The notes under the pieces were generated by a model. It did no database searches, was not told the origin of the DNA, and saw only the letters and a list, made by a program, of their open reading frames with translations. Below are positions 1 to 64,000 of a stretch of 64,000 bases of DNA, piece by piece. This DNA comes from Chloroflexota bacterium (GTDB taxonomy: Bacteria > Chloroflexota > Limnocylindria > QHBO01), in the NCBI GenBank assembly GCA_052388515.1, contig JBQTHZ010000022.1, positions 25,102 to 89,101 on the forward strand. Direction: 5' to 3'. The position numbers and the translations under genes are program-made. The number at the start of each line of letters is the position of its first letter. Positions within the stretch are counted from its first letter, which is position 1.

Positions 1-1660
1 GGAGCTCAACGAGCTGATGGAGGAGTACGGCCGGCTTCAGCATCGGTTCGAGGCGCTCGGCGGCTACGGCATGGAGGCCGATGCGCGGCGCATCCTGGCC
101 GGGCTCGGCTTCGCGGACGCAGACATGGAACGCGACACGGGTGAGCTCAGTGGCGGCTGGATGATGCGCGTCGCGCTCGCGCGGCTGCTCCTTCAGAACC
201 CCGACGTGCTGCTCCTCGACGAGCCGACAAACCACCTCGATCTCGCATCGGTCGAGTGGCTGCAGGGCTTCCTGGCCGTCTACGCCGGAGCCATCGTGCT
301 CGTCAGCCACGATCGTGACTTCATCAACGAGGTCGCCAACCGGGTCGTCGAGCTGCACGACGCCAATGCCACGGAGTACGTCGGCGACTACGCCGACTTC
401 GTCGAGCAGCGCACCGAGCGCATGGCGCAGATCGAGGCGGCCGCCAAGAACCAGCAGCGAAAGATCGCGCATACCCAGGCCTTCATCGATCGGTTCCGAT
501 ACAAGGCCTCGAAGGCAAGACAGGTGCAGAGCCGCGTGAAGGCGCTCGAGCGGCTGGACCGTGTCGCGTCGCCAACCGGCCGAACCAGGTCCGTGAGGTT
601 CCGCTTTCCCGCGCCGCCGCGCAGCGGCCGGACGGTCATCTCCCTCACCGATATCGCCAAGCGCTACGGCGACACGGTGGTCTACGGCGGCGACCTCGAT
701 CTGCAGCTCGAGCGCGGGCAGAAGGTGGCGCTGATCGGTCCGAACGGGGCGGGCAAGTCGACCCTGCTCAAGATCCTGGCAGGAGTCCTCGCATTCGAGA
801 GCGGCACTCGCGAGCTCGGCTCGAACGTGCAGGTCGCCTACTTTGCACAGCACCAGATCGAGGCGCTCAACCCGGAGAACACCGTGCTCAACGAGCTGAA
901 CGACGCGGCGCCGATGATGAGCACGACGGACATGCGCAAGCTGCTCGGCGCGTTGCTCTTCAGCGGGCAGGCGGTGGACAAGCAGGTCGGCATCCTGTCG
1001 GGCGGCGAGCAGACGAGACTGGCGCTGGCCAAGCTCCTCGCCGATCCGGCCAACCTGCTCTGCCTCGACGAGCCGACGACCCACCTCGACATCCAGTCAC
1101 GCGACGTGCTCGAAGACGCCCTCAACGCCTTTCCCGGCACGATCGTGCTGATCACCCACGACCGATACCTCATCCGCAGCGTTGCCAACACGATCATCGA
1201 GGTCAATGACGGGAACGCGACCGTCTATCCGGGCGACTTCGAGTATTACGCCGCCAAGCGCGGCGTCGACATCGAGACGCGAGGAGCCGTGGAAGGCGCG
1301 CGTTCCACGCCGCGCGGCGTGGTCGCCGCTGCTCCGAAGCCGCGCGAGTCGGCGAAGGCGGCCGCGAACCGCAGGCGACGCGAGGCCGAGGAACGGAACT
1401 CGCGCCACCGGCGCACGCGCGACCTGCGCCTCGCCATGGTGCGCGTCGAGACGGAGAGCGCGGCCATCGAGCGCGAGCTGGCGGAGATCACTCAGCGCCT
1501 GGCCGACCCAGGCATCTATGCCGATGCGACGATCGTCAAGCGGCACGTCGCCCGCCACAACGCGCTCCGCGATCGGAGCGAGGAGATCGGCCCTGAGCTG
1601 GCGCGCCTCCGCGCCGAGCTTGCTGAGGCCGAAGAGCCTCAGCTCGTCCCCAGCGAGTAG
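1..1660 (+). CDS. ABC-F family ATP-binding cassette protein (5' end outside window)
   Basis: Two ABC cassettes with signature [12 protein letters not shown] / [12 protein letters not shown] and Walker [10 protein letters not shown]. The frame is open to the window edge, so the N-terminus is missing. Arg-rich coiled C-terminal tail typical of ABC-F. Confidence 0.85.
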
Positions 1661-1663
1661 CGG

Positions 1664-2620
1664 GTGACGGGACGCGCGTCCCCCGGATCGGCCGGGCTGC
1701 TGGGAGCCGGCCTGGTCGTCCTGGCGGCGATCTGTTTCGGCACCCTCGGACCGATCACCCGCTATGCCGATGACGCCGGCGTGGGCTCGCTGGCCATCGT
1801 CGCCTGGCGCGCGGGGATCGGCGCCACCGCCATGATCCTGCTCCTGATCACACTGCGTGGCGCCGCCGGGCGGCGACCGCTGGCGCTGCGCGAGATCCCG
1901 GCCGGCGATCGGTGGTTCATCGGCGCAGCGTCGATGGCCAACCTGGTCCTCAACCTGGCGATGTTCATCGCCTTCGTGCGCATCGAGATCGGCCTCTCGC
2001 TGCTCGTCTTCTACAGCTACCCGGCATTCGTGGCCGTGGCTTCCGTCGCCTGGTTCGGCGACCGGCTCGACGCGGTGCGATGGGGAGCGCTCGGCCTGTC
2101 GATGTTCGGGCTGATCCTCACGCTCACCGGCTCGGGCGAGCTCGGCGAGCTCGACGCGCTGGGCATCGGCCTCTCGTTCCTGGCCGCGCTGACCCAGGCG
2201 TTCTACGTCCTCGCCGCACGCCACGGATTCGCCCGCATTCCGCCGGTCGAGTCGGCGGCCCTGACCATGGGCGGTGCGGCACTCGGCTATGTCGCGATTG
2301 CCCTGGTCATCGGGCAGCTCGTCGACCTTGGTGCACCGCTCGCTTCGGGCGCGGCACTCCTGCCCGTGCTGCTGGCCGGGCTCGTCGGTGCCGCGATCCC
2401 GACCCTGTGCTTCATCACCGGCATTCGCCTGCTGGGCGCCCCGCGGGCGGCGATCCTGAGCACGCTCGAGCCTGTCGTTGGCGTCGCCCTGGCGGCGTGG
2501 CTCCTGAACGAGCGGCCTGAGCTCCTCCAGCTCGCCGGCGGCGCGTTGATCCTGACGGCGGCGGTCCTGCTTCAGCTGCGGGGCCGTACTGCCTCCGAGC
2601 ACGAGGCAGTCGGCGCCTGA
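1664..2620 (+). CDS. EamA/DMT-superfamily permease
   Basis: About 10 TM helices with duplicated EamA-like halves. Start lies 4 nt after the ABC-F stop. Confidence 0.7.
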   Translation: MTGRASPGSAGLLGAGLVVLAAICFGTLGPITRYADDAGVGSLAIVAWRAGIGATAMILLLITLRGAAGRRPLALREIPAGDRWFIGAASMANLVLNLAMFIAFVRIEIGLSLLVFYSYPAFVAVASVAWFGDRLDAVRWGALGLSMFGLILTLTGSGELGELDALGIGLSFLAALTQAFYVLAARHGFARIPPVESAALTMGGAALGYVAIALVIGQLVDLGAPLASGAALLPVLLAGLVGAAIPTLCFITGIRLLGAPRAAILSTLEPVVGVALAAWLLNERPELLQLAGGALILTAAVLLQLRGRTASEHEAVGA

Positions 2621-2792
2621 CAAATCAGTGGTGACTTCCGGCACCGTCGTGCGCACAGCACCGGTTGGCACCGATGCTCACTCCCCGCAACCGCACAACC
2701 GAAGGTACTACCACCTGATGGGACCTTCGGCTAGGGTCGAAATCGAGCCCGCATCGAACCGCGATCGGGTCGAACGACCAGGGGAGGCGATC

Positions 2793-3596
2793 ATGGTGGC
2801 AAGTCTCAACCGGCGCACGGTGGCGCCGATGCTCGTGCTTCTGTCGATGCTGCTGATGCTTGTCATCGCGGCTCCGGTGGCAGCCAAGAATCCGCCGGGC
2901 AACAACGGCACCGTCAAGATCGATGGCGTCGAGTTCGACCGGCACCCGAACAATGAGCCGCACGTCGGCTGCACCTTCGAGGTCGACTTCTACGGCTTCG
3001 ACGAGGGCGACCTCTGGGCCGATGTGACCTTCGAGGCACACGCTCCCACCGGCCGCGGCGTGCTCCTGCAGGACCGGATCTTCATCGGGGAAGATGACAA
3101 CGACGGCGGCGGGAGCGAGGCGGGCTGGGATGCCTCGCGCGAATACGACCTCACGCGGGCATTGAGCGGCTACCCGGTTCATCCGCAGCAGGGGTATCAC
3201 GTCAAGCTGACCGTCAACGCGGACGGATCGCAGGGCGCCGATACCAAGCACAAGGTGTTCTGGGTCGGCCCCTGCGACGCTCCCTCGAACCCACCGAACA
3301 ACCCACCGAACAACCCACCGAACAACCCGCCGGCGAATCCGCCGAACAACCCGCCGGGGAATCCCCCGAACAATTCGCCGGGGACCCCGCCGGGGAGTGG
3401 CACCGATGGCGCGAGCGCTCCGCCGCGAAGTGACACAGCGGGGAGCAGTGGAGGCCCGACGGTCCCCATGCTGCCGGACACGGCGATGAGTGCCACATCG
3501 GCATCGCTCGTGCTGTTCGGCGTCGCGGTCATGGTCGGCGGGACGGGAGCGCTCGCTCTCGCCGCCGTTCGTCGCACCCGCTCGCGCCGCCGCTGA
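2793..3596 (+). CDS. Secreted cell-wall-anchored protein: signal peptide, unknown globular domain, PPNN proline-rich linker, LPDTA sorting signal
   Basis: GGAGG RBS at 2783-2787, then ATG at 2793 and a signal peptide MVASLNRRTVAPMLVLLSMLLMLVIAAPVAA. C-terminus is LPDTA, a hydrophobic stretch and RRTRSRRR, the sortase tripartite signal with an LPXTG variant. The ORF-track start at 2628 lacks a signal peptide and an RBS. Confidence 0.7.
   Translation: MVASLNRRTVAPMLVLLSMLLMLVIAAPVAAKNPPGNNGTVKIDGVEFDRHPNNEPHVGCTFEVDFYGFDEGDLWADVTFEAHAPTGRGVLLQDRIFIGEDDNDGGGSEAGWDASREYDLTRALSGYPVHPQQGYHVKLTVNADGSQGADTKHKVFWVGPCDAPSNPPNNPPNNPPNNPPANPPNNPPGNPPNNSPGTPPGSGTDGASAPPRSDTAGSSGGPTVPMLPDTAMSATSASLVLFGVAVMVGGTGALALAAVRRTRSRRR
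3282..3380 (+). repeat. Imperfect tandem 12-nt coding repeat (ccaccgaacaac)n encoding (PPNN)n
   Basis: Directly visible: about 7-8 tandem copies encoding PPNNPPNNPPNNPPANPPNNPPGNPPNN. Confidence 0.8.
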
Positions 3597-3605
3597 TGAT
3601 GATGA

Positions 3606-3625
3606 TGGGCGGGCTCCGGCCCGCC
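3606..3625. terminator. Bidirectional stem-loop between convergent genes
   Basis: gggcgggc-tccg-gcccgccc, a perfect 8-bp GC stem with a 4-nt loop. It sits between the sorted-protein stop (3596) and the aspartokinase stop (3651), and is preceded by a (tga)4 run. Confidence 0.6.
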
Positions 3626-3650
3626 CATCGGTCGAGGCAACGGCCGGCGA

Positions 3651-4721
3651 CTACCCTGGCTCCGCGGAGCCTCCCATGAACGATGCGTGCACGGCCTGGG
3701 CTGCCGAGGCGGCCGAGGCGAGCGGTACCTCGGCCCACACGACACGCATGCCACCTTCGTCGAACGCGCCCTCGCCGTGCGCCGGCAGCGGCAGCACCTC
3801 CGGCATGAGCGACGCGGGCCCGACGAGGCTGATCCGCGCCACGCGCTCCTTTCGATCGACGGCGAGCATGAGCACGCCGCCCTCGGAGACCGACGAGGGA
3901 CGAACAAGCGTCTGGGGCGCGCCGTCCTCGAGGGCTCGCACCACCAGCCGCAACTTCCCGCGGCGCGCCCGACGGACCGCCACCGGATGAACGACCTCGG
4001 CACCCATCTCGGCCAGCAGCTCCAGCTGCAACGCGTCGACGAAGGGCAGGAAGCGGGCGCTCGGCACGAGGTGCGGATCGGCTTCGAGGACGCCACCGAC
4101 GTCCTTGAACAGCTCGCACCGATCGGCTCGCAGCGCAACCGCCAGGGCCACCGCCGACAGGTCGGTCCCTCCGCGGCCGAGCGTCGTCAGCTCGCCATGG
4201 GTGCCGATCCCCTGGAACCCGGCCACCACCGGCACCAGTCCCCCGTTGAGCGCCGCGCGCACCGGCCGCGAGAGCACGCGCCGCACCTCTGCCCCGAGGT
4301 GTGCGGCCGCCGTTCGAATGCCGGCCTCGGCCCCGGAGAACGACCGAGCGGGAATGCCACGCCCCTGGAGGCCGAGCGCAAACAGCGAGGCGGAGAGCGC
4401 CTCCCCTGTGGCCAACGCGCGATCCGTCTCTCTCGCGAGCCCTGAGTCGGCGGCGTGACCCGGCTCTCGAAGCGAATCACCGCGATCCGGCAGGAGCACG
4501 CGCGCGGCGCCCAGGATGGTGTCGGTCACGCCCTCGAACGCGCTGACCACCACGACCGGTCGGACGCCCGAACCGCGCTGGCGTACGACGACCTCCACGG
4601 CGGCCGCGATGTCCTCCGGTCGACGCAGGACCGATCCGCCGAACTTGTCGACGACGATCTCGGGAGACGATGGCCGGGGCACGTTTCCGGCCTCAGGAGG
4701 CGGCCGACGGATCGGCCGCAA
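3651..4721 (-). CDS. ask: Aspartate kinase (true start probably the downstream GTG near 4682)
   Basis: Amino-acid-kinase N-terminus IVVDKFGGSVL matches the aspartokinase VxKFGG motif, followed by ACT-like C-terminal region. The ORF-track start overlaps the upstream HAD gene by 29 nt; the V at 4682 would remove that overlap. Confidence 0.75.
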   Translation of the reverse strand: MRPIRRPPPEAGNVPRPSSPEIVVDKFGGSVLRRPEDIAAAVEVVVRQRGSGVRPVVVVSAFEGVTDTILGAARVLLPDRGDSLREPGHAADSGLARETDRALATGEALSASLFALGLQGRGIPARSFSGAEAGIRTAAAHLGAEVRRVLSRPVRAALNGGLVPVVAGFQGIGTHGELTTLGRGGTDLSAVALAVALRADRCELFKDVGGVLEADPHLVPSARFLPFVDALQLELLAEMGAEVVHPVAVRRARRGKLRLVVRALEDGAPQTLVRPSSVSEGGVLMLAVDRKERVARISLVGPASLMPEVLPLPAHGEGAFDEGGMRVVWAEVPLASAASAAQAVHASFMGGSAEPG

Positions 4722-5475
4722 TCACCTCGCCACGCGGCAGCGGACCGCCGGCGCGGACGATCTCCGGCAGGTCGTCCAGCGATCGGATGATCCGCACATC
4801 GGTGGGCACCGGCTCTCCGGCCGGCGTGATCCGGATCCCCTCGTGCCGATCGAGCCAGGCGGCATCCATGCCCGCGCCCCAAGCGCCGCGCACGTCCGCC
4901 CGATACGAGTCGCCGACCATCAGCGCCTCGTCGGGACGGACCCCGGCGCGATCGAGCGCCATGCGGTAGAACGCCGGATTCGGCTTCGCCACACCGACCG
5001 CACCCGAGGCAAGGACGAAGTCGAAGGATCGGTCGATGCCAAGCTCCACGATGATGGGACGCAGGTTGGAGCCCCAGTCGCTGATGATCCCGATCTTCAC
5101 GCCTTCGCACGCTCGCACTTCGCCCAGCATCGGCTTGACGTCGGGATAGAGCTGCCAGGCGTCGGTCGAGAACTGGCTGGCCAGGATGCGATCGAGGACC
5201 TCGCGGCGAGCGCCGACCCCGAGCCGCTCGAGCATGACACCGTGATATTGACGCCAGTAGGCCTCGATGCGGCCGTCGTCGCTCCACGTGTCGTTGTCCG
5301 GGCGGTGATACTGGTCCCAGAACCAGCGGTCGGCCTCCTCCCACGCGGCGCGGAGCTCATCCTCGGTGATCTCGTGTCCATCAGCGGCCAGCACGCCCGA
5401 CAGCGCATCGGCCAACGTGTGACGCGGCGAGAGGAGCGTGAAGCCCGCATCCAGGCAGAGCAGTCGATACGCCAT
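4693..5475 (-). CDS. HAD-superfamily hydrolase
   Basis: Motif I LLCLDAGFTL (DxG), motif III KPNP and motif IV VGDSYRADV. The long N-terminal extension in the ORF track is discarded; the ATG at 5475 gives a canonical HAD start. Confidence 0.7.
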   Translation of the reverse strand: MAYRLLCLDAGFTLLSPRHTLADALSGVLAADGHEITEDELRAAWEEADRWFWDQYHRPDNDTWSDDGRIEAYWRQYHGVMLERLGVGARREVLDRILASQFSTDAWQLYPDVKPMLGEVRACEGVKIGIISDWGSNLRPIIVELGIDRSFDFVLASGAVGVAKPNPAFYRMALDRAGVRPDEALMVGDSYRADVRGAWGAGMDAAWLDRHEGIRITPAGEPVPTDVRIIRSLDDLPEIVRAGGPLPRGEVIAADPSAAS

Positions 5476-5578
5476 GGCCCGCAACGGTAGCGCACCATGC
5501 CAGACCGATGCGCCCGGCGCGGCCGCTGATACCCTTCCATGCGTGCCCGCACCGCTCGGCTCGGAAGCCGTCCACGAC

Positions 5579-6445
5579 ATGCGTCGCGCTCTCCTCGGTT
5601 GGTACGCCGTGGAGCACCGCGACTTCCCGTGGCGCGGGACGCGCGACCCATATGCCGTCCTGGTCAGCGAGGTCATGCTGCAGCAGACGCAGGCAGCGCG
5701 GGTCGCGCAGCGCTTCCCGTCGTTCATGGCCCGCTTCCCCACGGTCGAGTCGCTCGCGTCAGGGCCGGTCGCCACGGTCGTCGCCGAGTGGAGCGGGCTC
5801 GGCTACAACCGCCGGGCGATCGCGCTCCACAGAGCCGCGACGATCATCTCGCGCGAGGGCTGGCCGCGTGACGTTGCGAGCCTGGCTCGGCTGCCGGGGA
5901 TCGGTCCCTACACGGCGCGCGCCGTTGCCTCGCTTGCCTTCGACACGCCAGTCGGCGTGGTCGATACGAACGTCCGTCGCTGGCTGCTCCGTCGATTCGG
6001 TGGACCCGACCGGCCACGACGGCTTCAGTCGCTGTCCGACACGCTCGCAGCGTCGGGCACCGGGCCGGACGTCGCCGCATGGACCCACGCCAGCATGGAG
6101 TTCGGGGCCGCCATCTGCCGCCCGCGGGATGCGCGGTGCGACATCTGTCCGATCGCCGCCGGCTGCCCGTCCCGGGATGCCGCCGCGACGGTGGCGGTGC
6201 CACGGCAAGCCGCCCTGCGAGGGACCGATCGCGCCTACCGCGGCGCGGTCGTGCGGCTGCTCTCGGCCGCAGCCGGCCACCGGATCACCGAACGGCGCCT
6301 ACGTCGAGTCCTGGCGCTCGACACGGGACGCATCGGCAGACGCCTGGACTCGGCGGACTGGGAGCGCATCATCGATGGCCTCGAGCGCGACGGCCTCGCC
6401 CATCGGTCCGGCGGAATCGTTCGGCTGGGCGCGGCTACAATTTGA
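5579..6445 (+). CDS. mutY: A/G-specific adenine DNA glycosylase (MutY-like HhH-GPD with 4Fe-4S cluster); no obvious MutT-like C-terminal domain
   Basis: DFPWR...DPYAVLVSEVMLQQTQ is the MutY signature. HhH-GPD element LPGIGPYTARAV. Cys cluster CRPRDARCDICPIAAGC. Confidence 0.7.
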   Translation: MRRALLGWYAVEHRDFPWRGTRDPYAVLVSEVMLQQTQAARVAQRFPSFMARFPTVESLASGPVATVVAEWSGLGYNRRAIALHRAATIISREGWPRDVASLARLPGIGPYTARAVASLAFDTPVGVVDTNVRRWLLRRFGGPDRPRRLQSLSDTLAASGTGPDVAAWTHASMEFGAAICRPRDARCDICPIAAGCPSRDAAATVAVPRQAALRGTDRAYRGAVVRLLSAAAGHRITERRLRRVLALDTGRIGRRLDSADWERIIDGLERDGLAHRSGGIVRLGAATI

Positions 6446-6448
6446 GGC

Positions 6449-6967
6449 ATGAGCATGAAGCTGGCGGTCGGCGATCCGCTCCCGTCGGTAGGCCTGCGCG
6501 CCACCGACGGGTACCTCCTCAACCTGCGCACCTTCGTCACCAGGCAGCCGGCGTTGATCCTCTTCTTCGGCGCACCGACGCTGAAGGGCGCCAGCCGCCG
6601 CAGGGGGCTCAAGGCCATCGAGGCCCTGTCCGATGGGCATCAGCGGCTGCACGAGGCCGGCATCGCGGTCGTCGGCATCAGCTGCGACTCCGAGCAGCAG
6701 CAAACGGCGTTCGTCACCAAGCAGTCGCTGCCATTCCTCCTGCTCAGCGATGAGCGCCGCAGCGCGGTGGAGATGCTCGGCATCGAGGCGACCGCCGACG
6801 GTGAGAACGTGAACGTGGCCCAGCCCGTCGCCATCGCGGTGGATCGAGATGGGATCATCCGCGCGATCATCGACCGAGTCGAGCCGGATGCGCTGATCGA
6901 CCAGGCGGTCCGTGCGCTCTCCGAGCCGATCCCGGCCGCCGCCGAGGACGCATCTGCCTCCGCGTAG
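6449..6967 (+). CDS. Thioredoxin-fold AhpC/TSA (Bcp-like) family protein lacking the peroxidatic cysteine
   Basis: Bcp-like layout: LILFFGAPTLKGA sits where FxPxxxTxxC is expected, followed by GISCDS. The conserved Cys position is Ala/Gly. Confidence 0.5.
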   Translation: MSMKLAVGDPLPSVGLRATDGYLLNLRTFVTRQPALILFFGAPTLKGASRRRGLKAIEALSDGHQRLHEAGIAVVGISCDSEQQQTAFVTKQSLPFLLLSDERRSAVEMLGIEATADGENVNVAQPVAIAVDRDGIIRAIIDRVEPDALIDQAVRALSEPIPAAAEDASASA

Positions 6968-6971
6968 GCCG

Positions 6972-7991
6972 ATGCGAGCCATTCGGCTCCATGCCGCTGG
7001 CGAGCCGATGCGGCTCGACGAGGTCCCGATCCCGGACCCGAGCGGCGCCCAGGTCCGCATCCGCGTCGGCGGCTGCGGTGTCTGCCATACGGACCTGCAC
7101 ATCGTCGACGGCACCCAGCCACGGGTCTCGTTGCCGGTCACCCTCGGGCACGAGGTCGCCGGTTTCGTCGACGCCGTCGGCCCGGGTGCCGCCGAGCAAC
7201 CGCCCATCGGCCAGGCGGTCCTGGTGCACGGCGGCTGGGGCTGCGGCCGATGCCGGGAGTGCGGGGCGGGCGCCGAGCAGCGCTGCGACCGATCCATTGC
7301 TCCAGGCTTTCAGGCCGACGGCGGCTACGCCGAGGCCATGCTCGTCCCCCATCCCCGCCATCTCGTCCCGCTGACCCGGCTGGACCCCGTGCGCGCGGCT
7401 CCCCTGGCCGATGCCGGCGTCACGCCCTACCGTGCCGTGCGGCGCGCCGAACGCTGGCTCCGGCCAGGCGCCCGGGTGCTGGTGATCGGTGCCGGAGCGC
7501 TTGGCCAGTTCGCGCTCCAGTACCTCCGCCTCGTGCCCGACGCGGGAGCCGACCTCGTCGTCGGCGTGCAGGAGCGTTCGCCGATGCGCCTGGCGCGAGC
7601 GACGGAGCTCGGCGCCGATCTCGCCCTGCCGGAGACCGATCCAGGTGCGCTCCTCGACTCGCTCGGCGATCAGGTGGACGTGGTGCTCGACTTCGTCGGG
7701 AGCGATGCGACGCTCGCCCAGGCTGGCGCCGTCGTCGCTCCGGACGGGCTGGTCGTGCTGGTGGGCGAGGCTGGGGGCTCAGCGCCGTTCGGGTTCGACG
7801 GCCCGCCCGTCGAGTCGTGGCTGACGACTGTCGCCTGGGGCTCGCATGGCGACCTCCGCGAGGTTGTGCGACTTGCCGAGGATGGCGTGCTGCAGTGGGT
7901 TGTCGAGCCGGTTCCGCTGGACGAGGCACTGGCCGCGCACGATCGCCTGCGTTCGGGCGACGTCAACGGCCGCCTCGTGTTGGTGCCGTGA
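6972..7991 (+). CDS. Zinc-dependent alcohol dehydrogenase (MDR family)
   Basis: GGCGVCHTDLH zinc/catalytic motif, structural zinc Cys cluster WGCGRCRECGAG..C, and Rossmann VLVIGAGALG. Confidence 0.85.
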   Translation: MRAIRLHAAGEPMRLDEVPIPDPSGAQVRIRVGGCGVCHTDLHIVDGTQPRVSLPVTLGHEVAGFVDAVGPGAAEQPPIGQAVLVHGGWGCGRCRECGAGAEQRCDRSIAPGFQADGGYAEAMLVPHPRHLVPLTRLDPVRAAPLADAGVTPYRAVRRAERWLRPGARVLVIGAGALGQFALQYLRLVPDAGADLVVGVQERSPMRLARATELGADLALPETDPGALLDSLGDQVDVVLDFVGSDATLAQAGAVVAPDGLVVLVGEAGGSAPFGFDGPPVESWLTTVAWGSHGDLREVVRLAEDGVLQWVVEPVPLDEALAAHDRLRSGDVNGRLVLVP

Positions 7992-8221
7992 CGCTTCGAT
8001 CGCTTCCGAGCAGGCCACCGAGTTGAACAATGTGCGCCCAGCGGTCAATGCCCGGAAATCGCGGCCTGGCACCGAGGTTCTGAGCGTGGACGGGAGGCCG
8101 ATCGGCCTCATGGGCCGGGCAGTGTCCGTCCTCGTGAGCAGTGTTCAGGACGGGTGACCGTGCGATGAACAGTGCGCATCGAGGCGCACATTGTCCAGGA
8201 CCGATCCGCGCCCGTACGGGC

Positions 8222-8941
8222 TCAGCCGCCGAAGAGGCGAGAGAAGATGCCCTTCCGATCTCCCTGCCGGACGTAGAAGGGGGCGGCGGTGGCGTCGTAC
8301 ATCTCGCGGAGAACCGGCGCGCGGAGATCGGTGACGGCCAGCAGCCGACGCGAGCCGAGATGCTCGGTGGCGACGGCATGGAGCCGGTTGCGGACGGCGT
8401 CGAAGTCGGCGAGCAGCGCATCGGGATGCAGCTGGATGCCGGCCGTCCAGGCGGTGCCGGCGCGGAGCAACCAGGCTCGCTCGACATGCGCCAGCTCGGA
8501 CAGGGCGGCATGCAGCTCGCGGCCGAACGGCTCCGGCACCTGCTCCGGAACCTCGAGCGCCGGCAGGTTCCCGAGTGGCCGGCGCGCGCGCAGAGCATCC
8601 GGCCGATTCGGATCGATACCGGCCGCCAGGAATGGCAGCACGCCGACGGCCACCTCGATCTGGGTCGGCGCGCCTGGATCGACCACGACACGCTCCTGGA
8701 CCGCATCGGCTCGCTCGAACAGGTCGCGTGCCTTCATGCGAATGCTGTCGCTCCCCGGAGGACCGAAATCCACGAGCGCCGCGGGAGAGCTGAAGGCCGC
8801 GATGAATCGCTCGCCGGCCTCGTCCGTTCCGTGGCGGAAGGCCTCGCTGTTCAGCAGCTCCGGGTGCGGCGCTTCACCGCTCGACGACCGGATGGGCACG
8901 ACGAGATCGGCGTCGACGAGGTCGTCCAGGTTCGGAGCCAT
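8222..8941 (-). CDS. Hypothetical protein (possibly SseB-family-like), downstream of gltX
   Basis: Clean 240-aa frame from ATG 8941, 27 nt after the gltX stop. No motif I can name with certainty. The upstream part of the ORF-track frame overlaps gltX and is rejected. Confidence 0.4.
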   Translation of the reverse strand: MAPNLDDLVDADLVVPIRSSSGEAPHPELLNSEAFRHGTDEAGERFIAAFSSPAALVDFGPPGSDSIRMKARDLFERADAVQERVVVDPGAPTQIEVAVGVLPFLAAGIDPNRPDALRARRPLGNLPALEVPEQVPEPFGRELHAALSELAHVERAWLLRAGTAWTAGIQLHPDALLADFDAVRNRLHAVATEHLGSRRLLAVTDLRAPVLREMYDATAAPFYVRQGDRKGIFSRLFGG

Positions 8942-8967
8942 CTCGCCTGCGCGTGGCTCGTCGAAAC

Positions 8968-10449
8968 TCAAACCGGCACCCCGGCCAGCTTGCCGAGCGC
9001 ATCGTCGATCCGGGCCAGGGAACGAGGGCGCCCGAGCATCTCGAGCGAGGCGAAGAGCGGCGGCGAGACGGTTCGGCCGGTGATCGCCACCCGGATCGGC
9101 GAGAAGAAGTCGCCAGCCTTCATGCCGGCCGCATCGGCGGCCTCCCGGCAGCGCTGCTCGAGCACGTCGGCGCTGAAGTCGGCGTCGTCGAGCTCCGCCA
9201 GCACCGAGCGCGCTCCCTCCAGCGAGTTGCGAGCCTCTTCCGGCCCGCCCTTCTTCGGGTGGAGCAGCTCCGGCCCATACCAGCCGGCCACGACCTCGTC
9301 CGGCTCCCACACGAACCCGATGAGGCCCGGGACGTCACCGAGCTTCACGAGCCGCTCCTTGATGAGCGGCACCAGGCGGAGCAGGTCGTCATCGCGTATG
9401 GCATCGGGCACCCATGGGCGCAGGCGCAGCGCGAGCTGCTCATCGCTCATGCCGCGGATGTAGACCCCGTTGAGGTGATCCAGCCGATCCTTGTCGAAGA
9501 TCGCGCCACCGTGGTGGACCTTGCCGATCTCGAACCGCGCCGCGAGCTCGTCGAGGTTGAAGATCTCCTCTTCGGTGCCGGGCGACCAACCCAGGAAGGC
9601 GAGGAAGTTGACGAAGGCCTCCGGCAGATAGCCCTCCTCTCGATACGCGGTGATGGCCGTCTGCAACTTGCGCTTGCTCATCTTCGATCGATCGGCGTTG
9701 AGGATGAGCGGGATGTGCCCGAAACGTGGTTCGCGGTATCCGAGCGCCCGGATCAGCGCGATGTGCTTCGGCGTGTTCGACAGATGATCCTCGCCGCGGA
9801 TGACGTGCGTGATCTCCATCGATTCATCGTCGACGACAACGACGAAGTGGTAGAGCGGCATTCCGTCGTTGCGCACGATCACGAAATCGCCGAGCAGCGC
9901 GTTGTCGAACTCGACCTCGCCGCGGACCAGGTCGTCGAAGCGGATCTTCTCCGGCTCGACCCTGAAGCGAATGACCGATGCCCGGCCCTCGGCCTCGAAG
10001 GCGGCACGCTCCGCATCGGTCAGGGCCAGGCAGCGCCGGTTGTAGCGCGGCGGCTCCTTGGCCGCTTCCTGCTGATGGCGAACTGCCTCCAGCTCCTCCG
10101 GCGTGCACCAGCACCGATATGCCGCGCCGGCCTCGAGCAGCCGATTCGCCTCCCGGGCGTACAGATCGGCTCTCCCGCTCTGCCGGTACGGAGCGTGGGG
10201 ACCAATGTCCTCCCCGCCGGCCACCTGCGGGCCCTCGTCCCACGTGATGCCGAGCCAGTGGAGGTTGTCGATGATGTCCCGCTCGAAGTCGACCGTGCTG
10301 CGCGCGGCGTCGGTATCCTCGATGCGCAGCACGTAGGTGCCACCGGCGTGGCGCGCGGCGAGGTAGTTGTAGAGGCTGGTGCGCGATGTGCCGATGTGGA
10401 GCGGCCCCGTGGGGCTGGGCGCCATGCGAACGCGCATCGGTCGGTCCAT
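8968..10449 (-). CDS. gltX: Glutamate--tRNA ligase
   Basis: HIGH motif PTGPLHIGT, KMSKS motif KMSKR, and class-I GluRS architecture. Confidence 0.95.
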   Translation of the reverse strand: MDRPMRVRMAPSPTGPLHIGTSRTSLYNYLAARHAGGTYVLRIEDTDAARSTVDFERDIIDNLHWLGITWDEGPQVAGGEDIGPHAPYRQSGRADLYAREANRLLEAGAAYRCWCTPEELEAVRHQQEAAKEPPRYNRRCLALTDAERAAFEAEGRASVIRFRVEPEKIRFDDLVRGEVEFDNALLGDFVIVRNDGMPLYHFVVVVDDESMEITHVIRGEDHLSNTPKHIALIRALGYREPRFGHIPLILNADRSKMSKRKLQTAITAYREEGYLPEAFVNFLAFLGWSPGTEEEIFNLDELAARFEIGKVHHGGAIFDKDRLDHLNGVYIRGMSDEQLALRLRPWVPDAIRDDDLLRLVPLIKERLVKLGDVPGLIGFVWEPDEVVAGWYGPELLHPKKGGPEEARNSLEGARSVLAELDDADFSADVLEQRCREAADAAGMKAGDFFSPIRVAITGRTVSPPLFASLEMLGRPRSLARIDDALGKLAGVPV

Positions 10450-10536
10450 CCCCCGATGCTAGCAGCCCGCACGGAGGGGTAGGCACCGGACGGGCGCGAA
10501 CCTATCATCACCGCACTCACACCGGAGGACCCGAGC

Positions 10537-11061
10537 ATGGTGGCCAACGGCCCCGAGAATCCGGAGCCCGAGAACAGGCTCTATGACCAGTTTCCGCAGG
10601 GGAAGGATCTGCCAGGGGACCAGCGAGCAGGGACGGAGGAAGGCTACAACACCTACGTCCGGCTCAACGACCCCGAGCTGTTCAGGCCGGAGGCGCTGGA
10701 GGCCGATCCGGCTCTGCGAGCATTCGCCAACAGCGGAGAAGAGATCAGCATCTCCTACGCGCTGTTCAAGAGCAGCACGCGCGAGTCCGAGTGGGCCCTT
10801 CACAAGCCGGGCCGCACGATGGCAGCCGACACGCAGAAGGGGCCGGGGTCCGGAGGCCGACTCCCGGCGGACCTCGATATCAAGCGCTCCGTTGAGCGGT
10901 ACCCGGGGCCGGCGGAGGCGAACATCGCAACGTTCGTCATCAACCACGACAACACGCTGGCCCGGTGGAAGCAGAGCATCATCGTCATGGAGAATGGCGC
11001 ACGTGCCGGCCAGATGATCTACAAGCATCCACATCCCGACGATGACCCGGCCGACCGGTAG
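10537..11061 (+). CDS. Hypothetical protein, no recognised domain
   Basis: Strong RBS GGAGGA 7 nt before ATG. High GC3 codon bias consistent with real coding. Divergent from gltX. Confidence 0.5.
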   Translation: MVANGPENPEPENRLYDQFPQGKDLPGDQRAGTEEGYNTYVRLNDPELFRPEALEADPALRAFANSGEEISISYALFKSSTRESEWALHKPGRTMAADTQKGPGSGGRLPADLDIKRSVERYPGPAEANIATFVINHDNTLARWKQSIIVMENGARAGQMIYKHPHPDDDPADR

Positions 11062-11101
11062 CGACCGAGGGCGCTGATCCGCCCGCGATGGCAGGTGGTT
11101 C

Positions 11102-14100
11102 ATGCGATGCCCCTCGTGCGATTCGGATAACCCGGACGCCGCTCATTTCTGCGCAACATGCGGGGGTCGACTGCTCCTGACCTGCGCGCACTGCGGGGCG
11201 GAGCTGGCGCATGACGCCCGGTTCTGCTCGTTCTGCGGCGAACCGGTCGGTGGTGAGGGCCAGCGGCCGGCGGAGGCGGCGCCCGAGCCCGAGCGGCGCC
11301 GGGTCTCGGTGCTCTTCGTTGACCTTGCCAATTTCACTGCGCTTGCGGAGGCGATGGACCCGGAAGAGGTTCGGGCGGTGCAGGCACGCTACTTCGAGGT
11401 GGCGCGATCGATCGTTGCCGCCTACGGGGGCACGATCGAGAAGTTCATCGGCGATGCCGTCATGGCTGTCTGGGGTGCGCCATCCGCCCACGAGGACGAT
11501 GCAGAGCGGGCGGTCCGCGCCTCCCTTGCCATGGTCTACGCGGTCGACCGCATGGGCGGAGCCGCGTCCGGCCGAGCACTCCACGCCCGTGCTGCCGTCG
11601 CGACGGGGGAGGCGGCGGTGACGATCGGCGCCCGGGGCCAGGGCATGGTCGCCGGGGACCTCGTGAACGTGGCCGCACGTCTCCAGAGCCGCGCGCCGGT
11701 CGGCGGCGTGCTCGTCGATCGGACGACCCGCGAGCGCGCGTCGACTGCAACATCGTTCCGGCGCGTCGGGGCGCTGGCTCTCAAGGGAAGGACGGGCCGG
11801 CTCGAGGCGTACCGCGCGACGGGCGCCGGCGACGGCTCCGACGGGCGACGGAGCGGCGTTCACCCGGGACGGTTGGTCGGTCGCGATCGAGAGCTGCGGG
11901 AGCTGACCGACCTGGTGAGCACGGTCATGCGCGACCGTCACAGTCGCCTGGTGTCCGTGACGGGCATCGCCGGGATCGGCAAGAGCCGGCTCGCGTGGGA
12001 GCTGGATCGCTGGGTGGACGAGCATCCCGACGGAATCGCGTGGCACGATGGGCGTGCTCTCGCGTACGGCGAGGGGATCGCCTTCTCCGCGGTGGCGCAG
12101 ATGGTCCGTCGTCGTGCCCGCATCGCCGATGGCGTGGCGCCGGAGGTGGCGCGCCGCCAGCTGGGAGCTGCTCTCGAGGAGCTCATCCGCGACGAGGCGG
12201 AGCGACGCTGGATGGAGCCACGTCTCGCGACACTCCTGTCGCGCGAGGACACGACTGCGTTCGACCGCGACGAGCTGTTCGCCGCGTGGCGACGGTTCTT
12301 CGAGGGAGTCTCCGAACGGACCCCGGTCATCCTCGTGTTCGAGGATCTGCAATGGGCGGATCCCAGCCTGGTCGACTTCATCGAGTACATGGCCACGTGG
12401 TCCAGGACCCGACCGATCTTCATCCTTACGCTGGCCAGACCCGAGCTCCTGGACCGCCGCCCGGCGTGGGGTTCCGGGGTCGGCAGCTTCACGGCGATCA
12501 GCCTGGAGCGCTTGCCCGACGATGCCATGCGAGAGCTCCTGGCAGAACGGGCACCTGACCTTCCGGCTGAGCTCCTGCAGCCGATCCTCGAGCACGCCGG
12601 CGGCGTGCCGCTCTACGCCGTCGAGGTCGCCCGGATGCTCGGCGATCGCCGTGACGCAGGGCAGGAGGAGGGGCCACCATCGGTGCGCGCGACGGCGCCA
12701 CCCATGCAGATCGAGGTGCCCGACTCACTCCACGGGCTGATCGCCGCCCGCATCGACTCGCTGCCCGCCGGCGAGCGGCGACTCCTGCTCGCGGCTGCCG
12801 TGCTCGGACACCGCTTCCGGCCGGACGCGCTCCTCACCGTCGCGGGCGGAGGTCCCGACCGAACTCGAGAGCGTCTCGACGGCCTCGTTCGGCGCGAGCT
12901 GCTGACCCTCGACGAAGAGCTCAGCTCACCCGGGCATGGCGAGGTCGGATTCGTACAGGACCTCGTGCGCGAAGTGGCATACCATACGCTCGCGCGCTCG
13001 GAGCGACGCACGCTCCACCTGGCGGCCGCCCACTACCTGGAGTCGCTCGACGAGGACGTCGCGGAGCAGCTCGCCGGGCACCTGGTCGAGGCTCATCGAC
13101 TCACGTCGCAGCCACGCGAGGCCGATCGGCTCGCCCGACGAGCGGTCGCTGCGCTCCGGCACGGCGCGCGGGGCGCCACCGCGCTCCACGTGCCAGAGCG
13201 CGCGCTCGGAATGCTCCAGGCGGCGCTCCGGCTCGGAGGAGCGGGGCAGCGTCCGACGCTCCTGGCCGAGGCTGCCGATGCCGCCCAGGCGGCTGGCCGT
13301 CTCGAGCTCGCCGAAGAGCACCTTCGCGAGCTCATTGCGCTCCAGTCGGGGGCGGGCGAGCAGCACGAGGCCGCTCGATCGCGGGCCAGGCTCGCGAGCG
13401 TCATGCTGTCCGCGCAACGCAACGAGCCGGCGCTGGCGGAGCTGGAAGCGGCGATGCGGGCGATCCGCAACTGGGAGGCCGACCCGGCCGGTGTCGCACT
13501 GGTGGCGGAGCTCGCCCGGGCGCGGACCGTCGTTGGCGACGACCGCGAGGCACTCGCCTGGGCCGACCGCGCGCTGGCGGCGGCGGAACACCTCGGGCTG
13601 GCCGGCATCGCAACCGACCTCCGCGTGACGCGTGGAACCGCGAGGGTCGCCCTGGGCGAGGAGGAGGAAGGGCTGACCGACCTGCGGGCGGCGATCGCGC
13701 AGGCCCAGGACGCGGGGTCGCTCCACACCGAGCTTCGGGCCCGGAACAACGAGGCATGGGCACTGCTGGCCGATGACCCACGTGCGGCGATGGAGACAGC
13801 CCGACTGGGCCTGGAGCTGGCCACGGCGATGGGCCTCGCCGACATCGCCGTGCCCCTGGCTGACATCGCGTGTACCGCGGCAATCGAGACCGGGGAGTGG
13901 GGCTGGGCGTTGGAGACCATCGATGAGCTCACGCAGCGCGGGATTCCCGACACATACGGGATCGTGCTGGCCGCCACCGCCTCCATCATCGGCACGCTCC
14001 GTGGGGCTGCCGACGCCATGGACGCGCTCGACGCGCTCGAACCGCTGCCGCCCGAGACCGACGGGCAGGTCGTCGCCGGCGTGCGGCAGGCGCGCGCGTG

Positions 14101-14665
14101 GGCCGCGTTCGTGGCGGGTGAGCCGGAACAGGCGCGCCGCCTGGCGCAGGAGGCCACCACCGGATACGTCGGGAACGACCCCGCATACCAGCGGGCGCTC
14201 GCGACGCGCGCCGCGTTGTGGGCGGGCGATCAACCATCGGCCGAGGCGAGCATGGCTGGCCTCAGCGCTCCGGGGCAGTGGGGGCGCGCGACCGAGGCAA
14301 CCGTCGAGACGATGGAAGCCGGGCTCGCCGCGATCGGCGCACAGCAGGATGCGCGCGCACGCTACCGCCGAGCCCGTTCGGGATGGGAGGAGCTCGGTCT
14401 GCCACTTCAGCTCGCACTCTGCATGCTTGACGAACACAGGCTCGCACCTGGATCCGCGAGCGGCGGCGAGCTCATCGCCCTGGTGACGTCACTCGGCGCG
14501 GACGGCCTGCTCCCCCTGGTCGGCGACGATGAGGTGGCACTCAGGAGCCGATCAGATCCTCCACGACCGGCGCGATCGCGTCCACCCAGAGGCGGTACTG
14601 CGCGCCGGACGGGTGCAGCCCGTCGTCCGCCACGAGCGTCGGGTCGTCCCGCGCCGCCTGGCTGA
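11102..14665 (+). CDS. Multidomain signalling protein: double zinc ribbon, class III adenylate/guanylate cyclase, AAA/STAND ATPase, TPR-like repeats
   Basis: N-terminus CPSCDS..CATCG..CAHCG..CSFCG. Cyclase core VSVLFVDLANFT...FIGDAVMAVWGAP. P-loop GIAGIGKS. Long Ala/Leu-rich TPR-like C-terminal half. The last ~40 aa are low-complexity R/P-rich and overlap the lipase gene, so the true stop may lie earlier or there is a frameshift. Confidence 0.75.
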   Translation: MRCPSCDSDNPDAAHFCATCGGRLLLTCAHCGAELAHDARFCSFCGEPVGGEGQRPAEAAPEPERRRVSVLFVDLANFTALAEAMDPEEVRAVQARYFEVARSIVAAYGGTIEKFIGDAVMAVWGAPSAHEDDAERAVRASLAMVYAVDRMGGAASGRALHARAAVATGEAAVTIGARGQGMVAGDLVNVAARLQSRAPVGGVLVDRTTRERASTATSFRRVGALALKGRTGRLEAYRATGAGDGSDGRRSGVHPGRLVGRDRELRELTDLVSTVMRDRHSRLVSVTGIAGIGKSRLAWELDRWVDEHPDGIAWHDGRALAYGEGIAFSAVAQMVRRRARIADGVAPEVARRQLGAALEELIRDEAERRWMEPRLATLLSREDTTAFDRDELFAAWRRFFEGVSERTPVILVFEDLQWADPSLVDFIEYMATWSRTRPIFILTLARPELLDRRPAWGSGVGSFTAISLERLPDDAMRELLAERAPDLPAELLQPILEHAGGVPLYAVEVARMLGDRRDAGQEEGPPSVRATAPPMQIEVPDSLHGLIAARIDSLPAGERRLLLAAAVLGHRFRPDALLTVAGGGPDRTRERLDGLVRRELLTLDEELSSPGHGEVGFVQDLVREVAYHTLARSERRTLHLAAAHYLESLDEDVAEQLAGHLVEAHRLTSQPREADRLARRAVAALRHGARGATALHVPERALGMLQAALRLGGAGQRPTLLAEAADAAQAAGRLELAEEHLRELIALQSGAGEQHEAARSRARLASVMLSAQRNEPALAELEAAMRAIRNWEADPAGVALVAELARARTVVGDDREALAWADRALAAAEHLGLAGIATDLRVTRGTARVALGEEEEGLTDLRAAIAQAQDAGSLHTELRARNNEAWALLADDPRAAMETARLGLELATAMGLADIAVPLADIACTAAIETGEWGWALETIDELTQRGIPDTYGIVLAATASIIGTLRGAADAMDALDALEPLPPETDGQVVAGVRQARAWAAFVAGEPEQARRLAQEATTGYVGNDPAYQRALATRAALWAGDQPSAEASMAGLSAPGQWGRATEATVETMEAGLAAIGAQQDARARYRRARSGWEELGLPLQLALCMLDEHRLAPGSASGGELIALVTSLGADGLLPLVGDDEVALRSRSDPPRPARSRPPRGGTARRTGAARRPPRASGRPAPPG

Positions 14666-15242
14666 TCTCGAAGATCTCGGGGATGAACCGAATGCCGCGA
14701 GCATCGCACGCCTCGCGCAGGATGGCGTTGGCACGCAGGATCGCGTCGCTCTGCTGGACCGGATCTCCAAACGCCTCGCCGCTGGGCGTGACGGTGTAGT
14801 CCGGCGTCGCGATGCACACGACCCGGTCCGGCGGCAGCCGCGTCAGCAGCTCCTCCAGGATGACCGCCACGTTGCCGGCGTACTGCGAGTCGGCGACGCC
14901 CTGCACGACGTCGTTCACGCCGATGAGGACACTCACGAGCTCGGGCCGGAGTGCGTCGAGCTGTGGAAGCTCGTCATTGATCAGGTCGAGTGTCGTGTAG
15001 CCGTTCACCGCAGGATTGCCCACGAGCTCGATCCCGGGCAGGCGCTCGACGAGTTGGTTCGGCCAGCGCTCGGCCTCCGCAACGGACGTCCCGATCGTGT
15101 ACGAGTCACCCAGGGCAACGAAGCGCACCGCAGATCCCTCCCCATCGTCCGATTCGGTCGCACATCCCGCCAGCAGGCTGAGGACCAGGAGCAGCCAGAT
15201 CCGCGCGACGCGCTGGCGCATCGCGGCCGCTACCCTGTCCAC
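14541..15242 (-). CDS. SGNH/GDSL hydrolase lipoprotein
   Basis: Lipobox LLAGC after a signal peptide. GDSYT block I, GVND block III and DGLHP block V. Confidence 0.8.
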   Translation of the reverse strand: MDRVAAAMRQRVARIWLLLVLSLLAGCATESDDGEGSAVRFVALGDSYTIGTSVAEAERWPNQLVERLPGIELVGNPAVNGYTTLDLINDELPQLDALRPELVSVLIGVNDVVQGVADSQYAGNVAVILEELLTRLPPDRVVCIATPDYTVTPSGEAFGDPVQQSDAILRANAILREACDARGIRFIPEIFEISQAARDDPTLVADDGLHPSGAQYRLWVDAIAPVVEDLIGS

Positions 15243-15304
15243 GCATGCAGCGTGCCGCAGGGAGACGTGTTCCCGCCATTCATCGCCTGGCCGTGGCCTG
15301 GTAG

Positions 15305-16042
15305 GTGTTCCTCACCGGCACCCTCCTGAACGTCGCAACGGTGCTGATCGGCACCCTGATCGGGCTTGCACTGGGCACGCGCATGCCGCAGCGCATGCAA
15401 GCGAGCCTGACCACCGGCCTCGGCCTGTTCACCGTGCTCATCGGCCTCAGTATGGGACTGCGCATCTTCACCGATCCCGCGGCCCGGGCCGGTGACGATC
15501 TCGCGGTGCTCGGCGCGGTGCTGCTCGGCGTCGTGATCGGCGAGCTGCTCCGGCTGCACGATGGCCTGGAGTGGTTGGGCGGCTGGTTTCAACGCCGGCT
15601 GGCGAGTGGCGACCGTCCCAGCCGCGTGGCCGAAGGGTTCGTCACGGCAAGCCTGGTCTTCTGCGTCGGTCCGCTGACGATCCTCGGATCGCTGGCCAAC
15701 GGCCTCACCGGCGACATTCAGCTGCTCGCCGTCAAGTCGCTCCTCGACGGCGTCGCCAGCATCGCCTTCGCCGCGGCACTCGGCGCGGGGGTTGCGCTCT
15801 CGGCTCTCACCGTGTTGATCGTGCAGGGCGGGATCGCGGGAGCCGCGCTGCTCCTGCGTGACGTCATGGACCAGGCGACCATCCTGGCGATCACCTCGGC
15901 CGGCGGCGTCATCCTGCTCGGGGTTGCGCTGCGGCTGCTCGACCTGAAGCCGATCCGGGTGGCGAGCTTCCTGCCCGCATTGCTGCTCGCCCCGCTCTTC
16001 ATCCGCCTGGCCGCGGTGGTGAGAGACGCGTTCGGCAGCTGA
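15305..16042 (+). CDS. DUF554-like (YqgA-type) integral membrane protein
   Basis: About 240 aa, multi-TM. The N-terminus GTLLNVATVLIGTLIGL resembles DUF554. Confidence 0.45.
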   Translation: MFLTGTLLNVATVLIGTLIGLALGTRMPQRMQASLTTGLGLFTVLIGLSMGLRIFTDPAARAGDDLAVLGAVLLGVVIGELLRLHDGLEWLGGWFQRRLASGDRPSRVAEGFVTASLVFCVGPLTILGSLANGLTGDIQLLAVKSLLDGVASIAFAAALGAGVALSALTVLIVQGGIAGAALLLRDVMDQATILAITSAGGVILLGVALRLLDLKPIRVASFLPALLLAPLFIRLAAVVRDAFGS

Positions 16043-17080
16043 TCAGGTCAACGTGAACGCCGCGCGCACGCCGCCGGCCCGCTCCCCTCGCGGGTCGAGG
16101 ATGGCGGGCGAGGCATACTCGGCGAGGGCGCCGGGCAGCGGATCACCCGCCAGCCCCAGCTGTCGAAGGATCTCGACGGCGGTGGCATCGCCACCGCGGC
16201 GGGCGAGGTTGCCGTCCTCGATGGCTGCGCCGATGCCCACCGGCCCATCGCCGTACGGCGCCTGCGTTGGCAGTCCACCGGGCGGCAGGCCCATGGCCAG
16301 CACGCCCTCCGCCCCTCCCTTGCTGACGATGCGCTTGGGATAGGCACGCATCAGCGCGGTGTCGATCCGGCGCCGCTCGCCGCCGACGAGCTCCGGATGG
16401 GCCATCATCGCGTCACGGATGCGCGTCAGCGCCTCGCGCAGCGGAGGGTCGGCCACCGCCGACGGATCAGCGAGGCGGGCGAAGGCGAGCGCCAGGCCCC
16501 CCAGCGGCATGCCGAAGCAGACGACCCCGCAGCCGTCGGTCGCCGTCGCAATGCGCTCGATCGGGACATCCGAGAGGGCGGAGACGGTCTCGAGTGCCAG
16601 CCGCTGAACGGGATGCCCGGGGTGCCAGTAGCTGTCGATGGGCCAGCCAGATGCCTTGGCGAAGAGGACCATGCCGGCGTGCTTGCCCGAGCAGTTTCCG
16701 CGCAGCACGGTCGGGCGCTCGCCATCGCGCACCAGGCGTTGGGCCGTCTCCGCGTCGTACGGAGCGTGGACCTGGTTCTGAAGCACGCTGCTCGTCAACC
16801 CGGCGCGGCGCAGGATCTCCTGCACCAGGCGCACATGGCGGTCCTCGCCGCTGTGACTGGCCGCCATGATGGCCAGCGCCTCGGTTCCGAGCTCGTACTC
16901 GTCGAACCGGCCCATGGCGACGAATGGAGCCAGCTGAAAGGGCTTGGCGCTCGAACGCAGGTAGACGAACTGATCCGGATCACCCGTCGACGCTACCGGC
17001 GACCCATCCGGCGCAACGACGGCAATCGAGCCGCGATGAACGGACTCGACACGGTCGCCGCGGGTGACCTCCACCAGCAC
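16043..17080 (-). CDS. Asparaginase II family (Rhizobium-type, thermolabile) enzyme
   Basis: Matches the family blocks VTRGDRVESVHRG, RSSAKPFQ, ASHSGEDRH, NCSGKHAGM and TDGCGV. GTG start at 17080 is preceded by GGAGGA. The ORF-track start at 17158 adds an Arg/Gly-rich junk leader. Confidence 0.8.
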   Translation of the reverse strand: MLVEVTRGDRVESVHRGSIAVVAPDGSPVASTGDPDQFVYLRSSAKPFQLAPFVAMGRFDEYELGTEALAIMAASHSGEDRHVRLVQEILRRAGLTSSVLQNQVHAPYDAETAQRLVRDGERPTVLRGNCSGKHAGMVLFAKASGWPIDSYWHPGHPVQRLALETVSALSDVPIERIATATDGCGVVCFGMPLGGLALAFARLADPSAVADPPLREALTRIRDAMMAHPELVGGERRRIDTALMRAYPKRIVSKGGAEGVLAMGLPPGGLPTQAPYGDGPVGIGAAIEDGNLARRGGDATAVEILRQLGLAGDPLPGALAEYASPAILDPRGERAGGVRAAFTLT

Positions 17081-17200
17081 CGGAGGTGCGGATCCTCCAC
17101 GCCGTCCCGTGCCGCCACGGCGCCCTGTCAATCGCGCGCCGCCGCGCAGGTCAGGCACCCACGACGACGCGGGCCGTCCGCCGCCCGGTGCGTCGACGGT

Positions 17201-17833
17201 CTACTGGCCGCCGCCACCCTGTCCGGCCGGCTGCCCCTCGCGCGGCTCGGCTGCAGACTTGTCGCCGCCCTCGCGGTCGCCCTTGCTGAAGATGCTCCCC
17301 CCGCCGCTCGGCCGTTGGGCCGGCTGGGCACCGCTCTGGCCTGGCTGTCCCGGCTGCGGCGTCGGTCGCGCGCCGGGCTCGCGGGTCATCGTGACGCCGC
17401 CTTCCCAGTGAGCCCCTTCCTTGACCACCAGCACCTGGGTCTTGATGTTGCCCTTGACCCGACCGGTCGAGCCGATCTCGAAGCGGCCGCCGCAATCGAC
17501 ATCGCCCTCGTAATCGCCGTTGACGACCACGTTGTGCGCCTTGATCGCGCTGCGGACGCGAGCCTGCGGGCTGATGATCAGCGTCCCCTGGCACTCGATC
17601 TCGCCCTGTGCCTCGCCCTCGATCCGCAGGTCGCGGTCGCTGACGTACTTCCCGTTGAACCGGGCATGGGGATCGATGACGCTCTCGTTGCCGCGCTCAT
17701 CGCGCCGGGGAAATTCGCTGGGTGACTGTGCCACGTCGACCTCACTCGTCAAGCTGTCCGGATACAGGTTCCCGACCACGTCCTCGCGCGAGAGACTGTC
17801 CGGCTTGGTTTCACGCTTTGATCCGAAGACCAT
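17201..17833 (-). CDS. Bactofilin (DUF583) cytoskeletal protein with Gly/Gln/Pro-rich C-terminal tail
   Basis: Repetitive beta-helical bactofilin core (G.I.G / V.G.. repeats). RBS GAGGAGG before ATG. Confidence 0.75.
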   Translation of the reverse strand: MVFGSKRETKPDSLSREDVVGNLYPDSLTSEVDVAQSPSEFPRRDERGNESVIDPHARFNGKYVSDRDLRIEGEAQGEIECQGTLIISPQARVRSAIKAHNVVVNGDYEGDVDCGGRFEIGSTGRVKGNIKTQVLVVKEGAHWEGGVTMTREPGARPTPQPGQPGQSGAQPAQRPSGGGSIFSKGDREGGDKSAAEPREGQPAGQGGGGQ

Positions 17834-18018
17834 GCTCTCCTAACCTCCTCAGGTGGCGGATCCGAGCGACGGGCGGGCACACGGTCCGTGCGCGAATAGC
17901 GTCGTGCACTGGCCGATAGCCTAGCAGCATGCCGCCAGCCAAGGTAGATCCACGCTGGAGACGGCAGGACTCGTACCAGCCTCCAGCGTGTGGTCGGGCG
18001 CCGGGTGGGAGCTCGCGC

Positions 18019-19137
18019 TCAGCCGTGCGCGGCGCGGCTTCGGGACGCCACGGCAATGACGCCGGCCGCCACCGGTATGACGATGAGGCCGGTGCGGAGG
18101 CCCGCAAGCTCACCGAGCATGCCGACGAGCGACGGCCCGATCAGAAAGCCGGCGTATCCCAGCGAGAGGACATACGAGGCCGCCCGTCCGGCATAGACGC
18201 CGGCCCGACGTCCTGCCAGGCTCACCACCACCGGCACCACGAAGGACGCACCCAGCGCGGCGACCGCCATCCCGACGATGGCGACCGCCGGGATCTGCAC
18301 CGACAGCGCCACCACCATCCCGATCATCGTCATCGTCCCCGACACGAGGAGCGTCGTCGGAGCGCCGAGCGAGTTGGCCACACCGGCGCCGATCAGGCGT
18401 CCGATGAGCATGGCGGCATGGAACGCGCCCGGGCCGAGGGCACCGATGAACGCCGCTGCGCCGAGCTCGTCACGCAGATAGATGGCCGACCACGTCTCCA
18501 TGGATCCCTCCGCCAGGAATGCCAGGCCCGCCAGCGCGGCAAGCGGCAGCATGGCGAACGCGATCGCTCGCGGCACCGCTCCGTTGGGTGCGGCGGCGCG
18601 CCAGGTCGCCGTGAGCGACAGCGCTGCAACCACCACGACCGACGCCGACAGGATCGGATACACCAGGCCGAACGGAATGCCGCCGCCGACCAGGGCGCCG
18701 CCGCCGACCGCGCCCACGACGCCGCCACCGCTGAACGCAGCGTGCAGCAACGTCAGGCGCGCCGGCCGGCTCCAGCGTTCATCCGCGAGCGCGGCACCAT
18801 TGATGGCAACGTCGAAGGCGCCGCTTCCGGCTGCGAAGACGACGACGCCGACCACCAGCACCGGCAACGATGCGAGCGTCGCGACCACGGCCAACCCGGC
18901 AGCCAGGCCGATGGCGGTGACGGCGATCCCCGGTCCGGATCCGACGCGATCGATCAGCCGCCCGGTCCCGACCATGACCGGCAGCGATACGGCGAAGCCG
19001 GCGGTCAACATCAGCCCGAGCGGCCCGGTGGTCAGATTGAATCGAGCCGCGAGGTCGGGGAGCACCGCCTGCCAGGTGCCCCACACCAGGCCGAAGACGC
19101 CGAAGGCGATCGGCAGCGGGGAGACGGGGAGGCGCAT
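18019..19137 (-). CDS. MFS transporter
   Basis: 12 predicted TM segments and MFS motif GRLIDRVG. Confidence 0.75.
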
Positions 19138-19179
19138 CGGGCCATTGTGGCCGCGCGCGCGACACTAGAATCGGCGGCG

Positions 19180-19887
19180 ATGTCCCTTCACCCCAGCCAT
19201 CATCCGCTGGTCGCGCACAAGCTGGCCATCCTGCGCGACAAGACGACCGAGCCGAAGAAGTTCCGCGAGCTGGTTCGCGAGCTGACCTGGCTGCTCGGCT
19301 ACGAGGCCATGGCCGATCTCGCCACCCGCCCGGAGGTGATCGAGACACCCCTCGAGCCGATGACCGCCGCGCGCCTGGGGCCCAAGGTCGGGCTCATCCC
19401 GATCCTGCGCGCGGGGTTGGGCATGGTCGACGCCATGCTCGAGCTGCTGCCGACGGCTGAGGTGTGGCATATCGGCCTGTACCGTGACGAGCGGACGCTG
19501 AAGCCGGTGGAGTACTACAACAAGCTGCCCGATGCGGCCACCGTGCAGGTCTGCCTGATCCTGGACCCGATGCTCGCCACCGGCGGCTCTTCCGCCGCGA
19601 CCGTCGACATCCTCAAGGAGTGGGGCGCCGCCCGGATCAAGCAGGTGTCGCTCATCGCCGCTCCCGAGGGCGTTGCCACGCTCGCCGCGGCCCATCCCGA
19701 CGTCGACGTCCACGTCGGCGCACTCGACTCCCACCTCAACGAGCGCGGGTACATCGTCCCGGGCCTCGGCGATGCCGGGGATCGGCAGTTCGGCACGTTT
19801 GCCGGACCAGCATCGGAGCCAGGCCACGGCCCGGCCGACGAGACCGCCGAGGTCGTGCGACGACTCCAACGAGACCTGGAGCGCTAG
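19180..19887 (+). CDS. upp: Uracil phosphoribosyltransferase
   Basis: [21 protein letters not shown]-terminus. PRPP-binding [15 protein letters not shown]-terminal [16 protein letters not shown]. Confidence 0.9.
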
Positions 19888-20250
19888 AGCCAGCGGCGAT
19901 CGACGCCTGAGCTGCGCCAGAGCGCATGGTTCGGGCCCGCCGAGCGTTCACCGATGGAGAGGATCACGCCGCCCGACGGATGCGGCTCGCGGTGCCGCGT
20001 CCATCGCGACCGATCGAGCGGGCATGGAAATGTCCCGAAGGAACCGCCGTCGGACCGTTGATGCAATCGCTGGTGCCGTTGGCTGCCCCTTCGGGACGAC
20101 AACAGGGTATCGGTCGTCGAATCGCGCGCGCAATCCCCCTTCTCCACGACCTTCGGGTCTTGATGGCAGGTTATCCACATCCTGTCCCCAATGGTGGACA
20201 GTGACCTGCCTTCACACCGCGTTGATGGTTGCGGCATAGAATCGGCGCAC

Positions 20251-20718
20251 ATGAGCACGAATCGGCAGCGCGTCATCTTCGTCTGCACCCACAACAGCGC
20301 CCGCAGCCAGATGGCGGAGGGTATGCTTCGCGCCTGGGGCGGTGATCGCTTCGAGGCATTCAGTGCCGGGACCGAGGCGACGCGCGTGCGGCCAGAGGCG
20401 GTCACCGTCATGGAAGAGATCGGGATTGACATCTCGAGCCACTCGAGCACGACCCTCGACCCGTACCTGGGCGAGGCGTTCAGCTGGCTGATCACCGTCT
20501 GCGACCAGGCGAAGGAGGCGTGCCCCACCATCCCCGGAGTTGCGCAGCAGGCTCACTGGAGCATCGACGATCCTTCCGCCGTTGACGGCGACGAGGAGAC
20601 GCGCCTGGCCGCCTTCCGTCTCGCGCGCGACGTCCTGCGGGATCGCCTCCGCACCTTCATGCTGGCGCCCGGTCGCGATGACCTGCCGCAGCCGGAGACG
20701 CAGCGCATCGGCGGCTGA
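20251..20718 (+). CDS. Low-molecular-weight phosphatase / ArsC (thioredoxin-coupled arsenate reductase) family protein
   Basis: CX5R P-loop VIFVCTHNSARSQMAEG. About 155 aa. Confidence 0.75.
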   Translation: MSTNRQRVIFVCTHNSARSQMAEGMLRAWGGDRFEAFSAGTEATRVRPEAVTVMEEIGIDISSHSSTTLDPYLGEAFSWLITVCDQAKEACPTIPGVAQQAHWSIDDPSAVDGDEETRLAAFRLARDVLRDRLRTFMLAPGRDDLPQPETQRIGG

Positions 20719-20740
20719 TCCGGCTGATACGCTGCCCGGA

Positions 20741-21268
20741 GTGAGCCGCCGCGTCGATGCATGCACCCACTGCGCAACCGCCGATGAGCAGCCGCTGGTC
20801 TGCGATCGATGCGGGTGGCGCTGGTACGCCAATCCGAAGCCGGCAGCCGCGGTTCTTCTCGAGCGCAACCCGGACGGCCCGGACCCCTCGGTCCTGCTCC
20901 TGCGCCGCGCCGTCGAGCCGGGGATCGGCGCCTGGGATCTCCCGGCCGGGTACCTCGATCCCGGCGAGTCCTTCGAGGATGCGGCACGCCGTGAAACGCT
21001 CGAGGAAGCCGGCATCCTCGTCGAGCTGGTCGCGTTGACTGGCGTCTATCATTCGCCGGGTGCCAACGCGGTGACGGCGGTCTACCGTGCGCGTGCGGCC
21101 GAGGCACGCCCAACGGTCCTGACCGACTTCGAGTCCAGCGACCACGCCTGGGTGCCGCGCTCTGCCGTCGATGACTGGCTCCCGCGTATCGCGTTCACAT
21201 CGATGGCGGCCGCCGTCGCAGATTGGGCGGCCGGCAGGCTGGGCGGCCCGCGGCCGGACGACCCGTGA
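20741..21268 (+). CDS. NUDIX hydrolase with N-terminal zinc ribbon (NudC-like layout)
   Basis: CTHC...CDRC zinc ribbon, then Nudix box GESFEDAARRETLEEAGI. Start assigned to the GTG at 20741 in the ORF frame; it is uncertain. Confidence 0.65.
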   Translation: MSRRVDACTHCATADEQPLVCDRCGWRWYANPKPAAAVLLERNPDGPDPSVLLLRRAVEPGIGAWDLPAGYLDPGESFEDAARRETLEEAGILVELVALTGVYHSPGANAVTAVYRARAAEARPTVLTDFESSDHAWVPRSAVDDWLPRIAFTSMAAAVADWAAGRLGGPRPDDP

Positions 21269-21310
21269 GGCTGCGCTACACTCACGCCGACCCAAGCTGA
21301 CAGGAGACCG

Positions 21311-22302
21311 ATGCCCGACTCCCCCGTGACGGTGGCCGTCACCGGTGCCGCCGGCCAGATCGGCTATGCGCTCCTCTTTCGGATCGCCTCCGGCCATGCG
21401 TTCGGACCCGACACGCCCGTGCGGCTCCGTCTGCTCGAGCTCGAAGCCGCCCTGCCGGCCCTCGACGGCGTTCGGATGGAGCTCGATGACTGCGCGTTCC
21501 CCCTGCTCGATGGCGTGGTCTGCACGTCCGCGACCGATGAGGCCTTCCGTGGCGCCAACTGGTCGATCCTGGTGGGCGCCGTTCCGCGCAGGGAAGGCAT
21601 GGAGCGCAAGGATCTGCTGAGCATCAATGGCGGCATCTTCACCGGCCAGGGAGAGGCGATCGCCCGCAATGCCTCCGACGACTGCCGCGTGCTCGTGGTC
21701 GGCAACCCGTGCAACACGAATGCGCTGATCGGGTCGACCGCGGCGGCTCGTCACGGCATGCCGAAGGACCGGTGGTTCGCGATGACCATGCTCGATGAGA
21801 ATCGCGGCCGGTCCCAGCTGGCGGCACGGGCGGCTGTGCCGGTGAGCGACGTCCGCGACCTCGCCATCTGGGGCAACCACTCATCGACCCAGTTTCCGGA
21901 CGCCTGGCACGCGACCATCGGCGGCAGTCCGGCCCCGGACGTCATCGACGACGAGGAGTGGCTGCGCGGCGAGTTCATTGCCAGCGTCCAGCAGCGAGGA
22001 GCTGCAATCATCAAGGCGCGTGGGCAGTCGAGCGCCGCCAGTGCGGCCAACGCGGTGATCGACACGGTGCGCAGCATCGCGCGCCCGACCGGAGCGCTGT
22101 TCAGCGCCGCCATCCCGGCGCCGGCGCCTGGCGGCTATGACGTTCCCGCGGGCCTGGTGTTCGGATATCCGCTGCGCGCCACGGATCCCGGAGCGGTCGA
22201 GGTCATGCAGGGCATCCAGCACGACGCGTTCGCGCGCTCGATGATCGAGGCCACCACCAACGAGCTGCTCGAGGAGCGTGGAGCGATCGAGGAGCTCCTG
22301 GC

Positions 22303-22306
<4 letters not shown>
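21311..22306 (+). CDS. mdh: Malate dehydrogenase
   Basis: [24 protein letters not shown]-binding N-terminus. MTMLDENRG and [11 protein letters not shown] are MDH signatures. Confidence 0.9.
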
Positions 22307-23607
<1,301 letters not shown>

Positions 23608-24024
23608 ATGGGAGACGATCATGCCATCGAGGCTGATGCCGCACTGACACCGGACGAGGTGAATGCCGCCTATGCCTGGGTCGGGTGGCCGCAGCGCGAA
23701 GGATGGCGACTCGACGCCATCGCGAAGAGCTGCACATGGTTCGCTTCGCGCTGGGAGGGCGAGCTGATCGGAATTGCACGCATCCTCGATGACGGTGGGC
23801 TGCACGCCAGCCTGTGGGATGTCATCGTGCGCCCCGACCACCAGCGGCAAGGCGTCGGGTCCGCGCTCGCGCGGGCCGCCCTAGCCCGCTGCCTGGACCG
23901 GCGAATCGTGGCGATCGTGAGCACGCCCGCGGCGGTCGCGTTCTTCGATAGACTCGGCTTCGCCAGCGAGTCGCATGGCCACGCTGCGATGTACATTCGG
24001 CCGCTCGCCGGCGGTCCCCACTGA
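23608..24024 (+). CDS. GNAT family N-acetyltransferase
   Basis: Acetyl-CoA motif RQGVGSALARAA. About 138 aa. Confidence 0.7.
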   Translation: MGDDHAIEADAALTPDEVNAAYAWVGWPQREGWRLDAIAKSCTWFASRWEGELIGIARILDDGGLHASLWDVIVRPDHQRQGVGSALARAALARCLDRRIVAIVSTPAAVAFFDRLGFASESHGHAAMYIRPLAGGPH

Positions 24025-24027
24025 CCG

Positions 24028-24795
24028 ATGCGCCTCACCGTGCTCGGCCGCTCACCGGCCCGTCCGAACCCGGGCGAGGCCTGCGCCGGCTATCTCGTCG
24101 AGGGCGAGGGCGCACGACTCCTCCTGGACATCGGTCCCGGCATCGTTGCGCAGCTGCTGCATCGCCACCACCCGGATGATCTCGACGCGGTCATCGTCAG
24201 CCACATGCATGCCGACCACATGCTCGATCTTGTCACCCTCCGCTACGTCTACCCGTGGCGTCGCCTCGCGCCGGGCGAGCGGTTGCGGGTTGTGCTTCCG
24301 CCCGGATCCGCGGATCAGCTGCTCGACCTGGCGAAGGGCGTCGGGGGCGCGAAGCACTTCGAGGACGCATTTCAGCTGAGCGAGCATGACGGGCGCACCC
24401 CGTTCCGCTTTGGCTCCCTGACGATCACACCGCGCGCGACACAGCACTACATCCCTTGCTGGGGGTTTCGCGTCGAGGGCGACGAACGCCGGCTTGCATA
24501 TACCGCCGATACGGCTCCCTGCGGGGGCCTCACCGATCTCGCTGATGCCGCCGACCTGCTCCTCAGCGAGGCCACGCTGCGCTCAATCGAAGAGGACGCG
24601 CAACCGCCCGAGCCGCGGGGACACCTGACCCCCGCCGAAGCCGGCAGCGCCGGCCGCGATGCCGGCGCCCGACGCCTGGTGCTCACTCACCTGCCGGTCA
24701 ACGGCGACGATGCGAACTGGGCGCTCACCGCCGCTGCCGATGCGTTCGGCTCGGATGTCGAAGTCGCCGTTCCGTCGAGCACCTACGATATCTGA
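24028..24795 (+). CDS. MBL-fold metallo-hydrolase
   Basis: HxHxDH motif SHMHADHM, plus downstream His/Asp ligands. Confidence 0.75.
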   Translation: MRLTVLGRSPARPNPGEACAGYLVEGEGARLLLDIGPGIVAQLLHRHHPDDLDAVIVSHMHADHMLDLVTLRYVYPWRRLAPGERLRVVLPPGSADQLLDLAKGVGGAKHFEDAFQLSEHDGRTPFRFGSLTITPRATQHYIPCWGFRVEGDERRLAYTADTAPCGGLTDLADAADLLLSEATLRSIEEDAQPPEPRGHLTPAEAGSAGRDAGARRLVLTHLPVNGDDANWALTAAADAFGSDVEVAVPSSTYDI

Positions 24796-24800
24796 ACAAC

Positions 24801-25004
24801 TCAGCTCGAGCCCAGGAGCTCAACGAGCTCGGCCAGCTCCTGGGTCCAGCCCTGTTCGTTTTCCGACCGATGTGTCTCGCGCCGGAAGCCGGACTCGCGC
24901 AGCCGCAGCGTCGTCCCGCCGTCGGCGCCACGCTCGACCCACCACTCCACCAGCGTCGCCGATTCGGCCACATTTCCCAAGGAGGCTATTGCCGTGCGCC
25001 GCAA
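24801..25004 (-). pseudogene. Orphan C-terminal fragment resembling the end of an SRPBCC/AHSA1-domain protein
   Basis: A 67-aa ORF ending ...ENEQGWTQELAELVELLGSS looks like the C-terminus of AHSA1-type proteins, but there is no N-terminal half. Upstream of it lies an AT-richer patch with the palindrome gatatatc. Confidence 0.3.
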
Positions 25005-25132
25005 AGCGCTGATTCGTGAGCGCGGCTCCCATCAGCGGATATATCGTTACTGATATGTCGGCCGAACGGGACGAGCCTCGCCCCGACCGCTGGGTGCCGA
25101 CGTGGGTAACGGCCATGCGAACCGCACCTGGC

Positions 25133-25662
25133 TCAGTCGGAGACAGGGTCGTCCGTCACCCGAGCTCGAGCGATCCATCGGTCCGCCGACCAGGTCGCCA
25201 GCGCCCAGACCAGCGAGACGACGATGGCCACCAGGGCCATCAGACCTGCAGCGGCGAGTGCACCGGTTCCGGGAAGGGCTCCGGCCATGACGAGCGTGGC
25301 AAGCAGGACGACGGCCAGCACGATGGCGACCATCACCAGCGCGATCTTCATCGCGGTCACGGCGAACCAGCGCAGGGAGTGGCCCTGCGCGCGACCGGCG
25401 AGCCAGAGGACGCAGGGTCCGGCGGCGCCCGCCAGCGAGGTGTAGATCCCGAACCCACTGAACAGCGAGCCGATGCCGAGCCGCTCGCCTGCCACCATCA
25501 ACACGAAGAGCCAGACCGCGAGCAGCGTTGACAGCGCCCCGACACCGACCAGCCAGACGAGGAGCAGGGTGGCGGTCCCGCCGGAAAGCCGCTCGACCAG
25601 CTCGCCACTCTCCGTTTCGACCAGTTCCGTCGGCCCGTCGCGCTGCTCGGGCGGACCGCTCA
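25133..25662 (-). CDS. Hypothetical 4-TM membrane protein, translationally coupled to the upstream PLP enzyme
   Basis: ATG at 25662 overlaps the TGA of the cystathionine lyase gene (ATGA). Four hydrophobic helices. The ORF-track N-terminal extension is discarded. Confidence 0.55.
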
Positions 25663-26814
25663 TGATGCCGATGCGGTGAAGGCCGCCTCCAGGTCGGCAC
25701 GCAGGTCGTCCACCGCCTCGATCCCGACGCTCAGCCGCACCAGGGAGGCCGGCACGGCGAGCGGCGAGCCTGCCACGGATGCGTGGGTCATCGGTGCCGG
25801 CACCTCGATGAGGGACTCGACCGCACCGAGGGACTCGGCCAGGGTGAAGAGCCGCGTTGCAGCCGCGAACCGGCGCGCGCGCTCCTCGCCGTCGCGCAGC
25901 TCGAAACTGAGCATGGCGCCCGGCACGCGCATCTGCCGCGCAACGAGATCGGCGGAAGGCTCGTCCGGAAGCCCCGGATAGTGCACGGATCTCACCTCGG
26001 GACGATCCGACAACCAGAGCGCCAGCACCAGCGCATTGGCCGATGCGCGCTCCATGCGCAGCGCGAGGGTCCGCATGCCGCGCATGACGAGGAAGCAGTC
26101 GAACGGGCTGGGCACTGCCCCGGCCGCGTTCTGGTGGAAGCGCAGCTTCTCCGCCAGGTCGTCCGAACGCGTGGCGATGAGGCCGCCGATGACGTCGGAG
26201 TGGCCGCCGAGATACTTCGTGGCCGAGTGCAGTGCCACGTCGGCGCCCAGGTCCAGCGGACGCTGGATGTAGGGCGTGGCGAACGTGTTGTCCGCGACGG
26301 TGATGGCGCCGGCCACGGCGGCAAGGCGCGCAACGGCGCTGATGTCGATCACCTTCAGCAGCGGATTCGACGGCGTCTCGATCCAAACCATCCGTGGCGG
26401 GTGCTCGCCACCGAATGCAGCCGCGACGGCATCGAGGTCGCGGAGGTCGAGCGTATCGGTCTCGATCCCGTATCGGCGCCAGACCTTGTCGGCAAGGCGC
26501 CAGGTGCCGCCATACACGTCGTCGCTCATGAGCAGCCGATCGCCCGGGTCGAGCAGGTAGAGCACGTTCTGCGTTGCGGCCAGGCCGGAGGCGTACGCCA
26601 GGCCATGAGCGGCGCCCTCGAGATCGGCGATCGCCCGCTCGAGCGCGATGCGCGTCGGATTCCCGCTGCGTCCGTACTCGAAGCCGGACCGCAGCACACC
26701 CACGCCGTCCTGCTTGAAGGTGGTGCTCATCTGGATGGCGGGCACCACGGCGCCGGTGTGGGGATCGGGCGCTGCGCCGGCATGCACCGCCAGCGTCTCG
26801 AAGCGGTCAGTCAT
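25660..26814 (-). CDS. Cystathionine gamma-lyase / gamma-synthase family PLP enzyme (Cys/Met metabolism)
   Basis: MTDRFETLAVHAG N-terminus and PLP-lysine region ...HSATKYLGGHSD. Confidence 0.85.
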   Translation of the reverse strand: MTDRFETLAVHAGAAPDPHTGAVVPAIQMSTTFKQDGVGVLRSGFEYGRSGNPTRIALERAIADLEGAAHGLAYASGLAATQNVLYLLDPGDRLLMSDDVYGGTWRLADKVWRRYGIETDTLDLRDLDAVAAAFGGEHPPRMVWIETPSNPLLKVIDISAVARLAAVAGAITVADNTFATPYIQRPLDLGADVALHSATKYLGGHSDVIGGLIATRSDDLAEKLRFHQNAAGAVPSPFDCFLVMRGMRTLALRMERASANALVLALWLSDRPEVRSVHYPGLPDEPSADLVARQMRVPGAMLSFELRDGEERARRFAAATRLFTLAESLGAVESLIEVPAPMTHASVAGSPLAVPASLVRLSVGIEAVDDLRADLEAAFTASAS

Positions 26815-26848
26815 CTGGCCCGCATTCTGACACCGATGGCGCCCAGCC

Positions 26849-27274
26849 TCACCCGGTGGGAGATTCGGATGCGATCGGCTCCGCCGGCGTTGCATGGGGG
26901 CTCGCCTGCCACACGCGCCAGGCGTCGCGGGCCAACCAGACGGCGATGAGCAGGATGAGGAAGCCGTTCACCGGGTGGAGCGCAGCGATGGCCGGAACCG
27001 AGTCCCGCTGAAAGACGAGGATGGATTGGAGGATGAACTGGCCGGCCATGACCGCCGCTGCGATCGCCTGCCATCGGCCGAACCGTCCGACCAGGGCGGT
27101 CACGAACAGGACGACAGGCACCAGCGTCAGCAGATAGCCGACGTCCCGGTGCGTCACGAACGCCGAGGCTCCGGAAAAGATGCCCATGCCGGCCAGGAAG
27201 ACCTGGTAGAGCAGGCCGATGACGAAGAGCCAGGCGACGACGAGGTGGATCGGGCGCGCGATGCGCTTGGCCAT
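26849..27274 (-). CDS. Hypothetical small membrane protein (4 TM)
   Basis: Hydrophobic 141-aa ORF between mmsA and the lyase on the same strand. Confidence 0.5.
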   Translation of the reverse strand: MAKRIARPIHLVVAWLFVIGLLYQVFLAGMGIFSGASAFVTHRDVGYLLTLVPVVLFVTALVGRFGRWQAIAAAVMAGQFILQSILVFQRDSVPAIAALHPVNGFLILLIAVWLARDAWRVWQASPHATPAEPIASESPTG

Positions 27275-27280
27275 CTCGCC

Positions 27281-28825
<1,545 letters not shown>

Positions 28826-28888
28826 GACGCTCCTCGTGTGCGCGTTCGGTACTGAGCTGAGAGCCTCAACGATACTCCGCGCACGCCA

Positions 28889-29140
28889 ATGCGTCAGCAG
28901 GCCTGGGTCTTCAACCCGACCCGTGGCACGACTTCTGCCGACCCGTGCGGCATGATCGAACAAGAGCGCTCCCAGCCAGACACACCGCCGATCGACGAGT
29001 CCACCTACGGGGGCAGCGCGGCCGAGACCGGCGGCCTCTACGACGACGCCGGCGCCACGACCGCCAATCGCGAGGGCGACACGATGTCCGAGGCCGAGGA
29101 GGAGGACGGCCGCCCACCCGAGGCACCCTCGGACGGCTGA
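28889..29140 (+). CDS. Small acidic hypothetical protein
   Basis: 83-aa ORF (60 aa if started at MIEQERSQPD), very D/E-rich. Loosely resembles the DTEGH-repeat mini-protein at 63421-63639. Confidence 0.35.
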   Translation: MRQQAWVFNPTRGTTSADPCGMIEQERSQPDTPPIDESTYGGSAAETGGLYDDAGATTANREGDTMSEAEEEDGRPPEAPSDG

Positions 29141-29212
29141 CCTACCAGTCATCGGCATCGCTGCCGTCGCCATCGTGCTCCCCGGGGGAAGGCGCGCCGG
29201 GCCGTGGCCCGA

Positions 29213-29295
29213 GGCTTCCTCCCGCGCCGTTGCGCCGTTGCCCGGGGCTCCTCCTCCCGCGCCGTCGCCCGGGGCTCCTCCTCCCGCGCCGTTGC
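29213..29295. repeat. Tandem 27-bp direct repeat, two full copies plus one degenerate copy
   Basis: ccggggctcctcctcccgcgccgt(c/t)gc at 29242-29268 and 29269-29295. A partial copy lies just upstream. Confidence 0.75.
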
Positions 29296-29403
29296 CGGCG
29301 GAGCAACTATCGGCGATTCAGCATCCGAAACCGCTCCCCGCGCCGTCGCACGTTGCTCCCGTGGCAACCCCCGACGACGGAGCGCTTCCTCAGTCGCAGT
29401 TAG

Positions 29404-29420
29404 TTGCCACATTGGCAACA
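29404..29420. promoter_or_regulatory. 17-bp perfect palindrome gttgcca-cat-tggcaac, candidate regulator operator
   Basis: Directly visible. An extra half-site tggcaac lies at about 29364. Confidence 0.4.
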
Positions 29421-29474
29421 TGTTCCGCGGCGTCATTGCCGGACGAAGCCACGTCAGTGGCGGACGAGGCTACG

Positions 29475-30494
29475 TCAGCGCCCGGGGATGTCCGCGCCGC
29501 GCAACACGACCTCGGCGCGGGTCGTGCGCCAGTCGTAGTCCGTGACCTGGTCCCGCGCCGCGAGCAGGCCCTGCGCGCGCAGCCAGTCGTCCGAGTACAG
29601 CTTGCCGACATAGTTGTGACCCGAATCCGGCAGCAGGACGACGAACAGGGCATCCGAATCGTCCACGTCCCGGGCAACCTGGAGCGCCGCCCAGAGTGCC
29701 GTGCCACACGACTCACCCATGAGGATTCCCTCGGCGGCCGTGGCGGCACGGGCGGTCAGCATCGAGTCGCGGTCTGTCACGCGGACGACGACGTCGCACA
29801 CCCCGGTGTCGTACGTGGTGGGCCAGAAGTCCTCGCCGATGCCCTCGGTGAGGTAGGGCCCTGGAGTGTCGCCCGAGTAGACGGAGCCTTCCGGATCGGC
29901 GCCGACGATCACGACTTCGGCGTTGCGCTCCTTCAGGTAGCGACCGGCCCCGGAGACCGTCCCTCCCGTCCCGAGGGCGACCACGAGATGCGTGACCAGC
30001 CCATCGGTCGCGTCCCAGATCTCCGGGCCAGTGGTGACGTAATGGGCCTCGGGGTTTGCAGGGTTCGAGTACTGGTCGGGCTTCCACGCACCCGGCGTCT
30101 CGCGCGCCAGCCGATCCGAGACCCGGTAGTACGAGCGCTCGTCCGATGGCTCCACATCGGTCGGGCACACGACGACCTCCGCGCCGTAGGCCCGCAGGAG
30201 CGCGCGCTTCTCCTCCGACTGCTTATCGGCCATGACGAAGATGCAGCGATAACCCTTCACCGCCGCGGCCTGCGCAAGGCCGATACCCGTGTTGCCGCTC
30301 GTCGGCTCCACGATCACGCCGCCCGGCCGGAGCACGCCCGCTCGTTCGGCCGCCTCGATCATGGGCAGCGCGATCCGGTCCTTGACCGATCCGCCCGGGT
30401 TCATGTGCTCCAGCTTTGCGACGATCCGCGGTCGCACGTCCGCCGCCAGCCGATCCAACGCCACCAGCGGCGTCGTGCCGACCGAGGCGGTCAC
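29475..30494 (-). CDS. Cysteine synthase / cystathionine beta-synthase family PLP enzyme (CysK-like paralog)
   Basis: PLP-lysine motif NPGGSVKDR, glycine loop SGNTG and GTGGT. Start probably the GTG at 30494, 25 nt after the lgt stop. The ORF-track start at 30566 overlaps lgt by 46 nt. Confidence 0.75.
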   Translation of the reverse strand: MTASVGTTPLVALDRLAADVRPRIVAKLEHMNPGGSVKDRIALPMIEAAERAGVLRPGGVIVEPTSGNTGIGLAQAAAVKGYRCIFVMADKQSEEKRALLRAYGAEVVVCPTDVEPSDERSYYRVSDRLARETPGAWKPDQYSNPANPEAHYVTTGPEIWDATDGLVTHLVVALGTGGTVSGAGRYLKERNAEVVIVGADPEGSVYSGDTPGPYLTEGIGEDFWPTTYDTGVCDVVVRVTDRDSMLTARAATAAEGILMGESCGTALWAALQVARDVDDSDALFVVLLPDSGHNYVGKLYSDDWLRAQGLLAARDQVTDYDWRTTRAEVVLRGADIPGR

Positions 30495-30519
30495 ATCGGG
30501 CAGGATCCCGCCCGGTCGA

Positions 30520-31422
30520 TCAGCCAGCGCTTGCCTCCGGGTGCGGTTGCGATGCCGTCGAGGCATCGGGCTCGCGCTCCGCGGCGGGTTTGATCATCGG
30601 CGAGCCCCAGCCGCGGCGGTGCCGGTAGAAGAGCCAGGCCCCTGCGGCAACGAAGCCGATGAGTCCCACCCACATCGCGGTGGGGACGCCGAGGATCGTC
30701 CAGTTGTTGACACGATAGGTCTCGAGGACGGTCCTCACGGCGCCGTACCACATGATGTACATCAGGGCGGCGTCGCCGGCGAAGAGGCGCGGGCCGAAGC
30801 GGCGGATGGCGAACAGGATGACCAGCATACCGATGAAGTTCAGCGCCATCTCGTACGCGAAGAGCGGTACGAAGGTCGTGGTCTCGACCGGGTAGGTCAC
30901 CGCGTCCCACGGGGTGCCGCCGCGGTGCGCGGCATCGATCTGGACCCCGAACGGCAGGCAGGGCGGAAAGTCCACGCCGCACAGCGAGGTGGGCGGGCCG
31001 TACAGCTCCTGGTTGACGAAGTTTCCCAGGCGGCCGATGACCTGGCCGAGCAGCGCGGCCGGCGCGAAGACGTCGAGCCAGCGAGCCGCGTTGATCCCCT
31101 TCGACCGTGTGGAGAGCCAGATACCGGCTGCGCCACCAGCGAGGGCTCCGGGGATGCCGATGCCCCCGTTCCAGATCTGCACGATCTCGGCGGGGTTGGC
31201 GCTGTAGTAGTCCCACAGGTGGATGACGTGATAGATCCGGGCGCCGATGACGCCGGTGATCACGACCAGCAGCAGCATCGACCAGCCGTCCTCGGGGTTC
31301 TCGCCGAGCCACGTGGCAACCCGCGCCCCGAGCACTGCCGAGATGAGCACCGCGCTGGCGATGATGATCCCGTACCAATGCAGCTGGAGCGGGCCGATCT
31401 CGAATGCGATGGGGTCGATCAC
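30520..31422 (-). CDS. lgt: Prolipoprotein diacylglyceryl transferase
   Basis: Lgt signature GRLGNFVNQELYG and about 7 TM helices. Confidence 0.9.
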   Translation of the reverse strand: MIDPIAFEIGPLQLHWYGIIIASAVLISAVLGARVATWLGENPEDGWSMLLLVVITGVIGARIYHVIHLWDYYSANPAEIVQIWNGGIGIPGALAGGAAGIWLSTRSKGINAARWLDVFAPAALLGQVIGRLGNFVNQELYGPPTSLCGVDFPPCLPFGVQIDAAHRGGTPWDAVTYPVETTTFVPLFAYEMALNFIGMLVILFAIRRFGPRLFAGDAALMYIMWYGAVRTVLETYRVNNWTILGVPTAMWVGLIGFVAAGAWLFYRHRRGWGSPMIKPAAEREPDASTASQPHPEASAG

Positions 31423-31431
31423 CCGGGGATT

Positions 31432-32694
31432 CTAACGCCCCACCGCCGACGGCTCAGGAGCCTCGGGCTCGGGGAAGCGGTCCAAGCGCCGCAGGATGGG
31501 GAACATTCGCGACCAGGCCACCGCCACGGCGACGGTCGCGCCGCCGCCGATGACGACGGCCGGCACGATCCCCCACCAGGCTGCAGTGACGCCGGACTCG
31601 AACTCCCCCAGCTCGTTCGAGGCTCCGATGAAAACGGAGTTCACGGCGCTCACGCGTCCGCGGATCTCGTCCGGCGTCTCGAGCTGGACCAGGAGATGGC
31701 GGATGTAGACGCTCACCATGTCGCCGGCACCCATGACGACCAGCGCGGCGAGGCTCAGCGCCAGGCTGGTGGACAGTCCGAAGACGATCGTCGCAACGCC
31801 GAACGCGGCCACGCCGCCGAACATCCACCGTCCCACGTGCCGTCGAATCGGCCGCATCGTCACGACGGCGGCGAGCAGCGCCGCGCCAACCGCAGGTGCC
31901 GCGCGCATGACCCCGAGTCCGACCGGCCCGACGTCGAGGATCTCGCCGGCGTAGATCGGGAGCAGCGCCGTCGCCCCGCCGAACAGCACCGCGAACAGGT
32001 CGAGCGAGATGGAGCCGAGCACGATCGGTCGGGAACGGACGAAGGTGACGCCCGACAGGAGGGTCGACCACGACACCGGCTCGCGCGACCGCACGTCGCG
32101 TCCGCCGCCACGCAGGCCGGAGATGAGCACCACGCCGCCCACCAGCAGCATGACGGAGAGCCCGTACGCTGCCTCCACGCCGAGCACGACCAGCGCCCCG
32201 CCCACGGCCGGACCGACAATGGTCGCGACCTGGCCGAGTGACGAGTTGAGCGCCACCGCTCGAGGAAACAGGCTGATCGGCGCAAGGTTCGGCAGGAGCG
32301 CCTGGCCGGTCGGCTGGTTGAAGGCCCGCGCGATCCCGAACAGCACCATCACGCCGAAGACCGGCGCGGTCTCGGTCACGCCGGCGATGGAGATGCCCAG
32401 CAGCACCGCGGCGCACACCGCCAGGAGCGCGTAGGTCATCAGCTGCACGCGGCGCCGATCGTATCGGTCCGCGACGTGGCCGGCGGGCAGGATGAGCACG
32501 ATGAAGGGCAGGAACTGCGAGAGCGCCACGAGCCCGAGGTCGAGCGGGTCGCCGCTGACGCTGAACACCTGCCAGCCGACCGCGACCGTCTGGACCTGGG
32601 TGGCAAGGCCCACCATGAACCGTGCCGACAGGTATCGGCGCAGGTCCGGATGGCGCAGGACGATGAGCCGGCCGTCCGCCGGATTGCTCGACAT
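31432..32694 (-). CDS. MFS transporter
   Basis: 12 TM segments, motif GHVADRYDRR. Start at the internal ATG 32694. Confidence 0.7.
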   Translation of the reverse strand: MSSNPADGRLIVLRHPDLRRYLSARFMVGLATQVQTVAVGWQVFSVSGDPLDLGLVALSQFLPFIVLILPAGHVADRYDRRRVQLMTYALLAVCAAVLLGISIAGVTETAPVFGVMVLFGIARAFNQPTGQALLPNLAPISLFPRAVALNSSLGQVATIVGPAVGGALVVLGVEAAYGLSVMLLVGGVVLISGLRGGGRDVRSREPVSWSTLLSGVTFVRSRPIVLGSISLDLFAVLFGGATALLPIYAGEILDVGPVGLGVMRAAPAVGAALLAAVVTMRPIRRHVGRWMFGGVAAFGVATIVFGLSTSLALSLAALVVMGAGDMVSVYIRHLLVQLETPDEIRGRVSAVNSVFIGASNELGEFESGVTAAWWGIVPAVVIGGGATVAVAVAWSRMFPILRRLDRFPEPEAPEPSAVGR

Positions 32695-32818
32695 CTGAGG
32701 CCAGAGGGTACCGGGCGACCGACATTGCCGCCGTGCGGCGCTGGACCGCGTGCGGCACGCTATGGCCAACGAGCCCGGCGAACGCTTAGGGTTCGGGCAC
32801 GCACCGCAGGATGGACCG

Positions 32819-34123
32819 ATGACCGAGACGGGTCCCGAGCAATCCCGGACCAGGCTGCCGCTCTCGCAGCTCGTCACACTGTCGATCTACTGGTTCGGCA
32901 TCCAGACGATCTGGGGCGGCCTCAACATCACGATCATCCCCGGCCGGCTCGACGACCTGAGCCGCGACACCCAGGGAACCCTGCTCGCGATCATCATGCT
33001 GGCCGGTGCGATCGCGCCGATCATCATCCAACCCACCGTTGGCGTGATCAGCGATTACACGGTGACCCGCTGGGGCCGCCGGAAGCCGTACATCGTGGTC
33101 GGGACCCTGCTCGACGTCGTCTTCCTTGCGGGACTCGCCTTCAACAACGACTTCGTGGCGATGGTCGCCTTCTACTTCCTCCTCCAGGTTAGCTCCAACT
33201 TCGCGCAGGGACCGTTCCAGGGATACGTCCCGGATCTCGTCCCCGCGAAGCAGGTCGGCACGGCCAGCGGTTTGATGGGGCTGATGCTCACCCTGGGCAC
33301 GATCGCCGGCGTCGGGATTGCCACGCTCGGCGGCATCACCGACAACGTCGCGCTCGCGACCCTTGCCCTCGGGGTCGTCGAGGTGGCCACCATGGTGGTG
33401 CTGATCGCCACGGTCGACGAGGGCCGCGCAGGACCGAAACGGACGCGTCCGTGGCGCGAGGTCGCACTGTCAGCGTGGGGCCGCGACATCCTCCAGCAGC
33501 GCGACGTGCTCTGGCTGCTGCTCGTGCGGCTCCTCTTCCTCGGGGCCTACAACGCGACCCTGATCGCCATCGGCTACTTCCGGCGTTCGCACGGGTTGAG
33601 CGACGATGACGCGGACGCCACGGTCTTCCTGGCAACGGCCATCGTTGGGGTCTCGACCGCGGTCGCGGCCATTCCGGGCGGCCGGCTGTCCGATCGATTC
33701 GGTCGGCGACCCGTGATCTGGGCCGCGGCGCTGATCGCCGGGATGGGCCTGCTGGGCGTCGCGGTCGCACCGACTCCCGAGCTCGCCATCGCCTCCTGGG
33801 TCCCGTTCGGGATCGGGATGGGAACCTTCCTGTCGGCGGATTGGGCACTCATGGCCGACGTCATCCCCAAGCACACGGCCGGCAGGTACATGGGGATCCT
33901 GAACGCCGGCACCGCCATGGCCGGCCCGGTCTTCATCGTGGTCGCCGGGCCGGTCCAGGACCTGGTGGCTGCCGGCTTCGGCGATGCAGCCGGCCCGCGG
34001 GTCGCGATGGGGGTCGCCGCCGGGTTCATCGCGCTGTCGGCGTTGGCGCTCAGCCGCGTCGATCCGCGCCGCCGAGAGGACGAGGACGACATCGCGACGC
34101 GAGCGTCGACGGTGGCAGCATGA
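32819..34123 (+). CDS. MFS transporter
   Basis: 12 TM segments. Start at the MTETGPEQ ATG. Divergent from the upstream MFS gene. Confidence 0.7.
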   Translation: MTETGPEQSRTRLPLSQLVTLSIYWFGIQTIWGGLNITIIPGRLDDLSRDTQGTLLAIIMLAGAIAPIIIQPTVGVISDYTVTRWGRRKPYIVVGTLLDVVFLAGLAFNNDFVAMVAFYFLLQVSSNFAQGPFQGYVPDLVPAKQVGTASGLMGLMLTLGTIAGVGIATLGGITDNVALATLALGVVEVATMVVLIATVDEGRAGPKRTRPWREVALSAWGRDILQQRDVLWLLLVRLLFLGAYNATLIAIGYFRRSHGLSDDDADATVFLATAIVGVSTAVAAIPGGRLSDRFGRRPVIWAAALIAGMGLLGVAVAPTPELAIASWVPFGIGMGTFLSADWALMADVIPKHTAGRYMGILNAGTAMAGPVFIVVAGPVQDLVAAGFGDAAGPRVAMGVAAGFIALSALALSRVDPRRREDEDDIATRASTVAA

Positions 34124-34866
34124 GCACCGCGACGGACCGGGCGCGGCGCACGGGGCCGCGTGAGCTGAGCGTGGCCGTCACGCCGCGCTATCGGCTCATG
34201 TGGGGCCTGAACCGCGTGGTCATGGGCACGCTGTTCGACATGCGCGTCAGCGGGGTGGACCGCTGGCCGCGGCCGCCCTTCCAGATCGTGGCCAACCACC
34301 ACAACGGATTCGATCCGTTACTCGTGCTCTCGGTCGTGCCGGTCGAGCCGCGCATCACGTGGTTCGGGCCGAAGGAGGCCGACTTCAGCCGCGGTTTCAA
34401 GAACCGCGTGATGGCCTTCTTCGGCGGCGTCATCCCGTACAACCCGCAGAAGACGACGCTCACATCCGCCGTCCGGGCTGTTCGCCGAGTCTTCGCGGCC
34501 GATGGGGTGCTCGGCATCTTCGCGGAGGGACGCATCGGCTTCCGAGAGACCGACCTGCTGGACTTCGAGGACGGCGCGGCGGCCTTCGCCATCTCCGCCG
34601 GCGTCCCCGTGGTCCCGTGTGCGGTGGTCGGCAGCACGAACCTCTGGTTCCGCCGGCGGATCGAGATCCGCTTCGGACCGCCCATTCCGACCGACGCCGT
34701 CCGCGGCCACGGGGCTCGAGACGCGCTCGAGGCCCGCATCCGGGAGGGCGTCGCCGCGCTCCTGCCCGACCGCGAGCCGCGGCTGCCGCGACGCCGGCCG
34801 CTCGCGTTCCTGACCGATCTGCTCAACGGGGCCGACGACATCGCTCGCCGCGGCGGTGAGCGCTAG
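34120..34866 (+). CDS. 1-acyl-sn-glycerol-3-phosphate acyltransferase (PlsC family)
   Basis: HX4D motif ANHHNGFDP, FAEGRI and PVVPCAV blocks. ATG overlaps the TGA of the MFS gene (ATGA). Confidence 0.75.
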   Translation: MSTATDRARRTGPRELSVAVTPRYRLMWGLNRVVMGTLFDMRVSGVDRWPRPPFQIVANHHNGFDPLLVLSVVPVEPRITWFGPKEADFSRGFKNRVMAFFGGVIPYNPQKTTLTSAVRAVRRVFAADGVLGIFAEGRIGFRETDLLDFEDGAAAFAISAGVPVVPCAVVGSTNLWFRRRIEIRFGPPIPTDAVRGHGARDALEARIREGVAALLPDREPRLPRRRPLAFLTDLLNGADDIARRGGER

Positions 34867-34878
34867 CATCGGTCCGAC

Positions 34879-35151
34879 ATGCTCCCCCTGATCTGGACGT
34901 TGTTCGTCGTGCTCGCCGTCGCGGGATTCCTGATGATCGCCGCCTACTGGCTGGATGTGCAGGAGCGACCGGACCTGACCACGCGAGCGCGGATCGGCTG
35001 GTCGGCGGCGGTCCTGCTCTTTCCGATCTCGATCCCGGCCTATGCCTTTGCCGGTGGTCCGGGATGGCCGCCCTTCCTGCGGATCACGAGCCTCGTGCCG
35101 ATGCTGGCGGTCGCGCTCTTCGCCGGCTTCGTGTTCGGGGCGTTTAGCTAG
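34879..35151 (+). CDS. PLDc_N-like small membrane protein (cardiolipin-synthase N-terminal-type domain)
   Basis: 90 aa, two TM helices. Conserved W...RPDL...W..AVLLFP pattern. Confidence 0.55.
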   Translation: MLPLIWTLFVVLAVAGFLMIAAYWLDVQERPDLTTRARIGWSAAVLLFPISIPAYAFAGGPGWPPFLRITSLVPMLAVALFAGFVFGAFS

Positions 35152-35752
35152 GACGCTCGCGGCGGAAGGCCACGAATGACACCGCCGCGACGAGGCCGAT
35201 GACGCCGAGCAGCGCCAGGGCGGTCACCGGGATCTCAGCCTCCTGCGCTGCCGCCAGGCTGTCGTCGGGCGCCGTGATTGGCAGGGGCGCCTCCGCACCG
35301 ACCTCGAGCGCCACGTTGCCGGAGCACAGCCCGGTGGTGTGCATGGCGCCATCCCACGTGGTGAACACCAGCCAGCGCTCACCCGTCCCGAAGCTCATGC
35401 CGCACGACGCTCCGTCGCCGCCGGCAAGCACGTCGATTCCGGCCCCGACCTCGCCCTTGGCAACGCCGTCGACGTCGAAGGTGTAGATGGATTGGCCGAA
35501 CGGCATCGGCATCGGAACGGTCGCCGCGATGGCGCCACCTCGACGAGTGTCGACGCCCACCGGCGACTCGTTGACCACCGTACCGGCGAAGACGGCATCG
35601 GCGAACTCCGCGGCCTGCTCCGGCGTGGACATCGCGCAGCTGCATGCTGCCACCTGGGCCACGGGCAGGCTGGCCAGGCCGATTGCGAAGATGACCGCGA
35701 AGACGAGCCTCATCGTGCCGTTGGGACGCTCGGAACGCCGCATCGGTTGCAT
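35144..35752 (-). CDS. Secreted TIMP/NTR-like protein with C-terminal TM anchor
   Basis: Signal peptide ending VAQVAA, then CSCAMSTPEQAAEFADAVFAGTVV. Vertebrate TIMP-2 starts [22 protein letters not shown]. A C-terminal hydrophobic helix is followed by RRERPS. Confidence 0.55.
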   Translation of the reverse strand: MQPMRRSERPNGTMRLVFAVIFAIGLASLPVAQVAACSCAMSTPEQAAEFADAVFAGTVVNESPVGVDTRRGGAIAATVPMPMPFGQSIYTFDVDGVAKGEVGAGIDVLAGGDGASCGMSFGTGERWLVFTTWDGAMHTTGLCSGNVALEVGAEAPLPITAPDDSLAAAQEAEIPVTALALLGVIGLVAAVSFVAFRRERPS

Positions 35753-35769
35753 CGGTCTACCATGGCTCC

Positions 35770-37209
35770 ATGACGAGCCAGACCGATACCACCGCGTCCA
35801 CAGATGAAGTGCATGCCGCCGTGGCCTATCTCCGCGAGCACGACGCAGCGCACCTCGCGCAGCTGGACGAGTTCCTGCACATCGAGAGCGTCTCCGCCGA
35901 TCCCGGACGCACGGACGAGGTCCGGCGCGCCGCGCGGTGGATCGCCGACGAGCTCACGCGGCTCGGCGTCGAGCGTGCCACGCTCCACGAGACCAGCGCG
36001 CACCCGATCGTCACCGCCGAGTGGATGAAGGCCGGCGATGACGCGCCGACCGTGCTCGTGTACTGCCACTACGACGTCCAGCCGACGGATCCCCTGGACG
36101 AGTGGATCCGTCCGCCGTTCGAGCCGCGGCACGAGAACGAGCGCGTCTACGCCCGCGGCGCCGGCGACGACAAGGGCCAGCTCTTCATGCATCTCAAGGC
36201 GGTCGAGGCCTGGATGGAAACCACCGGGCGCCTGCCGGTGAACCTGCGCTTCTTCTTCGAGGGAGACGAGGAGGTAGGCTCCGAACCCGTCGAGGCGTTC
36301 ATCGCCGAACACGCCGACCTGCTGACGGCCGACGTGTGCGTCGTATCGGACGGAGACACGTTCGACGACGACGGCACGCCCGCCATCGGCTACGGACTGC
36401 GCGGGATCGCCTACTGGGAGGTCCGCGTCCACGGACCACGCCAGGACGTCCACTCCGGCCAGTACGGCGGCGGCGTCGACAATCCGGCCAACGTGCTCGT
36501 CCGCATGCTGGCTTCCATGACCGATGCCGACGGCCGGGTCGCGCTGCCCGGCTTCTACGACCGAGTACGCGATCTGACCGACGAGGAGCACGCGGCCTAC
36601 GCCGTCCTTCCCTTCGACGAGCGCGCATGGGCCGATGAGTCCGGCGTTCCGGCACCGATGGACGGCGAGCGCGGGCACTCGCTGCTCGAGCGGCTCTCCG
36701 CCCGGCCCACCTTCGACGTCAACGGCATCTGGGGCGGCTACCAGGGCGAAGGCGCCAAGACGATCATCCCGGCCTGGGCAGCCGCGAAGATCTCGACGCG
36801 GCTCGTCCCGGATCAGGACCACCGCGAGATCGAGGCGCTGATGGTGGAGCATCTCACCTCGATCGCGCCGCCGTCGGTGCGCGTGGAGGTCAGGATCATC
36901 CACGGTGGAGCGCCGGCCATCACGCCGCTCGACCATCCGGGCATCGGGCCCGCGGCCCGCGCGCTCGAGGCCGGATTCGGCAAGGCACCACTCTTCCAGC
37001 GCTCCGGTGGCTCCGTCCCGGTCGTCGCGGCGCTCGATGCGCATCTCGGGTTGAAGACCCTGATGGTCGGATTCGCCAATCCCACCGGGAACTTCCATGC
37101 GCCGAACGAGTGGATGAGCCTGCGCAACCTTCGCGACGGCATGGCCTCGCTCGTTCACCTGTGGGGCGAGATCGGGCAGATGAAGGCGACCGACCTGCGC
37201 ACGGAGTAG
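35770..37209 (+). CDS. M20 family dipeptidase
   Basis: M20 metal-binding blocks HYDVQP, GAGDDKGQ and EGDEEVGS. Confidence 0.8.
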   Translation: MTSQTDTTASTDEVHAAVAYLREHDAAHLAQLDEFLHIESVSADPGRTDEVRRAARWIADELTRLGVERATLHETSAHPIVTAEWMKAGDDAPTVLVYCHYDVQPTDPLDEWIRPPFEPRHENERVYARGAGDDKGQLFMHLKAVEAWMETTGRLPVNLRFFFEGDEEVGSEPVEAFIAEHADLLTADVCVVSDGDTFDDDGTPAIGYGLRGIAYWEVRVHGPRQDVHSGQYGGGVDNPANVLVRMLASMTDADGRVALPGFYDRVRDLTDEEHAAYAVLPFDERAWADESGVPAPMDGERGHSLLERLSARPTFDVNGIWGGYQGEGAKTIIPAWAAAKISTRLVPDQDHREIEALMVEHLTSIAPPSVRVEVRIIHGGAPAITPLDHPGIGPAARALEAGFGKAPLFQRSGGSVPVVAALDAHLGLKTLMVGFANPTGNFHAPNEWMSLRNLRDGMASLVHLWGEIGQMKATDLRTE

Positions 37210-37221
37210 CTCGGCCGCGTG

Positions 37222-37256
37222 GGGTACCGCGCGAAGCGGTGGTGACGCGGGTACCC
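37222..37256 (+). terminator. GC-rich stem-loop after the M20 gene
   Basis: gggtaccgcg...cgcgggtaccc, a 10-11 bp stem with a 14-nt loop, 13 nt after the stop. No U-tract. Confidence 0.45.
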
Positions 37257-37323
37257 GGTTGACGAGCGCAGCGCCCCGGGGCTACCGTACGCCGCGACAT
37301 AGATTTCAGAGGTTTTCAACCGC

Positions 37324-37977
37324 GTGCCCGCCCAACCGCCTGCCAAGGACCCCGATGATCCCTGGCTGCCGCTGGGTGCCGCCTCGAGGCTGGTGGGCGT
37401 GGGTCCCGATACGCTGCGTCGATGGGCCGATACCGGCAAGGTCCAGAGCTACCAGACGCCGGGCGGGCATCGGCGATTTCTGCGCTCCAGCCTGGAAGCC
37501 ATGATCAACGCCCCGCGGCGGCATCGATACGGCATGGAGCGGCTGCCGGACTCCACGCGGACGATGGCGGGCGAGCTTCATCGGCGCATGCAGCGCACCG
37601 GATACGCCACGCAGCCCTGGCAGGCGCGCCTGTCGGCCGAGCAGCGCGACGAGTTCCGCCGATGGGGCCAGCGGACGTTCCAGCTGGTCATCGAGTACGT
37701 CGCCGCATCGAAGAAGGCCGAGCGCCAGATCCTGCTCGACGAGGCCGAGAAGATGGGTGGCCTGTACGGTGGCGAGGCATCGCGGGCCGGCCTGACGCTG
37801 GCCGAGACGGTGGAGGCGTTCCTCTTCTTCCGCTCCCCGGTGCTCGACGCGATCACCGGCCACCTGCGGCGCCGGTCCGCCGACGTCACCGACCTCACCG
37901 CCGCCTTCCACGAGGCGAACGCCGCCATCGACCAGGTGCTCGTGGCCCTGGTGAGCTCCCACCGGGAAGGTCGCTGA
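37324..37977 (+). CDS. MerR/excisionase-type HTH DNA-binding protein with unknown C-terminal domain
   Basis: N-terminus LPLGAASRLVGVGPDTLRRWADTGKV is a MerR-like HTH. GTG start. Confidence 0.55.
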   Translation: MPAQPPAKDPDDPWLPLGAASRLVGVGPDTLRRWADTGKVQSYQTPGGHRRFLRSSLEAMINAPRRHRYGMERLPDSTRTMAGELHRRMQRTGYATQPWQARLSAEQRDEFRRWGQRTFQLVIEYVAASKKAERQILLDEAEKMGGLYGGEASRAGLTLAETVEAFLFFRSPVLDAITGHLRRRSADVTDLTAAFHEANAAIDQVLVALVSSHREGR

Positions 37978-37978
37978 T

Positions 37979-39103
37979 CTACTCGACGACGTAGAGCTCG
38001 GTGGAGGTCGTGTTCAGACGCTCGCCGCCGACATCGGTGCAGACGACGATGTCCTCGATCCGGGCTCCCCAACGCCCCTGGAGATAGATCCCCGGCTCCA
38101 CGCTGAAGGCGTGGCCCTCGCGGAGCAGCTCCGGATTCGAGGCGACGATGTACGGATCCTCGTGGGTCGCCATGCCGATGCCGTGGCCGGTCCGATGGAT
38201 GAACGCATCGCCGTAGCCGGCCTCGTCGATGATCCGGCGCGCGGTCGCGTCGACTTCGCTGCACGCCACTCCTGGTTGAACCGCCTCGCAGGCGGCGGCC
38301 TGGGCCTCGCGAAGGACCGCGTGCAGCGCCGCGAACTCCGGCGCCGGCTCGCCGACGAACGCGGTGCGGCTCGTGTCGCTGCTATAGCCGGCGCGCGTTC
38401 CGCCGATGTCGAGAACGACGGCGTCGCCCACCTCGATCACCCGATCGCCGGCCACGTGATGCGGGCTGGCAGCGTTCGGGCCGGACGCAACGATCGCGAA
38501 GCCTGCCTCGTCGTGTCCTGCTCCCAGCAGCAGCTCACGGATGTGCCTGCTGACCTCCGACTCCGTCTGCCCTGACAGGCGCTCTCCGACGATCGCGCTC
38601 ATCGCCTCGTCGGCTCCGACCGCCGCAGCGCGCAGGCGCTCGATCTCCTCCGAGCTCTTGATGCGCCGCAAAGCGCTCATGGTCGGTCCGGCCTCGACCA
38701 GCTCCGTCGGATCGAGCGCCGCGCGCAGGCGGAGGGCGAAGCGTGCCCACATCTGGTCCTGCACAGCCACCCGGCGGGCACCCGCCACGATCGCCTGGAC
38801 CAGTCGGACCGGGTCATCGGTCTCGTCCCACGCCACGAGCGTGATCTCATCCGCGAGCTCACCCAGCTCGTGTCGGGCGAGCGGCTCCTCGAGACGCGGC
38901 AACACCAGCGCCACCTCACCATCGGCTGGAACGATCAGGCAGGTCAGCCGCTCGAGCGCCGGCGCCGCATACCCGAGGAGGTATGCGTAGTCGTGCGACG
39001 GTGTGACCAGGAGCGCGTCGACGCTGCGTTCGGACGCCGCACGGGCAGCTTGTGCGAGGCGTTCGCGGTGGACGGAGGGCGCGAATCCGGTGGCAGGGGT
39101 CAT
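37979..39103 (-). CDS. M24 family Xaa-Pro peptidase
   Basis: HRTGHGIGMATHE and SVEPGIY...GARIEDIV metal-ligand blocks. Confidence 0.8.
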   Translation of the reverse strand: MTPATGFAPSVHRERLAQAARAASERSVDALLVTPSHDYAYLLGYAAPALERLTCLIVPADGEVALVLPRLEEPLARHELGELADEITLVAWDETDDPVRLVQAIVAGARRVAVQDQMWARFALRLRAALDPTELVEAGPTMSALRRIKSSEEIERLRAAAVGADEAMSAIVGERLSGQTESEVSRHIRELLLGAGHDEAGFAIVASGPNAASPHHVAGDRVIEVGDAVVLDIGGTRAGYSSDTSRTAFVGEPAPEFAALHAVLREAQAAACEAVQPGVACSEVDATARRIIDEAGYGDAFIHRTGHGIGMATHEDPYIVASNPELLREGHAFSVEPGIYLQGRWGARIEDIVVCTDVGGERLNTTSTELYVVE

Positions 39104-39209
39104 GCTCGAAGCCTAACCGATGAGCCCATTGCCAGCTGCCAGCGAATCGCCCAGGCTGCCGTGGGACGTGCCACACTGTCATACGCCGTCATACGAGTCC
39201 GGGAGGCCG

Positions 39210-41756
39210 ATGCGCAAGGCTGAACTGCCGCACGTCGAACGCCGCGACCACCACCGCGCGCGCCTCAGCGCTGCCGGCCTGGCCGCCGTGCTCACGCTCG
39301 GCACGGCTTCGTACCCGGCCGACACGTCGGCGGCGGATCCGCGACAGGCAGCGATCGAGCAGGTCGCCGTCGAGCATGGCGTCGCGCCATCCGACCTGGA
39401 GGTCGTCAACGAGCGACAGGCGACCAGTGGCGGAGAGACACTCAGCGCGGTGAAGCTGTTCGACCGCCACAGCGGTGAGATCCACTCCGTGTACCGCGAT
39501 GTGCGCGGCGTGATCGGCGACGGCACGGTTCTGCAGGCGGTTACTGACAGGGGCGCGGTCGACCTGACGGTGCTCGAGCGCAAGGCCGATGAGCCGCTGC
39601 TCGCGGCGGTCGCCGAGCTGCCCACCGAGGGCACGTTGCGGGTTGCCATCTGGACCGACGTCGACACGGGCATCGCAGCGGAGGCGGTCCGCGCCGTCCA
39701 TCCGGAGGTCACATGGCTGGCGGGACGGCCCGTGACGGATGACCTCGCGCAGCTGCGGTCGCTCCGCGGCGAGCTGTGGGAGGCACGTCGCGTCGTGCTC
39801 ATGGCGGCGGCCGATCGCCTCCGAACGCGGGTCGAGGCCCAGGGGGGAACGGTCGCGTATGCGAGCACCTCGTCTCCACTCGTCTTCGCTGACATGCCGG
39901 CGACCGGCGTGGAGGCGCTCGCATCCCTCCCGGAGGTGACGAGCATGGGCCTCGAGGGGACCTGGGAGACCCAGATGTCGAGCGCCGGTCGTGCCGTCGG
40001 CGCGAACTGGACGAGCGGGAGCGGCGACCAGGGCAATGGCGTCCGAGTGGGGGTGGTGGAGTACCAGAACGTTCGCAATACCGGCGACATGGCAGGGCAG
40101 GTGGCACGCTCATACAGCACCACCGGCTCGCTGTCGTATGGCAGCGGTGGCGGCGATCATCCGACCTGGGTCGCCGGCGCCGTGGCGAGCAGGAGCGGCA
40201 CCTATGCCGGCGTGGCACCGGGTGCGGACATTGTCAGCGCGTCGACGGGTGGGTACCGACCCAGCCTCGCCACGGACCGAGCGATCATCGCCGCGGCGGA
40301 TTGGGCGATCTCGCCCTCGGGCGGCGACGCGGACATCCTGAACGCCAGCATCGGCCAGGACACCGCGACCGGAGCGGAGGAAGCACGCCGGTACTTCGAC
40401 TCGATCGCCTGGGAGGATGGCCGCCTCGTCGTGGCCGCATCAGGAAACTACGTCACCTTCGGCAACTGGGACGTCGTGTCGCCCGGGACCGGATACAACG
40501 TGCTCACCGTGGGCGGCATCAATGATCGCGGCACTGCCGGCACCTCCGATGACCGGCTCTGGTACGTGCCGGGCTCGAATGGTGCGGCCTACCGTGACCG
40601 GACCGATGCCTCCTGGAACGTGCACGGCGACTACAACAAGCCGAACGTGTCGGCACCATCGGTCAGCGTCAGGACGGCGAACGGCATCATCGGCGATGGC
40701 ACGAGCGTCGCCTCGCCGATCGTGGCCGGGGTTGCCGCCCAGCTGGTGGCCCGTGCGCCGGCACTCGCCGCCTGGCCAGAGGCGACGCGCGCGCTGGTCA
40801 TGGCCGGCGCCTTCCGCCGCAGCCCGATGCCGAACGGCGGAGTCGATACCGACCACGAGGGCGTCGGCACCGTGTCGGCGACCTGGTCGAACCGGGCGCT
40901 GGTCAATGGCAACGGCACGTACGGTGGGTACGTCTTCGGCGCAATGACACGTGGGCAGACGGTCGTTCGCGAAATCCCGGTGGTGGCCGGTCAGCGGGTC
41001 CGTGCCGCGCTCGCATGGAGCAGCCACACCTCCGGTTCGAACACCACCAAGGCCGATGCGCTGATGGCGGACCTCGACCTGCGCATCATCGCGCCGAATG
41101 GGGCCGTGACCGGGTCGTACTCGTGGGACAACCCGTACGAGGTCGCGGAGATCACCGCGGCGACGACCGGTACCCTGCGGATCGAGATCCGGCACGACCG
41201 CTTCGATGCCGCAGAAGAGCCGTACGGCCTCGCCTGGACGGTGCGCGGTCCATTCTTCGACGCCGATGACTCTCCGTTCCGCGCCGACATCCTGTGGGCT
41301 GCCCGCGAGGAGATCACGGCCGGCTGCGCCACGAATCGCTACTGCCCGGGCGCGGCGGTGACGCGCGAGCAGATGGCCTCGTTCCTCCGTCGCGCGGGCA
41401 ACGTGCCCTCGTCATCGATCGATCGGTTCACCGATGACGATGCGTCGATGCACGAGGCGGACATCAACGCGATCGCCGCCGTCGGGATCACCGGTGGCTG
41501 CGCCACGTCACGCTATTGCCCGCGCAGCCCGGTGACCCGCGAACAGATGGCGTCCTTCCTGGTGCGGGCGCTGGACCTGCCGGCCGGCAGCCGAGACTAC
41601 TTCACCGATGACGAGGGCAGCCAGCACGAGGCCGCCATCAATGCCCTTGCCGCGGCCGGAATCACCGGTGGCTGCGCCACCGGGCGCTACTGCCCGGGCG
41701 CCACGGTCACGCGCGGCCAGATGGCGGCTTTCCTCCATCGTGGTTTCGGTCCGTGA
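39210..41756 (+). CDS. Secreted S8 (subtilisin-like) serine peptidase with three C-terminal SLH domains
   Basis: GGAGG RBS and signal peptide. Subtilase His box HPTWVAG and Ser box GTSVASP. Three tandem ~50-aa repeats of F.D......H...I.A.A..GIT.GCAT.RYCP...VTR.QMA.FL fit the S-layer homology domain. Confidence 0.8.
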   Translation: MRKAELPHVERRDHHRARLSAAGLAAVLTLGTASYPADTSAADPRQAAIEQVAVEHGVAPSDLEVVNERQATSGGETLSAVKLFDRHSGEIHSVYRDVRGVIGDGTVLQAVTDRGAVDLTVLERKADEPLLAAVAELPTEGTLRVAIWTDVDTGIAAEAVRAVHPEVTWLAGRPVTDDLAQLRSLRGELWEARRVVLMAAADRLRTRVEAQGGTVAYASTSSPLVFADMPATGVEALASLPEVTSMGLEGTWETQMSSAGRAVGANWTSGSGDQGNGVRVGVVEYQNVRNTGDMAGQVARSYSTTGSLSYGSGGGDHPTWVAGAVASRSGTYAGVAPGADIVSASTGGYRPSLATDRAIIAAADWAISPSGGDADILNASIGQDTATGAEEARRYFDSIAWEDGRLVVAASGNYVTFGNWDVVSPGTGYNVLTVGGINDRGTAGTSDDRLWYVPGSNGAAYRDRTDASWNVHGDYNKPNVSAPSVSVRTANGIIGDGTSVASPIVAGVAAQLVARAPALAAWPEATRALVMAGAFRRSPMPNGGVDTDHEGVGTVSATWSNRALVNGNGTYGGYVFGAMTRGQTVVREIPVVAGQRVRAALAWSSHTSGSNTTKADALMADLDLRIIAPNGAVTGSYSWDNPYEVAEITAATTGTLRIEIRHDRFDAAEEPYGLAWTVRGPFFDADDSPFRADILWAAREEITAGCATNRYCPGAAVTREQMASFLRRAGNVPSSSIDRFTDDDASMHEADINAIAAVGITGGCATSRYCPRSPVTREQMASFLVRALDLPAGSRDYFTDDEGSQHEAAINALAAAGITGGCATGRYCPGATVTRGQMAAFLHRGFGP
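41277..41753 (+). repeat. Three tandem SLH-domain coding repeats (about 150-174 nt each)
   Basis: Repeat units start near 41277, 41427 and 41601. Confidence 0.7.
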
Positions 41757-42480
41757 TCCGCGGCGCGCCGGCGCCGTCCTGGTCGTCGTCGGTCTGCTGA
41801 GCGCCTGCACGACCGACACGCCGCCGTCCGCCGCGCCGCGCGGCTCGACGGCCTCCCCCACGATGGCGGCACCACCGCAATCCTCATCCCCGTCACTGTC
41901 ACCGCAGTCTTCGTCGACCGTGAATCTGCCGGATGGCCTCGCCGTGCCGGAGCCCGAGCGAGCATTCGACCCCGCGACCCTGCTAGATGCCATGCGCACC
42001 TCACGGCGCCCCGGCGGCGTGCCCGATCGGCTCGAGACGGATGCCATCGCATCCGCCCTATCTGACGCGATCCGGGTCTACGGCGGACAACCGTGGACCA
42101 CGATGGCGATTGGAGGGTCCTGCGGTTCACAGATATGCACGCTGGAGGTCGCCGGCACCCGCTCGGGCAACCTCGGCGAGGATCTGTGGGTCTTCGACGT
42201 CACGCCTGCGAGTGGGGCGGTTCAGCTGGTCAGCGCTGACCTGCGGTCGCTGCCACCCGACGTCTCGATCCAGCTCGACGAATTGGCCCGCGCCATGCTC
42301 CCGGCGACCAACTTCGAAGGCCTGAACCTCACGAATGTCCGGTGGCTTCCGCCGCCGGACGACGCGCAGTTCGTCCTGAGCTATCGGTCCGGCGAGGAGG
42401 AGGTGAGCACATGTGGGTTGGACATCACTCTCGATGCCGTCGCGCCGGGCATCGTGTCCAGGCTATTCCTCGACTGCTAG
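41740..42480 (+). CDS. Hypothetical lipoprotein
   Basis: GTG start overlaps the S8 stop. Signal VVSVRDPRRAGAVLVVVGLLSAC with lipobox LLSAC. Ser/Pro-rich linker, then a globular domain containing four Cys. Confidence 0.55.
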   Translation: MVSVRDPRRAGAVLVVVGLLSACTTDTPPSAAPRGSTASPTMAAPPQSSSPSLSPQSSSTVNLPDGLAVPEPERAFDPATLLDAMRTSRRPGGVPDRLETDAIASALSDAIRVYGGQPWTTMAIGGSCGSQICTLEVAGTRSGNLGEDLWVFDVTPASGAVQLVSADLRSLPPDVSIQLDELARAMLPATNFEGLNLTNVRWLPPPDDAQFVLSYRSGEEEVSTCGLDITLDAVAPGIVSRLFLDC

Positions 42481-42481
42481 G

Positions 42482-42906
42482 TCACTCGATCCGCAGCGCC
42501 ACCTCGGTGCTCGCACCGTCGCGAATGCGCCAGGCTCGAAGCGACCCGGCCGGGCTCGCGTCGGGATCGGCGAGGGTGGCCAACAGGTAAAAGGCATCGG
42601 GATACTGCGCCGTGCGAAGGTCGGTGGCTGACGGCACCGCGGGCGATCGCGTGTGGGAGTGGAAGATGGCGACCAGGTCCTCGCCCACATCCTCGATGCC
42701 GAAGACGATACGGACCAGGTCGTCGGGATGCACGTTGTAGCGCAGCGGGCTGGCCTCCACGTTTCGAGCCGGATGGAAGGCGGTGGCTCGGCCCGCGCCG
42801 AGGTCTCCGGCGAGCAGGCCACATGCCTCGTTCGGAAGCTCCGTGCGGGCGTGGGCGATGAGCTCATCCGCGAGGGCCGCGGCGATCGATAGCCCGTCCT
42901 TCACCA
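42482..42906 (-). CDS. mec: JAMM/MPN+ metalloprotease (Mec+ type, CysO-processing)
   Basis: JAMM motif E...HSHTRSPAVPSATD. GTG start overlaps the cysM TGA (GTGA). Confidence 0.8.
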
Positions 42907-43851
42907 CAGGAGCGATCCCTCGAGCTCGTCCTCCAGCTCGTCCAGGTCCCGGCTCCACAGGTCAGCGGAGAGGTACTTCCATCCGCCGTCCGCCAGCAGC
43001 ACGACCACCGACCCAGTCGCGATGTCACGGGCGACGCGCACGGCCACCGCGATGGCCGCCCCACACGAGAGTCCGGCGAAGATGCCTTCCTCGCGCAGCA
43101 GCCGGCGCAGACCGATCACCGCGTCGCGATTGGTGACCAGGAATTTATCGTCCAGGACCGACTCGTCGAGCACCGGGGGGACGAACCCCTCATCGAGCGA
43201 GCGCAGCCCCTGCACCCCCTCGCCGGGCAGCGGCTCGGCGGCCACGATGCGCACCCCGGGTCGCTCGCGCTTCAGGTGGCGACCCACGCCGGTGAGCGTC
43301 CCGCCCGTTCCGAGTCCGGCAACGAACACGTCCACGTCCGGGACCTGGTCCAGGATCTCGGGCCCGGTGGTCTCCTCGTGCGACCGGGGGTTGGCCTCGT
43401 TCCCGTACTGGTACGGCATGAAGAGGCTGGCGTCACCAGCGGCCAGCGACTGCGCCAGCCGGATGGCGCCGTTGGTGCCCTCGGCGCCGGGGGAAGGGAT
43501 GATCTCGGCGCCGAAGAGGCGCAGGACCTGCTCGCGCTCTGGCGTGGTGTTGTCGGGCATCACGATCCGCACCGGGTGGCCCAGGTGAGACCCGATCATC
43601 GCCTGGCTGATGCCGGTGTTGCCGCTCGACGGCTCGAGGATCGTCTGTCCCGCCCGCAGCGAGCCATCGGCGAGCGCGGCCTCGATCATGGCCCGCGCCA
43701 CGCGGTCCTTGACGCTGCCGGTCGGGTTGTTGCCCTCCAGCTTGGCGTAGAGGCGCACGCCGTCGTGCGGCGCGAGGCGCCGCAGCTCGACCATCGGGGT
43801 GTTGCCGATGGCGGCGATGAGATCAGGCGCGGCGCCGACCGTGGCCGGCAT
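42901..43851 (-). CDS. cysM: Cysteine synthase CysM (sulfur-carrier-protein-dependent type)
   Basis: PLP-lysine NPTGSVKDR, SGNTG, and GTGGT. Sits directly between cysO and mec as in the mycobacterial CysO-CysM-Mec+ system. Confidence 0.85.
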   Translation of the reverse strand: MPATVGAAPDLIAAIGNTPMVELRRLAPHDGVRLYAKLEGNNPTGSVKDRVARAMIEAALADGSLRAGQTILEPSSGNTGISQAMIGSHLGHPVRIVMPDNTTPEREQVLRLFGAEIIPSPGAEGTNGAIRLAQSLAAGDASLFMPYQYGNEANPRSHEETTGPEILDQVPDVDVFVAGLGTGGTLTGVGRHLKRERPGVRIVAAEPLPGEGVQGLRSLDEGFVPPVLDESVLDDKFLVTNRDAVIGLRRLLREEGIFAGLSCGAAIAVAVRVARDIATGSVVVLLADGGWKYLSADLWSRDLDELEDELEGSLLW

Positions 43852-43855
43852 CGGT

Positions 43856-44131
43856 CTAGCCAGACCCTCCGGCCATGGCGGGCAGGAGGATGATCGTGTC
43901 GTCGCCGCTGACCGCCGTCTCGAGTCCATCGCGATAGCGCACGTCGCGATCGTTGACGTACACGTTGATGTAGCGGCTCAGCTCGCCGTTCTCGGTGACC
44001 CGGTCTCGCAGGGCCGGGTGCTTGCCGAACAGGTCGTCGAGCGCCTCCGAGACGGTGCTGCCGGTCACGTCGACGGTGCGGCTGCCACCGGTGTTCTCGC
44101 GGAGGACGGGAGGGATGCGGATGATGCTCAT
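43856..44131 (-). CDS. cysO: ThiS/MoaD-family sulfur carrier protein CysO, with Ser-Gly extension after the Gly-Gly
   Basis: 91-aa beta-grasp protein ending ...LLPAMAGGSG, i.e. GG is not C-terminal. Confidence 0.75.
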   Translation of the reverse strand: MSIIRIPPVLRENTGGSRTVDVTGSTVSEALDDLFGKHPALRDRVTENGELSRYINVYVNDRDVRYRDGLETAVSGDDTIILLPAMAGGSG

Positions 44132-44150
44132 GCGTTGTCAGTCCGAGAAG

Positions 44151-45266
44151 TCATGCGCGTGAGCCGGCCGCTGCGAGCGGCTCGGTGCGCGCGATGCCCT
44201 CGCCGCAGGCGGGGCAGGCCGGGTCACGCCAGATTCGGACCTCGTCGAAGCTGGTGCCCATGGCATCGAACATGAGGAGCCGGCCGGAGAGCGTCTCCCC
44301 CACCCCCAGGACGAGCTTGAAGACCTCGTTCGACTGGAGCATGCCGATGACCCCGGGCAGGACTCCGAGCACGCCGGCAACGCTGCAGGCAGGCGCCAGC
44401 TCGTCCGGCGGTTGGGTCGGGTACATGCATCGATAGCACGGCCCCTCGAACGGCACGAAGGTCGTGATCTGCCCGTCCCAGCGATAGATCGAGCCATGGA
44501 CGACGGGCTTGCGCAGCTTCACGGCTGCATCGTTGAGCACGTAGCGCGTGTCGAAGTTGTCGGTGCCATCGACGATGACGTCGTAGTCGGCAATGAGCCG
44601 TTCCACGTTCTCGGCATTCAGGCGCTCCGCATGCTTGACCACCACCGTCTCGGGATTGAGCCCGTGGATGCTGAGCTCGCCCGAGTCGACCTTGCGCATC
44701 CCGAGCCGATCCGCACCGTGCAGGACCTGGCGCTGGAGGTTCGACTCCTCGACCAGGTCATCGTCGACCAGGCCGATGGTCCCCACTCCCGAGGCCGACA
44801 GGTAGAGCGCCGACGGGGAGCCGAGCGCCCCGGCGCCGATGAGCAGCACCTTGGCGTCGAGCAGCCTGCGCTGCCCCTCGGGGCCGATCTCGGGGATCAG
44901 GGTCTGGCGCGCGTATCGACGCTGCTGCGCCGGCGTCAGGAGCTGCCGCGGCTCCTCCCACTGGCCACCCTGCTCCTTCCAGTGGCCGATGGGCGCCTTC
45001 ATGTTCACGACGTTGGTGTAGCCCATCTCCGTGAGCCATCCGGCTGCACGCGCGGAGCGCGCACCCGTGGCGCAATGCAGCAGCAGCGGAGCGTCCCTGT
45101 CGGGCTCGATATCGCCGATGCGCTGCGGCACGTCGCGGAATGGCACGAGGGTCGCATCCACGACGTGGCCCGCGTCCCATTCGCCCTGCTCCCGGACGTC
45201 GATCACGCGATAGCCATCGCGCGCCAGGGCCACCGCCTCGGCGGCGGCCACCTCGCGGAATGTCAT
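44151..45266 (-). CDS. Sulfur-carrier E1 (MoeB/ThiF/MoeZ-like) with N-terminal rhodanese domain
   Basis: N-terminal rhodanese with active-site loop HCATGARS. E1 nucleotide loop VLLIGAGALGSPS. Zn CxxC pairs CYRC and CPAC. ATG overlaps the sufU TGA. Confidence 0.85.
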   Translation of the reverse strand: MTFREVAAAEAVALARDGYRVIDVREQGEWDAGHVVDATLVPFRDVPQRIGDIEPDRDAPLLLHCATGARSARAAGWLTEMGYTNVVNMKAPIGHWKEQGGQWEEPRQLLTPAQQRRYARQTLIPEIGPEGQRRLLDAKVLLIGAGALGSPSALYLSASGVGTIGLVDDDLVEESNLQRQVLHGADRLGMRKVDSGELSIHGLNPETVVVKHAERLNAENVERLIADYDVIVDGTDNFDTRYVLNDAAVKLRKPVVHGSIYRWDGQITTFVPFEGPCYRCMYPTQPPDELAPACSVAGVLGVLPGVIGMLQSNEVFKLVLGVGETLSGRLLMFDAMGTSFDEVRIWRDPACPACGEGIARTEPLAAAGSRA

Positions 45267-45685
45267 GGTGCTGAGCCTCCTGCGAGCACGTCGGCCTCGT
45301 CCGGCCAGCGGGCCTCTGCGCCGATGACGGCGCCCTGGAGCACCTTGTAGCTGAGCAGCGCGCACTTCAGTCGGGCCGGGCCGATCGGCACGCCCAGGTT
45401 CTCGATGACCTCTCTCGGATCGATGCCGCGCAGCTCGTCCAGGCTCTTGCCACGCAGCTCATCGGTCAGGATCGAGGCCGAAGCCTGGCTGATGGCACAG
45501 CCACGCCCGTCGAAGGCGACGTCGGCGACGCGATCCTTCGCCTCGTCGAGCAGCAGGGTCATCGACATCTCGTCGCCGCAGGTCGGGTTCGAATCGGCGA
45601 AGTGCAGGTCATGCGGATCGAGCACGCCCTTGTTATGGGGCTCGCGATAGTGCTCGAGGATGAAATCCCGGTAGAGGTTGTCCAT
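45263..45685 (-). CDS. sufU: SufU/IscU-like Fe-S assembly sulfur-acceptor protein (NifU N-terminal family)
   Basis: Conserved Cys ligands in NPTCGDE, GRGCAIS and LKCA. Confidence 0.8.
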   Translation of the reverse strand: MDNLYRDFILEHYREPHNKGVLDPHDLHFADSNPTCGDEMSMTLLLDEAKDRVADVAFDGRGCAISQASASILTDELRGKSLDELRGIDPREVIENLGVPIGPARLKCALLSYKVLQGAVIGAEARWPDEADVLAGGSAP

Positions 45686-45692
45686 CGATATC

Positions 45693-46952
45693 TCATGCAG
45701 TTCCGAAGAGGCGCTGGGTGGCGTGGATGGCATCGGCGAGGCGCTCGATGTCGTCGACGTCGTTGTACACGTAGAAGCTGGCGCGGGTGGTGGCCGGCAG
45801 ATCGTAGCGGGACATGACCGGCTGGGCGCAGTGGTGACCCGCCCGCACGGCGACGCCATGGCCGTCGAAGACGGTGGCCACATCGTGCGGGTGGACGCCA
45901 TCGATGACGAAGCTGATGACGGCCGCGTGCTCATCCGGTGACGCGGGGCCGAGGAGCCGCACCCCGTCGAGCTCCCCGAGCCTGTCCCAGGCGCGCTCGA
46001 ACAGGAATCGCTCGTGGGCGCGGACGTTGTCCATGCCCAGCCCCTCGAGGTAGGCGATGGCCGCCGTCAGTCCGGCGGCCTCCGCAATGGCCGGCGTGCC
46101 GGCCTCGAACTTGAGCGGCACCTCCGCCCAGGTCGTGCCGGCCAGGGTCACCTTGCTGATCATGCTGCCGCCGGTCATGAAGGGTGGCATCGCCTCGAGC
46201 AGCTCCCGGCGGCCCCAGAGTGCGCCGATGCCCGATGGCCCGAGCATCTTGTGGCCCGACAGCGCCAGGAAGTCGACGCCAAGCTCCACGACCGAGACGG
46301 GCATGTGCGGAACGCTCTGCGCGGCGTCCAGGATCACGAGGGCGCCGGCTTCGTGCGCCATGCGGCTGACCTCGGCAACCGGGTTGATCGTTCCCAGAGC
46401 GTTGCTGACGTGGCCGATGGCGACCAGCTTCGGTCCCCTGGCCAGCCGCCGGCCGAGATCCTCGAGGTCGAGCCTGCCGTCATCGGTGATGGCGACGTAC
46501 TCGAGCGTCGCACCGGTATCGGCAGCGAGCTGCTGCCATGGCACCAGGTTGGCGTGGTGCTCCATCTCGGTCGACAGGACCAGGTCTCCGGCCGCGACGT
46601 TCGTGCGCCCCCAGCTGTACGCGACAAGGTTGATGGCCTCGGTCGCATTGCGGACGAAGACGACTTCGCGCTCGCTCGGTGCATCGATGAAGCGCGCCAG
46701 CGCCGCGCGGGCGCCCTCGAAACGCGCCGTCGCGTCCTCCGAGAGCTCGTAGATGCCGCGGTGCACATTTGCGTAGTGGTGCCCGTACGCGTCCGACAGC
46801 GCCTCGATGACGGCGCGCGGCTTCGGCGCGGAGGCCGCCGAGTCAAGGAAGGTCAGCGGATTCCCGGACCGATGCGGACGATCGAACACCGGGAAGTCGG
46901 CGCGCAGCACGGAGCCGTCGAAGACGCCGGGTCGGAGCTGCTTGATCGCCAT
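45693..46952 (-). CDS. sufS: Cysteine desulfurase SufS
   Basis: PLP-lysine SGHKMLGPSGIG and catalytic Cys RAGHHCAQP, in class V aminotransferase fold. Confidence 0.9.
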   Translation of the reverse strand: MAIKQLRPGVFDGSVLRADFPVFDRPHRSGNPLTFLDSAASAPKPRAVIEALSDAYGHHYANVHRGIYELSEDATARFEGARAALARFIDAPSEREVVFVRNATEAINLVAYSWGRTNVAAGDLVLSTEMEHHANLVPWQQLAADTGATLEYVAITDDGRLDLEDLGRRLARGPKLVAIGHVSNALGTINPVAEVSRMAHEAGALVILDAAQSVPHMPVSVVELGVDFLALSGHKMLGPSGIGALWGRRELLEAMPPFMTGGSMISKVTLAGTTWAEVPLKFEAGTPAIAEAAGLTAAIAYLEGLGMDNVRAHERFLFERAWDRLGELDGVRLLGPASPDEHAAVISFVIDGVHPHDVATVFDGHGVAVRAGHHCAQPVMSRYDLPATTRASFYVYNDVDDIERLADAIHATQRLFGTA

Positions 46953-46966
46953 CGGTCCCTTCGGTC

Positions 46967-47823
<857 letters not shown>

Positions 47824-47827
<4 letters not shown>

Positions 47828-48321
47828 GAATTCCTTGCTTCCTGCGTGGTCATGGCTGAGTGCTGTGCTGCGCGCCTGCGGCGAACCGCAGGCGGATAGG
47901 GCGGGCCTCCGGCCGTGGCGATCACCTCGGCCAGGTTCGTTGCCCCGAGTGTCGAGGAGAGTGACTCGTACACGCGCTGGAAGATCTCGTGCACGCTGCA
48001 TGGCTGCGGCCGGTCGCAGTGCTCGAGATCATCGGCGCCGGCGCACGGCATCTCGAGCAGCGGGCCCTCGAGCGCACGGACCGCCTCGGTCATGGCGATC
48101 TCGTCCGCCGGTCGAGCGAGGCGGTAGCCGCCCGCCTGCCCGCGCGTGGCGCTCACGATGCCGGCACGGCGAAGGTCACCGACGAGCTGCTCCAGGTAGG
48201 CATGCGGCAGCTTCTCGCGCTTCGCGATCTCGGTCAGCGACAGGCAGGTGTCCTCGGGATCGAGGCGCGCCAGCGTGACGAGGACCCGGATGCCGTACTC
48301 GGTCCGCGTGCTGATCTTCAT
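47824..48321 (-). CDS. Rrf2-family (IscR/SufR-like) transcriptional regulator with three clustered Cys
   Basis: N-terminal wHTH STRTEYGIRVL..LSLTEIA. Cys cluster CAGADDLEHCDRPQPC. Confidence 0.8.
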
Positions 48322-48325
48322 CGGT

Positions 48326-48658
48326 TCACAGCCTCACCCGGACCTCGTCGCCATCGACGATCGTCTCGTAGGCGTTGACGGCCCGAACCGGCGGAAGGGC
48401 CAGGACGCGGCCACTGAACAGGTCGAAGCGGCCGCCGTGACGCGGGCACTCGACGCCGTTGTCATCCAGCTCGCCCTCCCCCAGGGTCCCGCCGTCGTGG
48501 GTGCAGACGTTGTCGATGGCACCCCATTCGCCGTCCTCGGTCAGGCCGATGCAGAGCGAGCGGCCGTCCACCTCCACCACGCGGACGTTGCCCGGCTCGA
48601 CGTCGCCAGCCCGCGCGACGGTCACGAAACCGCCGACCGGCTGCTCGAGGGCGGTCAT
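48326..48658 (-). CDS. Rieske [2Fe-2S] ferredoxin
   Basis: CTHDGG...CPRHGGRF, the CxH...CxxH Rieske boxes. 110 aa. ATG overlaps the sufD TGA. Confidence 0.8.
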   Translation of the reverse strand: MTALEQPVGGFVTVARAGDVEPGNVRVVEVDGRSLCIGLTEDGEWGAIDNVCTHDGGTLGEGELDDNGVECPRHGGRFDLFSGRVLALPPVRAVNAYETIVDGDEVRVRL

Positions 48659-49899
48659 GCGAGCACCTCGGTCGTACCGATGCGCCGCGCCAGGGCGTCG
48701 AGGATGCGCTCGCGAATCGTCTCGTCCTCGATCTTCGCCACCACCTGCTCGAAGAAGCCGCGTACGATCATGCGCTGCGCAGCGTCCGCGTCCAGACCCC
48801 GGCTCTGGGCGTAGAAGAGGGTCGTCGGATCGATGGCCCCCGCCGTGGCACCGTGGCCGCAGCGCAGGATGTCGTTGGCCTCGATCTCGAGCACCGGGAT
48901 CGGCTCGGCGCCGGCCTGCGGGCTCAGCAGCAGGTTGCGGCACTCCTGGTAGCTGCTCGTCTGCTTCGTGCCGTGGCGCACGTTGGTGACGCCGTAGAAG
49001 GAGGCGTGGGCCCGATCGTAGAGCGCGGAGAGGTAGAGCAGGTCGCTGGTGGTGTGATCGGCGGCCAGGTCCTGGACGGTATTGATGTCGATCTGCTGAT
49101 CGTCGCCGGCGGCCAGCAGGCCGAGCACCTTCGACGTCCCTCCCTTGCCGGTCATCAGGACGTCCAGCCCCAGCTTCGTCACCTTCGAGCCCACCTCGGC
49201 GTTGAGCGTCGTGACGACGGCGTCCTGCCCACACACGACGCGCTCGGCGCCGATCCGCCACGCGCCATCGCCCAGCTGCTGCAGGCTGGCGTAGCGGACG
49301 CGGGCAGCCTGCCCCGCATGCACGTCGGCGATGCCGCCGAACCATGCGGAGGCGCCGTCGGGTGAGACGACCTCCTCGAGCAGTGTCACGCTGCTGCCCT
49401 CTTCCGCCACCACGAGAGAGACTGGGTAGAAGCTGACATCGCCGCGGGCCAGGACCTGACGCGCCACCAGCGTTCCGTCGACGGTCACGCCGCGTGGGAC
49501 GTGGCAGAACAGACCTCCCGTCCAGGCCGCGTGCGCCAGTGCCCAGAAGTGCGCGTGTGAGCTGGGCCCGTCCGCCTGGCCAAGGGAGCGTTGCACGAGC
49601 TCGGGATGTTCACGGACGGCCGTCTGGAGATCGGTCAGGATGACCCCGGCCTCGGCCGCGCCGGGCGGAAGATGGGTCTCGAGGGCCGGCGCGTCGAGCA
49701 GCAGCTCGGCGCCGCGTGGCAGGCCCTCGAGTGACGTTCGCCGCCATTCCTCTTCCTGGCCGGTGGGCGGCGGGGTCTGCTCGGCAGCCTCCCACCATCG
49801 TGCGCGAAGCGCGCGCAGCCAATCCGGCTCGTCGAACCGGTCGCTGATGCGCCCGATCGCGTCGACGTCGAGCGCCGATGCGGTCTGCGTGAGGGTCAT
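48655..49899 (-). CDS. sufD: Fe-S cluster assembly protein SufD
   Basis: SufB/D family fold, C-terminal motif LFYAQSRGLD. Confidence 0.85.
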   Translation of the reverse strand: MTLTQTASALDVDAIGRISDRFDEPDWLRALRARWWEAAEQTPPPTGQEEEWRRTSLEGLPRGAELLLDAPALETHLPPGAAEAGVILTDLQTAVREHPELVQRSLGQADGPSSHAHFWALAHAAWTGGLFCHVPRGVTVDGTLVARQVLARGDVSFYPVSLVVAEEGSSVTLLEEVVSPDGASAWFGGIADVHAGQAARVRYASLQQLGDGAWRIGAERVVCGQDAVVTTLNAEVGSKVTKLGLDVLMTGKGGTSKVLGLLAAGDDQQIDINTVQDLAADHTTSDLLYLSALYDRAHASFYGVTNVRHGTKQTSSYQECRNLLLSPQAGAEPIPVLEIEANDILRCGHGATAGAIDPTTLFYAQSRGLDADAAQRMIVRGFFEQVVAKIEDETIRERILDALARRIGTTEVLA

Positions 49900-49903
49900 C
49901 GGA

Positions 49904-51316
49904 TCAGCCGACCGCGCCTTCCATCTGAAGCTGGATGAGGCGGTTCATCTCGACCGCATACTCCATGGGCAGCTCCTTGACGATCGGCTCGATGAAGCCG
50001 TTGACGATCATGGCGGAGGCCTCCGCTTCCGACAGACCGCGGCTCATCAGGTAGAAGAGCTGCTCGGACCCGACCTTGGAAACCGTCGCCTCGTGACCGA
50101 TGGTCACGTTCTCCTCGTCGATCTCCATGTACGGGTACGTATCCGAGCGCGCGTCGTCGTCGAGGATCAGCGCGTCGCAGCGAACGGTCGACTTCGAGCG
50201 TTCGCAGCCGGGATAGACCTTGATCAACCCGCGGTAGGACGTGCGCCCGGTGCCTCGCGAGATGGACTTCGAGGTGATCAGGCTGGTCGTGTTGGGGGCC
50301 GCGTGGATGATCTTGCCGCCGGCATCCTGGTGCTGGCCGTCGCCGGCGAAGGCGATGCTGAGCACCTCGCCGTGCGCCCGCTCGCCGAGCAGGTAGATGG
50401 ATGGGTACTTCATCGTGACCTTCGAGCCGAGGTTGCCGTCGACCCACTCCATCACCGCATCCTCGTGCGCCACGGCGCGCTTGGTGACGAGGTTGTAGAC
50501 GTTCGAGCTCCAGTTCTGGATCGTCGTGTATCGGACCCGCGCGCCCTTCTTGACGATGATCTCGACGACCGCGCTGTGCAGGCTGGCGGTCGAATACGTC
50601 GGCGCGGTGCAGCCCTCGACGTAGTGAACGCTGGAACCCTCGTCCGCGATGATCAGCGTCCGCTCGAACTGGCCCATGTTCTGGGTGTTGATGCGGAAGT
50701 AGGCCTGCAGGGGCAGCTCGACGTGCACGCCCTTCGGCACGTAGATGAACGATCCACCCGACCAGACCGCGGTGTTCAGCGCGGCGAGCTTGTTGTCGTT
50801 GGCCGGGATGACCGTGCCGAAGTGCTCGCGGAACAGCTCGGGGTGCTCCTTGAGGGCCTGGTCGGTGCCCATGAAGATGACGCCCTGCTTCTCGAGGTCC
50901 TCGCGGATGTTGTGGTAGATGACCTCGGAGTCGTACTGGCCGCCGACGCCGGCGAGGTACTTCTTCTCCGCCTCCGGGATACCGAGCTTGTCATACGTGC
51001 GGCGGATGTAGTCGGGCACGTCATCCCACGACTGGGCGGCCCCCTCCTGGTTGCCGGTGACGTAGTAGTAGATGTCCTGGAAGTCGATCCCGGACAGGTC
51101 CGCACCCCACTTCGGCATCGGGCGCGCGTCGAAGTGCCGATACGCCTTCAGGCGAAGGTCGGTCATCCACGTCGGCTCGTCCTTGATGCGGCTGATCTCC
51201 GCCACGACCTCGGCGCTGATCCCCTTGGCGAAGGTCGTGCGAGGCTGCTCGGCATCGTGCCAGCCATACTTGTACGAGTCGGGAATCTGGGTCAGGGCGG
51301 GATTGGGAAGGGCCAT
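49904..51316 (-). CDS. sufB: Fe-S cluster assembly protein SufB
   Basis: SufB signatures KYGWHD and LFYLMSRGL, 470 aa. Confidence 0.9.
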
Positions 51317-51433
51317 GCGCTCCTCGCGGACTCACGCCGGAATCGCCTCGCGGAGCGAATCCCGACTGAATTGGTCGGTGTTACGAGCTCATTGTCCTGC
51401 ACCTCGCTCGTCCGGTCAACCGACCGGCGGTGG

Positions 51434-52597
51434 TCACCGTGCCGCAGCCGACACCTCCTGCAGGGACGCTCCGCCAGCCACGAGCCGGCGGCCGATATCG
51501 GCCGAGAGCGCACCATCGATGCTTGCCAGGCCGATCACGCGCTCGCCGTGACGGGAGGCGAGCAGCCGATCCCGGATCAGCCACTCCTCGGTCTCCCCTC
51601 CGTCCAGGGTGCCGATGACGTCCAGCGTTGCGCCGCCGATCTCGGTGAAGACCCACGGCGAGGGGACCGCGGGTACCGGCAACCCGATCATCGAGAGCGC
51701 CGCGCGCTCGCCTGCCTCACGCGCCGCGTGCCAGTGCTCGACGCGCTGACCGTTCACGCGGGCGACGTCGCCGGCCGCCCACACCGCCGGATGGTCCGTG
51801 CGCTGCCCGACGTCCACCAGGATCCCGTCTCGTGTCGCAATGCCGGCGGCCACCGCCAGCTCCTGGCGCGGAAGCACCCCGATTCCCGCCACGACGAACG
51901 TGGCGGGAAGGCGTTCGTCGTGGATCCAGGCCGCGTCGTCCGAAAGGCGGCTGATGGCGGACGCGAGGCGCAGCTCCACGCCGGTGCCGGCGAGCCGATT
52001 CGCTGCCCAGCCAGCCAGGCCGAGTCCCATCGTCCCACCCCACAGGCTGGATGACATCTCGACGACTGTCGGCCGCAGCCCGAGGGCGGCCAATGCGGAA
52101 GCGACCTCGAGGCCGATGAACCCGCCACCGACGACGACCGCCGGCGCGCCCGGCGCCGCAGCGATCGCCGCGGCGCGAATGCGGCGCGCGTCCGCCACGG
52201 TCCGCAGCGGCAACGCCGTCACGGCGCCCGGGATCCGGAGCCGGCGAAGCTCCGCTCCGGTAGCCAGCAGGCACCGTTCGAACGTGATGGATCGACCGTC
52301 GGACGTGGTCACTCGCCGCGCGTCGGGCTCGAGGCGGGTGACGTGCGCGCCGGTCCAGAGCTCGATGGAGCGCCGCGTGTACCACGAGCCGGACTCGGCA
52401 GCCAGCAGCTCGTCCGGCAGGTCGTCGCGGAGCAGCTCCTTGCTGAGCGGCGGACGGTTGTACGGTGGATGCTCCTCGGAACCGACGATCAGGATCGATC
52501 CGTCGAACCCGTGGCGCCGGAGCGTGCGGGCGCAGCGAACCGACGCGACGCCGCCCCCGACCAGGAGGACGTCGACTGCATGGTCAGTCCGGGGCAT
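51434..52597 (-). CDS. FAD/NAD(P)-dependent ferredoxin reductase (pyridine nucleotide-disulfide oxidoreductase family)
   Basis: FAD Rossmann VLLVGGGVASV and NAD Rossmann VVVGGGFIGLE. Ends 118 nt upstream of sufB on the same strand. Confidence 0.75.
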   Translation of the reverse strand: MPRTDHAVDVLLVGGGVASVRCARTLRRHGFDGSILIVGSEEHPPYNRPPLSKELLRDDLPDELLAAESGSWYTRRSIELWTGAHVTRLEPDARRVTTSDGRSITFERCLLATGAELRRLRIPGAVTALPLRTVADARRIRAAAIAAAPGAPAVVVGGGFIGLEVASALAALGLRPTVVEMSSSLWGGTMGLGLAGWAANRLAGTGVELRLASAISRLSDDAAWIHDERLPATFVVAGIGVLPRQELAVAAGIATRDGILVDVGQRTDHPAVWAAGDVARVNGQRVEHWHAAREAGERAALSMIGLPVPAVPSPWVFTEIGGATLDVIGTLDGGETEEWLIRDRLLASRHGERVIGLASIDGALSADIGRRLVAGGASLQEVSAAAR

Positions 52598-53621
52598 CGA
52601 CCATGTCCGCGCGCAGCATCGTCGGGACCAGGCGGTCGCGGAGAAGGCGCTGAAGACCAGCCGTCTGGCCGGTCATCACCAGCCAGCCCCGGACGAGGGG
52701 CGGGCCTGCCGCCCGCGCAAGGCTGTGAGCGCGAGCCATGGGATCCCGCCAGCGATCGATGAGCGCATCCGTGCGCGGCGCGTCCGTGCCCAGTGCGGCG
52801 ACCTCGCGACGAACGTTCCGGAGCGGCGAGGCACGTGCCGCAGCGGCAAACGAAGGTGCCAGCTCGTCCAGCGCGCGGTGGACGGCCACGATCCGCGCCC
52901 CGTTCCACCGCGTCCCGACGCCGCGCCCCATGCGCTCGATCTCGTACGCGAGCTCGTGATCGGCCAGCAGGACCTCGCGGCCCACGGCGGCCAGCCCGCA
53001 GTCGACTGTGGTCTCCGGCGATGGGGACCACTCCGGAGCGGGGCGCCGCATGAGCTGGACGAGGTGCCGCCCGGGATACGCCTGCGTCGAGATCACGCGA
53101 ACGAGGCGATCGGCGGTCCACGCCGCCCCGCGGTTGAGGACGAGCGTGCCCGGGTCGAGCTTGGAGCGCCAGGCTTCGGCCGGTCGATCGACGAACTTCA
53201 GGCTCAGCGCATGGTCGACCGAGAGCTCCAGGTCCTCGGCGGCGCGACCCTGGAGCACCCGGAGCATCCCCTCGGCTGCCCGCTCGAGCGCACCGGCGAG
53301 GATGGTCATGCCGGCGTCGTGGGTGGCCAACCGCTCGCCCAGCGTGCCGGGACCGGCGAGGAGCTCGTCCAGGCGCCCCACTGCCGTGTCACTGACGGGC
53401 GGAGCGGAGCAATCGACGATCGATTCGAGATGCGGCTCGGACCCGTCCACGGCCCGGAAGGCGGCCGCCAGCGCACGAGCCTGGACGCGCAGCCAGCTCG
53501 AGTCGGCCTCGGCAGCGACCGCTTCCGCGTCGGCCGCAAGCCGGTCAGCGTCGAATGCCCCCTGCCGGGCGGCGCCGAACGCGGCGACGAGGCGCGCATA
53601 TCGGCCCAGGAGGTCATCCAC
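52584..53621 (-). CDS. Hypothetical protein
   Basis: Long ORF with coding-like composition and no recognisable motif. Overlaps the reductase start by 14 nt. Confidence 0.4.
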   Translation of the reverse strand: MDDLLGRYARLVAAFGAARQGAFDADRLAADAEAVAAEADSSWLRVQARALAAAFRAVDGSEPHLESIVDCSAPPVSDTAVGRLDELLAGPGTLGERLATHDAGMTILAGALERAAEGMLRVLQGRAAEDLELSVDHALSLKFVDRPAEAWRSKLDPGTLVLNRGAAWTADRLVRVISTQAYPGRHLVQLMRRPAPEWSPSPETTVDCGLAAVGREVLLADHELAYEIERMGRGVGTRWNGARIVAVHRALDELAPSFAAAARASPLRNVRREVAALGTDAPRTDALIDRWRDPMARAHSLARAAGPPLVRGWLVMTGQTAGLQRLLRDRLVPTMLRADMVDAPD

Positions 53622-53656
53622 TCCCCCATGCTACCGGCGCGGCTAGACTCGGTCCG

Positions 53657-54520
53657 ATGCCGCTCCCCGATGGCCTCCGCCTGCGCGATGCCGACGCCGC
53701 CGACCTGTCGCGCATCGCCAGGCTGCGCGAAGGGGTCGGCTGGTCGGTGCATGACTGGGCGCTGCGTGCCGTGCTCCAGGGACCGCAGGCACGATGCCTG
53801 GTCGTGGTCGACGACAACGAGCTCGTGGTCGGCGTCGGCTCGGGGATCAGCTATGGAAGGCTCGGGTTCGTCGGCAACATGGTCGTGGACACCGACCATC
53901 GCCGGCGGGGAATCGGCGCCGCGATCCTGCGGGCGGTGGTCGGGTTCCTGGAGGAACGCGGCACGACACGCATGGAGCTGTATGCGACCGCCGACGGGCG
54001 ACCGCTCTACGCGCGCCACGGCTTCGAGCTGACCGGACCGAGTGCCATGGTTCGCGTCCCTCGCGGATTGGTCGTGCGCGTCGACGATGGGATCACCCTG
54101 GACGAAGCCAGCGCGGATGCCGACGCCGACCTGGCCGCGTACGATGCGCCGCGCTTCGGTGGCGACCGCGGCATGGTGCTCCGAGAGGCGCTCGACGATC
54201 CCGACAGGCCGCTCATCCTCGCTCGACGGGATGGCGAGATCCTGGGGTACGGCTGGATCCGCCCGGACGGCGAGCGCATCGGTCCCCTTGTGGCCGATAC
54301 GCCCGAGGTCGCCGCAGCCATCATCGGCGATGCGTTCGACCGGATGCCACGGGCCGATGAGCTGACGCTGAATCTGCCGTCCGACAACGTCGCCGGCGCT
54401 GCCTGGCTGGCAGCGCGTGGCGCGGACCTTGCCCCGTGGGACGGCCGGATGGCGCGCGGACCTGAGATCCCCCGCCGCGGCGACACGATCTACGGCAACG
54501 TGGTGGGGGCGCTCGGGTGA
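53657..54520 (+). CDS. GNAT family acetyltransferase (two-lobed)
   Basis: RRRGIGAAILRAV acetyl-CoA motif. Start at the ATG 53657. Confidence 0.65.
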   Translation: MPLPDGLRLRDADAADLSRIARLREGVGWSVHDWALRAVLQGPQARCLVVVDDNELVVGVGSGISYGRLGFVGNMVVDTDHRRRGIGAAILRAVVGFLEERGTTRMELYATADGRPLYARHGFELTGPSAMVRVPRGLVVRVDDGITLDEASADADADLAAYDAPRFGGDRGMVLREALDDPDRPLILARRDGEILGYGWIRPDGERIGPLVADTPEVAAAIIGDAFDRMPRADELTLNLPSDNVAGAAWLAARGADLAPWDGRMARGPEIPRRGDTIYGNVVGALG

Positions 54521-55443
54521 CCATGACGACCGGCCTCGTGCTCCGAGCGAGGTCCGGGTTCTACACGATCGCGACCGCCGAAGGCGACCTGGTCGAGGCG
54601 CGGCTGCGCGGGCGCGTGAAGAAGGAGCGGCAAGCTTCCGACCTCGCCGTGATCGGCGACCGGGTCACAATGGAGCGCCTCGACGACGGGACGGGTGCCA
54701 TCGACTCCGTCGAGCCGCGCCACGGCCGCTTCAGCCGTCGCCAGCCCGGCCCGCGCGGCGCGTGGCGCGAGGACGTGATCGTGGCCAACCCGGACCTGGT
54801 GGTCGTCGTGTTCTCGGCCGACCGGCCGCCACCGAACCCCCGCCTCATCGACCGTTTTCTCGTCATCGCGGAGTACAACGAGGTCCCGGTGTTGCTGGTG
54901 GCCAACAAGGTCGACCTGGTCGGGACCGATGCAGCCCGCTCCCTGTTCGGGCCGTACGAACGCATCGGGTATGACCTGCTGTATACCAGCGCCAGGACCG
55001 ATATCGGTCTCGAGGAGCTGCGTGGTCGCCTGGCCCGCAAGCTGGCGATCGTCACCGGCCCGTCGGGCGTCGGCAAGTCGACGCTGTTGAACGCCTTGCA
55101 GCCGGGTCTTCAGCTCGCGACCGCCGAGGTTTCCGACGTGCTCAGCGGTAAGGGAAAGCACACCACCACCCACGCCGAGCTGCATCCGCTCGATGGATCC
55201 GGCGGCGGATACGTCGCCGATACGCCGGGCATCCGGGAGCTTGGCCTGTGGCAGATTCCATCCACCGAGCTGGCTTCGTGCTTCCCCGAGTTCCGCCCGC
55301 ATCTCGGCGCGTGCGCGTTCAACGACTGCACCCACCTGCACGAGCCGCGCTGCGGCCTTCGTGCGGCCGTGGATGCGGGTGTGGTCTCCGAGGCTCGGTA
55401 CGACTCGTATCGGCGACTGGCGACCGGCGATCTGGCGGGCTGA
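54517..55443 (+). CDS. rsgA: Ribosome small-subunit biogenesis GTPase RsgA
   Basis: OB domain, GTPase in circularly permuted order (NKVDL before GPSGVGKST), and zinc finger CAFNDCTHLHEPRC. Confidence 0.85.
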   Translation: MTMTTGLVLRARSGFYTIATAEGDLVEARLRGRVKKERQASDLAVIGDRVTMERLDDGTGAIDSVEPRHGRFSRRQPGPRGAWREDVIVANPDLVVVVFSADRPPPNPRLIDRFLVIAEYNEVPVLLVANKVDLVGTDAARSLFGPYERIGYDLLYTSARTDIGLEELRGRLARKLAIVTGPSGVGKSTLLNALQPGLQLATAEVSDVLSGKGKHTTTHAELHPLDGSGGGYVADTPGIRELGLWQIPSTELASCFPEFRPHLGACAFNDCTHLHEPRCGLRAAVDAGVVSEARYDSYRRLATGDLAG

Positions 55444-55444
55444 G

Positions 55445-56143
55445 ATGGAGATCGCCCCGGGCGTCCATCACGTGCGTCTGCCGGGGGTGGACACGTTCAT
55501 CGTCGCCGAGCCCGGACGACCCGTGACGCTGATCGACGCCGGCATGTTCTGGTCGCGCTCGCCGATCGAGCGGCACCTGCGGCGGATCGGACGCCGCCGG
55601 GACGAGATCGAGCGGATCGTCTGCACGCATGGGCACCCGGACCACATCGGAGGCATCCGGCGGTTGCTCCAGGGACGGCCGGAGGCATCGGTCCTGATGC
55701 ATTCGGCAGACATCGCCGGCCTGCGGATCAGCCCGCGCCAGGCACTGCGCCGGACCACGGACGGCGTCGCGCGACGCGTCCGGCTGCTCGATCTCCTCAC
55801 GCGAGCTCCAGAACGTCTCGAGCCGATCGAGGACGGCGACGAGATCCCGGTGCTGGGCGGGCTCAGGGTGGTCCATACGCCCGGGCATACTCCGGGAAGC
55901 ATCTGCCTCTATGCCGAGCGTCATCGGCTGCTCTTCACCGGCGATGTGCTTCAGGTGATCAGGGGACGCCTCACCTATGCCAACGCCTTCTTCAGCCACG
56001 ACATGAACCAGGCGCGGGCGACCCTGGCGAGGCTGGCGGAGCTCGATGTCGAAACGATCGCCATGGCGCACTACCGCCCCTGGCGCGACCACGCAGGTCT
56101 CGCGCTCCGCGCCCTGGCGGCCGGCAGCACGATCACGCGGTAG
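55445..56143 (+). CDS. MBL-fold metallo-hydrolase
   Basis: HxHxDH motif CTHGHPDHIGG and HTPGHTPG. Confidence 0.75.
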   Translation: MEIAPGVHHVRLPGVDTFIVAEPGRPVTLIDAGMFWSRSPIERHLRRIGRRRDEIERIVCTHGHPDHIGGIRRLLQGRPEASVLMHSADIAGLRISPRQALRRTTDGVARRVRLLDLLTRAPERLEPIEDGDEIPVLGGLRVVHTPGHTPGSICLYAERHRLLFTGDVLQVIRGRLTYANAFFSHDMNQARATLARLAELDVETIAMAHYRPWRDHAGLALRALAAGSTITR

Positions 56144-56300
56144 CCCTGGCCCGACGTCGTTCGATCAGTACTCAAGTGCTGTTGAGGCGGATGGCAGCGG
56201 CAATCACTGTCTGGACACCGGCCCAATCCAGCGTCAATATCGCGCTGGCCGATCATCTGGGGGCCGATCAAGGTCCGACGTCGGACGGAGGAATCGACCG

Positions 56301-57314
56301 TTGCCCGAGCAATCCCTCGAAGGGATGCCCGGAGTCGCCGAACGAGCGAGCCGGGATGTCCGGACGCGCCCCTCGACGGAGCACGGCCCCGCACCTATCG
56401 AGCATCGCCCCGCGGATCCCCGCCTGGTCGGTTTCGCCGATGAGCCGCGTGACCACCGTCTCTACCGTCGCATGCGGTTCATTCGGCGGTTCGAAGAGCG
56501 CCTGCTCGACCTGTTCGAAGAGGGCGTGCTCAACGGCACGACGCACGCGTGCATCGGCCAGGAGGCGGACTGCGTCGGCGTGATCGAGCATCTGCGGCCG
56601 GGCGACCACATCTTCAGCAATCACCGTTGCCATGGCCACTACCTCGCCTGGACCGGCGACGCGATCGGGCTGCTTGCCGAGATCATGGGCAAGGCGGCAG
56701 GCGTGTGCGGCGGGATCGGTGGCAGCCAGCACCTGTGCACGAGCGGGTTCAAGTCCAACGGCATCCTCGGCGGCACGGCCCCCGCCGCGGCAGGGATCGC
56801 GCTTGGCATGAAGCTCTCGAAGAGCGACGCCGTCAGCGTCGCCTTCATCGGCGACGGGACCTTCGGGGAGGGGGTCCTGTACGAGACGCTGAACATCGCC
56901 TCGCTCTGGGCGTTGCCCCTCCTGATCGTCGTCGAGAACAACGGCTACGCGCAGAGCACGCCGATCGCGGCCAACCTGGCCGGCGACATCCCCGCCCGGA
57001 TCCGGGCGTTCGGCATCCAGGCATCGCACCTTGACTCGACCGACGTCCGCGAGATCGAGGCCGAGGCAGCACGGCTGGTTGGCGCCGTGCGCGAGGCGCG
57101 GACCCCGCGAGCCCTCGTGATCGACACGTACCGGCTCTGCCATCACTCGAAGAGCGACGACAACCGACCCGAGGCGGAAGTCGCCGAACGGTGGCTGCGC
57201 GAGCCGCTCGTCATCCAGGCTGCGCATCTCACCGAGGAGAGTCGCCTGGGCATCGACCGCGCGGTGGAGGACGCCATCGACGAGATGATCGACGCGGCCC
57301 GGGCACTGCCCTGA
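56301..57314 (+). CDS. ThDP-dependent 2-oxoacid dehydrogenase E1 component, alpha subunit
   Basis: ThDP motif GDGTFGEGVLYETLN...LIVVENNGYAQST. Start uncertain: TTG 56301 with a GGAGGA RBS, or ATG 56325. Confidence 0.8.
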   Translation: MPEQSLEGMPGVAERASRDVRTRPSTEHGPAPIEHRPADPRLVGFADEPRDHRLYRRMRFIRRFEERLLDLFEEGVLNGTTHACIGQEADCVGVIEHLRPGDHIFSNHRCHGHYLAWTGDAIGLLAEIMGKAAGVCGGIGGSQHLCTSGFKSNGILGGTAPAAAGIALGMKLSKSDAVSVAFIGDGTFGEGVLYETLNIASLWALPLLIVVENNGYAQSTPIAANLAGDIPARIRAFGIQASHLDSTDVREIEAEAARLVGAVREARTPRALVIDTYRLCHHSKSDDNRPEAEVAERWLREPLVIQAAHLTEESRLGIDRAVEDAIDEMIDAARALP

Positions 57315-58321
57315 TGCTCGTTCATGACCTGAACGCTGCCCTCGGGCAGCTCCTTCGCGAGGACCCGCGGGTGGTCGTCATGGGCGAGGACATCGCCGAC
57401 CCCTACGGCGGCGCCTTCAAGGTGACGCGTGGCCTGACCGACGCGGTGCCGGAGCGTGTCCTCACCACGCCGGTCAGTGAGGGCGCCATCGTCGGCGTGG
57501 CCGCCGGGTTGGCCATGTCGGGCTATCGGCCGATCGTGGAGGTCATGTTCGCCGACTTCCTGACCCTCACCTTCGACCAGGTCGTCAACCACGTGACGAA
57601 GTACCCCGCCATGTACGACGGCAAGGTGACCTGTCCGGTGATCATTCGCAGCCCGTCTGGAGGCCACCGCGGCTACGGGCCGACGCACAGCCAGAGCCCG
57701 GAAAAGCACTTTCTCGGCGTTCCGAACCTCCTGGTCGTGGCCTCGTCCCCGTATCACGATCCGCTCGCGGTGTACCGGGCCCTCCTCCAGCGGGACGATG
57801 CGGTGCTGTTCGTCGAGCACAAGCTCCTCTATCCGGAGCCGCTCTCGGCACCCGTGGGCGGTCGCATCGGGGAGGCGCTCGGCCGCGAGGAGTCCTCAGC
57901 GGGCTGCCTTCCGACGGTCGCGCTCTCGTGGGTCCCGCCCGAGGATTGCACGGTCACCGTCCTGGCCTACGGGTACACGGCGCTGATCGCCGCGCGGGTG
58001 CTCGAGCGTCTTGCGATCGAAGAGGAGATCTTCGGCGAGCTGCTGGTACCGGCCCAGATTGCGCCGATGGACCTGGGGCCGGTCGAGGCCTCCGTGCGTC
58101 GGACGCGCAGCCTGCTCACCATCGAGGAGGGGACGGCGGGCTGGGCGTGGGGAACCGAGATCGCCCAGCAGATCGGCCACCGGCACTTCGGCCAGCTGCG
58201 CCGGCCAGTCGACGTGCTTGCCAGCGCCGCGACCATCATCCCCAGCAGCCGTGAGCGGGAGGAGCTGGTGCTCGTCAGCCCTGCCGACATGCGGTCCCGC
58301 ATCCGCGAGGCGGCGACATGA
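57314..58321 (+). CDS. 2-oxoacid dehydrogenase E1 component, beta subunit (transketolase-like)
   Basis: VVMGEDIADPYGGAFKVTRGL...PVSEGAIVGVAAGLAMSG are E1-beta signatures. Start overlaps the E1-alpha stop. Confidence 0.85.
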   Translation: MLVHDLNAALGQLLREDPRVVVMGEDIADPYGGAFKVTRGLTDAVPERVLTTPVSEGAIVGVAAGLAMSGYRPIVEVMFADFLTLTFDQVVNHVTKYPAMYDGKVTCPVIIRSPSGGHRGYGPTHSQSPEKHFLGVPNLLVVASSPYHDPLAVYRALLQRDDAVLFVEHKLLYPEPLSAPVGGRIGEALGREESSAGCLPTVALSWVPPEDCTVTVLAYGYTALIAARVLERLAIEEEIFGELLVPAQIAPMDLGPVEASVRRTRSLLTIEEGTAGWAWGTEIAQQIGHRHFGQLRRPVDVLASAATIIPSSREREELVLVSPADMRSRIREAAT

Positions 58322-59460
58322 CGCCGGTCCTGATTCCCTGGACCGATGTCAACAGCGAGGCGGCCACGGTGGTTGCGTGGCACGTCCCCGATCGCTCGCG
58401 CGTGAGCTCGGGTTCTGCGCTGGTGGACGTCGAGACGAGCAAGGCCGCGCTGGAGATCGAGGCCGGTGCAGACGGCGTCCTCCTGCAGCTGGTTGCTGCC
58501 GGCCACGACGTGACCGTCGGTGAACCCGTCGCCATCGTCTTCGACGACGAGACAGCGCTGGAGGCATTCGTCCACGCAAGAGCAACGGAAGCCTCCACCT
58601 CTCTCGACGCCGGCGGCGATGGCGCGGGCCCTCGGGCGACGGCCAAGGCGCGGGAGCGTGCCGACGAGCTTGGCGTGGATCTCGCCACCATCCCGGCAAC
58701 CGGGCTGATCACCGTGCGACATGTCGAGGAGGCGGCCGGCTCCGCCCCCGAGCCCGTCCAGGACGCGGCCGAGCCCCTGGCGGGCGACGACAGGACAGAG
58801 CGGCTCCTGCTGATCGGCGCGGGCCTGGGCGCCACCCAGGTGCTCGACATCCTGGCCGGCACGCCCGGCCAATCGGCGATCGGCATCGTCGACGACAACA
58901 CGTCGTTCTGGGGTCGCACCATCCGCGGGCTGCCCGTGGTCGGCGGCAGCGCCGCCATCGCCGCGCTGTGGGAACGATCGGCCATGGATGCCGTCGTGAT
59001 CACGATCAGCACGTCGATCGAGGCCCGGGCGCGACTTCGCGGCATCTGCCAGGCCGCCGGGATCCCGCTCGCCAATGTCGTGGACGCGACCGCGAAGATC
59101 GCCACGGGGGTCCGGATGGGGAGCGGCAACGTAATCTGTGCGTTCGTCCAGGTCGGAACCGAGACCGTGCTCGGTGACAACAACTTCCTGTCGGCGTTCA
59201 ACAGCTTTGACCACCACAACGTCATCGGCTGCGACATCTCCACCGGGCCGGGATGCATGACCTCGGGCGAGGTCGTGATCGAGGATGGCGTACGGCTGGG
59301 CACCGGCGTCTTCGTGGAGCCCAAGCTCACGCTCGGAGCGCGTGCGGTGGTCGCCTCGGGTTCGGTCATCGTCCACTCGGTGCCTGCCGATCACGCGGTG
59401 AAGACCAAGGTCGTCACCACGACCGTGGTTCCCATCCGGCGCGGCGGATCGTCCGCGTGA
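58318..59460 (+). CDS. Lipoyl domain + E3-binding domain fused to a PglD/NeuD-type left-handed beta-helix acyltransferase (atypical E2)
   Basis: Lipoyl-lysine context VDVETSKAALEIEA, a PSBD-like segment, then LLLIGAGLGATQVLDIL (the PglD/NeuD N-terminal Rossmann-like subdomain) and hexapeptide repeats carrying a DHH-type His. No chloramphenicol-acetyltransferase-like E2 core is present. ATG overlaps the E1-beta TGA. Confidence 0.7.
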   Translation: MTPVLIPWTDVNSEAATVVAWHVPDRSRVSSGSALVDVETSKAALEIEAGADGVLLQLVAAGHDVTVGEPVAIVFDDETALEAFVHARATEASTSLDAGGDGAGPRATAKARERADELGVDLATIPATGLITVRHVEEAAGSAPEPVQDAAEPLAGDDRTERLLLIGAGLGATQVLDILAGTPGQSAIGIVDDNTSFWGRTIRGLPVVGGSAAIAALWERSAMDAVVITISTSIEARARLRGICQAAGIPLANVVDATAKIATGVRMGSGNVICAFVQVGTETVLGDNNFLSAFNSFDHHNVIGCDISTGPGCMTSGEVVIEDGVRLGTGVFVEPKLTLGARAVVASGSVIVHSVPADHAVKTKVVTTTVVPIRRGGSSA

Positions 59461-60137
59461 GCGACACCGGCGACGGCGACGACGGCCGCACGAGGTCGGA
59501 GATCGTCGTCACGGCGCTTGTCATCTGGGCACCGTTGCTGGTGGTTCTCGGTGGAGCGCTGCTGCTCACGTCGACCACGGAGGTGACCGTCCGCCAGCTC
59601 ACACAGGACCCGACGACGGTGCTCGGCGGTCCGTTCTATGTCGGTGCGCTGTCGAACCTCGGCAATGTGCTCTGGGCGGCCGCCGCGACGGCCTGCCTGG
59701 TCACCGCCCTGGCGCTGCGCTCGCTCATCGACGCTGGGTGGCGCCGGTTCATGCTCGTCTCGGGGATCTTCACAACGGTCCTGCTGGCGGACGATCTCTT
59801 CCTCATCCACGACGAGATCCTGCCGCGGTACGCCGGCATCAGCGGCGAGCTGTACGGCATCGTGTACGTGGTCGGCATGCTGGCCTACCTCGGCGGCTTC
59901 CGCCGGCGGATCGCAGAGACCAACTGGACGCTTCTCCTGGCTGCGCTCGTGTGCTTCGGTATCTCCACCGTGGTCGATCTCGGGTCGTCGCGACTCAGCG
60001 AGATCGTCGCATCGTCGATCGTGATCCTCGCCGAGGACGGGGCGAAGATCCTGGGAATTGGCACCTGGCTCGCCTACTTCGTGTCGGTGAGCCGACAGGC
60101 GATCGTCAGCGGGCCGCCGCGGTTCCAGACCGCCTGA
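59457..60137 (+). CDS. Hypothetical polytopic membrane protein, translationally coupled to the atypical E2
   Basis: GTG start overlaps the TGA (GTGA). About 6 hydrophobic helices. Confidence 0.5.
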   Translation: MSDTGDGDDGRTRSEIVVTALVIWAPLLVVLGGALLLTSTTEVTVRQLTQDPTTVLGGPFYVGALSNLGNVLWAAAATACLVTALALRSLIDAGWRRFMLVSGIFTTVLLADDLFLIHDEILPRYAGISGELYGIVYVVGMLAYLGGFRRRIAETNWTLLLAALVCFGISTVVDLGSSRLSEIVASSIVILAEDGAKILGIGTWLAYFVSVSRQAIVSGPPRFQTA

Positions 60138-60146
60138 CGGGTTGCT

Positions 60147-61781
60147 TCACGCCTTCGATCGGGAGAGCGCGCCGCGATACAGGTCCAGGAGCCGCGTGCT
60201 CAGGCCGGGCCCGGAGCTGACGAGATCACGGAATGCATCGGCCTCGAGCGCGAGGAGCATGCCCGCCGCGGTGGCGGTCACGGTCGCGGTCCGCGGCGAC
60301 TGGCGAAGGAGCCCGATCTCTCCGAAGACGTCGCCCGGCCCGAGGTCGCGCAGGTGGACCGCCGTGCCGCCGGCGTCCGGCACCTGGGTCACGGCGACGC
60401 TGCCCTCGCCGATGACGTAGAACCGATCGGCGGCATCCCCCTGGCGGATGATCACGGTGCCCTGGTCCACCGGGACCTCCTCCAACTGGCGGGCGGCGGC
60501 CTCCAGGCGTGCGGCCGGCAACCCGGCGAAGATGGGATGCTCGAGCATCCGTGCGCGGGACGGATCCAGGGCTGCGGGCCGGGACTCTCGCGGCGCGAGG
60601 GCAAAGGCGGTCACGACGCCGACCACGGTGATCACTGCGGAGCCGATGAGGACCGGACCCACGCCGAACGCGCCGGCGATCAGCGGCATGACCAATGATC
60701 CAAGCGCGTAGAGAATCGCAGACGTCGTCTGCAGGACACCCATGGCGCGCCCTCGAAGCTCGTCGGGCACGATGCGCTGGATCAGCGTCGTGTTCACCAC
60801 GTCGAGCAGGAGGAGTCCACCGACCGCAATGCCAATGGCCAGCATGGCAGTCACGAGGTCGCCGGCCAGCGCGAGCCAGGCGAGACCGATCCCACCGAAC
60901 ATGCCGCCCAGGACCAGCGGCACCCCGAGACGACGAGCAAGCAGCGCCCCGGCCGCGATCCCGGTCACGACCCCTCCGACCCCGGTCGCTGCGTTGAGAA
61001 ATCCGGTACCGGCCTCGCCCGCGTTGAGCACGTCGACCGCGATGACGACCGTCAGCACTCCCACGCCTCCGCCCACGATGCTCGTCGTCGAGTCAAGGAT
61101 GAGTGGCCCCGCCAGCGGCCGGACGAGCTGGCGCCAACCGGCGGCAGGAGGTGCCGCGGCGTCCTCGCTGGTGGTCACCGGGCTCGCCGCGCGCGGCACG
61201 GGAAGCCGCCACAGGACGACCGCCACCACAGCGAACGAGATCGCGTTCAACAGGAACGCGAACTCGAGCCCACCACTCGCGAGCAGGATCCCGGCGAGAG
61301 CGGGGCCAACGATGAAGGCGACGTTGTCGAGGGTTGCCCACGCACTGTTTGCCGGGCCGAGGTCGCTCTCGTCCACGAGCATCGGCAGGAGCGCCGCGAT
61401 CGCCGGACCGAAGAACGTGGAGAAGCAGGCCGCAACGATGGCGAGGCCGACGATCGCGAACGTCGGCGCGTCCACGAGGACGGCCGCCACCAGGATCAGC
61501 ATCAGGACGCCGCGCGCCACATCCGTGACCAGCAGGACCATGCGGCGGTCGAAGCGGTCGGCCACGATTCCCGCAGGCACCGAGAGCAGGACGTACGGCA
61601 GGATGCGTGCAGCACCCACGATCCCCAGGAGGACCGCGGACTGGCTCTCGGCGTAAACGGCGACCAGGACGGCCACCAGGTAGAGCCAGTCACCGATCCC
61701 GGAGATGAACTCACCGGCCAACAGCCGTGCGAGCGCTCGATTTCGACGGAAGAGCTCGACGTAGACGCGGAGCAGGCTCAC
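60147..61781 (-). CDS. MFS transporter fused to a C-terminal cyclic-nucleotide-binding (cNMP) domain
   Basis: 12 TM MFS core with motif GIVADRFDRR, then a CAP-family cNMP domain (FGEIGLL...RTATV). GTG start at 61781 with a GAGGAG RBS, overlapping the S8 TGA. Confidence 0.75.
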   Translation of the reverse strand: MSLLRVYVELFRRNRALARLLAGEFISGIGDWLYLVAVLVAVYAESQSAVLLGIVGAARILPYVLLSVPAGIVADRFDRRMVLLVTDVARGVLMLILVAAVLVDAPTFAIVGLAIVAACFSTFFGPAIAALLPMLVDESDLGPANSAWATLDNVAFIVGPALAGILLASGGLEFAFLLNAISFAVVAVVLWRLPVPRAASPVTTSEDAAAPPAAGWRQLVRPLAGPLILDSTTSIVGGGVGVLTVVIAVDVLNAGEAGTGFLNAATGVGGVVTGIAAGALLARRLGVPLVLGGMFGGIGLAWLALAGDLVTAMLAIGIAVGGLLLLDVVNTTLIQRIVPDELRGRAMGVLQTTSAILYALGSLVMPLIAGAFGVGPVLIGSAVITVVGVVTAFALAPRESRPAALDPSRARMLEHPIFAGLPAARLEAAARQLEEVPVDQGTVIIRQGDAADRFYVIGEGSVAVTQVPDAGGTAVHLRDLGPGDVFGEIGLLRQSPRTATVTATAAGMLLALEADAFRDLVSSGPGLSTRLLDLYRGALSRSKA

Positions 61782-62623
61782 GCGCGCGCTTCTCCTCGTC
61801 CACGGGGGTGGCGGCGACCGGGATTGTCGGCGACGCTGGTCAGGATCGCCTTGACCTCGAACGGGCTGAGGCCCGGGTGCTTCGACAGGATGAGTGCCAC
61901 GAGTCCGGCCAGGTGCGGCGCCGCGAAGCTGTTGCCGGTGGCAATGGTGCTCCCGCCGTCCTTCCACGCGATCGGAACGTCGACGCCCCATGCCCCGAAC
62001 TCCACCGGCGGCGCGGGATTGTAGTAGATCCGCCAGGGGTCCGGCTCGGCGTGGGCAGCCACCGAGAAGACCGATGAAAAGAGCGAGGGATAGCTGGGCG
62101 CCGGGACGTTGTTCGCAGCGCTCACCAGCGCGGTACCGCGAAAGTACGCGCGATCGGCGAGGTCATGGAAGACCGGGTAGAGCGACTCGCTCTTCGACGA
62201 CAGGCTCAGGTTGCAGACCTGCAGTCCCTGCTCGATCGCCCATTCAAGACCGGCGGCGAAGGCGGTTCCCTTCCCGCGCAGGTCCGGGCCGAGGACACGA
62301 ATCGAGACGAGCTCGACGTCAGGCGCCAGGCCGACGATGATCGCGCCACACGCCGTGCCGTGACCGAACATGTCGACTGCCTGGTCCGGAACGACGACGG
62401 GCTCCTCTCCACCGATCTCGACCGTCACGTTCTCGACGACCCGACCGTGCAGGTCAGGGTGATCGTTCTCGAGCCCCGAGTCGATGATCCCGACGCGAAC
62501 GCCCTTGCCCGTGGCGCCACCCCAGGCCCATTCGCGGGTCAGGCCGACCAGGCGAAGGGGGCGGCGCAGTGCGTGCTTCGGATCCGCGAACGGCTCCGAC
62601 CAGGCCGGGAGCTGGTCGGTCAC
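61778..62623 (-). CDS. Intracellular S8 family subtilisin-like serine peptidase (no signal peptide)
   Basis: Catalytic triad blocks IIDSGL, HGTACG and GNSFAAP. 281 aa. ATG overlaps the GAF-protein TGA. Confidence 0.8.
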   Translation of the reverse strand: MTDQLPAWSEPFADPKHALRRPLRLVGLTREWAWGGATGKGVRVGIIDSGLENDHPDLHGRVVENVTVEIGGEEPVVVPDQAVDMFGHGTACGAIIVGLAPDVELVSIRVLGPDLRGKGTAFAAGLEWAIEQGLQVCNLSLSSKSESLYPVFHDLADRAYFRGTALVSAANNVPAPSYPSLFSSVFSVAAHAEPDPWRIYYNPAPPVEFGAWGVDVPIAWKDGGSTIATGNSFAAPHLAGLVALILSKHPGLSPFEVKAILTSVADNPGRRHPRGRGEARA

Positions 62624-63399
62624 CGCCCGGCTCGGGGACGCCTGGTGCGTCCGGCATGCATCGCCACCACGTCGAGGATGTCGGTCAGGAGCGCCGTCTC
62701 GCGATCGGTGAGCGAACGCAGGCGGGCAACCTGGTCGACGAGGCGCCAGAACGGGGCCTCGTCGTCCACGTCGAGGTCGTTGGTCGCGGCGGCCACGAGG
62801 TCGTCGACCTGTGCCTCGTCGAGGTCAGGGCCGACCTGCGCAAGGACGCTGCGCAGCAGGCGCTCAGTATCGCGCTGAACGCGGGCCGCACCGATGGCAA
62901 CCGTCGCCTGCGCGGCGAACACACCGAGCAGCTCCATGTCATTCAGCGAAAAGGTCGCTGACCCACGCTTGTCGAGCACCTGCAGCACGCCGACCGTGCC
63001 CTGCTCGTCCAGGAGCGGCGCGGCAGCGATCGATCGGGGAACGTAGCCCGTCTGCTCGGCGGCGTCGCGATTGAATCGAGGGTCGTTCGCGACGTCCGAA
63101 AGGGACAGTGCCTGACCGGTCGAGTAGACGAATCCCGCGATGCCCTGCGTCGGCGGGACGGTCAGCCCGACCGCACCCGCCCCCTGCTCGCCGGCAGCGA
63201 CGCGGAACTCGAGCCGATCGGGATCCTGCTCGAACAGCGCGATCGATGCCGCCTCGGCGTCGAAGAGACGAACGGTCGCGTCGACGATGCTCTGCAGCAG
63301 GCGCGTCTCGACATCCCCGGTGAGGCGTCGCCCGATCGCAGAACGCCGCGCCGCCGCAACGAGTGCGGCGAGCGCGGCATCGGCCTGTTGGTTGGCCAC
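62620..63399 (-). CDS. GAF-domain protein
   Basis: GAF fold signature region (ASIALFE...GIAGFVYSTGQAL...DPRF), about 170 aa, then an acidic C-terminal tail. Confidence 0.65.
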   Translation of the reverse strand: MANQQADAALAALVAAARRSAIGRRLTGDVETRLLQSIVDATVRLFDAEAASIALFEQDPDRLEFRVAAGEQGAGAVGLTVPPTQGIAGFVYSTGQALSLSDVANDPRFNRDAAEQTGYVPRSIAAAPLLDEQGTVGVLQVLDKRGSATFSLNDMELLGVFAAQATVAIGAARVQRDTERLLRSVLAQVGPDLDEAQVDDLVAAATNDLDVDDEAPFWRLVDQVARLRSLTDRETALLTDILDVVAMHAGRTRRPRAGR

Positions 63400-63420
63400 C
63401 AGCGCTACATCAACGCGGGC

Positions 63421-63639
63421 TCAGGAGAGCTTAGAGAGATGGCCCTCGGTGTCGTCGTCATCGCCGGCCTTGGGGAGATACGGTCCGTGGCCCTCGGTGT
63501 CCTCGTCGAGCTTCCTGGTGTCGTCGGTCTGGTCCGTCATGATGTGTCCCTCTACTGCGTCGTCGTCAAATGCCTCGCCCCCGAGCGAACCCGGTCGCGA
63601 AAAGCCCTCCATCGGCGGCTGCCGCCGGTAGTTATCCAT
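63421..63639 (-). CDS. Small acidic protein with three D(T/V)EGH repeats
   Basis: GGAGG RBS 9 nt upstream of ATG. The 72-aa product contains AVEGH, DTEGH and DTEGH. Confidence 0.55.
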   Translation of the reverse strand: MDNYRRQPPMEGFSRPGSLGGEAFDDDAVEGHIMTDQTDDTRKLDEDTEGHGPYLPKAGDDDDTEGHLSKLS

Positions 63640-63753
63640 AAGCGGGTACCTCCTGTGGGCGGCGGTGTAACCGCGATGACGTCATCCTATGAATGAGCCG
63701 TACAGTTCGCGAAGCGGGTGTGCGACAGGCCCGGTGTCGGCTATTCGACACTC

Positions 63754-64000
63754 TCACCTGGTGCTCCGTGCTTCGAGGGCACCGAGATCGCTGATCACCA
63801 GGGTGTCGTGTTCGATCTCGAGCAATCCCTCCTCCACCAGCCCGCTGAGGAGCTTGTTGACGCTCTGGCGGGTCCCGCCGATCATCGCAGCCAGATCCGA
63901 CTGTGTGAAGGGCCAGTTCAGCTCGACGCGGCCGGCCGCTCTCGGATCGACATCGCGCGCGAGGCGGACGAGGCGCATCGAGAGACGTCCCGCCAGGTCG
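63754..64000 (-). CDS. Crp/Fnr-family transcriptional regulator (C-terminal HTH part; N-terminus beyond window)
   Basis: HTH_Crp segment TQSDLAAMIGGTRQSVNKLLSGLVEEGLL. The frame is open to the window edge. Confidence 0.65.
   Translation of the reverse strand, partial: DLAGRLSMRLVRLARDVDPRAAGRVELNWPFTQSDLAAMIGGTRQSVNKLLSGLVEEGLLEIEHDTLVISDLGALEARSTR

Follow-up and report, generated by a model that had tools for sequence, protein, structure and literature searches.

In the literature searched, tissue inhibitors of metalloproteinases (TIMPs) count as an animal family and have been described as an 'ancient eukaryotic protein family' (PMC4860685), and bacterial TIMP-like proteins were stated to be absent from the record before the report on Tim of Listeria monocytogenes (LMRG_00714; PMC8235301). 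Tim is a TIMP-like lipoprotein with the lipobox LTAC that is paired with the metzincin Mtz and is always encoded beside it (PMC8235301). The potempins of Tannerella forsythia are lipoproteins of the outer membrane whose genes are transcribed together with those of the peptidases they target, and one of them, PotA, is an OB-fold beta-barrel that inhibits an MMP-like metzincin through a bilobal mechanism and not through N-terminal zinc chelation (PMC9890683). Here, we describe a gene from a Chloroflexota bacterium and, working from sequence, show that it belongs to a large bacterial family that carries a complete TIMP reactive N-terminus in a new architecture, with two predicted disulfides and a predicted membrane anchor. 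In a literature search we found no characterised bacterial member of this family, and Listeria Tim was the only bacterial TIMP-like protein found.

The gene lies in a stretch of 64,000 nucleotides, analysed as a whole and called the window below, and its features are as follows.

35144..35752, minus strand: complete gene (202 codons plus stop) for the pre-protein, membrane-anchored and N-TIMP-like
35645..35752, minus strand: signal peptide, residues 1-36 (hydropathy and family logo)
35636..35644, minus strand: Cys37-Ser38-Cys39, predicted start of the mature protein and counterpart of the zinc-chelating wedge Cys1-Ser/Thr2-Cys3 of TIMPs (HMM alignments and conservation)
35303..35644, minus strand: predicted OB-fold (NTR/N-TIMP-like) ectodomain, residues 37-150 (AlphaFold and Foldseek)
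35495..35560, minus strand: variable loop of low pLDDT, residues 65-86, placed where TIMPs have their A-B hairpin (aligned with this region of TIMP-2)
35399..35410, minus strand: Ala115-Ser116-Cys117-Gly118, equivalent to TIMP-2 Ala70-Val71-Cys72-Gly73 in the C-D connector of the reactive ridge (aligned with TIMP-2 'SSAVCG')
35315..35329, minus strand: Leu142-Cys143-Ser144-Gly145-Asn146, equivalent to TIMP-2 Leu100-Cys101 in the E-F loop (aligned with TIMP-2 'ITLCD' and TIMP-3 'TGLCN')
35228..35302, minus strand: Pro/Ala/acidic-rich stalk, residues 151-175, of lower pLDDT and variable in length and sequence across the family
35165..35227, minus strand: C-terminal transmembrane helix, residues 176-196, VTALALLGVIGLVAAVSFVAF (Kyte-Doolittle mean up to 2.6)
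35147..35164, minus strand: basic cytoplasmic tail RRERPS, following the membrane helix

The ORF is a genuine, conserved gene. Its GC3 of 0.86 and GC2 of 0.54 are typical of real genes in this window of 69% GC, 242 homologues of the protein are found at E<=1e-3, and the ORFs on the opposite strand result merely from the high GC. No second copy of the family occurs within the 64 kb. The start codon is ambiguous (M1, M4 or M14, with an M14-equivalent start used by many homologues); the mature protein is the same in each case. Two hydrophobic segments are present, at residues ~14-36 and ~176-196 (Kyte-Doolittle hydropathy, 19-residue mean).

Homology of the family to the TIMP N-terminal domain is firm and becomes visible at the level of family profiles. 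The window protein alone matches no Pfam model even at E<=10 and no NCBIfam model, and the sole match of a single-protein sequence search of the PDB is a designed helical repeat that aligns with the signal peptide. A profile of the subfamily only finds TIMP-2 in the PDB at E=0.37, which is insignificant by itself. Built from 29 family sequences and aligned from Cys1, a profile finds TIMP-2 (E=6.9e-8) and TIMP-3 (E=4.8e-7); a second one, built from 109 sequences, again aligns from Cys1, reaches E=7.9e-9 with TIMP-2 and has TIMPs as its only significant PDB matches. Pfam TIMP is matched by 11 of 29 relatives. The scores of relatives P0230 and P0141 are 40.4 and 27 bits at a curated cut-off of 23.1, and the Pfam matches of relatives span model positions 2-108 of 183. 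Pfam NTR matches none of the 29 members, and a single NtA match lies at E=0.15. Given that relatives pass Pfam TIMP and that the window protein in turn matches P0230 (36% identity, E=1e-17), its TIMP membership is transitive, not direct. An earlier note on this DNA had proposed TIMP/NTR likeness from the letters alone and had named a profile search in advance as one way to refute it; the family profiles instead recovered TIMP-2 and TIMP-3.

The signal peptide consists of an n-region with R5, R6, R9 and R15, an h-region from L16 to L29 and the c-region PVAQVAA, and the mature sequence downstream of V34-A35-A36 is CSCAMSTPEQAAEFADAVFAGTVV. Upstream of C-S-C, the logo of 263 family proteins reads A/V-x-A, with Ala at -1 before Cys1 in 263/263 and Val or Ala at -3 in 95% (Ala alone in 44%). 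Position -2 is L/F/Y/H/M in about 36% of the family, -4 is commonly Q/R/P, and polar residues (Q/R/E) appear at -4/-5. The VAAC of the window protein matches the lipobox expression [LVI][ASTVI][GAS]C, but family positions -2 to -5 are atypical of one. Because Ala at -1 is invariant and -3 is Val/Ala in 95%, signal peptidase I fits better than a lipobox, and we infer cleavage by this enzyme after V-A-A, with Cys37 as mature residue 1. The VAA site and the CSC at the mature N-terminus had both been read from this one protein before, and the family logo, with its A/V-x-A and polar -4/-5 positions, now supports that reading. The earlier note had named predicted cleavage at another site as a second ground for refutation, and the logo does not bear this out. 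A Tat signal was rejected, the RR being too distant from the hydrophobic region.

Conservation among the 109 aligned sequences is highest at C37, S38, C39, A115-G118 and L142-N146, which are the three segments of the TIMP ridge. Cysteines C37, C39, C117 and C143 are invariant in these homologues and align with TIMP-2 Cys1, Cys3, Cys72 and Cys101 in the 109-sequence profile; Ser38 is kept in 88%. Within the ASCG segment the conservation is 83% for A, 68% for S, 100% for C and 98% for G, and in LCSGN it is 100% for C and 80-85% for L, G and N. Exactly four cysteines are found in 125 of 139 representatives, spaced as in TIMPs by about 65-75 and 90-100 residues. Four invariant cysteines in 109 homologues, together with the Ala at -1 in all 263 proteins, form a pattern beyond chance. 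The predicted disulfide partners, from the alignment, are Cys37-Cys117 and Cys39-Cys143; the cysteines in ASCG and LCSGN, suggested earlier as disulfide candidates, align with TIMP-2 Cys72 and Cys101. The third N-TIMP disulfide (Cys13-Cys124/126) is absent: in the alignment, the residue facing TIMP-2 Cys13 is not a cysteine.

In structure prediction, which the earlier note had advised, TIMPs lead the matches of both AlphaFold models, ahead of the remaining NTR modules. The AlphaFold model of residues 37-160 (pLDDT 86.6, pTM 0.79) has one helix and five strands, and the best 14 PDB matches of the mature-domain model in Foldseek are all TIMP-1/2/3, at probability 1.00 and TM 0.60-0.65 (TMq/TMt 0.64/0.65 for N-TIMP-3). 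PCOLCE NTR, agrin NtA, C345C and meteorin follow in the PDB ranking, and the full-length model matches TIMP-2 at E=4e-5. On these models, the ectodomain has an OB/NTR fold. Against viral structures Foldseek returned nothing but generic OB folds, all at E above 0.1, and thus no match. Within the variable loop, the Limnocylindria subfamily carries an insertion of its own at residues 69-81: alignment columns for residues 69-78 and 81 are filled in only 14-38 of the 109 members, and those for 79-80 in about 70.

Past residue ~150 there are only stalk, helix and basic tail, and the C-terminal TIMP subdomain, which holds three more disulfides, is absent. A helix is present at residues 176-195 in the full-length AlphaFold model, and a C-terminal hydrophobic stretch occurs in 132 of 139 full-length representatives; the proposed tethering by a C-terminal transmembrane helix thus extends from the window protein to its family. 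Of the 132 representatives having the helix, 115 carry 2-6 Arg/Lys in the 8 residues past it, which by the positive-inside rule indicates an N-out, C-in topology. A type I membrane protein is the best explanation. One myxobacterial member has a MYXO-CTERM-like tail in place of helix and basic tail. A sortase or other sorting motif was also considered for the tail and rejected, the linker being without a conserved motif.

Clustering at 50% identity divides the family into at least about 5,800 clusters, and its members come from Chloroflexota, Actinomycetota, Bacillota and Myxococcota. The automatic UniRef name 'Tissue inhibitor of metalloproteinase' is attached to a few of them; in PGAP they are hypothetical proteins, and NCBIfam lacks a model. 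A GerMN domain is fused to one member, and two matches in plasmid records (tblastn) are unannotated or 'hypothetical'. A homologue search with the broad profile returned only the Limnocylindria proteins already found. For the surroundings of the gene, the following features of the window are relevant.

35770..37209, plus strand: M20 peptidase, without signal peptide
37979..39103, minus strand: M24 peptidase, without signal peptide
39120..41756, plus strand: S8 protease with SLH, a serine protease
30520..31422: Lgt gene
14541..15242: GDSL lipase, a lipoprotein candidate with a canonical LLAGC directly after its hydrophobic segment

The peptidase-rich context to which the earlier note had pointed is real, in that the M20, M24 and S8+SLH genes are present, but a functional link to the gene did not emerge. 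The M20 and M24 enzymes are without signal peptides and are not metzincins, the S8 enzyme is a serine protease and synteny of the locus is restricted to Chloroflexota, so the peptidase context gives no functional clue; M20 and M24 were dropped as partners, being cytoplasmic-type enzymes. These neighbours do not indicate a target of the proposed inhibitor. No extracytoplasmic metallopeptidase was found in the 64-kb window. Among about 35 loci from three phyla there is no adjacent HEXXH metalloprotease and no neighbour common across phyla, and protease-inhibitor gene pairing of the Listeria mtz-tim or potempin/KLIKK type was not encountered. Related loci were sought with a hand-made degenerate DNA pattern of limited sensitivity, which matched two of the eight loci then known, and 38 of its 68 collection matches are unconfirmed as members. 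Some settings are housekeeping ones, namely the dnaN-recF-gyrB region in Catelliglobosispora and a site between the phosphoglycerate mutase gene and secG (L008). Two cupredoxin genes come after the homologue in one metagenomic locus, an arrangement that is not conserved.

From this homology, we propose that the protein, tethered to the membrane, acts as an N-TIMP-like inhibitor on an extracytoplasmic zinc peptidase, a reading to which we assign a probability of roughly 50%. Following Sec export, signal peptidase I would cut after V-A-A and leave Cys37 as a free N-terminus, and the disulfides C37-C117 and C39-C143 would fasten the start of the mature chain to the loops with ASCG and LCSGN, giving a rigid wedge. 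In the manner of TIMPs, Cys1 would use its alpha-amino group and carbonyl to chelate a metallopeptidase's catalytic zinc, with Ser2 entering the S1' pocket. The Pro/Ala-rich stalk and the membrane helix would keep this wedge close to the outer face of the cytoplasmic membrane, where it could regulate, or defend against, a zinc peptidase that acts at the surface or the wall of the cell.

It is conceivable, if rather unlikely, that the NTR/OB fold instead acts as a tethered binding or scaffold module for a cell-wall polymer or envelope protein, with purely structural cysteines. To our knowledge, most NTR modules are not protease inhibitors: netrins, sFRPs, C345C and agrin NtA, which binds laminin, are binding modules, and NTR modules are among the structural matches of the window protein. 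The housekeeping-gene settings in some genomes (Catelliglobosispora, L008), the GerMN fusion of one member and the lack of a conserved protease partner in any of the about 35 neighbourhoods also suit such a role. However, the family keeps CxC directly at the mature N-terminus with an invariant -1 Ala, a placement that among NTR proteins we know only from TIMPs. The sequence profiles match TIMPs only and no other NTR families, and the 88% conservation of Ser2 is unexplained by disulfide structure alone.

The remaining explanations concern the cysteines themselves. If V-A-A-C were a lipobox, Cys37 would receive a diacylglyceryl group from Lgt and the precursor cut by signal peptidase II, which would block the thiol and, if N-acylated, the amino group. 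We consider this very unlikely even though VAAC fits the lipobox expression, Lgt is encoded in the window and near the family gene in relatives, and Listeria TIMP-like Tim is a lipoprotein (PMC8235301). The family sites, with Ala at -3 in 44%, a bulky or charged -2 in about 36% and polar -4/-5, are atypical as lipoboxes and ideal as A-x-A, a lipidated Cys37 would leave three conserved cysteines unpaired against the TIMP register, and the C-terminal membrane anchor renders a lipid anchor redundant. The GDSL lipase of the same window, for comparison, shows its canonical LLAGC straight after the hydrophobic segment. The protein could also bind metal or act in thiol redox chemistry, with CxC, C117 and C143 holding Cu/Zn or forming a redox pair at the surface of the membrane. 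CxC motifs can bind metals, and the two cupredoxin genes would suit this role, but it is very improbable indeed: the four cysteines match one-to-one those that are disulfide-bonded in every solved TIMP, the cupredoxin neighbourhood is not conserved, and the protein resembles none of the known families of metallochaperones or thioredoxins.

A broader proposal, made tentatively and with more doubt than confidence, is that these proteins form an old bacterial family of membrane-anchored single-domain N-TIMPs, acting as Cys1-chelating zinc-peptidase inhibitors, and that the TIMP/NTR module of Metazoa has its prokaryotic root in this family. If so, TIMPs would not be an animal invention, the family would hold the first prokaryotic MEROPS I35 inhibitors and its possible targets would be cell-wall or surface metallopeptidases. 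Should the inhibitory mechanism hold, it would define a new class of bacterial metalloprotease regulators, make the origin of the TIMP/NTR module testable and offer compact two-disulfide N-TIMP scaffolds for engineering. Should it fail, the TIMP wedge would have been reused for another purpose.

Set against the known systems, the window protein resembles Listeria Tim in being bacterial, membrane-associated and predicted to have a TIMP-like fold, but it differs in its sequence-level homology to TIMPs, its CxC at the mature N-terminus and its C-terminal anchor without a protease partner gene. With the potempins, which inhibit their organism's own secreted peptidases, it shares the membrane anchoring of a bacterial protein and no sequence relation. 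Other NTR modules (PCOLCE, agrin NtA, C345C, meteorin, netrins and sFRPs) have an OB-type fold and appear as lower-ranked structural matches, but they are mostly internal or C-terminal domains with a different Cys pattern and no free Cys1, and the family profiles give no significant sequence match to them. Compared with the N-domain of vertebrate TIMP-1 to TIMP-4 (PF00965, MEROPS I35), the protein is bacterial, falls below the Pfam threshold when taken alone, has two predicted domain disulfides versus three and carries a Pro-rich stalk and membrane helix where TIMPs have a C-terminal subdomain. What it shares with these TIMPs is a signal peptide followed directly by Cys-Ser/Thr-Cys, the predicted OB/NTR fold, cysteines at the Cys1, Cys3, Cys70/72 and Cys99/101 positions, the helix-1 motif P-x-Q-A-x-x-x-A-D-x-V and the C-G after the third Cys.

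The ORF at 35144..35752 (-) has a GC3 of 0.86 and a GC2 of 0.54, like the real genes of the window (69% GC), and the plus-strand ORFs overlapping it are high-GC by-products. Hydropathy places hydrophobic segments at residues ~14-36 and ~176-196, the second followed by RRERPS; downstream of V34-A35-A36 the protein reads CSCAMSTPEQAAEFADAVFAGTVV, and its third and fourth cysteines lie in ASC117G and LC143SGN. The earlier note had described the ORF accurately. The start codon is ambiguous, with GGAG 12 nt 5' of M1 and the equivalent of M14 serving as the start in many homologues, but the choice alters nothing beyond the signal peptide's n-region.

Features of the TIMP-like gene and its surroundings
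14541-15242 (-): GDSL lipase with canonical LLAGC lipobox, used for comparison with the V-A-A-C site from within the window
30520-31422 (-): Lgt (prolipoprotein diacylglyceryl transferase), 4 kb from the TIMP-like gene
32750..34123 (+): MFS transporter
within 33841..34866 (+): acyltransferase
34879..35151 (+): 90-aa membrane protein, convergent with the TIMP-like gene, 8-bp overlap at its 3' end
35144..35752 (-): TIMP-like gene, ORF of 202 aa
35495-35560 (-): variable loop, residues 65-86, low model confidence, Pro/Ala/Met-rich
35770..37209 (+): M20 peptidase, divergent from the TIMP-like gene
37324..37977 (+): MerR-type regulator
37979..39103 (-): M24 peptidase
39120..41756 (+): S8+SLH protease (Peptidase_S8, 878 aa, SLH domain C-terminal)

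On its own, the protein has no match in Pfam, NCBIfam or PDB sequence searches, and the profile of its own subfamily reaches TIMP-2 at only E=0.37, in an alignment that nonetheless begins at Cys1. Judged by sequence, the relationship to tissue inhibitors of metalloproteinases (TIMPs) becomes significant with a broadened profile: against the PDB, a 29-sequence family profile finds TIMP-2 (E=6.9e-8) and TIMP-3 (E=4.8e-7), and a 109-sequence profile finds TIMP-2 at E=7.9e-9 with TIMPs as the only significant matches, which bears out the TIMP/NTR likeness claimed in the earlier note. Pfam TIMP (PF00965) is matched by 11 of 29 relatives; the family member P0230 scores 40.4 bits (curated cut-off 23.1) and is 36% identical to the window protein (E=1e-17). 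Taken together, these matches establish the homology to TIMPs transitively, at the level of sequence. The profile alignments span TIMP Cys1 to slightly beyond Cys101 and pair C37, C39, C117 and C143 with TIMP-2 C1, C3, C72 and C101, whose two disulfide bonds give the inhibitory wedge its shape. The window protein has neither the third disulfide of the N-domain nor the C-terminal TIMP subdomain.

AlphaFold models, the structure check proposed earlier, rank TIMPs ahead of NTR modules. For the full-length model (pLDDT 75) TIMP-2 is the top match (E=4e-5), followed by TIMP-3, TIMP-1 and then NTR modules. Residues 37-160, modeled with 109 sequences (pLDDT 86.6, pTM 0.79), form one helix and five strands; the best 14 PDB matches are all TIMPs, then come PCOLCE NTR, agrin NtA, C345C and meteorin, and the TMq/TMt against N-TIMP-3 of the TACE complex is 0.64/0.65. 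Bacterial structures are absent among the matches listed for this mature-domain model, and the viral structure library gave no match. The sole poorly modeled region, residues ~65-86, sits where TIMPs carry the A-B hairpin; residues 69-81 form an insertion peculiar to the Limnocylindria subfamily; it adjoins the predicted reactive ridge and could act as a specificity loop. The feature is real, and we put the probability that it is TIMP-like in homology and fold at about 0.95.

For the window protein, a word-indexed collection gave 242 homologues (E<=1e-3); those with a named source are almost all Candidatus Limnocylindria (Chloroflexota) MAGs, every one labelled 'hypothetical'. Searched exhaustively with a profile, 1.84 billion cluster representatives gave 5,802 proteins at E<=1e-3, of which 775 reach E<=1e-10; their lengths are mostly 170-230 aa. 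Their architecture is uniform: signal peptide, A-C-S-C, a ~110-residue domain (ADxVFxGTV, (Y/W)TFxVxxVxKG, (G)ASCGxxF, RW/RY, TGLCSGN), a variable Pro/Ala-rich stalk, and a membrane helix with basic tail. Among 139 full-length representatives, the mature part contains exactly four cysteines in 125, and 132 have a C-terminal hydrophobic stretch. Scanning one genome of each GTDB species for a DNA pattern yielded 30 verified members, in Actinomycetota (Nonomuraea, Herbidospora, Catellatospora, Spongiactinospora, Allorhizocola, Acidimicrobiales), Chloroflexota (Limnocylindria and other Chloroflexota/Chloroflexia MAGs) and Bacillota (Paenibacillus, Cohnella, one Bacillota MAG). Three profile-search members depart from the common plan: P0177 has a MYXO-CTERM-like tail (GGCASC) in place of the plain membrane helix, which points to Myxococcota; in P0141 the TIMP-like domain occurs twice in tandem, each copy behind a hydrophobic segment and A-C-x-C of its own; and P0184 lacks a membrane anchor and carries a fused GerMN (Germane) domain (E=2.3e-10).

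Ala directly precedes Cys1 in all 263 family proteins; 95% of them have Val or Ala at -3, position -2 is frequently L, F, Y, H or M, and positions -4/-5 are largely Q, R, E or P. This is a classic A-x-A site for signal peptidase I after a polar c-region; cleavage is predicted before Cys37, which fits the CSC mature N-terminus proposed earlier. The VAAC of the window protein could instead be read as a lipobox, as could the site in about half of the family, and the genome encodes Lgt. A lipoprotein is nevertheless very improbable, because a lipobox does not fit the family-wide pattern, the four-Cys TIMP register requires Cys1 in a disulfide, a lipid anchor would be redundant given the C-terminal one, and the site contrasts with the canonical LLAGC of the GDSL lipase, a lipoprotein candidate in the window.

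As to function, a membrane-tethered N-terminal-wedge inhibitor of some extracytoplasmic zinc peptidase is the most likely, putative assignment, with about an even chance of being right. Conservation is strongest at C37, S38 (88%), C39, F55, G57, F92, V94 and K99-G100 and at A115-S116-C117-G118, F121, R126-W127 and T140-x-L142-C143-S144-G145-N146. Three of these blocks coincide with the known segments of the TIMP reactive ridge (N-terminal segment, connector before the third Cys, loop before the fourth), and this overlap is the main argument for a TIMP-like mode of working. It could partly be a mere consequence of the disulfide structure, and the main rival, a non-inhibitory NTR-type binding module, is possible if rather unlikely. 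A metal or redox role is a minor alternative; on one metagenomic contig (8653-10208 (+)) two cupredoxin-domain genes directly follow the family member, a single occurrence.

The peptidase-rich context offered earlier as a clue to inhibition found no support. M20 and M24 peptidases are co-catalytic exopeptidases, here without signal peptide, and the S8 protein, probably a wall-attached subtilase given its SLH domain, is a serine protease; as TIMP-type targets all three are implausible. The window's gene order is seen again in Limnocylindria and in further Chloroflexota. Family genes of other phyla have unrelated surroundings: the Paenibacillus member adjoins an MMPL transporter, the Catelliglobosispora member lies within the dnaN-recF-gyrB region, and another metagenomic member is flanked by a phosphoglycerate mutase gene and secG. 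Clustering of neighbour ORFs across ~35 loci found, besides the TIMP-like gene, no family common to different phyla and no HEXXH peptidase adjacent to a family gene; the single nearby HEXXH protein, an M41 of FtsH-like type, comes from one Bacillota MAG. Coding-like ORFs of the 64-kb window contain no HEXXH, and scanning 26 of the window's ORFs against Pfam turned up no extracytoplasmic metallopeptidase. With implausible neighbours, none shared across phyla and no metallopeptidase in the window, the context argument is unsupported and gene order does not reveal the target; of the earlier reading, the TIMP-like identity stands.

The S8+SLH protease keeps its relative position in a Limnocylindria relative. 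Among the neighbours, the 90-aa membrane protein occurs in the largest number of Chloroflexota groups (5); it is absent outside the phylum and has no Pfam family (sub-threshold cytochrome bd subunit II match, E=0.02). Unrelated to the TIMP-like finding, 11102-14665 (+) encodes a large signalling protein of 1,187 aa with double zinc ribbon, adenylate/guanylate cyclase and AAA_16 (STAND-type) ATPase domains; an unusual MFS transporter with a fused C-terminal cyclic-nucleotide-binding domain, at 60147-61991 (-), may be connected with this cyclase.

Some members, such as those of Paenibacillus arenilitoris and Nonomuraea roseola, carry the automatic UniRef name 'Tissue inhibitor of metalloproteinase' and are labelled hypothetical by NCBI; NCBIfam has no model for the family, and we found no experimentally studied member in the searchable literature, where TIMPs are presented as an animal family (PMC4860685). 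New here is the combination, in a bacterial protein, of one N-TIMP domain, two predicted disulfides and a membrane anchor; databases recognise the family in part. The paper on Listeria Tim/Mtz states that bacterial TIMP-like proteins were not previously on record (PMC8235301). Unlike the window protein, Listeria Tim is a lipoprotein, resembles TIMPs in structure only and is always paired with its metzincin (PMC8235301).

Follow-up and report, generated by a model that had tools for sequence, protein, structure and literature searches.

A probable SUF operon carrying an Rrf2 regulator and a CysO-type cysteine module in Candidatus Limnocylindria

We analyzed a 64,000-nucleotide stretch of DNA (the window) from a soil MAG of Candidatus Limnocylindria (Chloroflexota), whose genome has a G+C content of 70%. 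Eleven minus-strand genes, sufB-sufD-Rieske-rrf2-sufC-sufS-sufU-E1-cysO-cysM-mec, extend from position 51316 to 42482 (12 with the reductase gene upstream). With a probability of about two in three, these genes constitute a SUF operon that encodes an IscR-like Rrf2 repressor of its own and continues, 3′ of sufU, into a thiocarboxylate cysteine pathway like that of Mycobacterium tuberculosis. The string is a novel arrangement of known modules and not a new kind of system; its novelty lies in the fusion of suf with the cysteine module and in the position of the regulator, each module having been known previously.

Gene identities, packing and conservation

Pfam, NCBIfam and PDB matches supported the identities of all 12 genes, confirming every assignment of the first-pass annotation. 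Within the SUF core, all on the minus strand, sufB (49904..51316) scored 717 bits with TIGR01980 (cut-off 346) and matched Pfam SUFBD_core, and sufD (48655..49899) matched SUFBD_core at 1.5e-63, with a TIGR01981 score of 215.8 bits, slightly below the cut-off of 222. The scores of sufC (46967..47827; TIGR01978, 312.5 bits), sufS, a type II cysteine desulfurase (45693..46952; TIGR01979, 556.6 bits), and sufU (45263..45685; TIGR01994, 105.3 bits; Pfam NifU_N) were above the cut-offs of 212.8, 475 and 92.5, respectively.

Coordinates and junctions confirmed the tight minus-strand run, and the gene order bore out both the cysteine module immediately 3′ of SUF and rrf2 between the Rieske gene and sufC. 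The sufB-sufD, Rieske-rrf2 and cysO-cysM gaps are 4 nt each, sufS-sufU is 7 nt and sufC-sufS is 14 nt; the claim that gaps were 14 nt or less held for these, but not for E1-cysO (19 nt). Start/stop overlaps also exist, although at four junctions involving eight genes instead of the six genes claimed: ATGA at sufD/Rieske, rrf2/sufC and sufU/E1, and GTGGTGA at cysM/mec. The sufD/Rieske overlap was retained in 46 of 52 loci, and that of sufU/E1 was present in about half (23 of 50).

A comparison of related suf operons found the same order, with embedded Rieske and Rrf2 genes, in 65 species-level genomes of Candidatus Limnocylindria. Because order and overlaps recur in these 65 independent genome loci, the packing is not due to chance; the 70 loci analyzed all fall within a single class, and the conservation could reflect shared ancestry. 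Actinobacterial suf operons (Streptomyces peucetius/avermitilis and M. tuberculosis Rv1460-1466) have the order sufR-sufB-sufD-(Rieske ferredoxin)-sufC-sufS-sufU-(sufT). They share with the present string the order B-D-(Rieske)-C-S-U, sulfur mobilisation by SufS/SufU and, as proposed here, autoregulation by an Fe-S-binding repressor encoded in the operon. However, the repressor here is of the Rrf2/IscR type and stands fourth, whereas the actinobacterial SufR is of the ArsR type and stands first; moreover, the present string is without sufT, has four cysteine-pathway genes at its end, and has a ferredoxin reductase as a conserved upstream neighbour.

Promoter, operator and the Rrf2 regulator

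The 117-nt gap between the reductase gene and sufB contains a sigma-70-like promoter, TTGACC-17 nt-GACAAT (51391..51419, minus strand), found by consensus-pattern match, whose hexamers and spacing were conserved in 39 loci. This was the sole promoter-like site in 41500-54500, and the corresponding site was also the only one on the operon strand in loci L055 and L008; a terminator scan gave no same-strand terminator in the window, L055 or L008, both scans being consensus-pattern matching, which carries little weight in a Chloroflexota genome of 70% G+C. A predicted Rrf2-type operator, AACACCGACCAATTCAGTCGGGATTC (26 nt; 51357..51382, minus strand), begins 8 nt past the −10 hexamer and has the core palindrome CCGAC-N7-GTCGG at 51362-51378. 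Over 39 distinct promoters, the block was near-invariant while its flanks varied. Each locus had one copy, invariably 25-57 nt upstream of the sufB ATG; the sufB ribosome-binding site (GAGGAG read from the sequence at 51320..51325, minus strand) was conserved, reading GAGGA(G/A) in every aligned locus. The window held one exact operator match, with 0.35 expected when up to 2 mismatches are allowed. In metagenomes, the exact motif was essentially exclusive to sufB promoters, lying directly upstream of sufB in 64 of 75 hits; the hits included one unrelated sequence, seen twice. The palindrome showed no covariation, indicating that it is a DNA site and ruling out an RNA hairpin.

The first-pass annotation had named 51317-51433 and the region upstream of 52597 as places to look for an Rrf2 operator. 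The conserved promoter and predicted operator were located in the former and nowhere else, and the search upstream of 52597 gave no operator. The single promoter-like site, the lack of a terminator, the four overlaps and the one operator are consistent with a single sufB-mec transcript, and from these we infer co-transcription; the proposal of one transcript stood for sufB-mec, but not for the reductase gene. The operator is similar to that of Myxococcus xanthus RisR, whose footprint at the isc and suf promoters is likewise a promoter-overlapping palindrome, AT-rich on both sides of a GAC-N7-GTC core (PMC9973013).

The regulator gene (47824..48321, minus strand; 165 aa; Pfam Rrf2, 5e-33) encodes an IscR-like putative Fe-S sensor. 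Its best PDB match was Thermincola potens IscR (4cic), with identical C-X8-C-X5-C spacing, and it falls in a separate clade whose members share <53% identity with any other sequence. It shares with IscR (Escherichia coli, T. potens) and RisR the winged-helix Rrf2 fold, the three-Cys cluster site and the encoding alongside target genes. In contrast, it is a mid-operon gene, has only one target site in each 20-kb locus and carries a C-terminal extension of ~25 residues, whose coding end overlaps the sufC start. That the protein is instead a CymR-like repressor sensing cysteine or O-acetylserine status, not Fe-S cluster status, appears highly unlikely. CymR was the best NCBIfam equivalog, JGI labels many orthologues “cysteine metabolism repressor”, and cysteine-synthesis genes are present in the operon; however, the score of 93.9 bits is far short of the cut-off of 195. 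The putative ligands C93, C102, C108 and H111 were invariant in 121 sequences, and the cysteines correspond in alignment to the three mutated cluster cysteines of 4cic, whereas CymR is not known to have ligands of this type. CymR also depends on CysK as a co-repressor, and no cysK is present here.

For an IscR-like repressor, an Rrf2 dimer on the 26-bp operator would cover the transcription start and block initiation at the one sigma-70-type promoter, which would drive sufB through mec. DNA binding would most likely need an Fe-S cluster held by the four ligands. Under cluster shortage or oxidation, the repressor would lose its own cluster, and the resulting derepression would allow the scaffold SufBC2D, the sulfur mobilisers SufS and SufU, and further repressor to be made together.

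The mid-operon position of rrf2, highlighted in the first-pass annotation, is true here but less odd than it appeared, since rrf2 leads in a sister clade (rrf2-sufCSU-E1-cysO-cysM-mec, with no sufBD-Rieske nearby), where the same promoter-operator design lies directly before it. In that clade, opposite-strand genes stand between sufS and sufU, indicating that co-transcription of SUF and the cysteine module is not universal.

The cysteine module and its linkage to SUF

The module, also on the minus strand, starts with a rhodanese-ThiF E1-type adenylyltransferase (44151..45266; 371 aa; Pfam Rhodanese and ThiF), whose start overlaps the sufU stop and is preceded by a strong ribosome-binding site, AGGAGG. 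It scored 474 bits over its full length with NF006444 (cut-off 449) and matched ThiF, MoeB and Uba4 in PDB. The CysO-like sulfur carrier of the ThiS/MoaD fold (43856..44131; 91 aa; Pfam ThiS) matched PDB 4n6e_B (9e-23) and M. tuberculosis CysO (3dwg_C, 6.5e-19). Its C-terminus reads ...AMAGG-SG, and GG followed by two further residues was found in 38 of 40 orthologues, which implies processing. CysM (42901..43851), an O-phosphoserine-type cysteine synthase, had M. tuberculosis CysM as its best PDB match (3dki, 6e-85). The Mec-like JAMM/JAB zinc hydrolase (42482..42907; Pfam Prok-JAB, 2.5e-20) has the motif E...HSH-X7-S-XX-D, which aligns to PDB 2kks.

CysO would thus be made with a two-residue cap, which Mec presumably removes, and Mec would also release cysteine from the CysO-Cys adduct. 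Capped, JAMM-processed sulfur carriers are reportedly found in QbsE/QbsD (Pseudomonas fluorescens) and HcyS/HcyD (Wolinella succinogenes). Their products are thioquinolobactin and homocysteine, respectively, not cysteine. In common with the present module, the carrier is made with residues past GG, and an adjoining JAB/JAMM hydrolase is expected to expose GG; here, in contrast, the product would be cysteine, and the cap processing is predicted.

The CysO-pathway chemistry has been established in M. tuberculosis (PMC11361707; PMC3227635), whose mec-cysO-cysM (Rv1334-1336) and MoeZR (Rv3206c) comprise the same four protein families. The CysM PLP lysine, the equivalent of Arg220 (O-phosphoserine-specific) and the C-terminal tail all match in alignment, and the JAMM motif of Mec is shared. 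However, the order here is E1-cysO-cysM-mec, E1 shares the operon, the module is joined to suf, CysO has two residues beyond GG, and the rhodanese domain is N-terminal in E1 but C-terminal in MoeZR (PMC3227635). The regulator of the M. tuberculosis module is reportedly AosR/SigH (PMC8280819).

Under the proposed regulation, this oxidation-robust cysteine route would be co-made with SUF and would supply the cysteine that SufS consumes. The first-pass annotation had suggested such feeding of SufS; the adjacency stands, but the case for this direction of flow is weakened by 12 related genomes that are without cysO-cysM, with E1 and mec still next to sufU. In L060, one of the 12, a cysO remnant of 31 codons is left, showing deletion. 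Cysteine supply cannot explain why E1 and mec stay beside suf. It is conceivable, if distinctly less probable, that E1 and Mec form a general station for sulfur-carrier activation and processing beside SufS-SufU, with cysteine synthesis as an optional add-on; the E1 rhodanese domain would take the desulfurase persulfide and serve, besides CysO, carriers such as MoaD, ThiS or tRNA-thiolation proteins. M. tuberculosis MoeZR acts on both MoaD and CysO, and a cysteine desulfurase has been proposed to supply its rhodanese domain (PMC3227635); the frequent sufU/E1 overlap points the same way. If the rhodanese sulfur did come from SufS, the cysteine pathway would be a futile cycle. However, in the sister clade and some three quarters of the genomes, E1 and mec flank cysO-cysM, the junctions being overlaps or 4-nt gaps, and no locus contained a MoaD or ThiS gene. 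Moreover, E1 and Mec of the loci without cysO-cysM were unusually diverged, at 52-66% identity compared with 71-74% in more distant loci that have them, suggesting a changed function there and not an ancestral role.

The extended SUF operon must also be weighed against two or three adjacent but independent units (the upstream reductase, suf and E1-cysO-cysM-mec), uncoupled and syntenic by descent within the class, which we regard as doubtful. Shared ancestry of loci from a single class could produce this, some genomes have sufU-E1 spacers as long as 230-268 nt, 8 of 34 loci have an E1-cysO spacer longer than 100 nt, and the sister-clade string is interrupted by insertions, among them a toxin-antitoxin pair and genes on the opposite strand. 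Against it, the sufU/E1 overlap occurs in the window and many other loci, and no second promoter-like site or operator was found anywhere in the string. Furthermore, the suf-cysteine linkage persists across the clades despite an Rrf2 identity of only ~50% and the sufBD rearrangement.

Probable electron supply and the upstream ferredoxin reductase

The Rieske-type [2Fe-2S] ferredoxin (48326..48658, minus strand; 110 aa; Pfam Rieske) has CTH...CPRH ligands, and its best PDB matches were TodB and the naphthalene/biphenyl dioxygenase ferredoxins (BphA3 type). Translationally coupled to SufD, it would be co-made on derepression as the probable electron donor. Likewise, the S. peucetius Rieske ferredoxin lies within the suf cluster and is co-induced when the repressor is lost; it was also assayed with host ferredoxin reductases, SpFdR3 being named in a heading of the paper (PMC12979805).

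The gene upstream (51434..52597, minus strand; Pfam Pyr_redox_2, 3.6e-54) encodes an FAD/NAD(P) ferredoxin reductase of the putidaredoxin-reductase/HcaD/TodA type, with HcaD/AndAa ferredoxin-NAD+ reductases as its best NCBIfam match, under the cut-off. The pair resembles TodA-TodB and BphA4-BphA3 (NADH ferredoxin reductase plus Rieske ferredoxin); in contrast to these, the ferredoxin is coupled to sufD and the reductase forms a transcription unit of its own, and no oxygenase partner was found in the neighbourhood. The first-pass annotation had placed the reductase in the same unit as suf, which we reject: it is sited upstream of the sufB promoter and operator and is coupled to another ORF. Because its distance to sufB varies from 88 to 3506 nt across loci (0.1-3.5 kb), it is a conserved neighbour and not an operon member; in L022, opposite-strand genes separate the two. 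Separately transcribed, this NAD(P)H ferredoxin reductase may nevertheless reduce the Rieske ferredoxin.

The ORF to which the reductase is translationally coupled (52584..53621, minus strand; 345 aa) shares 14 nt with the start of the reductase gene and flanks the operon from outside. It matched nothing in Pfam, NCBIfam or the PDB sequences, and its homologues numbered only 43, all of the Limnocylindria type. Its AlphaFold2 model reached a pLDDT of 92, with weak, zincin-peptidase-like fold matches.

Gene content, packing and synteny of the suf-cysO string

The gene content proposed by the first-pass annotation was borne out, and the genes lie in the window as described. On the minus strand, an FAD ferredoxin reductase gene (51434-52597; Pfam Pyr_redox_2) is followed after a gap of 117 nt by sufB (49904-51316; 717 against a cut-off of 346), sufD (48655-49899; Pfam SUFBD_core, 1.5e-63), the gene for a 110-aa Rieske ferredoxin (48326-48658; Pfam Rieske), an rrf2 regulator gene (47824-48321), sufC (46967-47827; 312.5 against 212.8), sufS (45693-46952; 556.6 against 475) and sufU (45263-45685; 105.3 against 92.5). 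The same strand continues with a rhodanese-ThiF adenylyltransferase, E1 (44151-45266; NCBIfam NF006444), the ThiS-fold carrier cysO (43856-44131), a CysM-type PLP enzyme (42901-43851) and the JAB hydrolase mec (42482-42907; Pfam Prok-JAB). SufB, SufC, SufS and SufU each reached curated equivalog scores. SufD scored 215.8 bits with TIGR01981, slightly below the cut-off of 222, and its position and conservation fit SufD; automatic annotation could therefore leave sufD unnamed. From sufB to mec, the genes are either separated by gaps of 4, 4, 14, 7, 19 and 4 nt or joined by three ATGA overlaps and one GTGGTGA overlap. The limit of 14 nt given in the first-pass annotation is exceeded between E1 and cysO (19 nt), and its six overlap-joined genes become eight, at four junctions.

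The flanking genes are unrelated, encoding a GNAT acetyltransferase, RsgA, 2-oxoacid dehydrogenase subunits, peptidases and an SLH-domain subtilase. An Rfam scan found no known RNA element in the entire window. A 290-aa ORF on the plus strand (41608-42480) converges on mec, with the two stops 1 nt apart, and overlaps the end of the 878-aa SLH-domain subtilase gene (39120-41756, plus strand). This ORF showed no family match and is lipoprotein-like in its LLSAC motif. The subtilase also flanks the operon in L022, one of the related genome loci.

Scanning one genome per species yielded 65 loci, all of Limnocylindria type, and the protein searches were likewise saturated by this class. The window Rrf2 is 100% identical to a protein of a Chloroflexota MAG, and its close relatives carry the name Candidatus Limnocylindria. 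Gene order was read by tblastn with 13 window proteins, and the order sufB-sufD-Rieske-rrf2-sufC-sufS-sufU-E1-cysO-cysM-mec was observed throughout the loci, indicating class-wide synteny. The gaps from sufB to sufU were almost always 20 nt or less, and 4-nt overlaps joined sufD to the Rieske gene in 46 of 52 loci and rrf2 to sufC in 40 of 56. sufU and E1 overlapped by 4 nt in 23 of 50 loci and were 23-268 nt apart in the remainder, and the E1-cysO junction was tight in 25 of 34. The distance from the reductase gene to sufB was at least 88 nt in every locus, with a maximum of 3.5 kb; in L022, an M28 peptidase gene and a DUF6529 gene, both on the opposite strand, separate the two. In lineages with a sufU-E1 spacer of 215-270 nt, a conserved block of ~55 nt, GCAAGTCCTTCCTCGGCCGGCGCGTGAGCTGCCTCCAGTCGACCGGGCGGTGTA, was observed directly after the sufU stop (L042, 4630-4700; L046, 13172-13240; L055, 13173-13240; L056, L058 and L059); this block may represent a small ORF, an RNA element or an extension of sufU. 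The E1-cysO spacers of L004 (5140-5415) and L015 (6834-7005) contain insertions of repeated ATTCACATGAGGCGTG(C/A)A... units, which resemble a small mobile or repeat element.

Promoter, predicted operator and Rrf2 regulator

The sole sigma-70-like site within 41500-54500 was TTGACC-17-GACAAT (51419-51391, minus strand), with hexamers and spacing conserved in 39 loci. Beginning 8 nt past the -10 hexamer lies AACACCGACCAATTCAGTCGGGATTC (51382-51357), a predicted 26-nt operator with the core palindrome CCGAC-N7-GTCGG. The first-pass annotation had suggested looking for Rrf2 palindromes between 51317 and 51433, where this site lies, and upstream of 52597, where none was found. No operator site was detected upstream of the reductase gene, the ‘up’ ORF coupled to it, E1 or cysO. 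The 26-nt block was almost invariant in 39 distinct promoter sequences with varying flanks, occurred exactly once per locus and was located 25-57 nt upstream of the sufB ATG in all aligned promoters. Considered as an RNA hairpin, the operator gave only five invariant pairs and no covariation with RNAalifold, and arm variants such as GTCAG lacked a compensating change. With no covariation, the palindrome thus acts like a DNA site bound by a protein. The Rrf2 repressor RisR has been footprinted on its sites at the isc and suf promoters of Myxococcus, and the window operator matches their architecture of a GAC-N7-GTC core, AT-rich flanks and promoter overlap (PMC9973013).

Two further structures were rejected. 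A second 5′-UTR stem just past the operator, GGGATTCGC...GCGATCCC (51330-51361, minus strand), was unsupported by the RNAalifold alignment fold; it is formable in many loci with differing loop and stem sequences and is absent in several (L040, L052, L022 and L037). The sole other operator match in the window at 2 mismatches, the palindrome CCGATCGATTCGGTCGG (33690-33706), was judged a chance match because it falls within a transporter-like coding sequence (ORF 32750-34123), which is MFS-like in appearance with its ...SDRFGRRP... motif.

The regulator contains an Rrf2 winged-helix domain (PF02082, 5e-33; TIGR00738, 107.9 against a cut-off of 73.3), in which C93, C102, C108 and H111 were invariant across 121 Rrf2 sequences. 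Its best solved relative was the Thermincola potens IscR 4cic. The query cysteines align, at the same C-X8-C-X5-C spacing, with three Ser residues of the 4cic chain, which we take to stand in for the original cluster-binding cysteines in the apo form that was crystallised. This ligand evidence led us to reject a CymR-type reading. The protein also scored below the curated equivalog cut-offs for IscR (80.5 against 207.6), suf_reg_Xantho (71.2 against 110.7) and CymR (93.9 against 195). Among 1.84 billion library representatives at 50% identity, only 11 matched at 1e-30 or better, beyond which the next relatives were 45-52% identical. Since the curated models were missed by wide margins and close relatives were sparse, the sequence places the window Rrf2 in a distinct subfamily with IscR-like ligands.

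The closest outgroup among Rrf2 families likewise carries Limnocylindrales/Chloroflexota names. In this sister clade (L141-L146, Ca. Limnocylindrales; context in five genomes), rrf2 leads the string rrf2-sufC-sufS-sufU-E1-ThiS-PALP-JAB, where ThiS, PALP and JAB denote cysO-, cysM- and mec-type genes. No sufB, sufD, Rieske or reductase gene was found within 10 kb of these strings in the five genomes. As in the window, a promoter, TTGACG-17-TAGACT, is followed by an operator-like sequence, AATCCCGACGAAATCACTCGGATAT, directly upstream of the real start of rrf2; the rrf2 genes as called begin too early and run across both. The shared design indicates that the window layout is equivalent to the sister string with sufB-sufD-Rieske between operator and rrf2, either gained there or lost in the sister clade. 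Insertions between sufS and sufU of the sister clade comprised an unknown 644-aa protein, a GT87 gene or opposite-strand ORFs, and a PhdYeFM/PIN toxin-antitoxin pair separates cysM from mec in L144. These insertions notwithstanding, the linkage of sufCSU to the CysO module is common to both clades.

Cysteine module, Rieske ferredoxin and reductase

The best solved relative of the window CysM was M. tuberculosis CysM (6e-85). Compared with 3dki, the GSVKDR motif with the PLP lysine, the Arg in LRSLDEGF (equivalent to Arg220) and the C-terminal tail LEG.L.W are aligned; the roles of CysM residues, including the O-phosphoserine-binding Arg220, were reportedly described by Agren et al. in 2008. 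CysO matched the proteins of Amycolatopsis and M. tuberculosis (6.5e-19 for the latter). Its C-terminus is capped, reading AMAGG-SG, such that GG is not terminal; among the orthologues in L001-L065, GG was followed by two variable residues in 38 of 40 and was terminal in 2. The two residues beyond GG imply that C-terminal trimming is needed before adenylation, and the cap is probably removed by the adjacent JAMM protein. The JAMM motif of Mec is intact, as NEACG...FHSHTRSPAVPSATD aligns to 2kks with the pattern E...HxH-x7-S-xx-D. In a MoeZ-type E1, ThiF precedes a C-terminal rhodanese domain, whereas the window E1 has both domains with the rhodanese N-terminal (residues 48-130, before ThiF at 151-385, in long-ORF numbering). 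The protein fits NF006444 (474 against 449) and misses the MoeZ model NF005902 (333 against 647).

In 12 loci (L022, L023, L024, L029, L030, L034, L035, L037, L045, L054, L060 and L064), cysO and cysM are lacking and mec directly follows E1. A 31-codon cysO remnant in L060 (14315-14407) shows that a deletion occurred there. In the other eleven, E1 and Mec showed 52-66% identity, a divergence greater than the remaining genes of these loci would predict.

The Rieske protein carries the ligand motif CTH...CPRH, and its best PDB matches were TodB (1.3e-14) and BphA3-type ferredoxins. For the reductase, the nearest NCBIfam types were the HcaD/AndAa ferredoxin-NAD+ reductases. Where enough flank was available, nearly every locus had this gene as a conserved neighbour on the same strand, no more than 10 kb upstream of sufB. 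The first-pass annotation had counted it within the operon; it is a neighbour that lies outside the promoter and is paired with the ‘up’ ORF. This ORF (52584-53621, minus strand, 345 aa) shares 14 nt with the start of the reductase gene, had no match in Pfam, NCBIfam or PDB sequences, and has only 43 homologues, all of Limnocylindria type. Its AlphaFold2 model was confident (pLDDT 92) but gave only weak matches to zincin-metallopeptidase folds (MATCAP, DPP III and M3; E 0.47 or worse), and the family consensus HELAH reads HELAY in the window copy. The ‘up’ protein was rejected as the true redox partner of the reductase, as it showed neither an oxygenase nor a P450 signature, and it neither supports nor contradicts a role of the reductase in SUF.

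In Streptomyces peucetius, a suf-cluster Rieske ferredoxin is induced upon sufR inactivation and was assayed with host ferredoxin reductases, a heading of that report naming SpFdR3 (PMC12979805). A Rieske gene embedded in a suf cluster is therefore not new; the modest novelty here is that a gene for a matching reductase is conserved nearby, upstream of sufB on the same strand.

Proposed supply lines to SUF assembly

To our knowledge, the electron donor of SUF-type Fe-S assembly is not settled, and model organisms have accessory electron-donor and sulfur supply lines that are either undefined or separate. The start/stop overlap of the Rieske gene with sufD in 46 of 52 genomes, together with the nearby matching reductase, makes these two proteins a concrete and testable candidate donor pair for SUF, complementing the Streptomyces ferredoxin reported in 2026 (PMC12979805). 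A broader reading is that SUF in Limnocylindria is hard-wired to both electron-donor and sulfur-relay supply lines under one Fe-S-sensing Rrf2 switch, to which we give a probability of only about one in five. The SufD-coupled Rieske ferredoxin would take electrons from the nearby NAD(P)H reductase and, as the physiological donor, pass them to SufBC2D for persulfide or iron reduction. The rhodanese-E1/CysO relay would be coupled physically and through regulation to SufS-SufU, with sulfur passing between desulfurase and protein thiocarboxylate, for cysteine regeneration under oxidative stress or for feeding other thio-cofactors.

Apart from this broader reading, our preferred and more likely model concerns the switch itself. 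In it, Rrf2, probably cluster-bound, would cover the transcription start when on the operator and so repress the genes from sufB to mec. Iron or oxidant stress would strip Rrf2 of its cluster and thereby jointly derepress the genes for scaffold, ferredoxin and desulfurase as well as those for the repressor and the cysteine pathway.

The link between the cysteine module and SufS-SufU can be read in two ways. The CysO route may feed cysteine to SufS, a role suggested by the finding that stress induces moeZ-mec-cysO-cysM in M. tuberculosis (PMC11361707). The main rival holds that E1 and Mec adjoin SufS-SufU because the rhodanese takes the desulfurase persulfide and serves several carriers, which fits both the dual role of MoeZR (PMC3227635) and the genomes lacking cysO-cysM. 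Cysteine supply to SufS and service to several carriers are compatible rather than exclusive. For cysteine itself, the pairing of SufCSU with the CysO pathway throughout the class suggests co-regulation of oxidation-tolerant cysteine synthesis with Fe-S repair in this abundant, uncultured soil lineage.

Every module belongs to a known family. In the literature searched, we found no description of the fusion of the SUF and CysO pathways, of an internal rrf2 position with a defined operator or of a capped CysO, and a comparative Limnocylindria paper mentions neither suf nor cysteine nor sulfur. We regard this comparative-genomics result as well supported and moderately surprising at most; it does not overturn current understanding.

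Rrf2 and its cognate, invariant operator of 26 bp offer a ready regulator-operator pair for experiment, and the operator is usable as a metagenome marker of the clade's suf promoters. Scanning metagenome contigs with the exact operator pattern gave 75 matches, with sufB immediately downstream in 64. Six were on contigs ending before the downstream gene could be judged, two had a same-strand sufB beyond the 0-120 nt range, two were one identical unrelated sequence, and one fuses the sufB start to the sufU end. In the metagenome locus L096 (WUUC01090290.1, ~1070-1250), the promoter, operator and first sufB codons run into the last 46 sufU codons and then E1, a junction that is either a natural sufB-to-sufU deletion or an assembly chimera.

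Follow-up and report, generated by a model that had tools for sequence, protein, structure and literature searches.

A conserved gene trio pairs 2-oxoacid dehydrogenase-type E1 subunits with a lipoyl-domain, predicted amino-sugar N-acyltransferase

Results

We analysed a 64-kb stretch of a soil Chloroflexota genome (the window), in which four co-directional genes, all on the + strand, each overlap the next. They encode the ThDP-binding subunit E1-alpha (56325..57314), E1-beta with its pyrimidine-binding and transketolase C-terminal domains (57314..58321; 335 aa in the NCBI product), a 380-aa fusion protein (58318..59460) and a 226-aa membrane protein (59457..60137). An earlier note on this DNA had described the four genes as translationally coupled, and all three junctions were read in the sequence. 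At the TGATG junction, the A of the E1-alpha stop codon TGA (57312-57314) is the first base of the E1-beta ATG at 57314. The fusion ATG at 58318 overlaps the E1-beta stop codon at 58319-58321 (ATGA), and the GTG of the membrane protein gene at 59457 overlaps the fusion stop codon at 59458-59460 (GTGA). The starts of the E1-beta, fusion and membrane protein genes are identical in the NCBI annotation. The start of E1-alpha is uncertain. The reading frame is open from 56046, and the TTG at 56301 given in the earlier note is possible, but we prefer the ATG at 56325, which is at least equally likely; conservation in the family begins only near 56424.

Both E1 subunits were readily assigned. E1-alpha matched Pfam E1_dh (4e-45), and its closest PDB match was human PDH E1-alpha (1e-39); it scored 221.7 bits against TIGR03182, short of that model's equivalog cut-off (393.85). 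In 52 family members, the ThDP motif GDG...NN and the histidine of YRxxHHSxSD are conserved. E1-beta, named "alpha-ketoacid dehydrogenase subunit beta" by NCBI, matched Transket_pyr (1.9e-27) and Transketolase_C (1.4e-11). Across 65 sequences, both its HSQ histidine and its GED..PYGGAFKVT motif are conserved. As judged from these alignments, the family throughout keeps the two E1 histidines on which the reductive acylation of lipoamide depends.

The fusion, named "biotin/lipoyl-containing protein" by NCBI, was subjected to Pfam and NCBIfam searches. Pfam matched Biotin_lipoyl at aa 16-73 (1.4e-7), E3_binding at aa 111-129 (0.004, under the gathering score), PglD_N at aa 162-230 (1.3e-4, slightly under the gathering score) and Hexapep at aa 319-351, and found no 2-oxoacid_dh core. 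Residues 162-361 matched the NeuD/PglB/VioB family TIGR03570 at 5e-33, with a score of 114 bits, below the family cut-off of 160.8. The best E2-type match of the lipoyl part was the AcoC model NF011457 (5e-14), confined to aa 2-99. Across 28 diverse family members, Biotin_lipoyl and Hexapep were each found in all 28, PglD_N in 21 and E3_binding in 14 (best E-value, 2e-5), and 2-oxoacid_dh was found by Pfam in none. These results bear out the architecture proposed in the earlier note, a lipoyl and E3-binding protein fused to a PglD/NeuD-type domain, with the E3-binding match sub-threshold.

The lipoyl domain (aa 2-76; 58321..58545) was modelled by AF2 with a pLDDT of 86-98 and superposed on the lipoyl domains 1ghj and 3crk with TM scores of 0.77-0.80. 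Its putative lipoyl-lysine, K42 in the ETSKA motif (codon 58441-58443), is invariant in the 28 members. The following peripheral-subunit-binding domain (PSBD), which is E3_binding-like (aa 104-141; 58627..58740), was modelled as two helices, 109-118 and 133-141, and carries the conserved block AxKARxRAxELGVDL...GLITVxDVEAAA. The PglD_N-type Rossmann-like subdomain (aa 161-247; 58798..59058) has invariant residues including G167, G171, T173, Q174, D192, D193, W198, G199 and I230-S233. In PglD-family enzymes, such a subdomain is where the nucleotide portion of the sugar substrate binds; in the fusion its motifs are non-canonical, with GAGLGATQ in place of GGGGHAK and ISTS in place of IGDN.

The remainder of the protein (59059..59460) is predicted to be a left-handed beta-helix catalytic domain, followed by a distinct C-terminal tail that is invariant in the family (VPxxHxVKTKVVTTTVVP). 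AF2 modelled the beta-helix with moderate confidence only (pLDDT 58-77), and Foldseek matched it to PerB, PglB-ATD, VioB and WeeI. All four, the nearest relatives of solved structure, N-acetylate 4-amino-4,6-dideoxy NDP-sugars. H299 (codon 59212-59214) aligned with the catalytic His141 of PerB and G317 with its Gly159, and both H299 and H300 are invariant in the 28 members, in agreement with the catalytic histidine expected by the earlier note. The C-terminal domain is thus predicted to be an amino-sugar N-acyltransferase of the PerB/PglB-ATD/VioB/WeeI type, with H299 as the catalytic residue.

When clustered at 90% identity, the fusion family comprised 673 clusters; at 50% identity (E<=1e-30) there were ~533. 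The fusion was found in 68 species genomes of Chloroflexota, Actinomycetota, Deltaproteobacteria, Verrucomicrobiota, Planctomycetota and Nitrospinota. Of 61 loci with enough upstream DNA, about 60 had E1-alpha and E1-beta immediately 5' of the fusion and in the same orientation, the sole exception being L005. The expected co-occurrence with E1 subunits is therefore strong, and the E1-alpha/E1-beta/fusion trio is a conserved module across six or more phyla. The module contains no E3 gene. As the earlier note had supposed, a literature search found no characterised precedent and nothing published on this architecture.

The gene neighbourhoods were counted over the 55 loci that span 12 kb or more. 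A DegT sugar aminotransferase gene was present in 37 of these, often directly adjacent, and glycan-assembly genes (epimerase/dehydratase, UDP-GlcNAc 3-dehydrogenase-like GFO, NDP-sugar dehydrogenase, GT2/GT4, Wzx, Wzy or Bac_transf) in 46. The clusters L066, L037, L062 and L007, which are annotated in full, contained no other N-acyltransferase for the DegT product, and no ACP gene was among the conserved neighbour clusters. By contrast, the 64-kb window contained no DegT, GT, Wzx, Wzy or other amino-sugar or glycan genes, and nearby glycan genes were likewise not found at L004, L008, L011, L012, L071 and L072. The earlier proposal that an acyl group passes from lipoamide to an NDP-amino sugar is therefore supported by the DegT and glycan linkage at other loci, usually with no other N-acyltransferase, and lacks such support in the window, so that genes for making the acceptor would have to lie in another part of the genome. 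The altered PglD_N motifs and the score below the TIGR03570 cut-off also mean that the acceptor could be different.

The membrane protein has about six transmembrane helices (six to seven predicted; AF2 model pLDDT 89.6) and only 45 homologues, and no Pfam, NCBIfam or fold match was obtained. D112, D113, H118, S170, D174, E193, D194, K197 and W204 are invariant. Its gene adjoins the fusion in 7 loci, all in Limnocylindria, and distant homologues occur in unrelated contexts. These results indicate that it is a lineage-specific accessory of Limnocylindria, and the transferase or flippase role suggested earlier is unsupported, given this restricted co-occurrence and the lack of a family or fold match.

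Discussion

We think it somewhat probable that the trio encodes a small multienzyme, dependent on lipoate, in which an amino sugar is N-acylated with no free acyl-CoA intermediate. This reading is based on which domains are present, on the conservation of catalytic residues, on the obligate linkage of the genes and on the glycan-cluster context at other loci. The ThDP-dependent E1 (alpha2beta2) would decarboxylate a 2-oxoacid, or cleave a ketol donor, and reductively acylate the lipoyl group presumed to be carried by K42. The flexible arm would then present the S-acyl-dihydrolipoyl thioester to the active site within the same protein's beta-helix domain, which is expected to be a trimer by analogy with PglD and PerB. 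There, an NDP-amino sugar would be bound by the PglD_N subdomain and its amine deprotonated by H299, and the acyl group would pass directly from the arm to this putative acceptor to form an amide. The PSBD may dock E1, a housekeeping E3 or both, and an E3 so recruited would use NAD+ to reoxidise dihydrolipoamide. Overall, the proposed reaction is 2-oxoacid + NDP-aminosugar + NAD+ -> N-acyl-aminosugar + CO2 + NADH. Protein-tethered thioester donors can be taken by other beta-helix acyltransferases, LpxA and LpxD. Acetyl from pyruvate is our null hypothesis for the acyl group; a dedicated E1 suggests one for which there is no pool of the CoA thioester, glycolyl or propionyl for instance. If true, this would suggest an undescribed coenzyme-A-free route for acylating cell-surface sugars.

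The retention of lipoyl domain, PSBD and E1, as in a true dehydrogenase complex, would also fit a beta-helix domain that replaces the E2 core non-homologously and uses CoA as the acceptor of the lipoamide-borne acyl group. On this reading the module would work as a 2-oxoacid or acetoin dehydrogenase that makes acyl-CoA, and this product might feed other enzymes. AcoC, whose model NF011457 was the best match of the lipoyl part (5e-14), offers a precedent with its non-canonical alpha/beta-hydrolase core; Pfam CoA_binding matched the N-terminal Rossmann-like subdomain in 2 of the 28 members, and the contexts at the window and at Gaiellaceae loci are of a housekeeping kind. We nevertheless regard transfer to CoA as unlikely, since the domain is most closely related to amino-sugar N-acetyltransferases that share its catalytic histidine, the DegT and glycan linkage is strong in clusters with no other N-acyltransferase, and this beta-helix family is not known to use thiol acceptors. 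An ordinary acetyl-CoA-dependent sugar N-acetyltransferase, which the lipoyl-PSBD part merely tethers to E1/E3 or a PDH-type assembly for channelling, regulation or scaffolding, would agree with the canonical PglD-like domain, catalytic histidine and oxyanion-hole position, and sequence by itself does not tell the donors apart. An arm that delivers no acyl group seems improbable, however. It leaves unexplained the invariant lipoyl-lysine and a dedicated, always adjacent, translationally coupled E1 with the lipoamide-acylation histidines, and nothing would discharge the acylated arm because the module has no canonical E2.

Sugar C-branching pathways are documented to employ PDH E1-alpha/beta-like pairs (PMC4425429), and dehydratase- and 3-dehydrogenase-type genes, which form keto sugars, are common in the neighbourhoods. 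The E1 pair could accordingly act on the sugar itself, as AviB1/AviB2 or Pau11/Pau12 do, with the fusion in a secondary role (redox or later acylation). This is very improbable in our judgement: those systems have no lipoyl protein (PMC4425429), the trio conserves lipoyl domain, PSBD and lipoamide-acylation histidines, and its most consistent neighbour, an aminotransferase, implies an amine acceptor. There is a small chance that, here and at other loci with no glycan genes, the acceptor is another amine and not a nucleotide sugar, such as a precursor that is lipid-linked or destined for the cell wall and is handled jointly with the membrane protein. The lack of DegT, GT, Wzx and Wzy genes within 64 kb, the diverged PglD_N motifs and the translational coupling of the membrane protein, whose invariant, apparently intramembrane acidic and His residues are suggestive of catalysis or ion binding, are consistent with this. 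However, the window covers 64 kb of a 97.6-kb contig from an incomplete MAG, and its fusion is 64-70% identical to orthologues in the glycan clusters L001, L007 and L010, membrane protein gene included, which makes a change of acceptor unlikely.

The preferred reading, acylation of an amino sugar by the lipoyl arm, sets the trio apart from known systems. Like the E2 of PDH, OGDH and BCKDH, the fusion has an N-terminal lipoyl domain with the lysine at a hairpin tip, flexible Ala/Pro linkers and a PSBD, and is encoded directly after E1-alpha and E1-beta. Unlike E2, it has no CAT-like 2-oxoacid_dh core (28 of 28 members) and carries a PglD-type Rossmann subdomain and beta-helix instead, its predicted acceptor is an amine where that of E2 is CoA, its module has no E3 gene, and its core is probably a trimer by analogy, not a 24- or 60-mer. 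It shares the two-part fold of PglD_N and left-handed beta-helix, the catalytic histidine and oxyanion-hole position, and the genomic partners (DegT aminotransferase, dehydratase and Bac_transf) with the PerB/PglD/PglB-ATD/VioB/WeeI family (TIGR03570). It differs from them in being joined to lipoyl-PSBD and always paired with E1, and in its nucleotide-subdomain motifs, C-terminal tail and sub-cut-off score. Known PerB/PglD/VioB/WeeI-family enzymes use acetyl-CoA as donor. In AcoABC, the lipoyl protein AcoC is likewise paired with E1-alpha/E1-beta, has a C-terminal catalytic part other than the canonical E2 core and makes acetyl-CoA in catabolism. The NF011457 match is limited to the lipoyl part, and the C-terminal half of the fusion is unrelated to that of AcoC.

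In the glycolyl-unit systems of natural-product pathways, QncN/QncL/QncM and SclQ1-4, a ThDP-derived acyl unit is passed to a non-CoA acceptor by an E1-alpha-like protein of ~305 aa, an E1-beta-like protein of ~338 aa and a lipoyl-bearing acyltransferase of ~386 aa (PMC6335953). The gene sizes and order of the trio are very similar by published description. The Qnc and Scl systems keep a canonical E2 acyltransferase domain and deliver the acyl group to a co-encoded ACP (PMC6335953), whereas the trio has the predicted sugar N-acyltransferase domain and no ACP gene among its conserved neighbours. AviB1/AviB2 and Pau11/Pau12 are PDH E1-alpha/beta homologues recruited to branched-sugar biosynthesis clusters (PMC4425429), and the E1 pair of the trio likewise sits among glycan genes at most loci. 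AviB1/AviB2 and Pau11/Pau12 attach a C2 unit to a carbon atom and, unlike the trio's pair, are accompanied by neither a lipoyl carrier nor an N-acyltransferase. The trio thus departs from known systems in that the usual PDH-type core is replaced by a predicted amino-sugar N-acyltransferase.

Organization of the gene cluster

Four overlapping, translationally coupled genes had been described in the earlier note, and all of the junctions were present in the sequence: TGATG at 57312-57316, ATGA at 58318-58321, and GTGA at 59457-59460. On the forward strand, the genes encode an E1-alpha subunit (ending at 57314), an E1-beta subunit (57314-58321), a fusion protein of 380 aa (58318-59460), and a membrane protein of 226 aa (59457-60137). 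Using Pfam, E1_dh was identified in the first gene product (4e-45), and Transket_pyr and Transketolase_C were identified in the second. The junctions were exact, but the E1-alpha start assigned to the TTG at 56301 was not favored over the ATG at 56325. Homologues of E1-alpha align only from approximately residues 36-39 of the product starting at 56301, family conservation starts near 56424, and none of the products of the three candidate starts was exactly identical to a database entry. A scan for promoters and terminators over 55900-60400 was uninformative. The NCBI names for MGQ0607180-83 are "alpha-ketoacid dehydrogenase subunit beta," "biotin/lipoyl-containing protein," "hypothetical protein," and "MFS transporter"; the fusion is named only generically.

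The closest relatives are Candidatus Limnocylindria, and the G+C content of the window is ~69%. Two antisense ORFs, at 57967-59394 on the reverse strand (475 aa) and 49640-52054 on the forward strand (804 aa), overlap real genes and were rejected as the usual artifact at ~70% G+C. Long antisense ORFs also disturbed simple gene calling in several loci, forming the clusters labeled "antiFUS."

Domain composition and conserved residues of the fusion protein

Pfam analysis of the fusion protein detected Biotin_lipoyl (aa 16-73), PglD_N (aa 162-230), and Hexapep repeats. When diverse members of the family were scanned singly, Biotin_lipoyl and Hexapep were each found in 28 of 28 and PglD_N in 21 of 28. 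The match to E3_binding (aa 111-129) was weak in the window protein (0.004, below the gathering score), and this domain was detected in half of the members (14/28; best E-value, 2e-5). The two-helix model and a conserved block in this region fit a candidate peripheral subunit-binding domain (PSBD), but the GxGGRI loop is shortened. Neither the window protein nor any of the 28 members gave a match to 2-oxoacid_dh (PF00198) at E<=0.01. In the sequence search, E2 chains in the PDB align to aa 4-113 only, corresponding to the lipoyl/linker part, and E2-type models of NCBIfam cover only the first ~100-140 residues. On the basis of the Pfam and PDB results, a diverged 2-oxoacid_dh core in the C-terminal domain was rejected. 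By contrast with these models, TIGR03570 (NeuD/PglB/VioB) matched aa 162-361 with an E-value of 5e-33, spanning model positions 1-196 of 202, with a score (114.3 bits) below the curated family cutoff of 160.8. The domain composition anticipated in the earlier note was recovered, with E3_binding as its weak element.

In an alignment of 28 members with 51-90% identity to the window protein, K42 (the lipoyl lysine, in ETSKA), H299, H300, and many PglD_N and beta-helix residues were invariant. The PDB sequences nearest to the C-terminal half were PerB (9e-13), WeeI, VioB, and the PglB acetyltransferase domain, each an N-acetyltransferase acting on NDP-4-amino-4,6-dideoxyhexoses. H299 pairs with PerB His141 (mutated in entries 4eaa, as H141N, and 4eab), and G317 pairs with PerB Gly159; the catalytic histidine of the TIGR03570 family corresponds to PerB His141 and PglD His125. 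The motifs of the nucleotide subdomain depart from the canonical motifs of the PglD family. The AF2 model (mean pLDDT, 78; lipoyl domain, 86-98; beta-helix, 58-77) runs from a lipoyl beta-sandwich through a helical linker, a candidate PSBD with two helices, and a Rossmann-like subdomain to a beta-helix. The C-terminal tail, VPxxHxVKTKVVTTTVVP, is invariant and poorly modeled. In a Foldseek search against the PDB, the C-terminal half retrieved PerB, PglB-ATD, VioB, and WeeI, and the N-terminal part retrieved lipoyl domains, which superposed on the model with TM values of 0.77-0.80.

Four shorter proteins (P0242, P0290, P0315, and P0297; ~200-250 aa) match only the PglD_N and beta-helix part of the family profile (E ~1e-59 to 1e-76) and carry the subfamily-specific motifs GxGxxxxQV, ISTS, and VPxxxxVK. 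They are candidates for stand-alone or split forms of the system.

Properties of the E1 subunits

E1-alpha and E1-beta fell below every NCBIfam equivalog cutoff; they scored 221.7 and 157.1 against the pyruvate dehydrogenase E1 equivalogs TIGR03182 and NF006667, for which the cutoffs are 393.85 and 321, respectively, above which a score implies pyruvate specificity. Their PDB neighbors were split between human PDH E1-alpha for E1-alpha and the BCKDH E1-beta of T. thermophilus and P. putida for E1-beta. The ThDP motif GDG...NN, the histidine of YRxxHHSxSD, and the beta-subunit histidine of HSQ were all conserved among 52 E1-alpha and 65 E1-beta family sequences. In the E1 of PDH and BCKDH, the conserved alpha- and beta-histidines are residues for the reductive acylation of lipoamide. 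With E1_dh, Transket_pyr, Transketolase_C, the ThDP motif, and both histidines, the pair carries the features of a heterotetrameric (alpha2beta2), ThDP-dependent E1 of the PDH/BCKDH/acetoin type.

Distribution of the fusion and linkage to E1

The fusion had 673 matches in a 90%-clustered database, and the best 120 of these were all 321-387 aa long, almost all with Biotin_lipoyl and Hexapep. A profile search of a 50%-clustered library gave 533 representatives at E<=1e-30, of which the best 150 were nearly all full-length. A survey of 185,579 species genomes yielded 68 loci. Many carriers belong to Micromonosporaceae (Actinoplanes, Dactylosporangium, Micromonospora, Catellatospora, Rhizocola, Allorhizocola, and Catelliglobosispora), and further carriers include Limnocylindria, Gaiellaceae, Solirubrobacterales, Streptosporangiaceae, Microthrixaceae, and a Mycobacterium MAG. 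The fusion also occurs in delta-proteobacterial MAGs, Thermoanaerobaculum, Verrucomicrobiota, Pirellulaceae, and Nitrospinales. Cultured carriers include Actinoplanes regularis DSM 43151, A. utahensis NBRC 13244, Dactylosporangium spp., Micromonospora spp., Catellatospora sichuanensis, and Rhizocola hellebori.

When the window proteins were used as tblastn queries, E1-alpha and E1-beta were found directly upstream of the fusion and co-directional with it wherever upstream DNA was available, with one exception. In the exception, a Limnocylindria MAG contig (L005, at 4535-6872), only a C-terminal E1-beta remnant of 107 aa precedes the fusion, and the locus is either decaying or misassembled. E1-alpha is absent from L005, and its place is taken by an unrelated lipoprotein-like ORF of 234 aa and an S8 peptidase that carries SLH domains.

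The membrane protein behaved differently from the E1 genes: co-occurrence of the fusion with both E1 subunits held across genomes, but tblastn placed the membrane protein 3' of the fusion in seven Limnocylindria loci only. It has 45 homologues, and D112, D113, H118, S170, D174, E193, D194, K197, and W204 are invariant. Its AF2 model is a confident helical bundle (pLDDT, 89.6). Distant homologues with 31-39% identity lie in unrelated gene contexts. A universal fourth component was rejected on these grounds, and the membrane protein is a lineage-specific accessory. Nothing was found in support of the transferase or flippase role once suggested for it.

Gene neighborhoods of the loci

ORFs from all loci were clustered, and the cluster representatives were annotated. 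The commonest neighbors were DegT/PseC/ArnB-like aminotransferases (51 copies in 39 loci), which frequently adjoin E1-alpha or the fusion. NAD-dependent epimerase/dehydratases were found in 25 loci and UDP-GlcNAc 3-dehydrogenase-like GFO oxidoreductases in 20; GT2 and GT4 glycosyltransferases, Wzy_C, Wzx-type flippases, Bac_transf, NDP-sugar dehydrogenase, and Acyl_transf_3 also recurred. At least one glycan gene was present in 46 of the 55 loci of >=12 kb, and DegT was present in 37 of the 55, a context that supports an amino sugar as the acceptor. In four Limnocylindria loci (L001, L007, L010, and L057), DegT, GT4, NDP-sugar dehydrogenase, and dehydratase genes precede E1-alpha, and E1-beta, the fusion, and the membrane protein are followed by GT4 and sulfotransferase genes. 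Fusion orthologues in this block are 64-70% identical to the window protein. No second N-acyltransferase was found in the fully annotated clusters L066, L037, L062, and L007, and no ACP-like conserved neighbor was present among the annotated recurrent clusters.

A secreted protein of ~1,070 aa adjoins the E1-alpha/E1-beta/fusion trio in 20 loci (L034, at 11461-14673, and 19 other Micromonosporaceae-type loci). It contains DMFA2_C (N,N-dimethylformamidase beta-like), two DUF4082, and Big_5/Big_7 domains, and two families without a Pfam match (~421 aa and ~587 aa) are conserved beside it.

The window itself contains housekeeping genes only, and tblastn with 19 neighbor families detected no glycan genes in the 64 kb. 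The operon is flanked upstream by GNAT, RsgA, and MBL hydrolase genes and downstream by convergent genes for an MFS transporter, an S8 peptidase, and a GAF protein. Window positions 50747-63507 are collinear with an ENA contig (L072) of 95.7% identity, which stops at the same genes. A few other loci are "orphan" in the same way: L004, L006, and the Gaiellaceae-type loci L008, L011, L012, and L071.

The MFS transporter (60147-61781, reverse strand) has a C-terminal cyclic-nucleotide-binding domain, and its stop codon is 9 bp from that of the operon. Its homologues (cluster c35) also lie <=10 kb from the trio in loci of two phyla: L057 (Limnocylindria) on the one hand, L011 and L071 (Gaiellaceae/Actinomycetes) on the other. 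Subtilisin-type S8 peptidases recur beside orphan Limnocylindria modules, as an 840-aa form with SLH domains upstream, on the E1-alpha side, in L004 and L005, and as a 281-aa form followed by the GAF protein in the window (61778-62623, reverse strand) and L072. Farther away, at 42482-45365 on the reverse strand, JAMM/Mov34-like, cysteine-synthase-like, and ThiF/MoeB-rhodanese-like proteins were recognized by eye from their N-terminal sequences only; the group could be a sulfur-carrier cysteine pathway. A suf operon adjoins it within 42482-51316 on the same strand (SufS-like, 45693-46952; SufD-like, 48655-49899; SufB, 49904-51316; by eye).

Proposed mechanism and alternatives

In the best-supported reading, which we consider slightly more probable than not, E1 would load an acyl group onto lipoyl-K42 of the fusion, and the lipoyl arm would carry it into the fusion's own beta-helix active site. 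There, an amide would form on an NDP-amino sugar supplied by the neighboring aminotransferase, and E3, docked via the PSBD, would reoxidize the arm. Comparative genomics lends substantial support to the earlier interpretation of the E1/lipoyl/N-acyltransferase trio, but not to that of the membrane protein. Domain composition, conserved residues, obligate linkage, and genomic context were observed directly, and from them lipoylation, direct acyl transfer, the acceptor, and a role of E3 are inferred.

Four main alternatives are considered less probable. The fusion may be a non-homologous E2 that produces acyl-CoA; in favor, it has the E1 partner and lipoyl domain of an E2, and against, its C-terminal half resembles amide-forming sugar enzymes. 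It may instead be a conventional transferase that uses acetyl-CoA and is simply tethered; against this, the fusion stands beside E1 genes with conserved acylation histidines and itself retains an invariant lipoyl lysine. C-branching chemistry of the AviB1/B2 type is a third possibility. E1-like pairs in sugar pathways are known for C-branching only (PMC4425429). Finally, the acceptor in the orphan loci may not be a sugar; glycan genes are missing from the window and present in most of the longer loci.

The broader proposal is that a trimeric beta-helix "E2" N-acylates nucleotide amino sugars from its own acyl-lipoyl arm, replacing acyl-CoA. It would constitute a further kind of lipoate-dependent multienzyme, additional to the classical five, that directly couples oxidative 2-oxoacid decarboxylation to glycan tailoring and places unusual N-acyl groups on the surface polysaccharides of soil bacteria, among them Actinomycetota and Chloroflexota; we judge this proposal evenly poised between right and wrong. 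If it is true, a swinging arm replaces CoA as the donor to an amide-forming transferase, and central 2-oxoacid metabolism is tied directly to cell-surface glycan chemistry. Unrecognized N-acyl sugars would then be predicted for Micromonosporaceae as well as for many uncultured lineages from soil, and a CoA-independent N-acylation module would be available for glycoengineering.

Comparison with known systems

A 2018 review statement gives only five characterized lipoate-dependent complexes (PMC6067878). The few lipoate-dependent systems known are PDH, OGDH, BCKDH, acetoin dehydrogenase, and glycine cleavage, together with the more recent sulfur-oxidation LbpA system (PMC6067878). Targeted full-text searches retrieved nothing relevant to a lipoyl-NeuD/PglD-type architecture, in agreement with the earlier note; in one apparent match, "lipoylation" denotes fatty acylation. 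In the QncN/QncL/QncM and SclQ1-4 systems, the acyl unit carried on the lipoyl group goes to an ACP (PMC6335953); these are the closest functional precedents. The glycolyl-ACP systems of the QncN/QncL/QncM type use a canonical acyltransferase domain and a dedicated ACP, whereas the fusion is without the canonical acyltransferase domain.

With the dihydrolipoyl acyltransferases (E2), the fusion shares a swinging arm, a candidate PSBD, and an E1 partner, but it is without the CAT-like catalytic core that defines them. AcoC-type E2, with its non-canonical core, is another functional precedent. With the NeuD/PglB/VioB family (TIGR03570), it shares the PglD/PerB fold, in which PglD_N is followed by a left-handed beta-helix, and the catalytic histidine is kept. 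However, the fusion falls below the family cutoff and is lipoyl-fused and E1-linked, unlike any characterized member.
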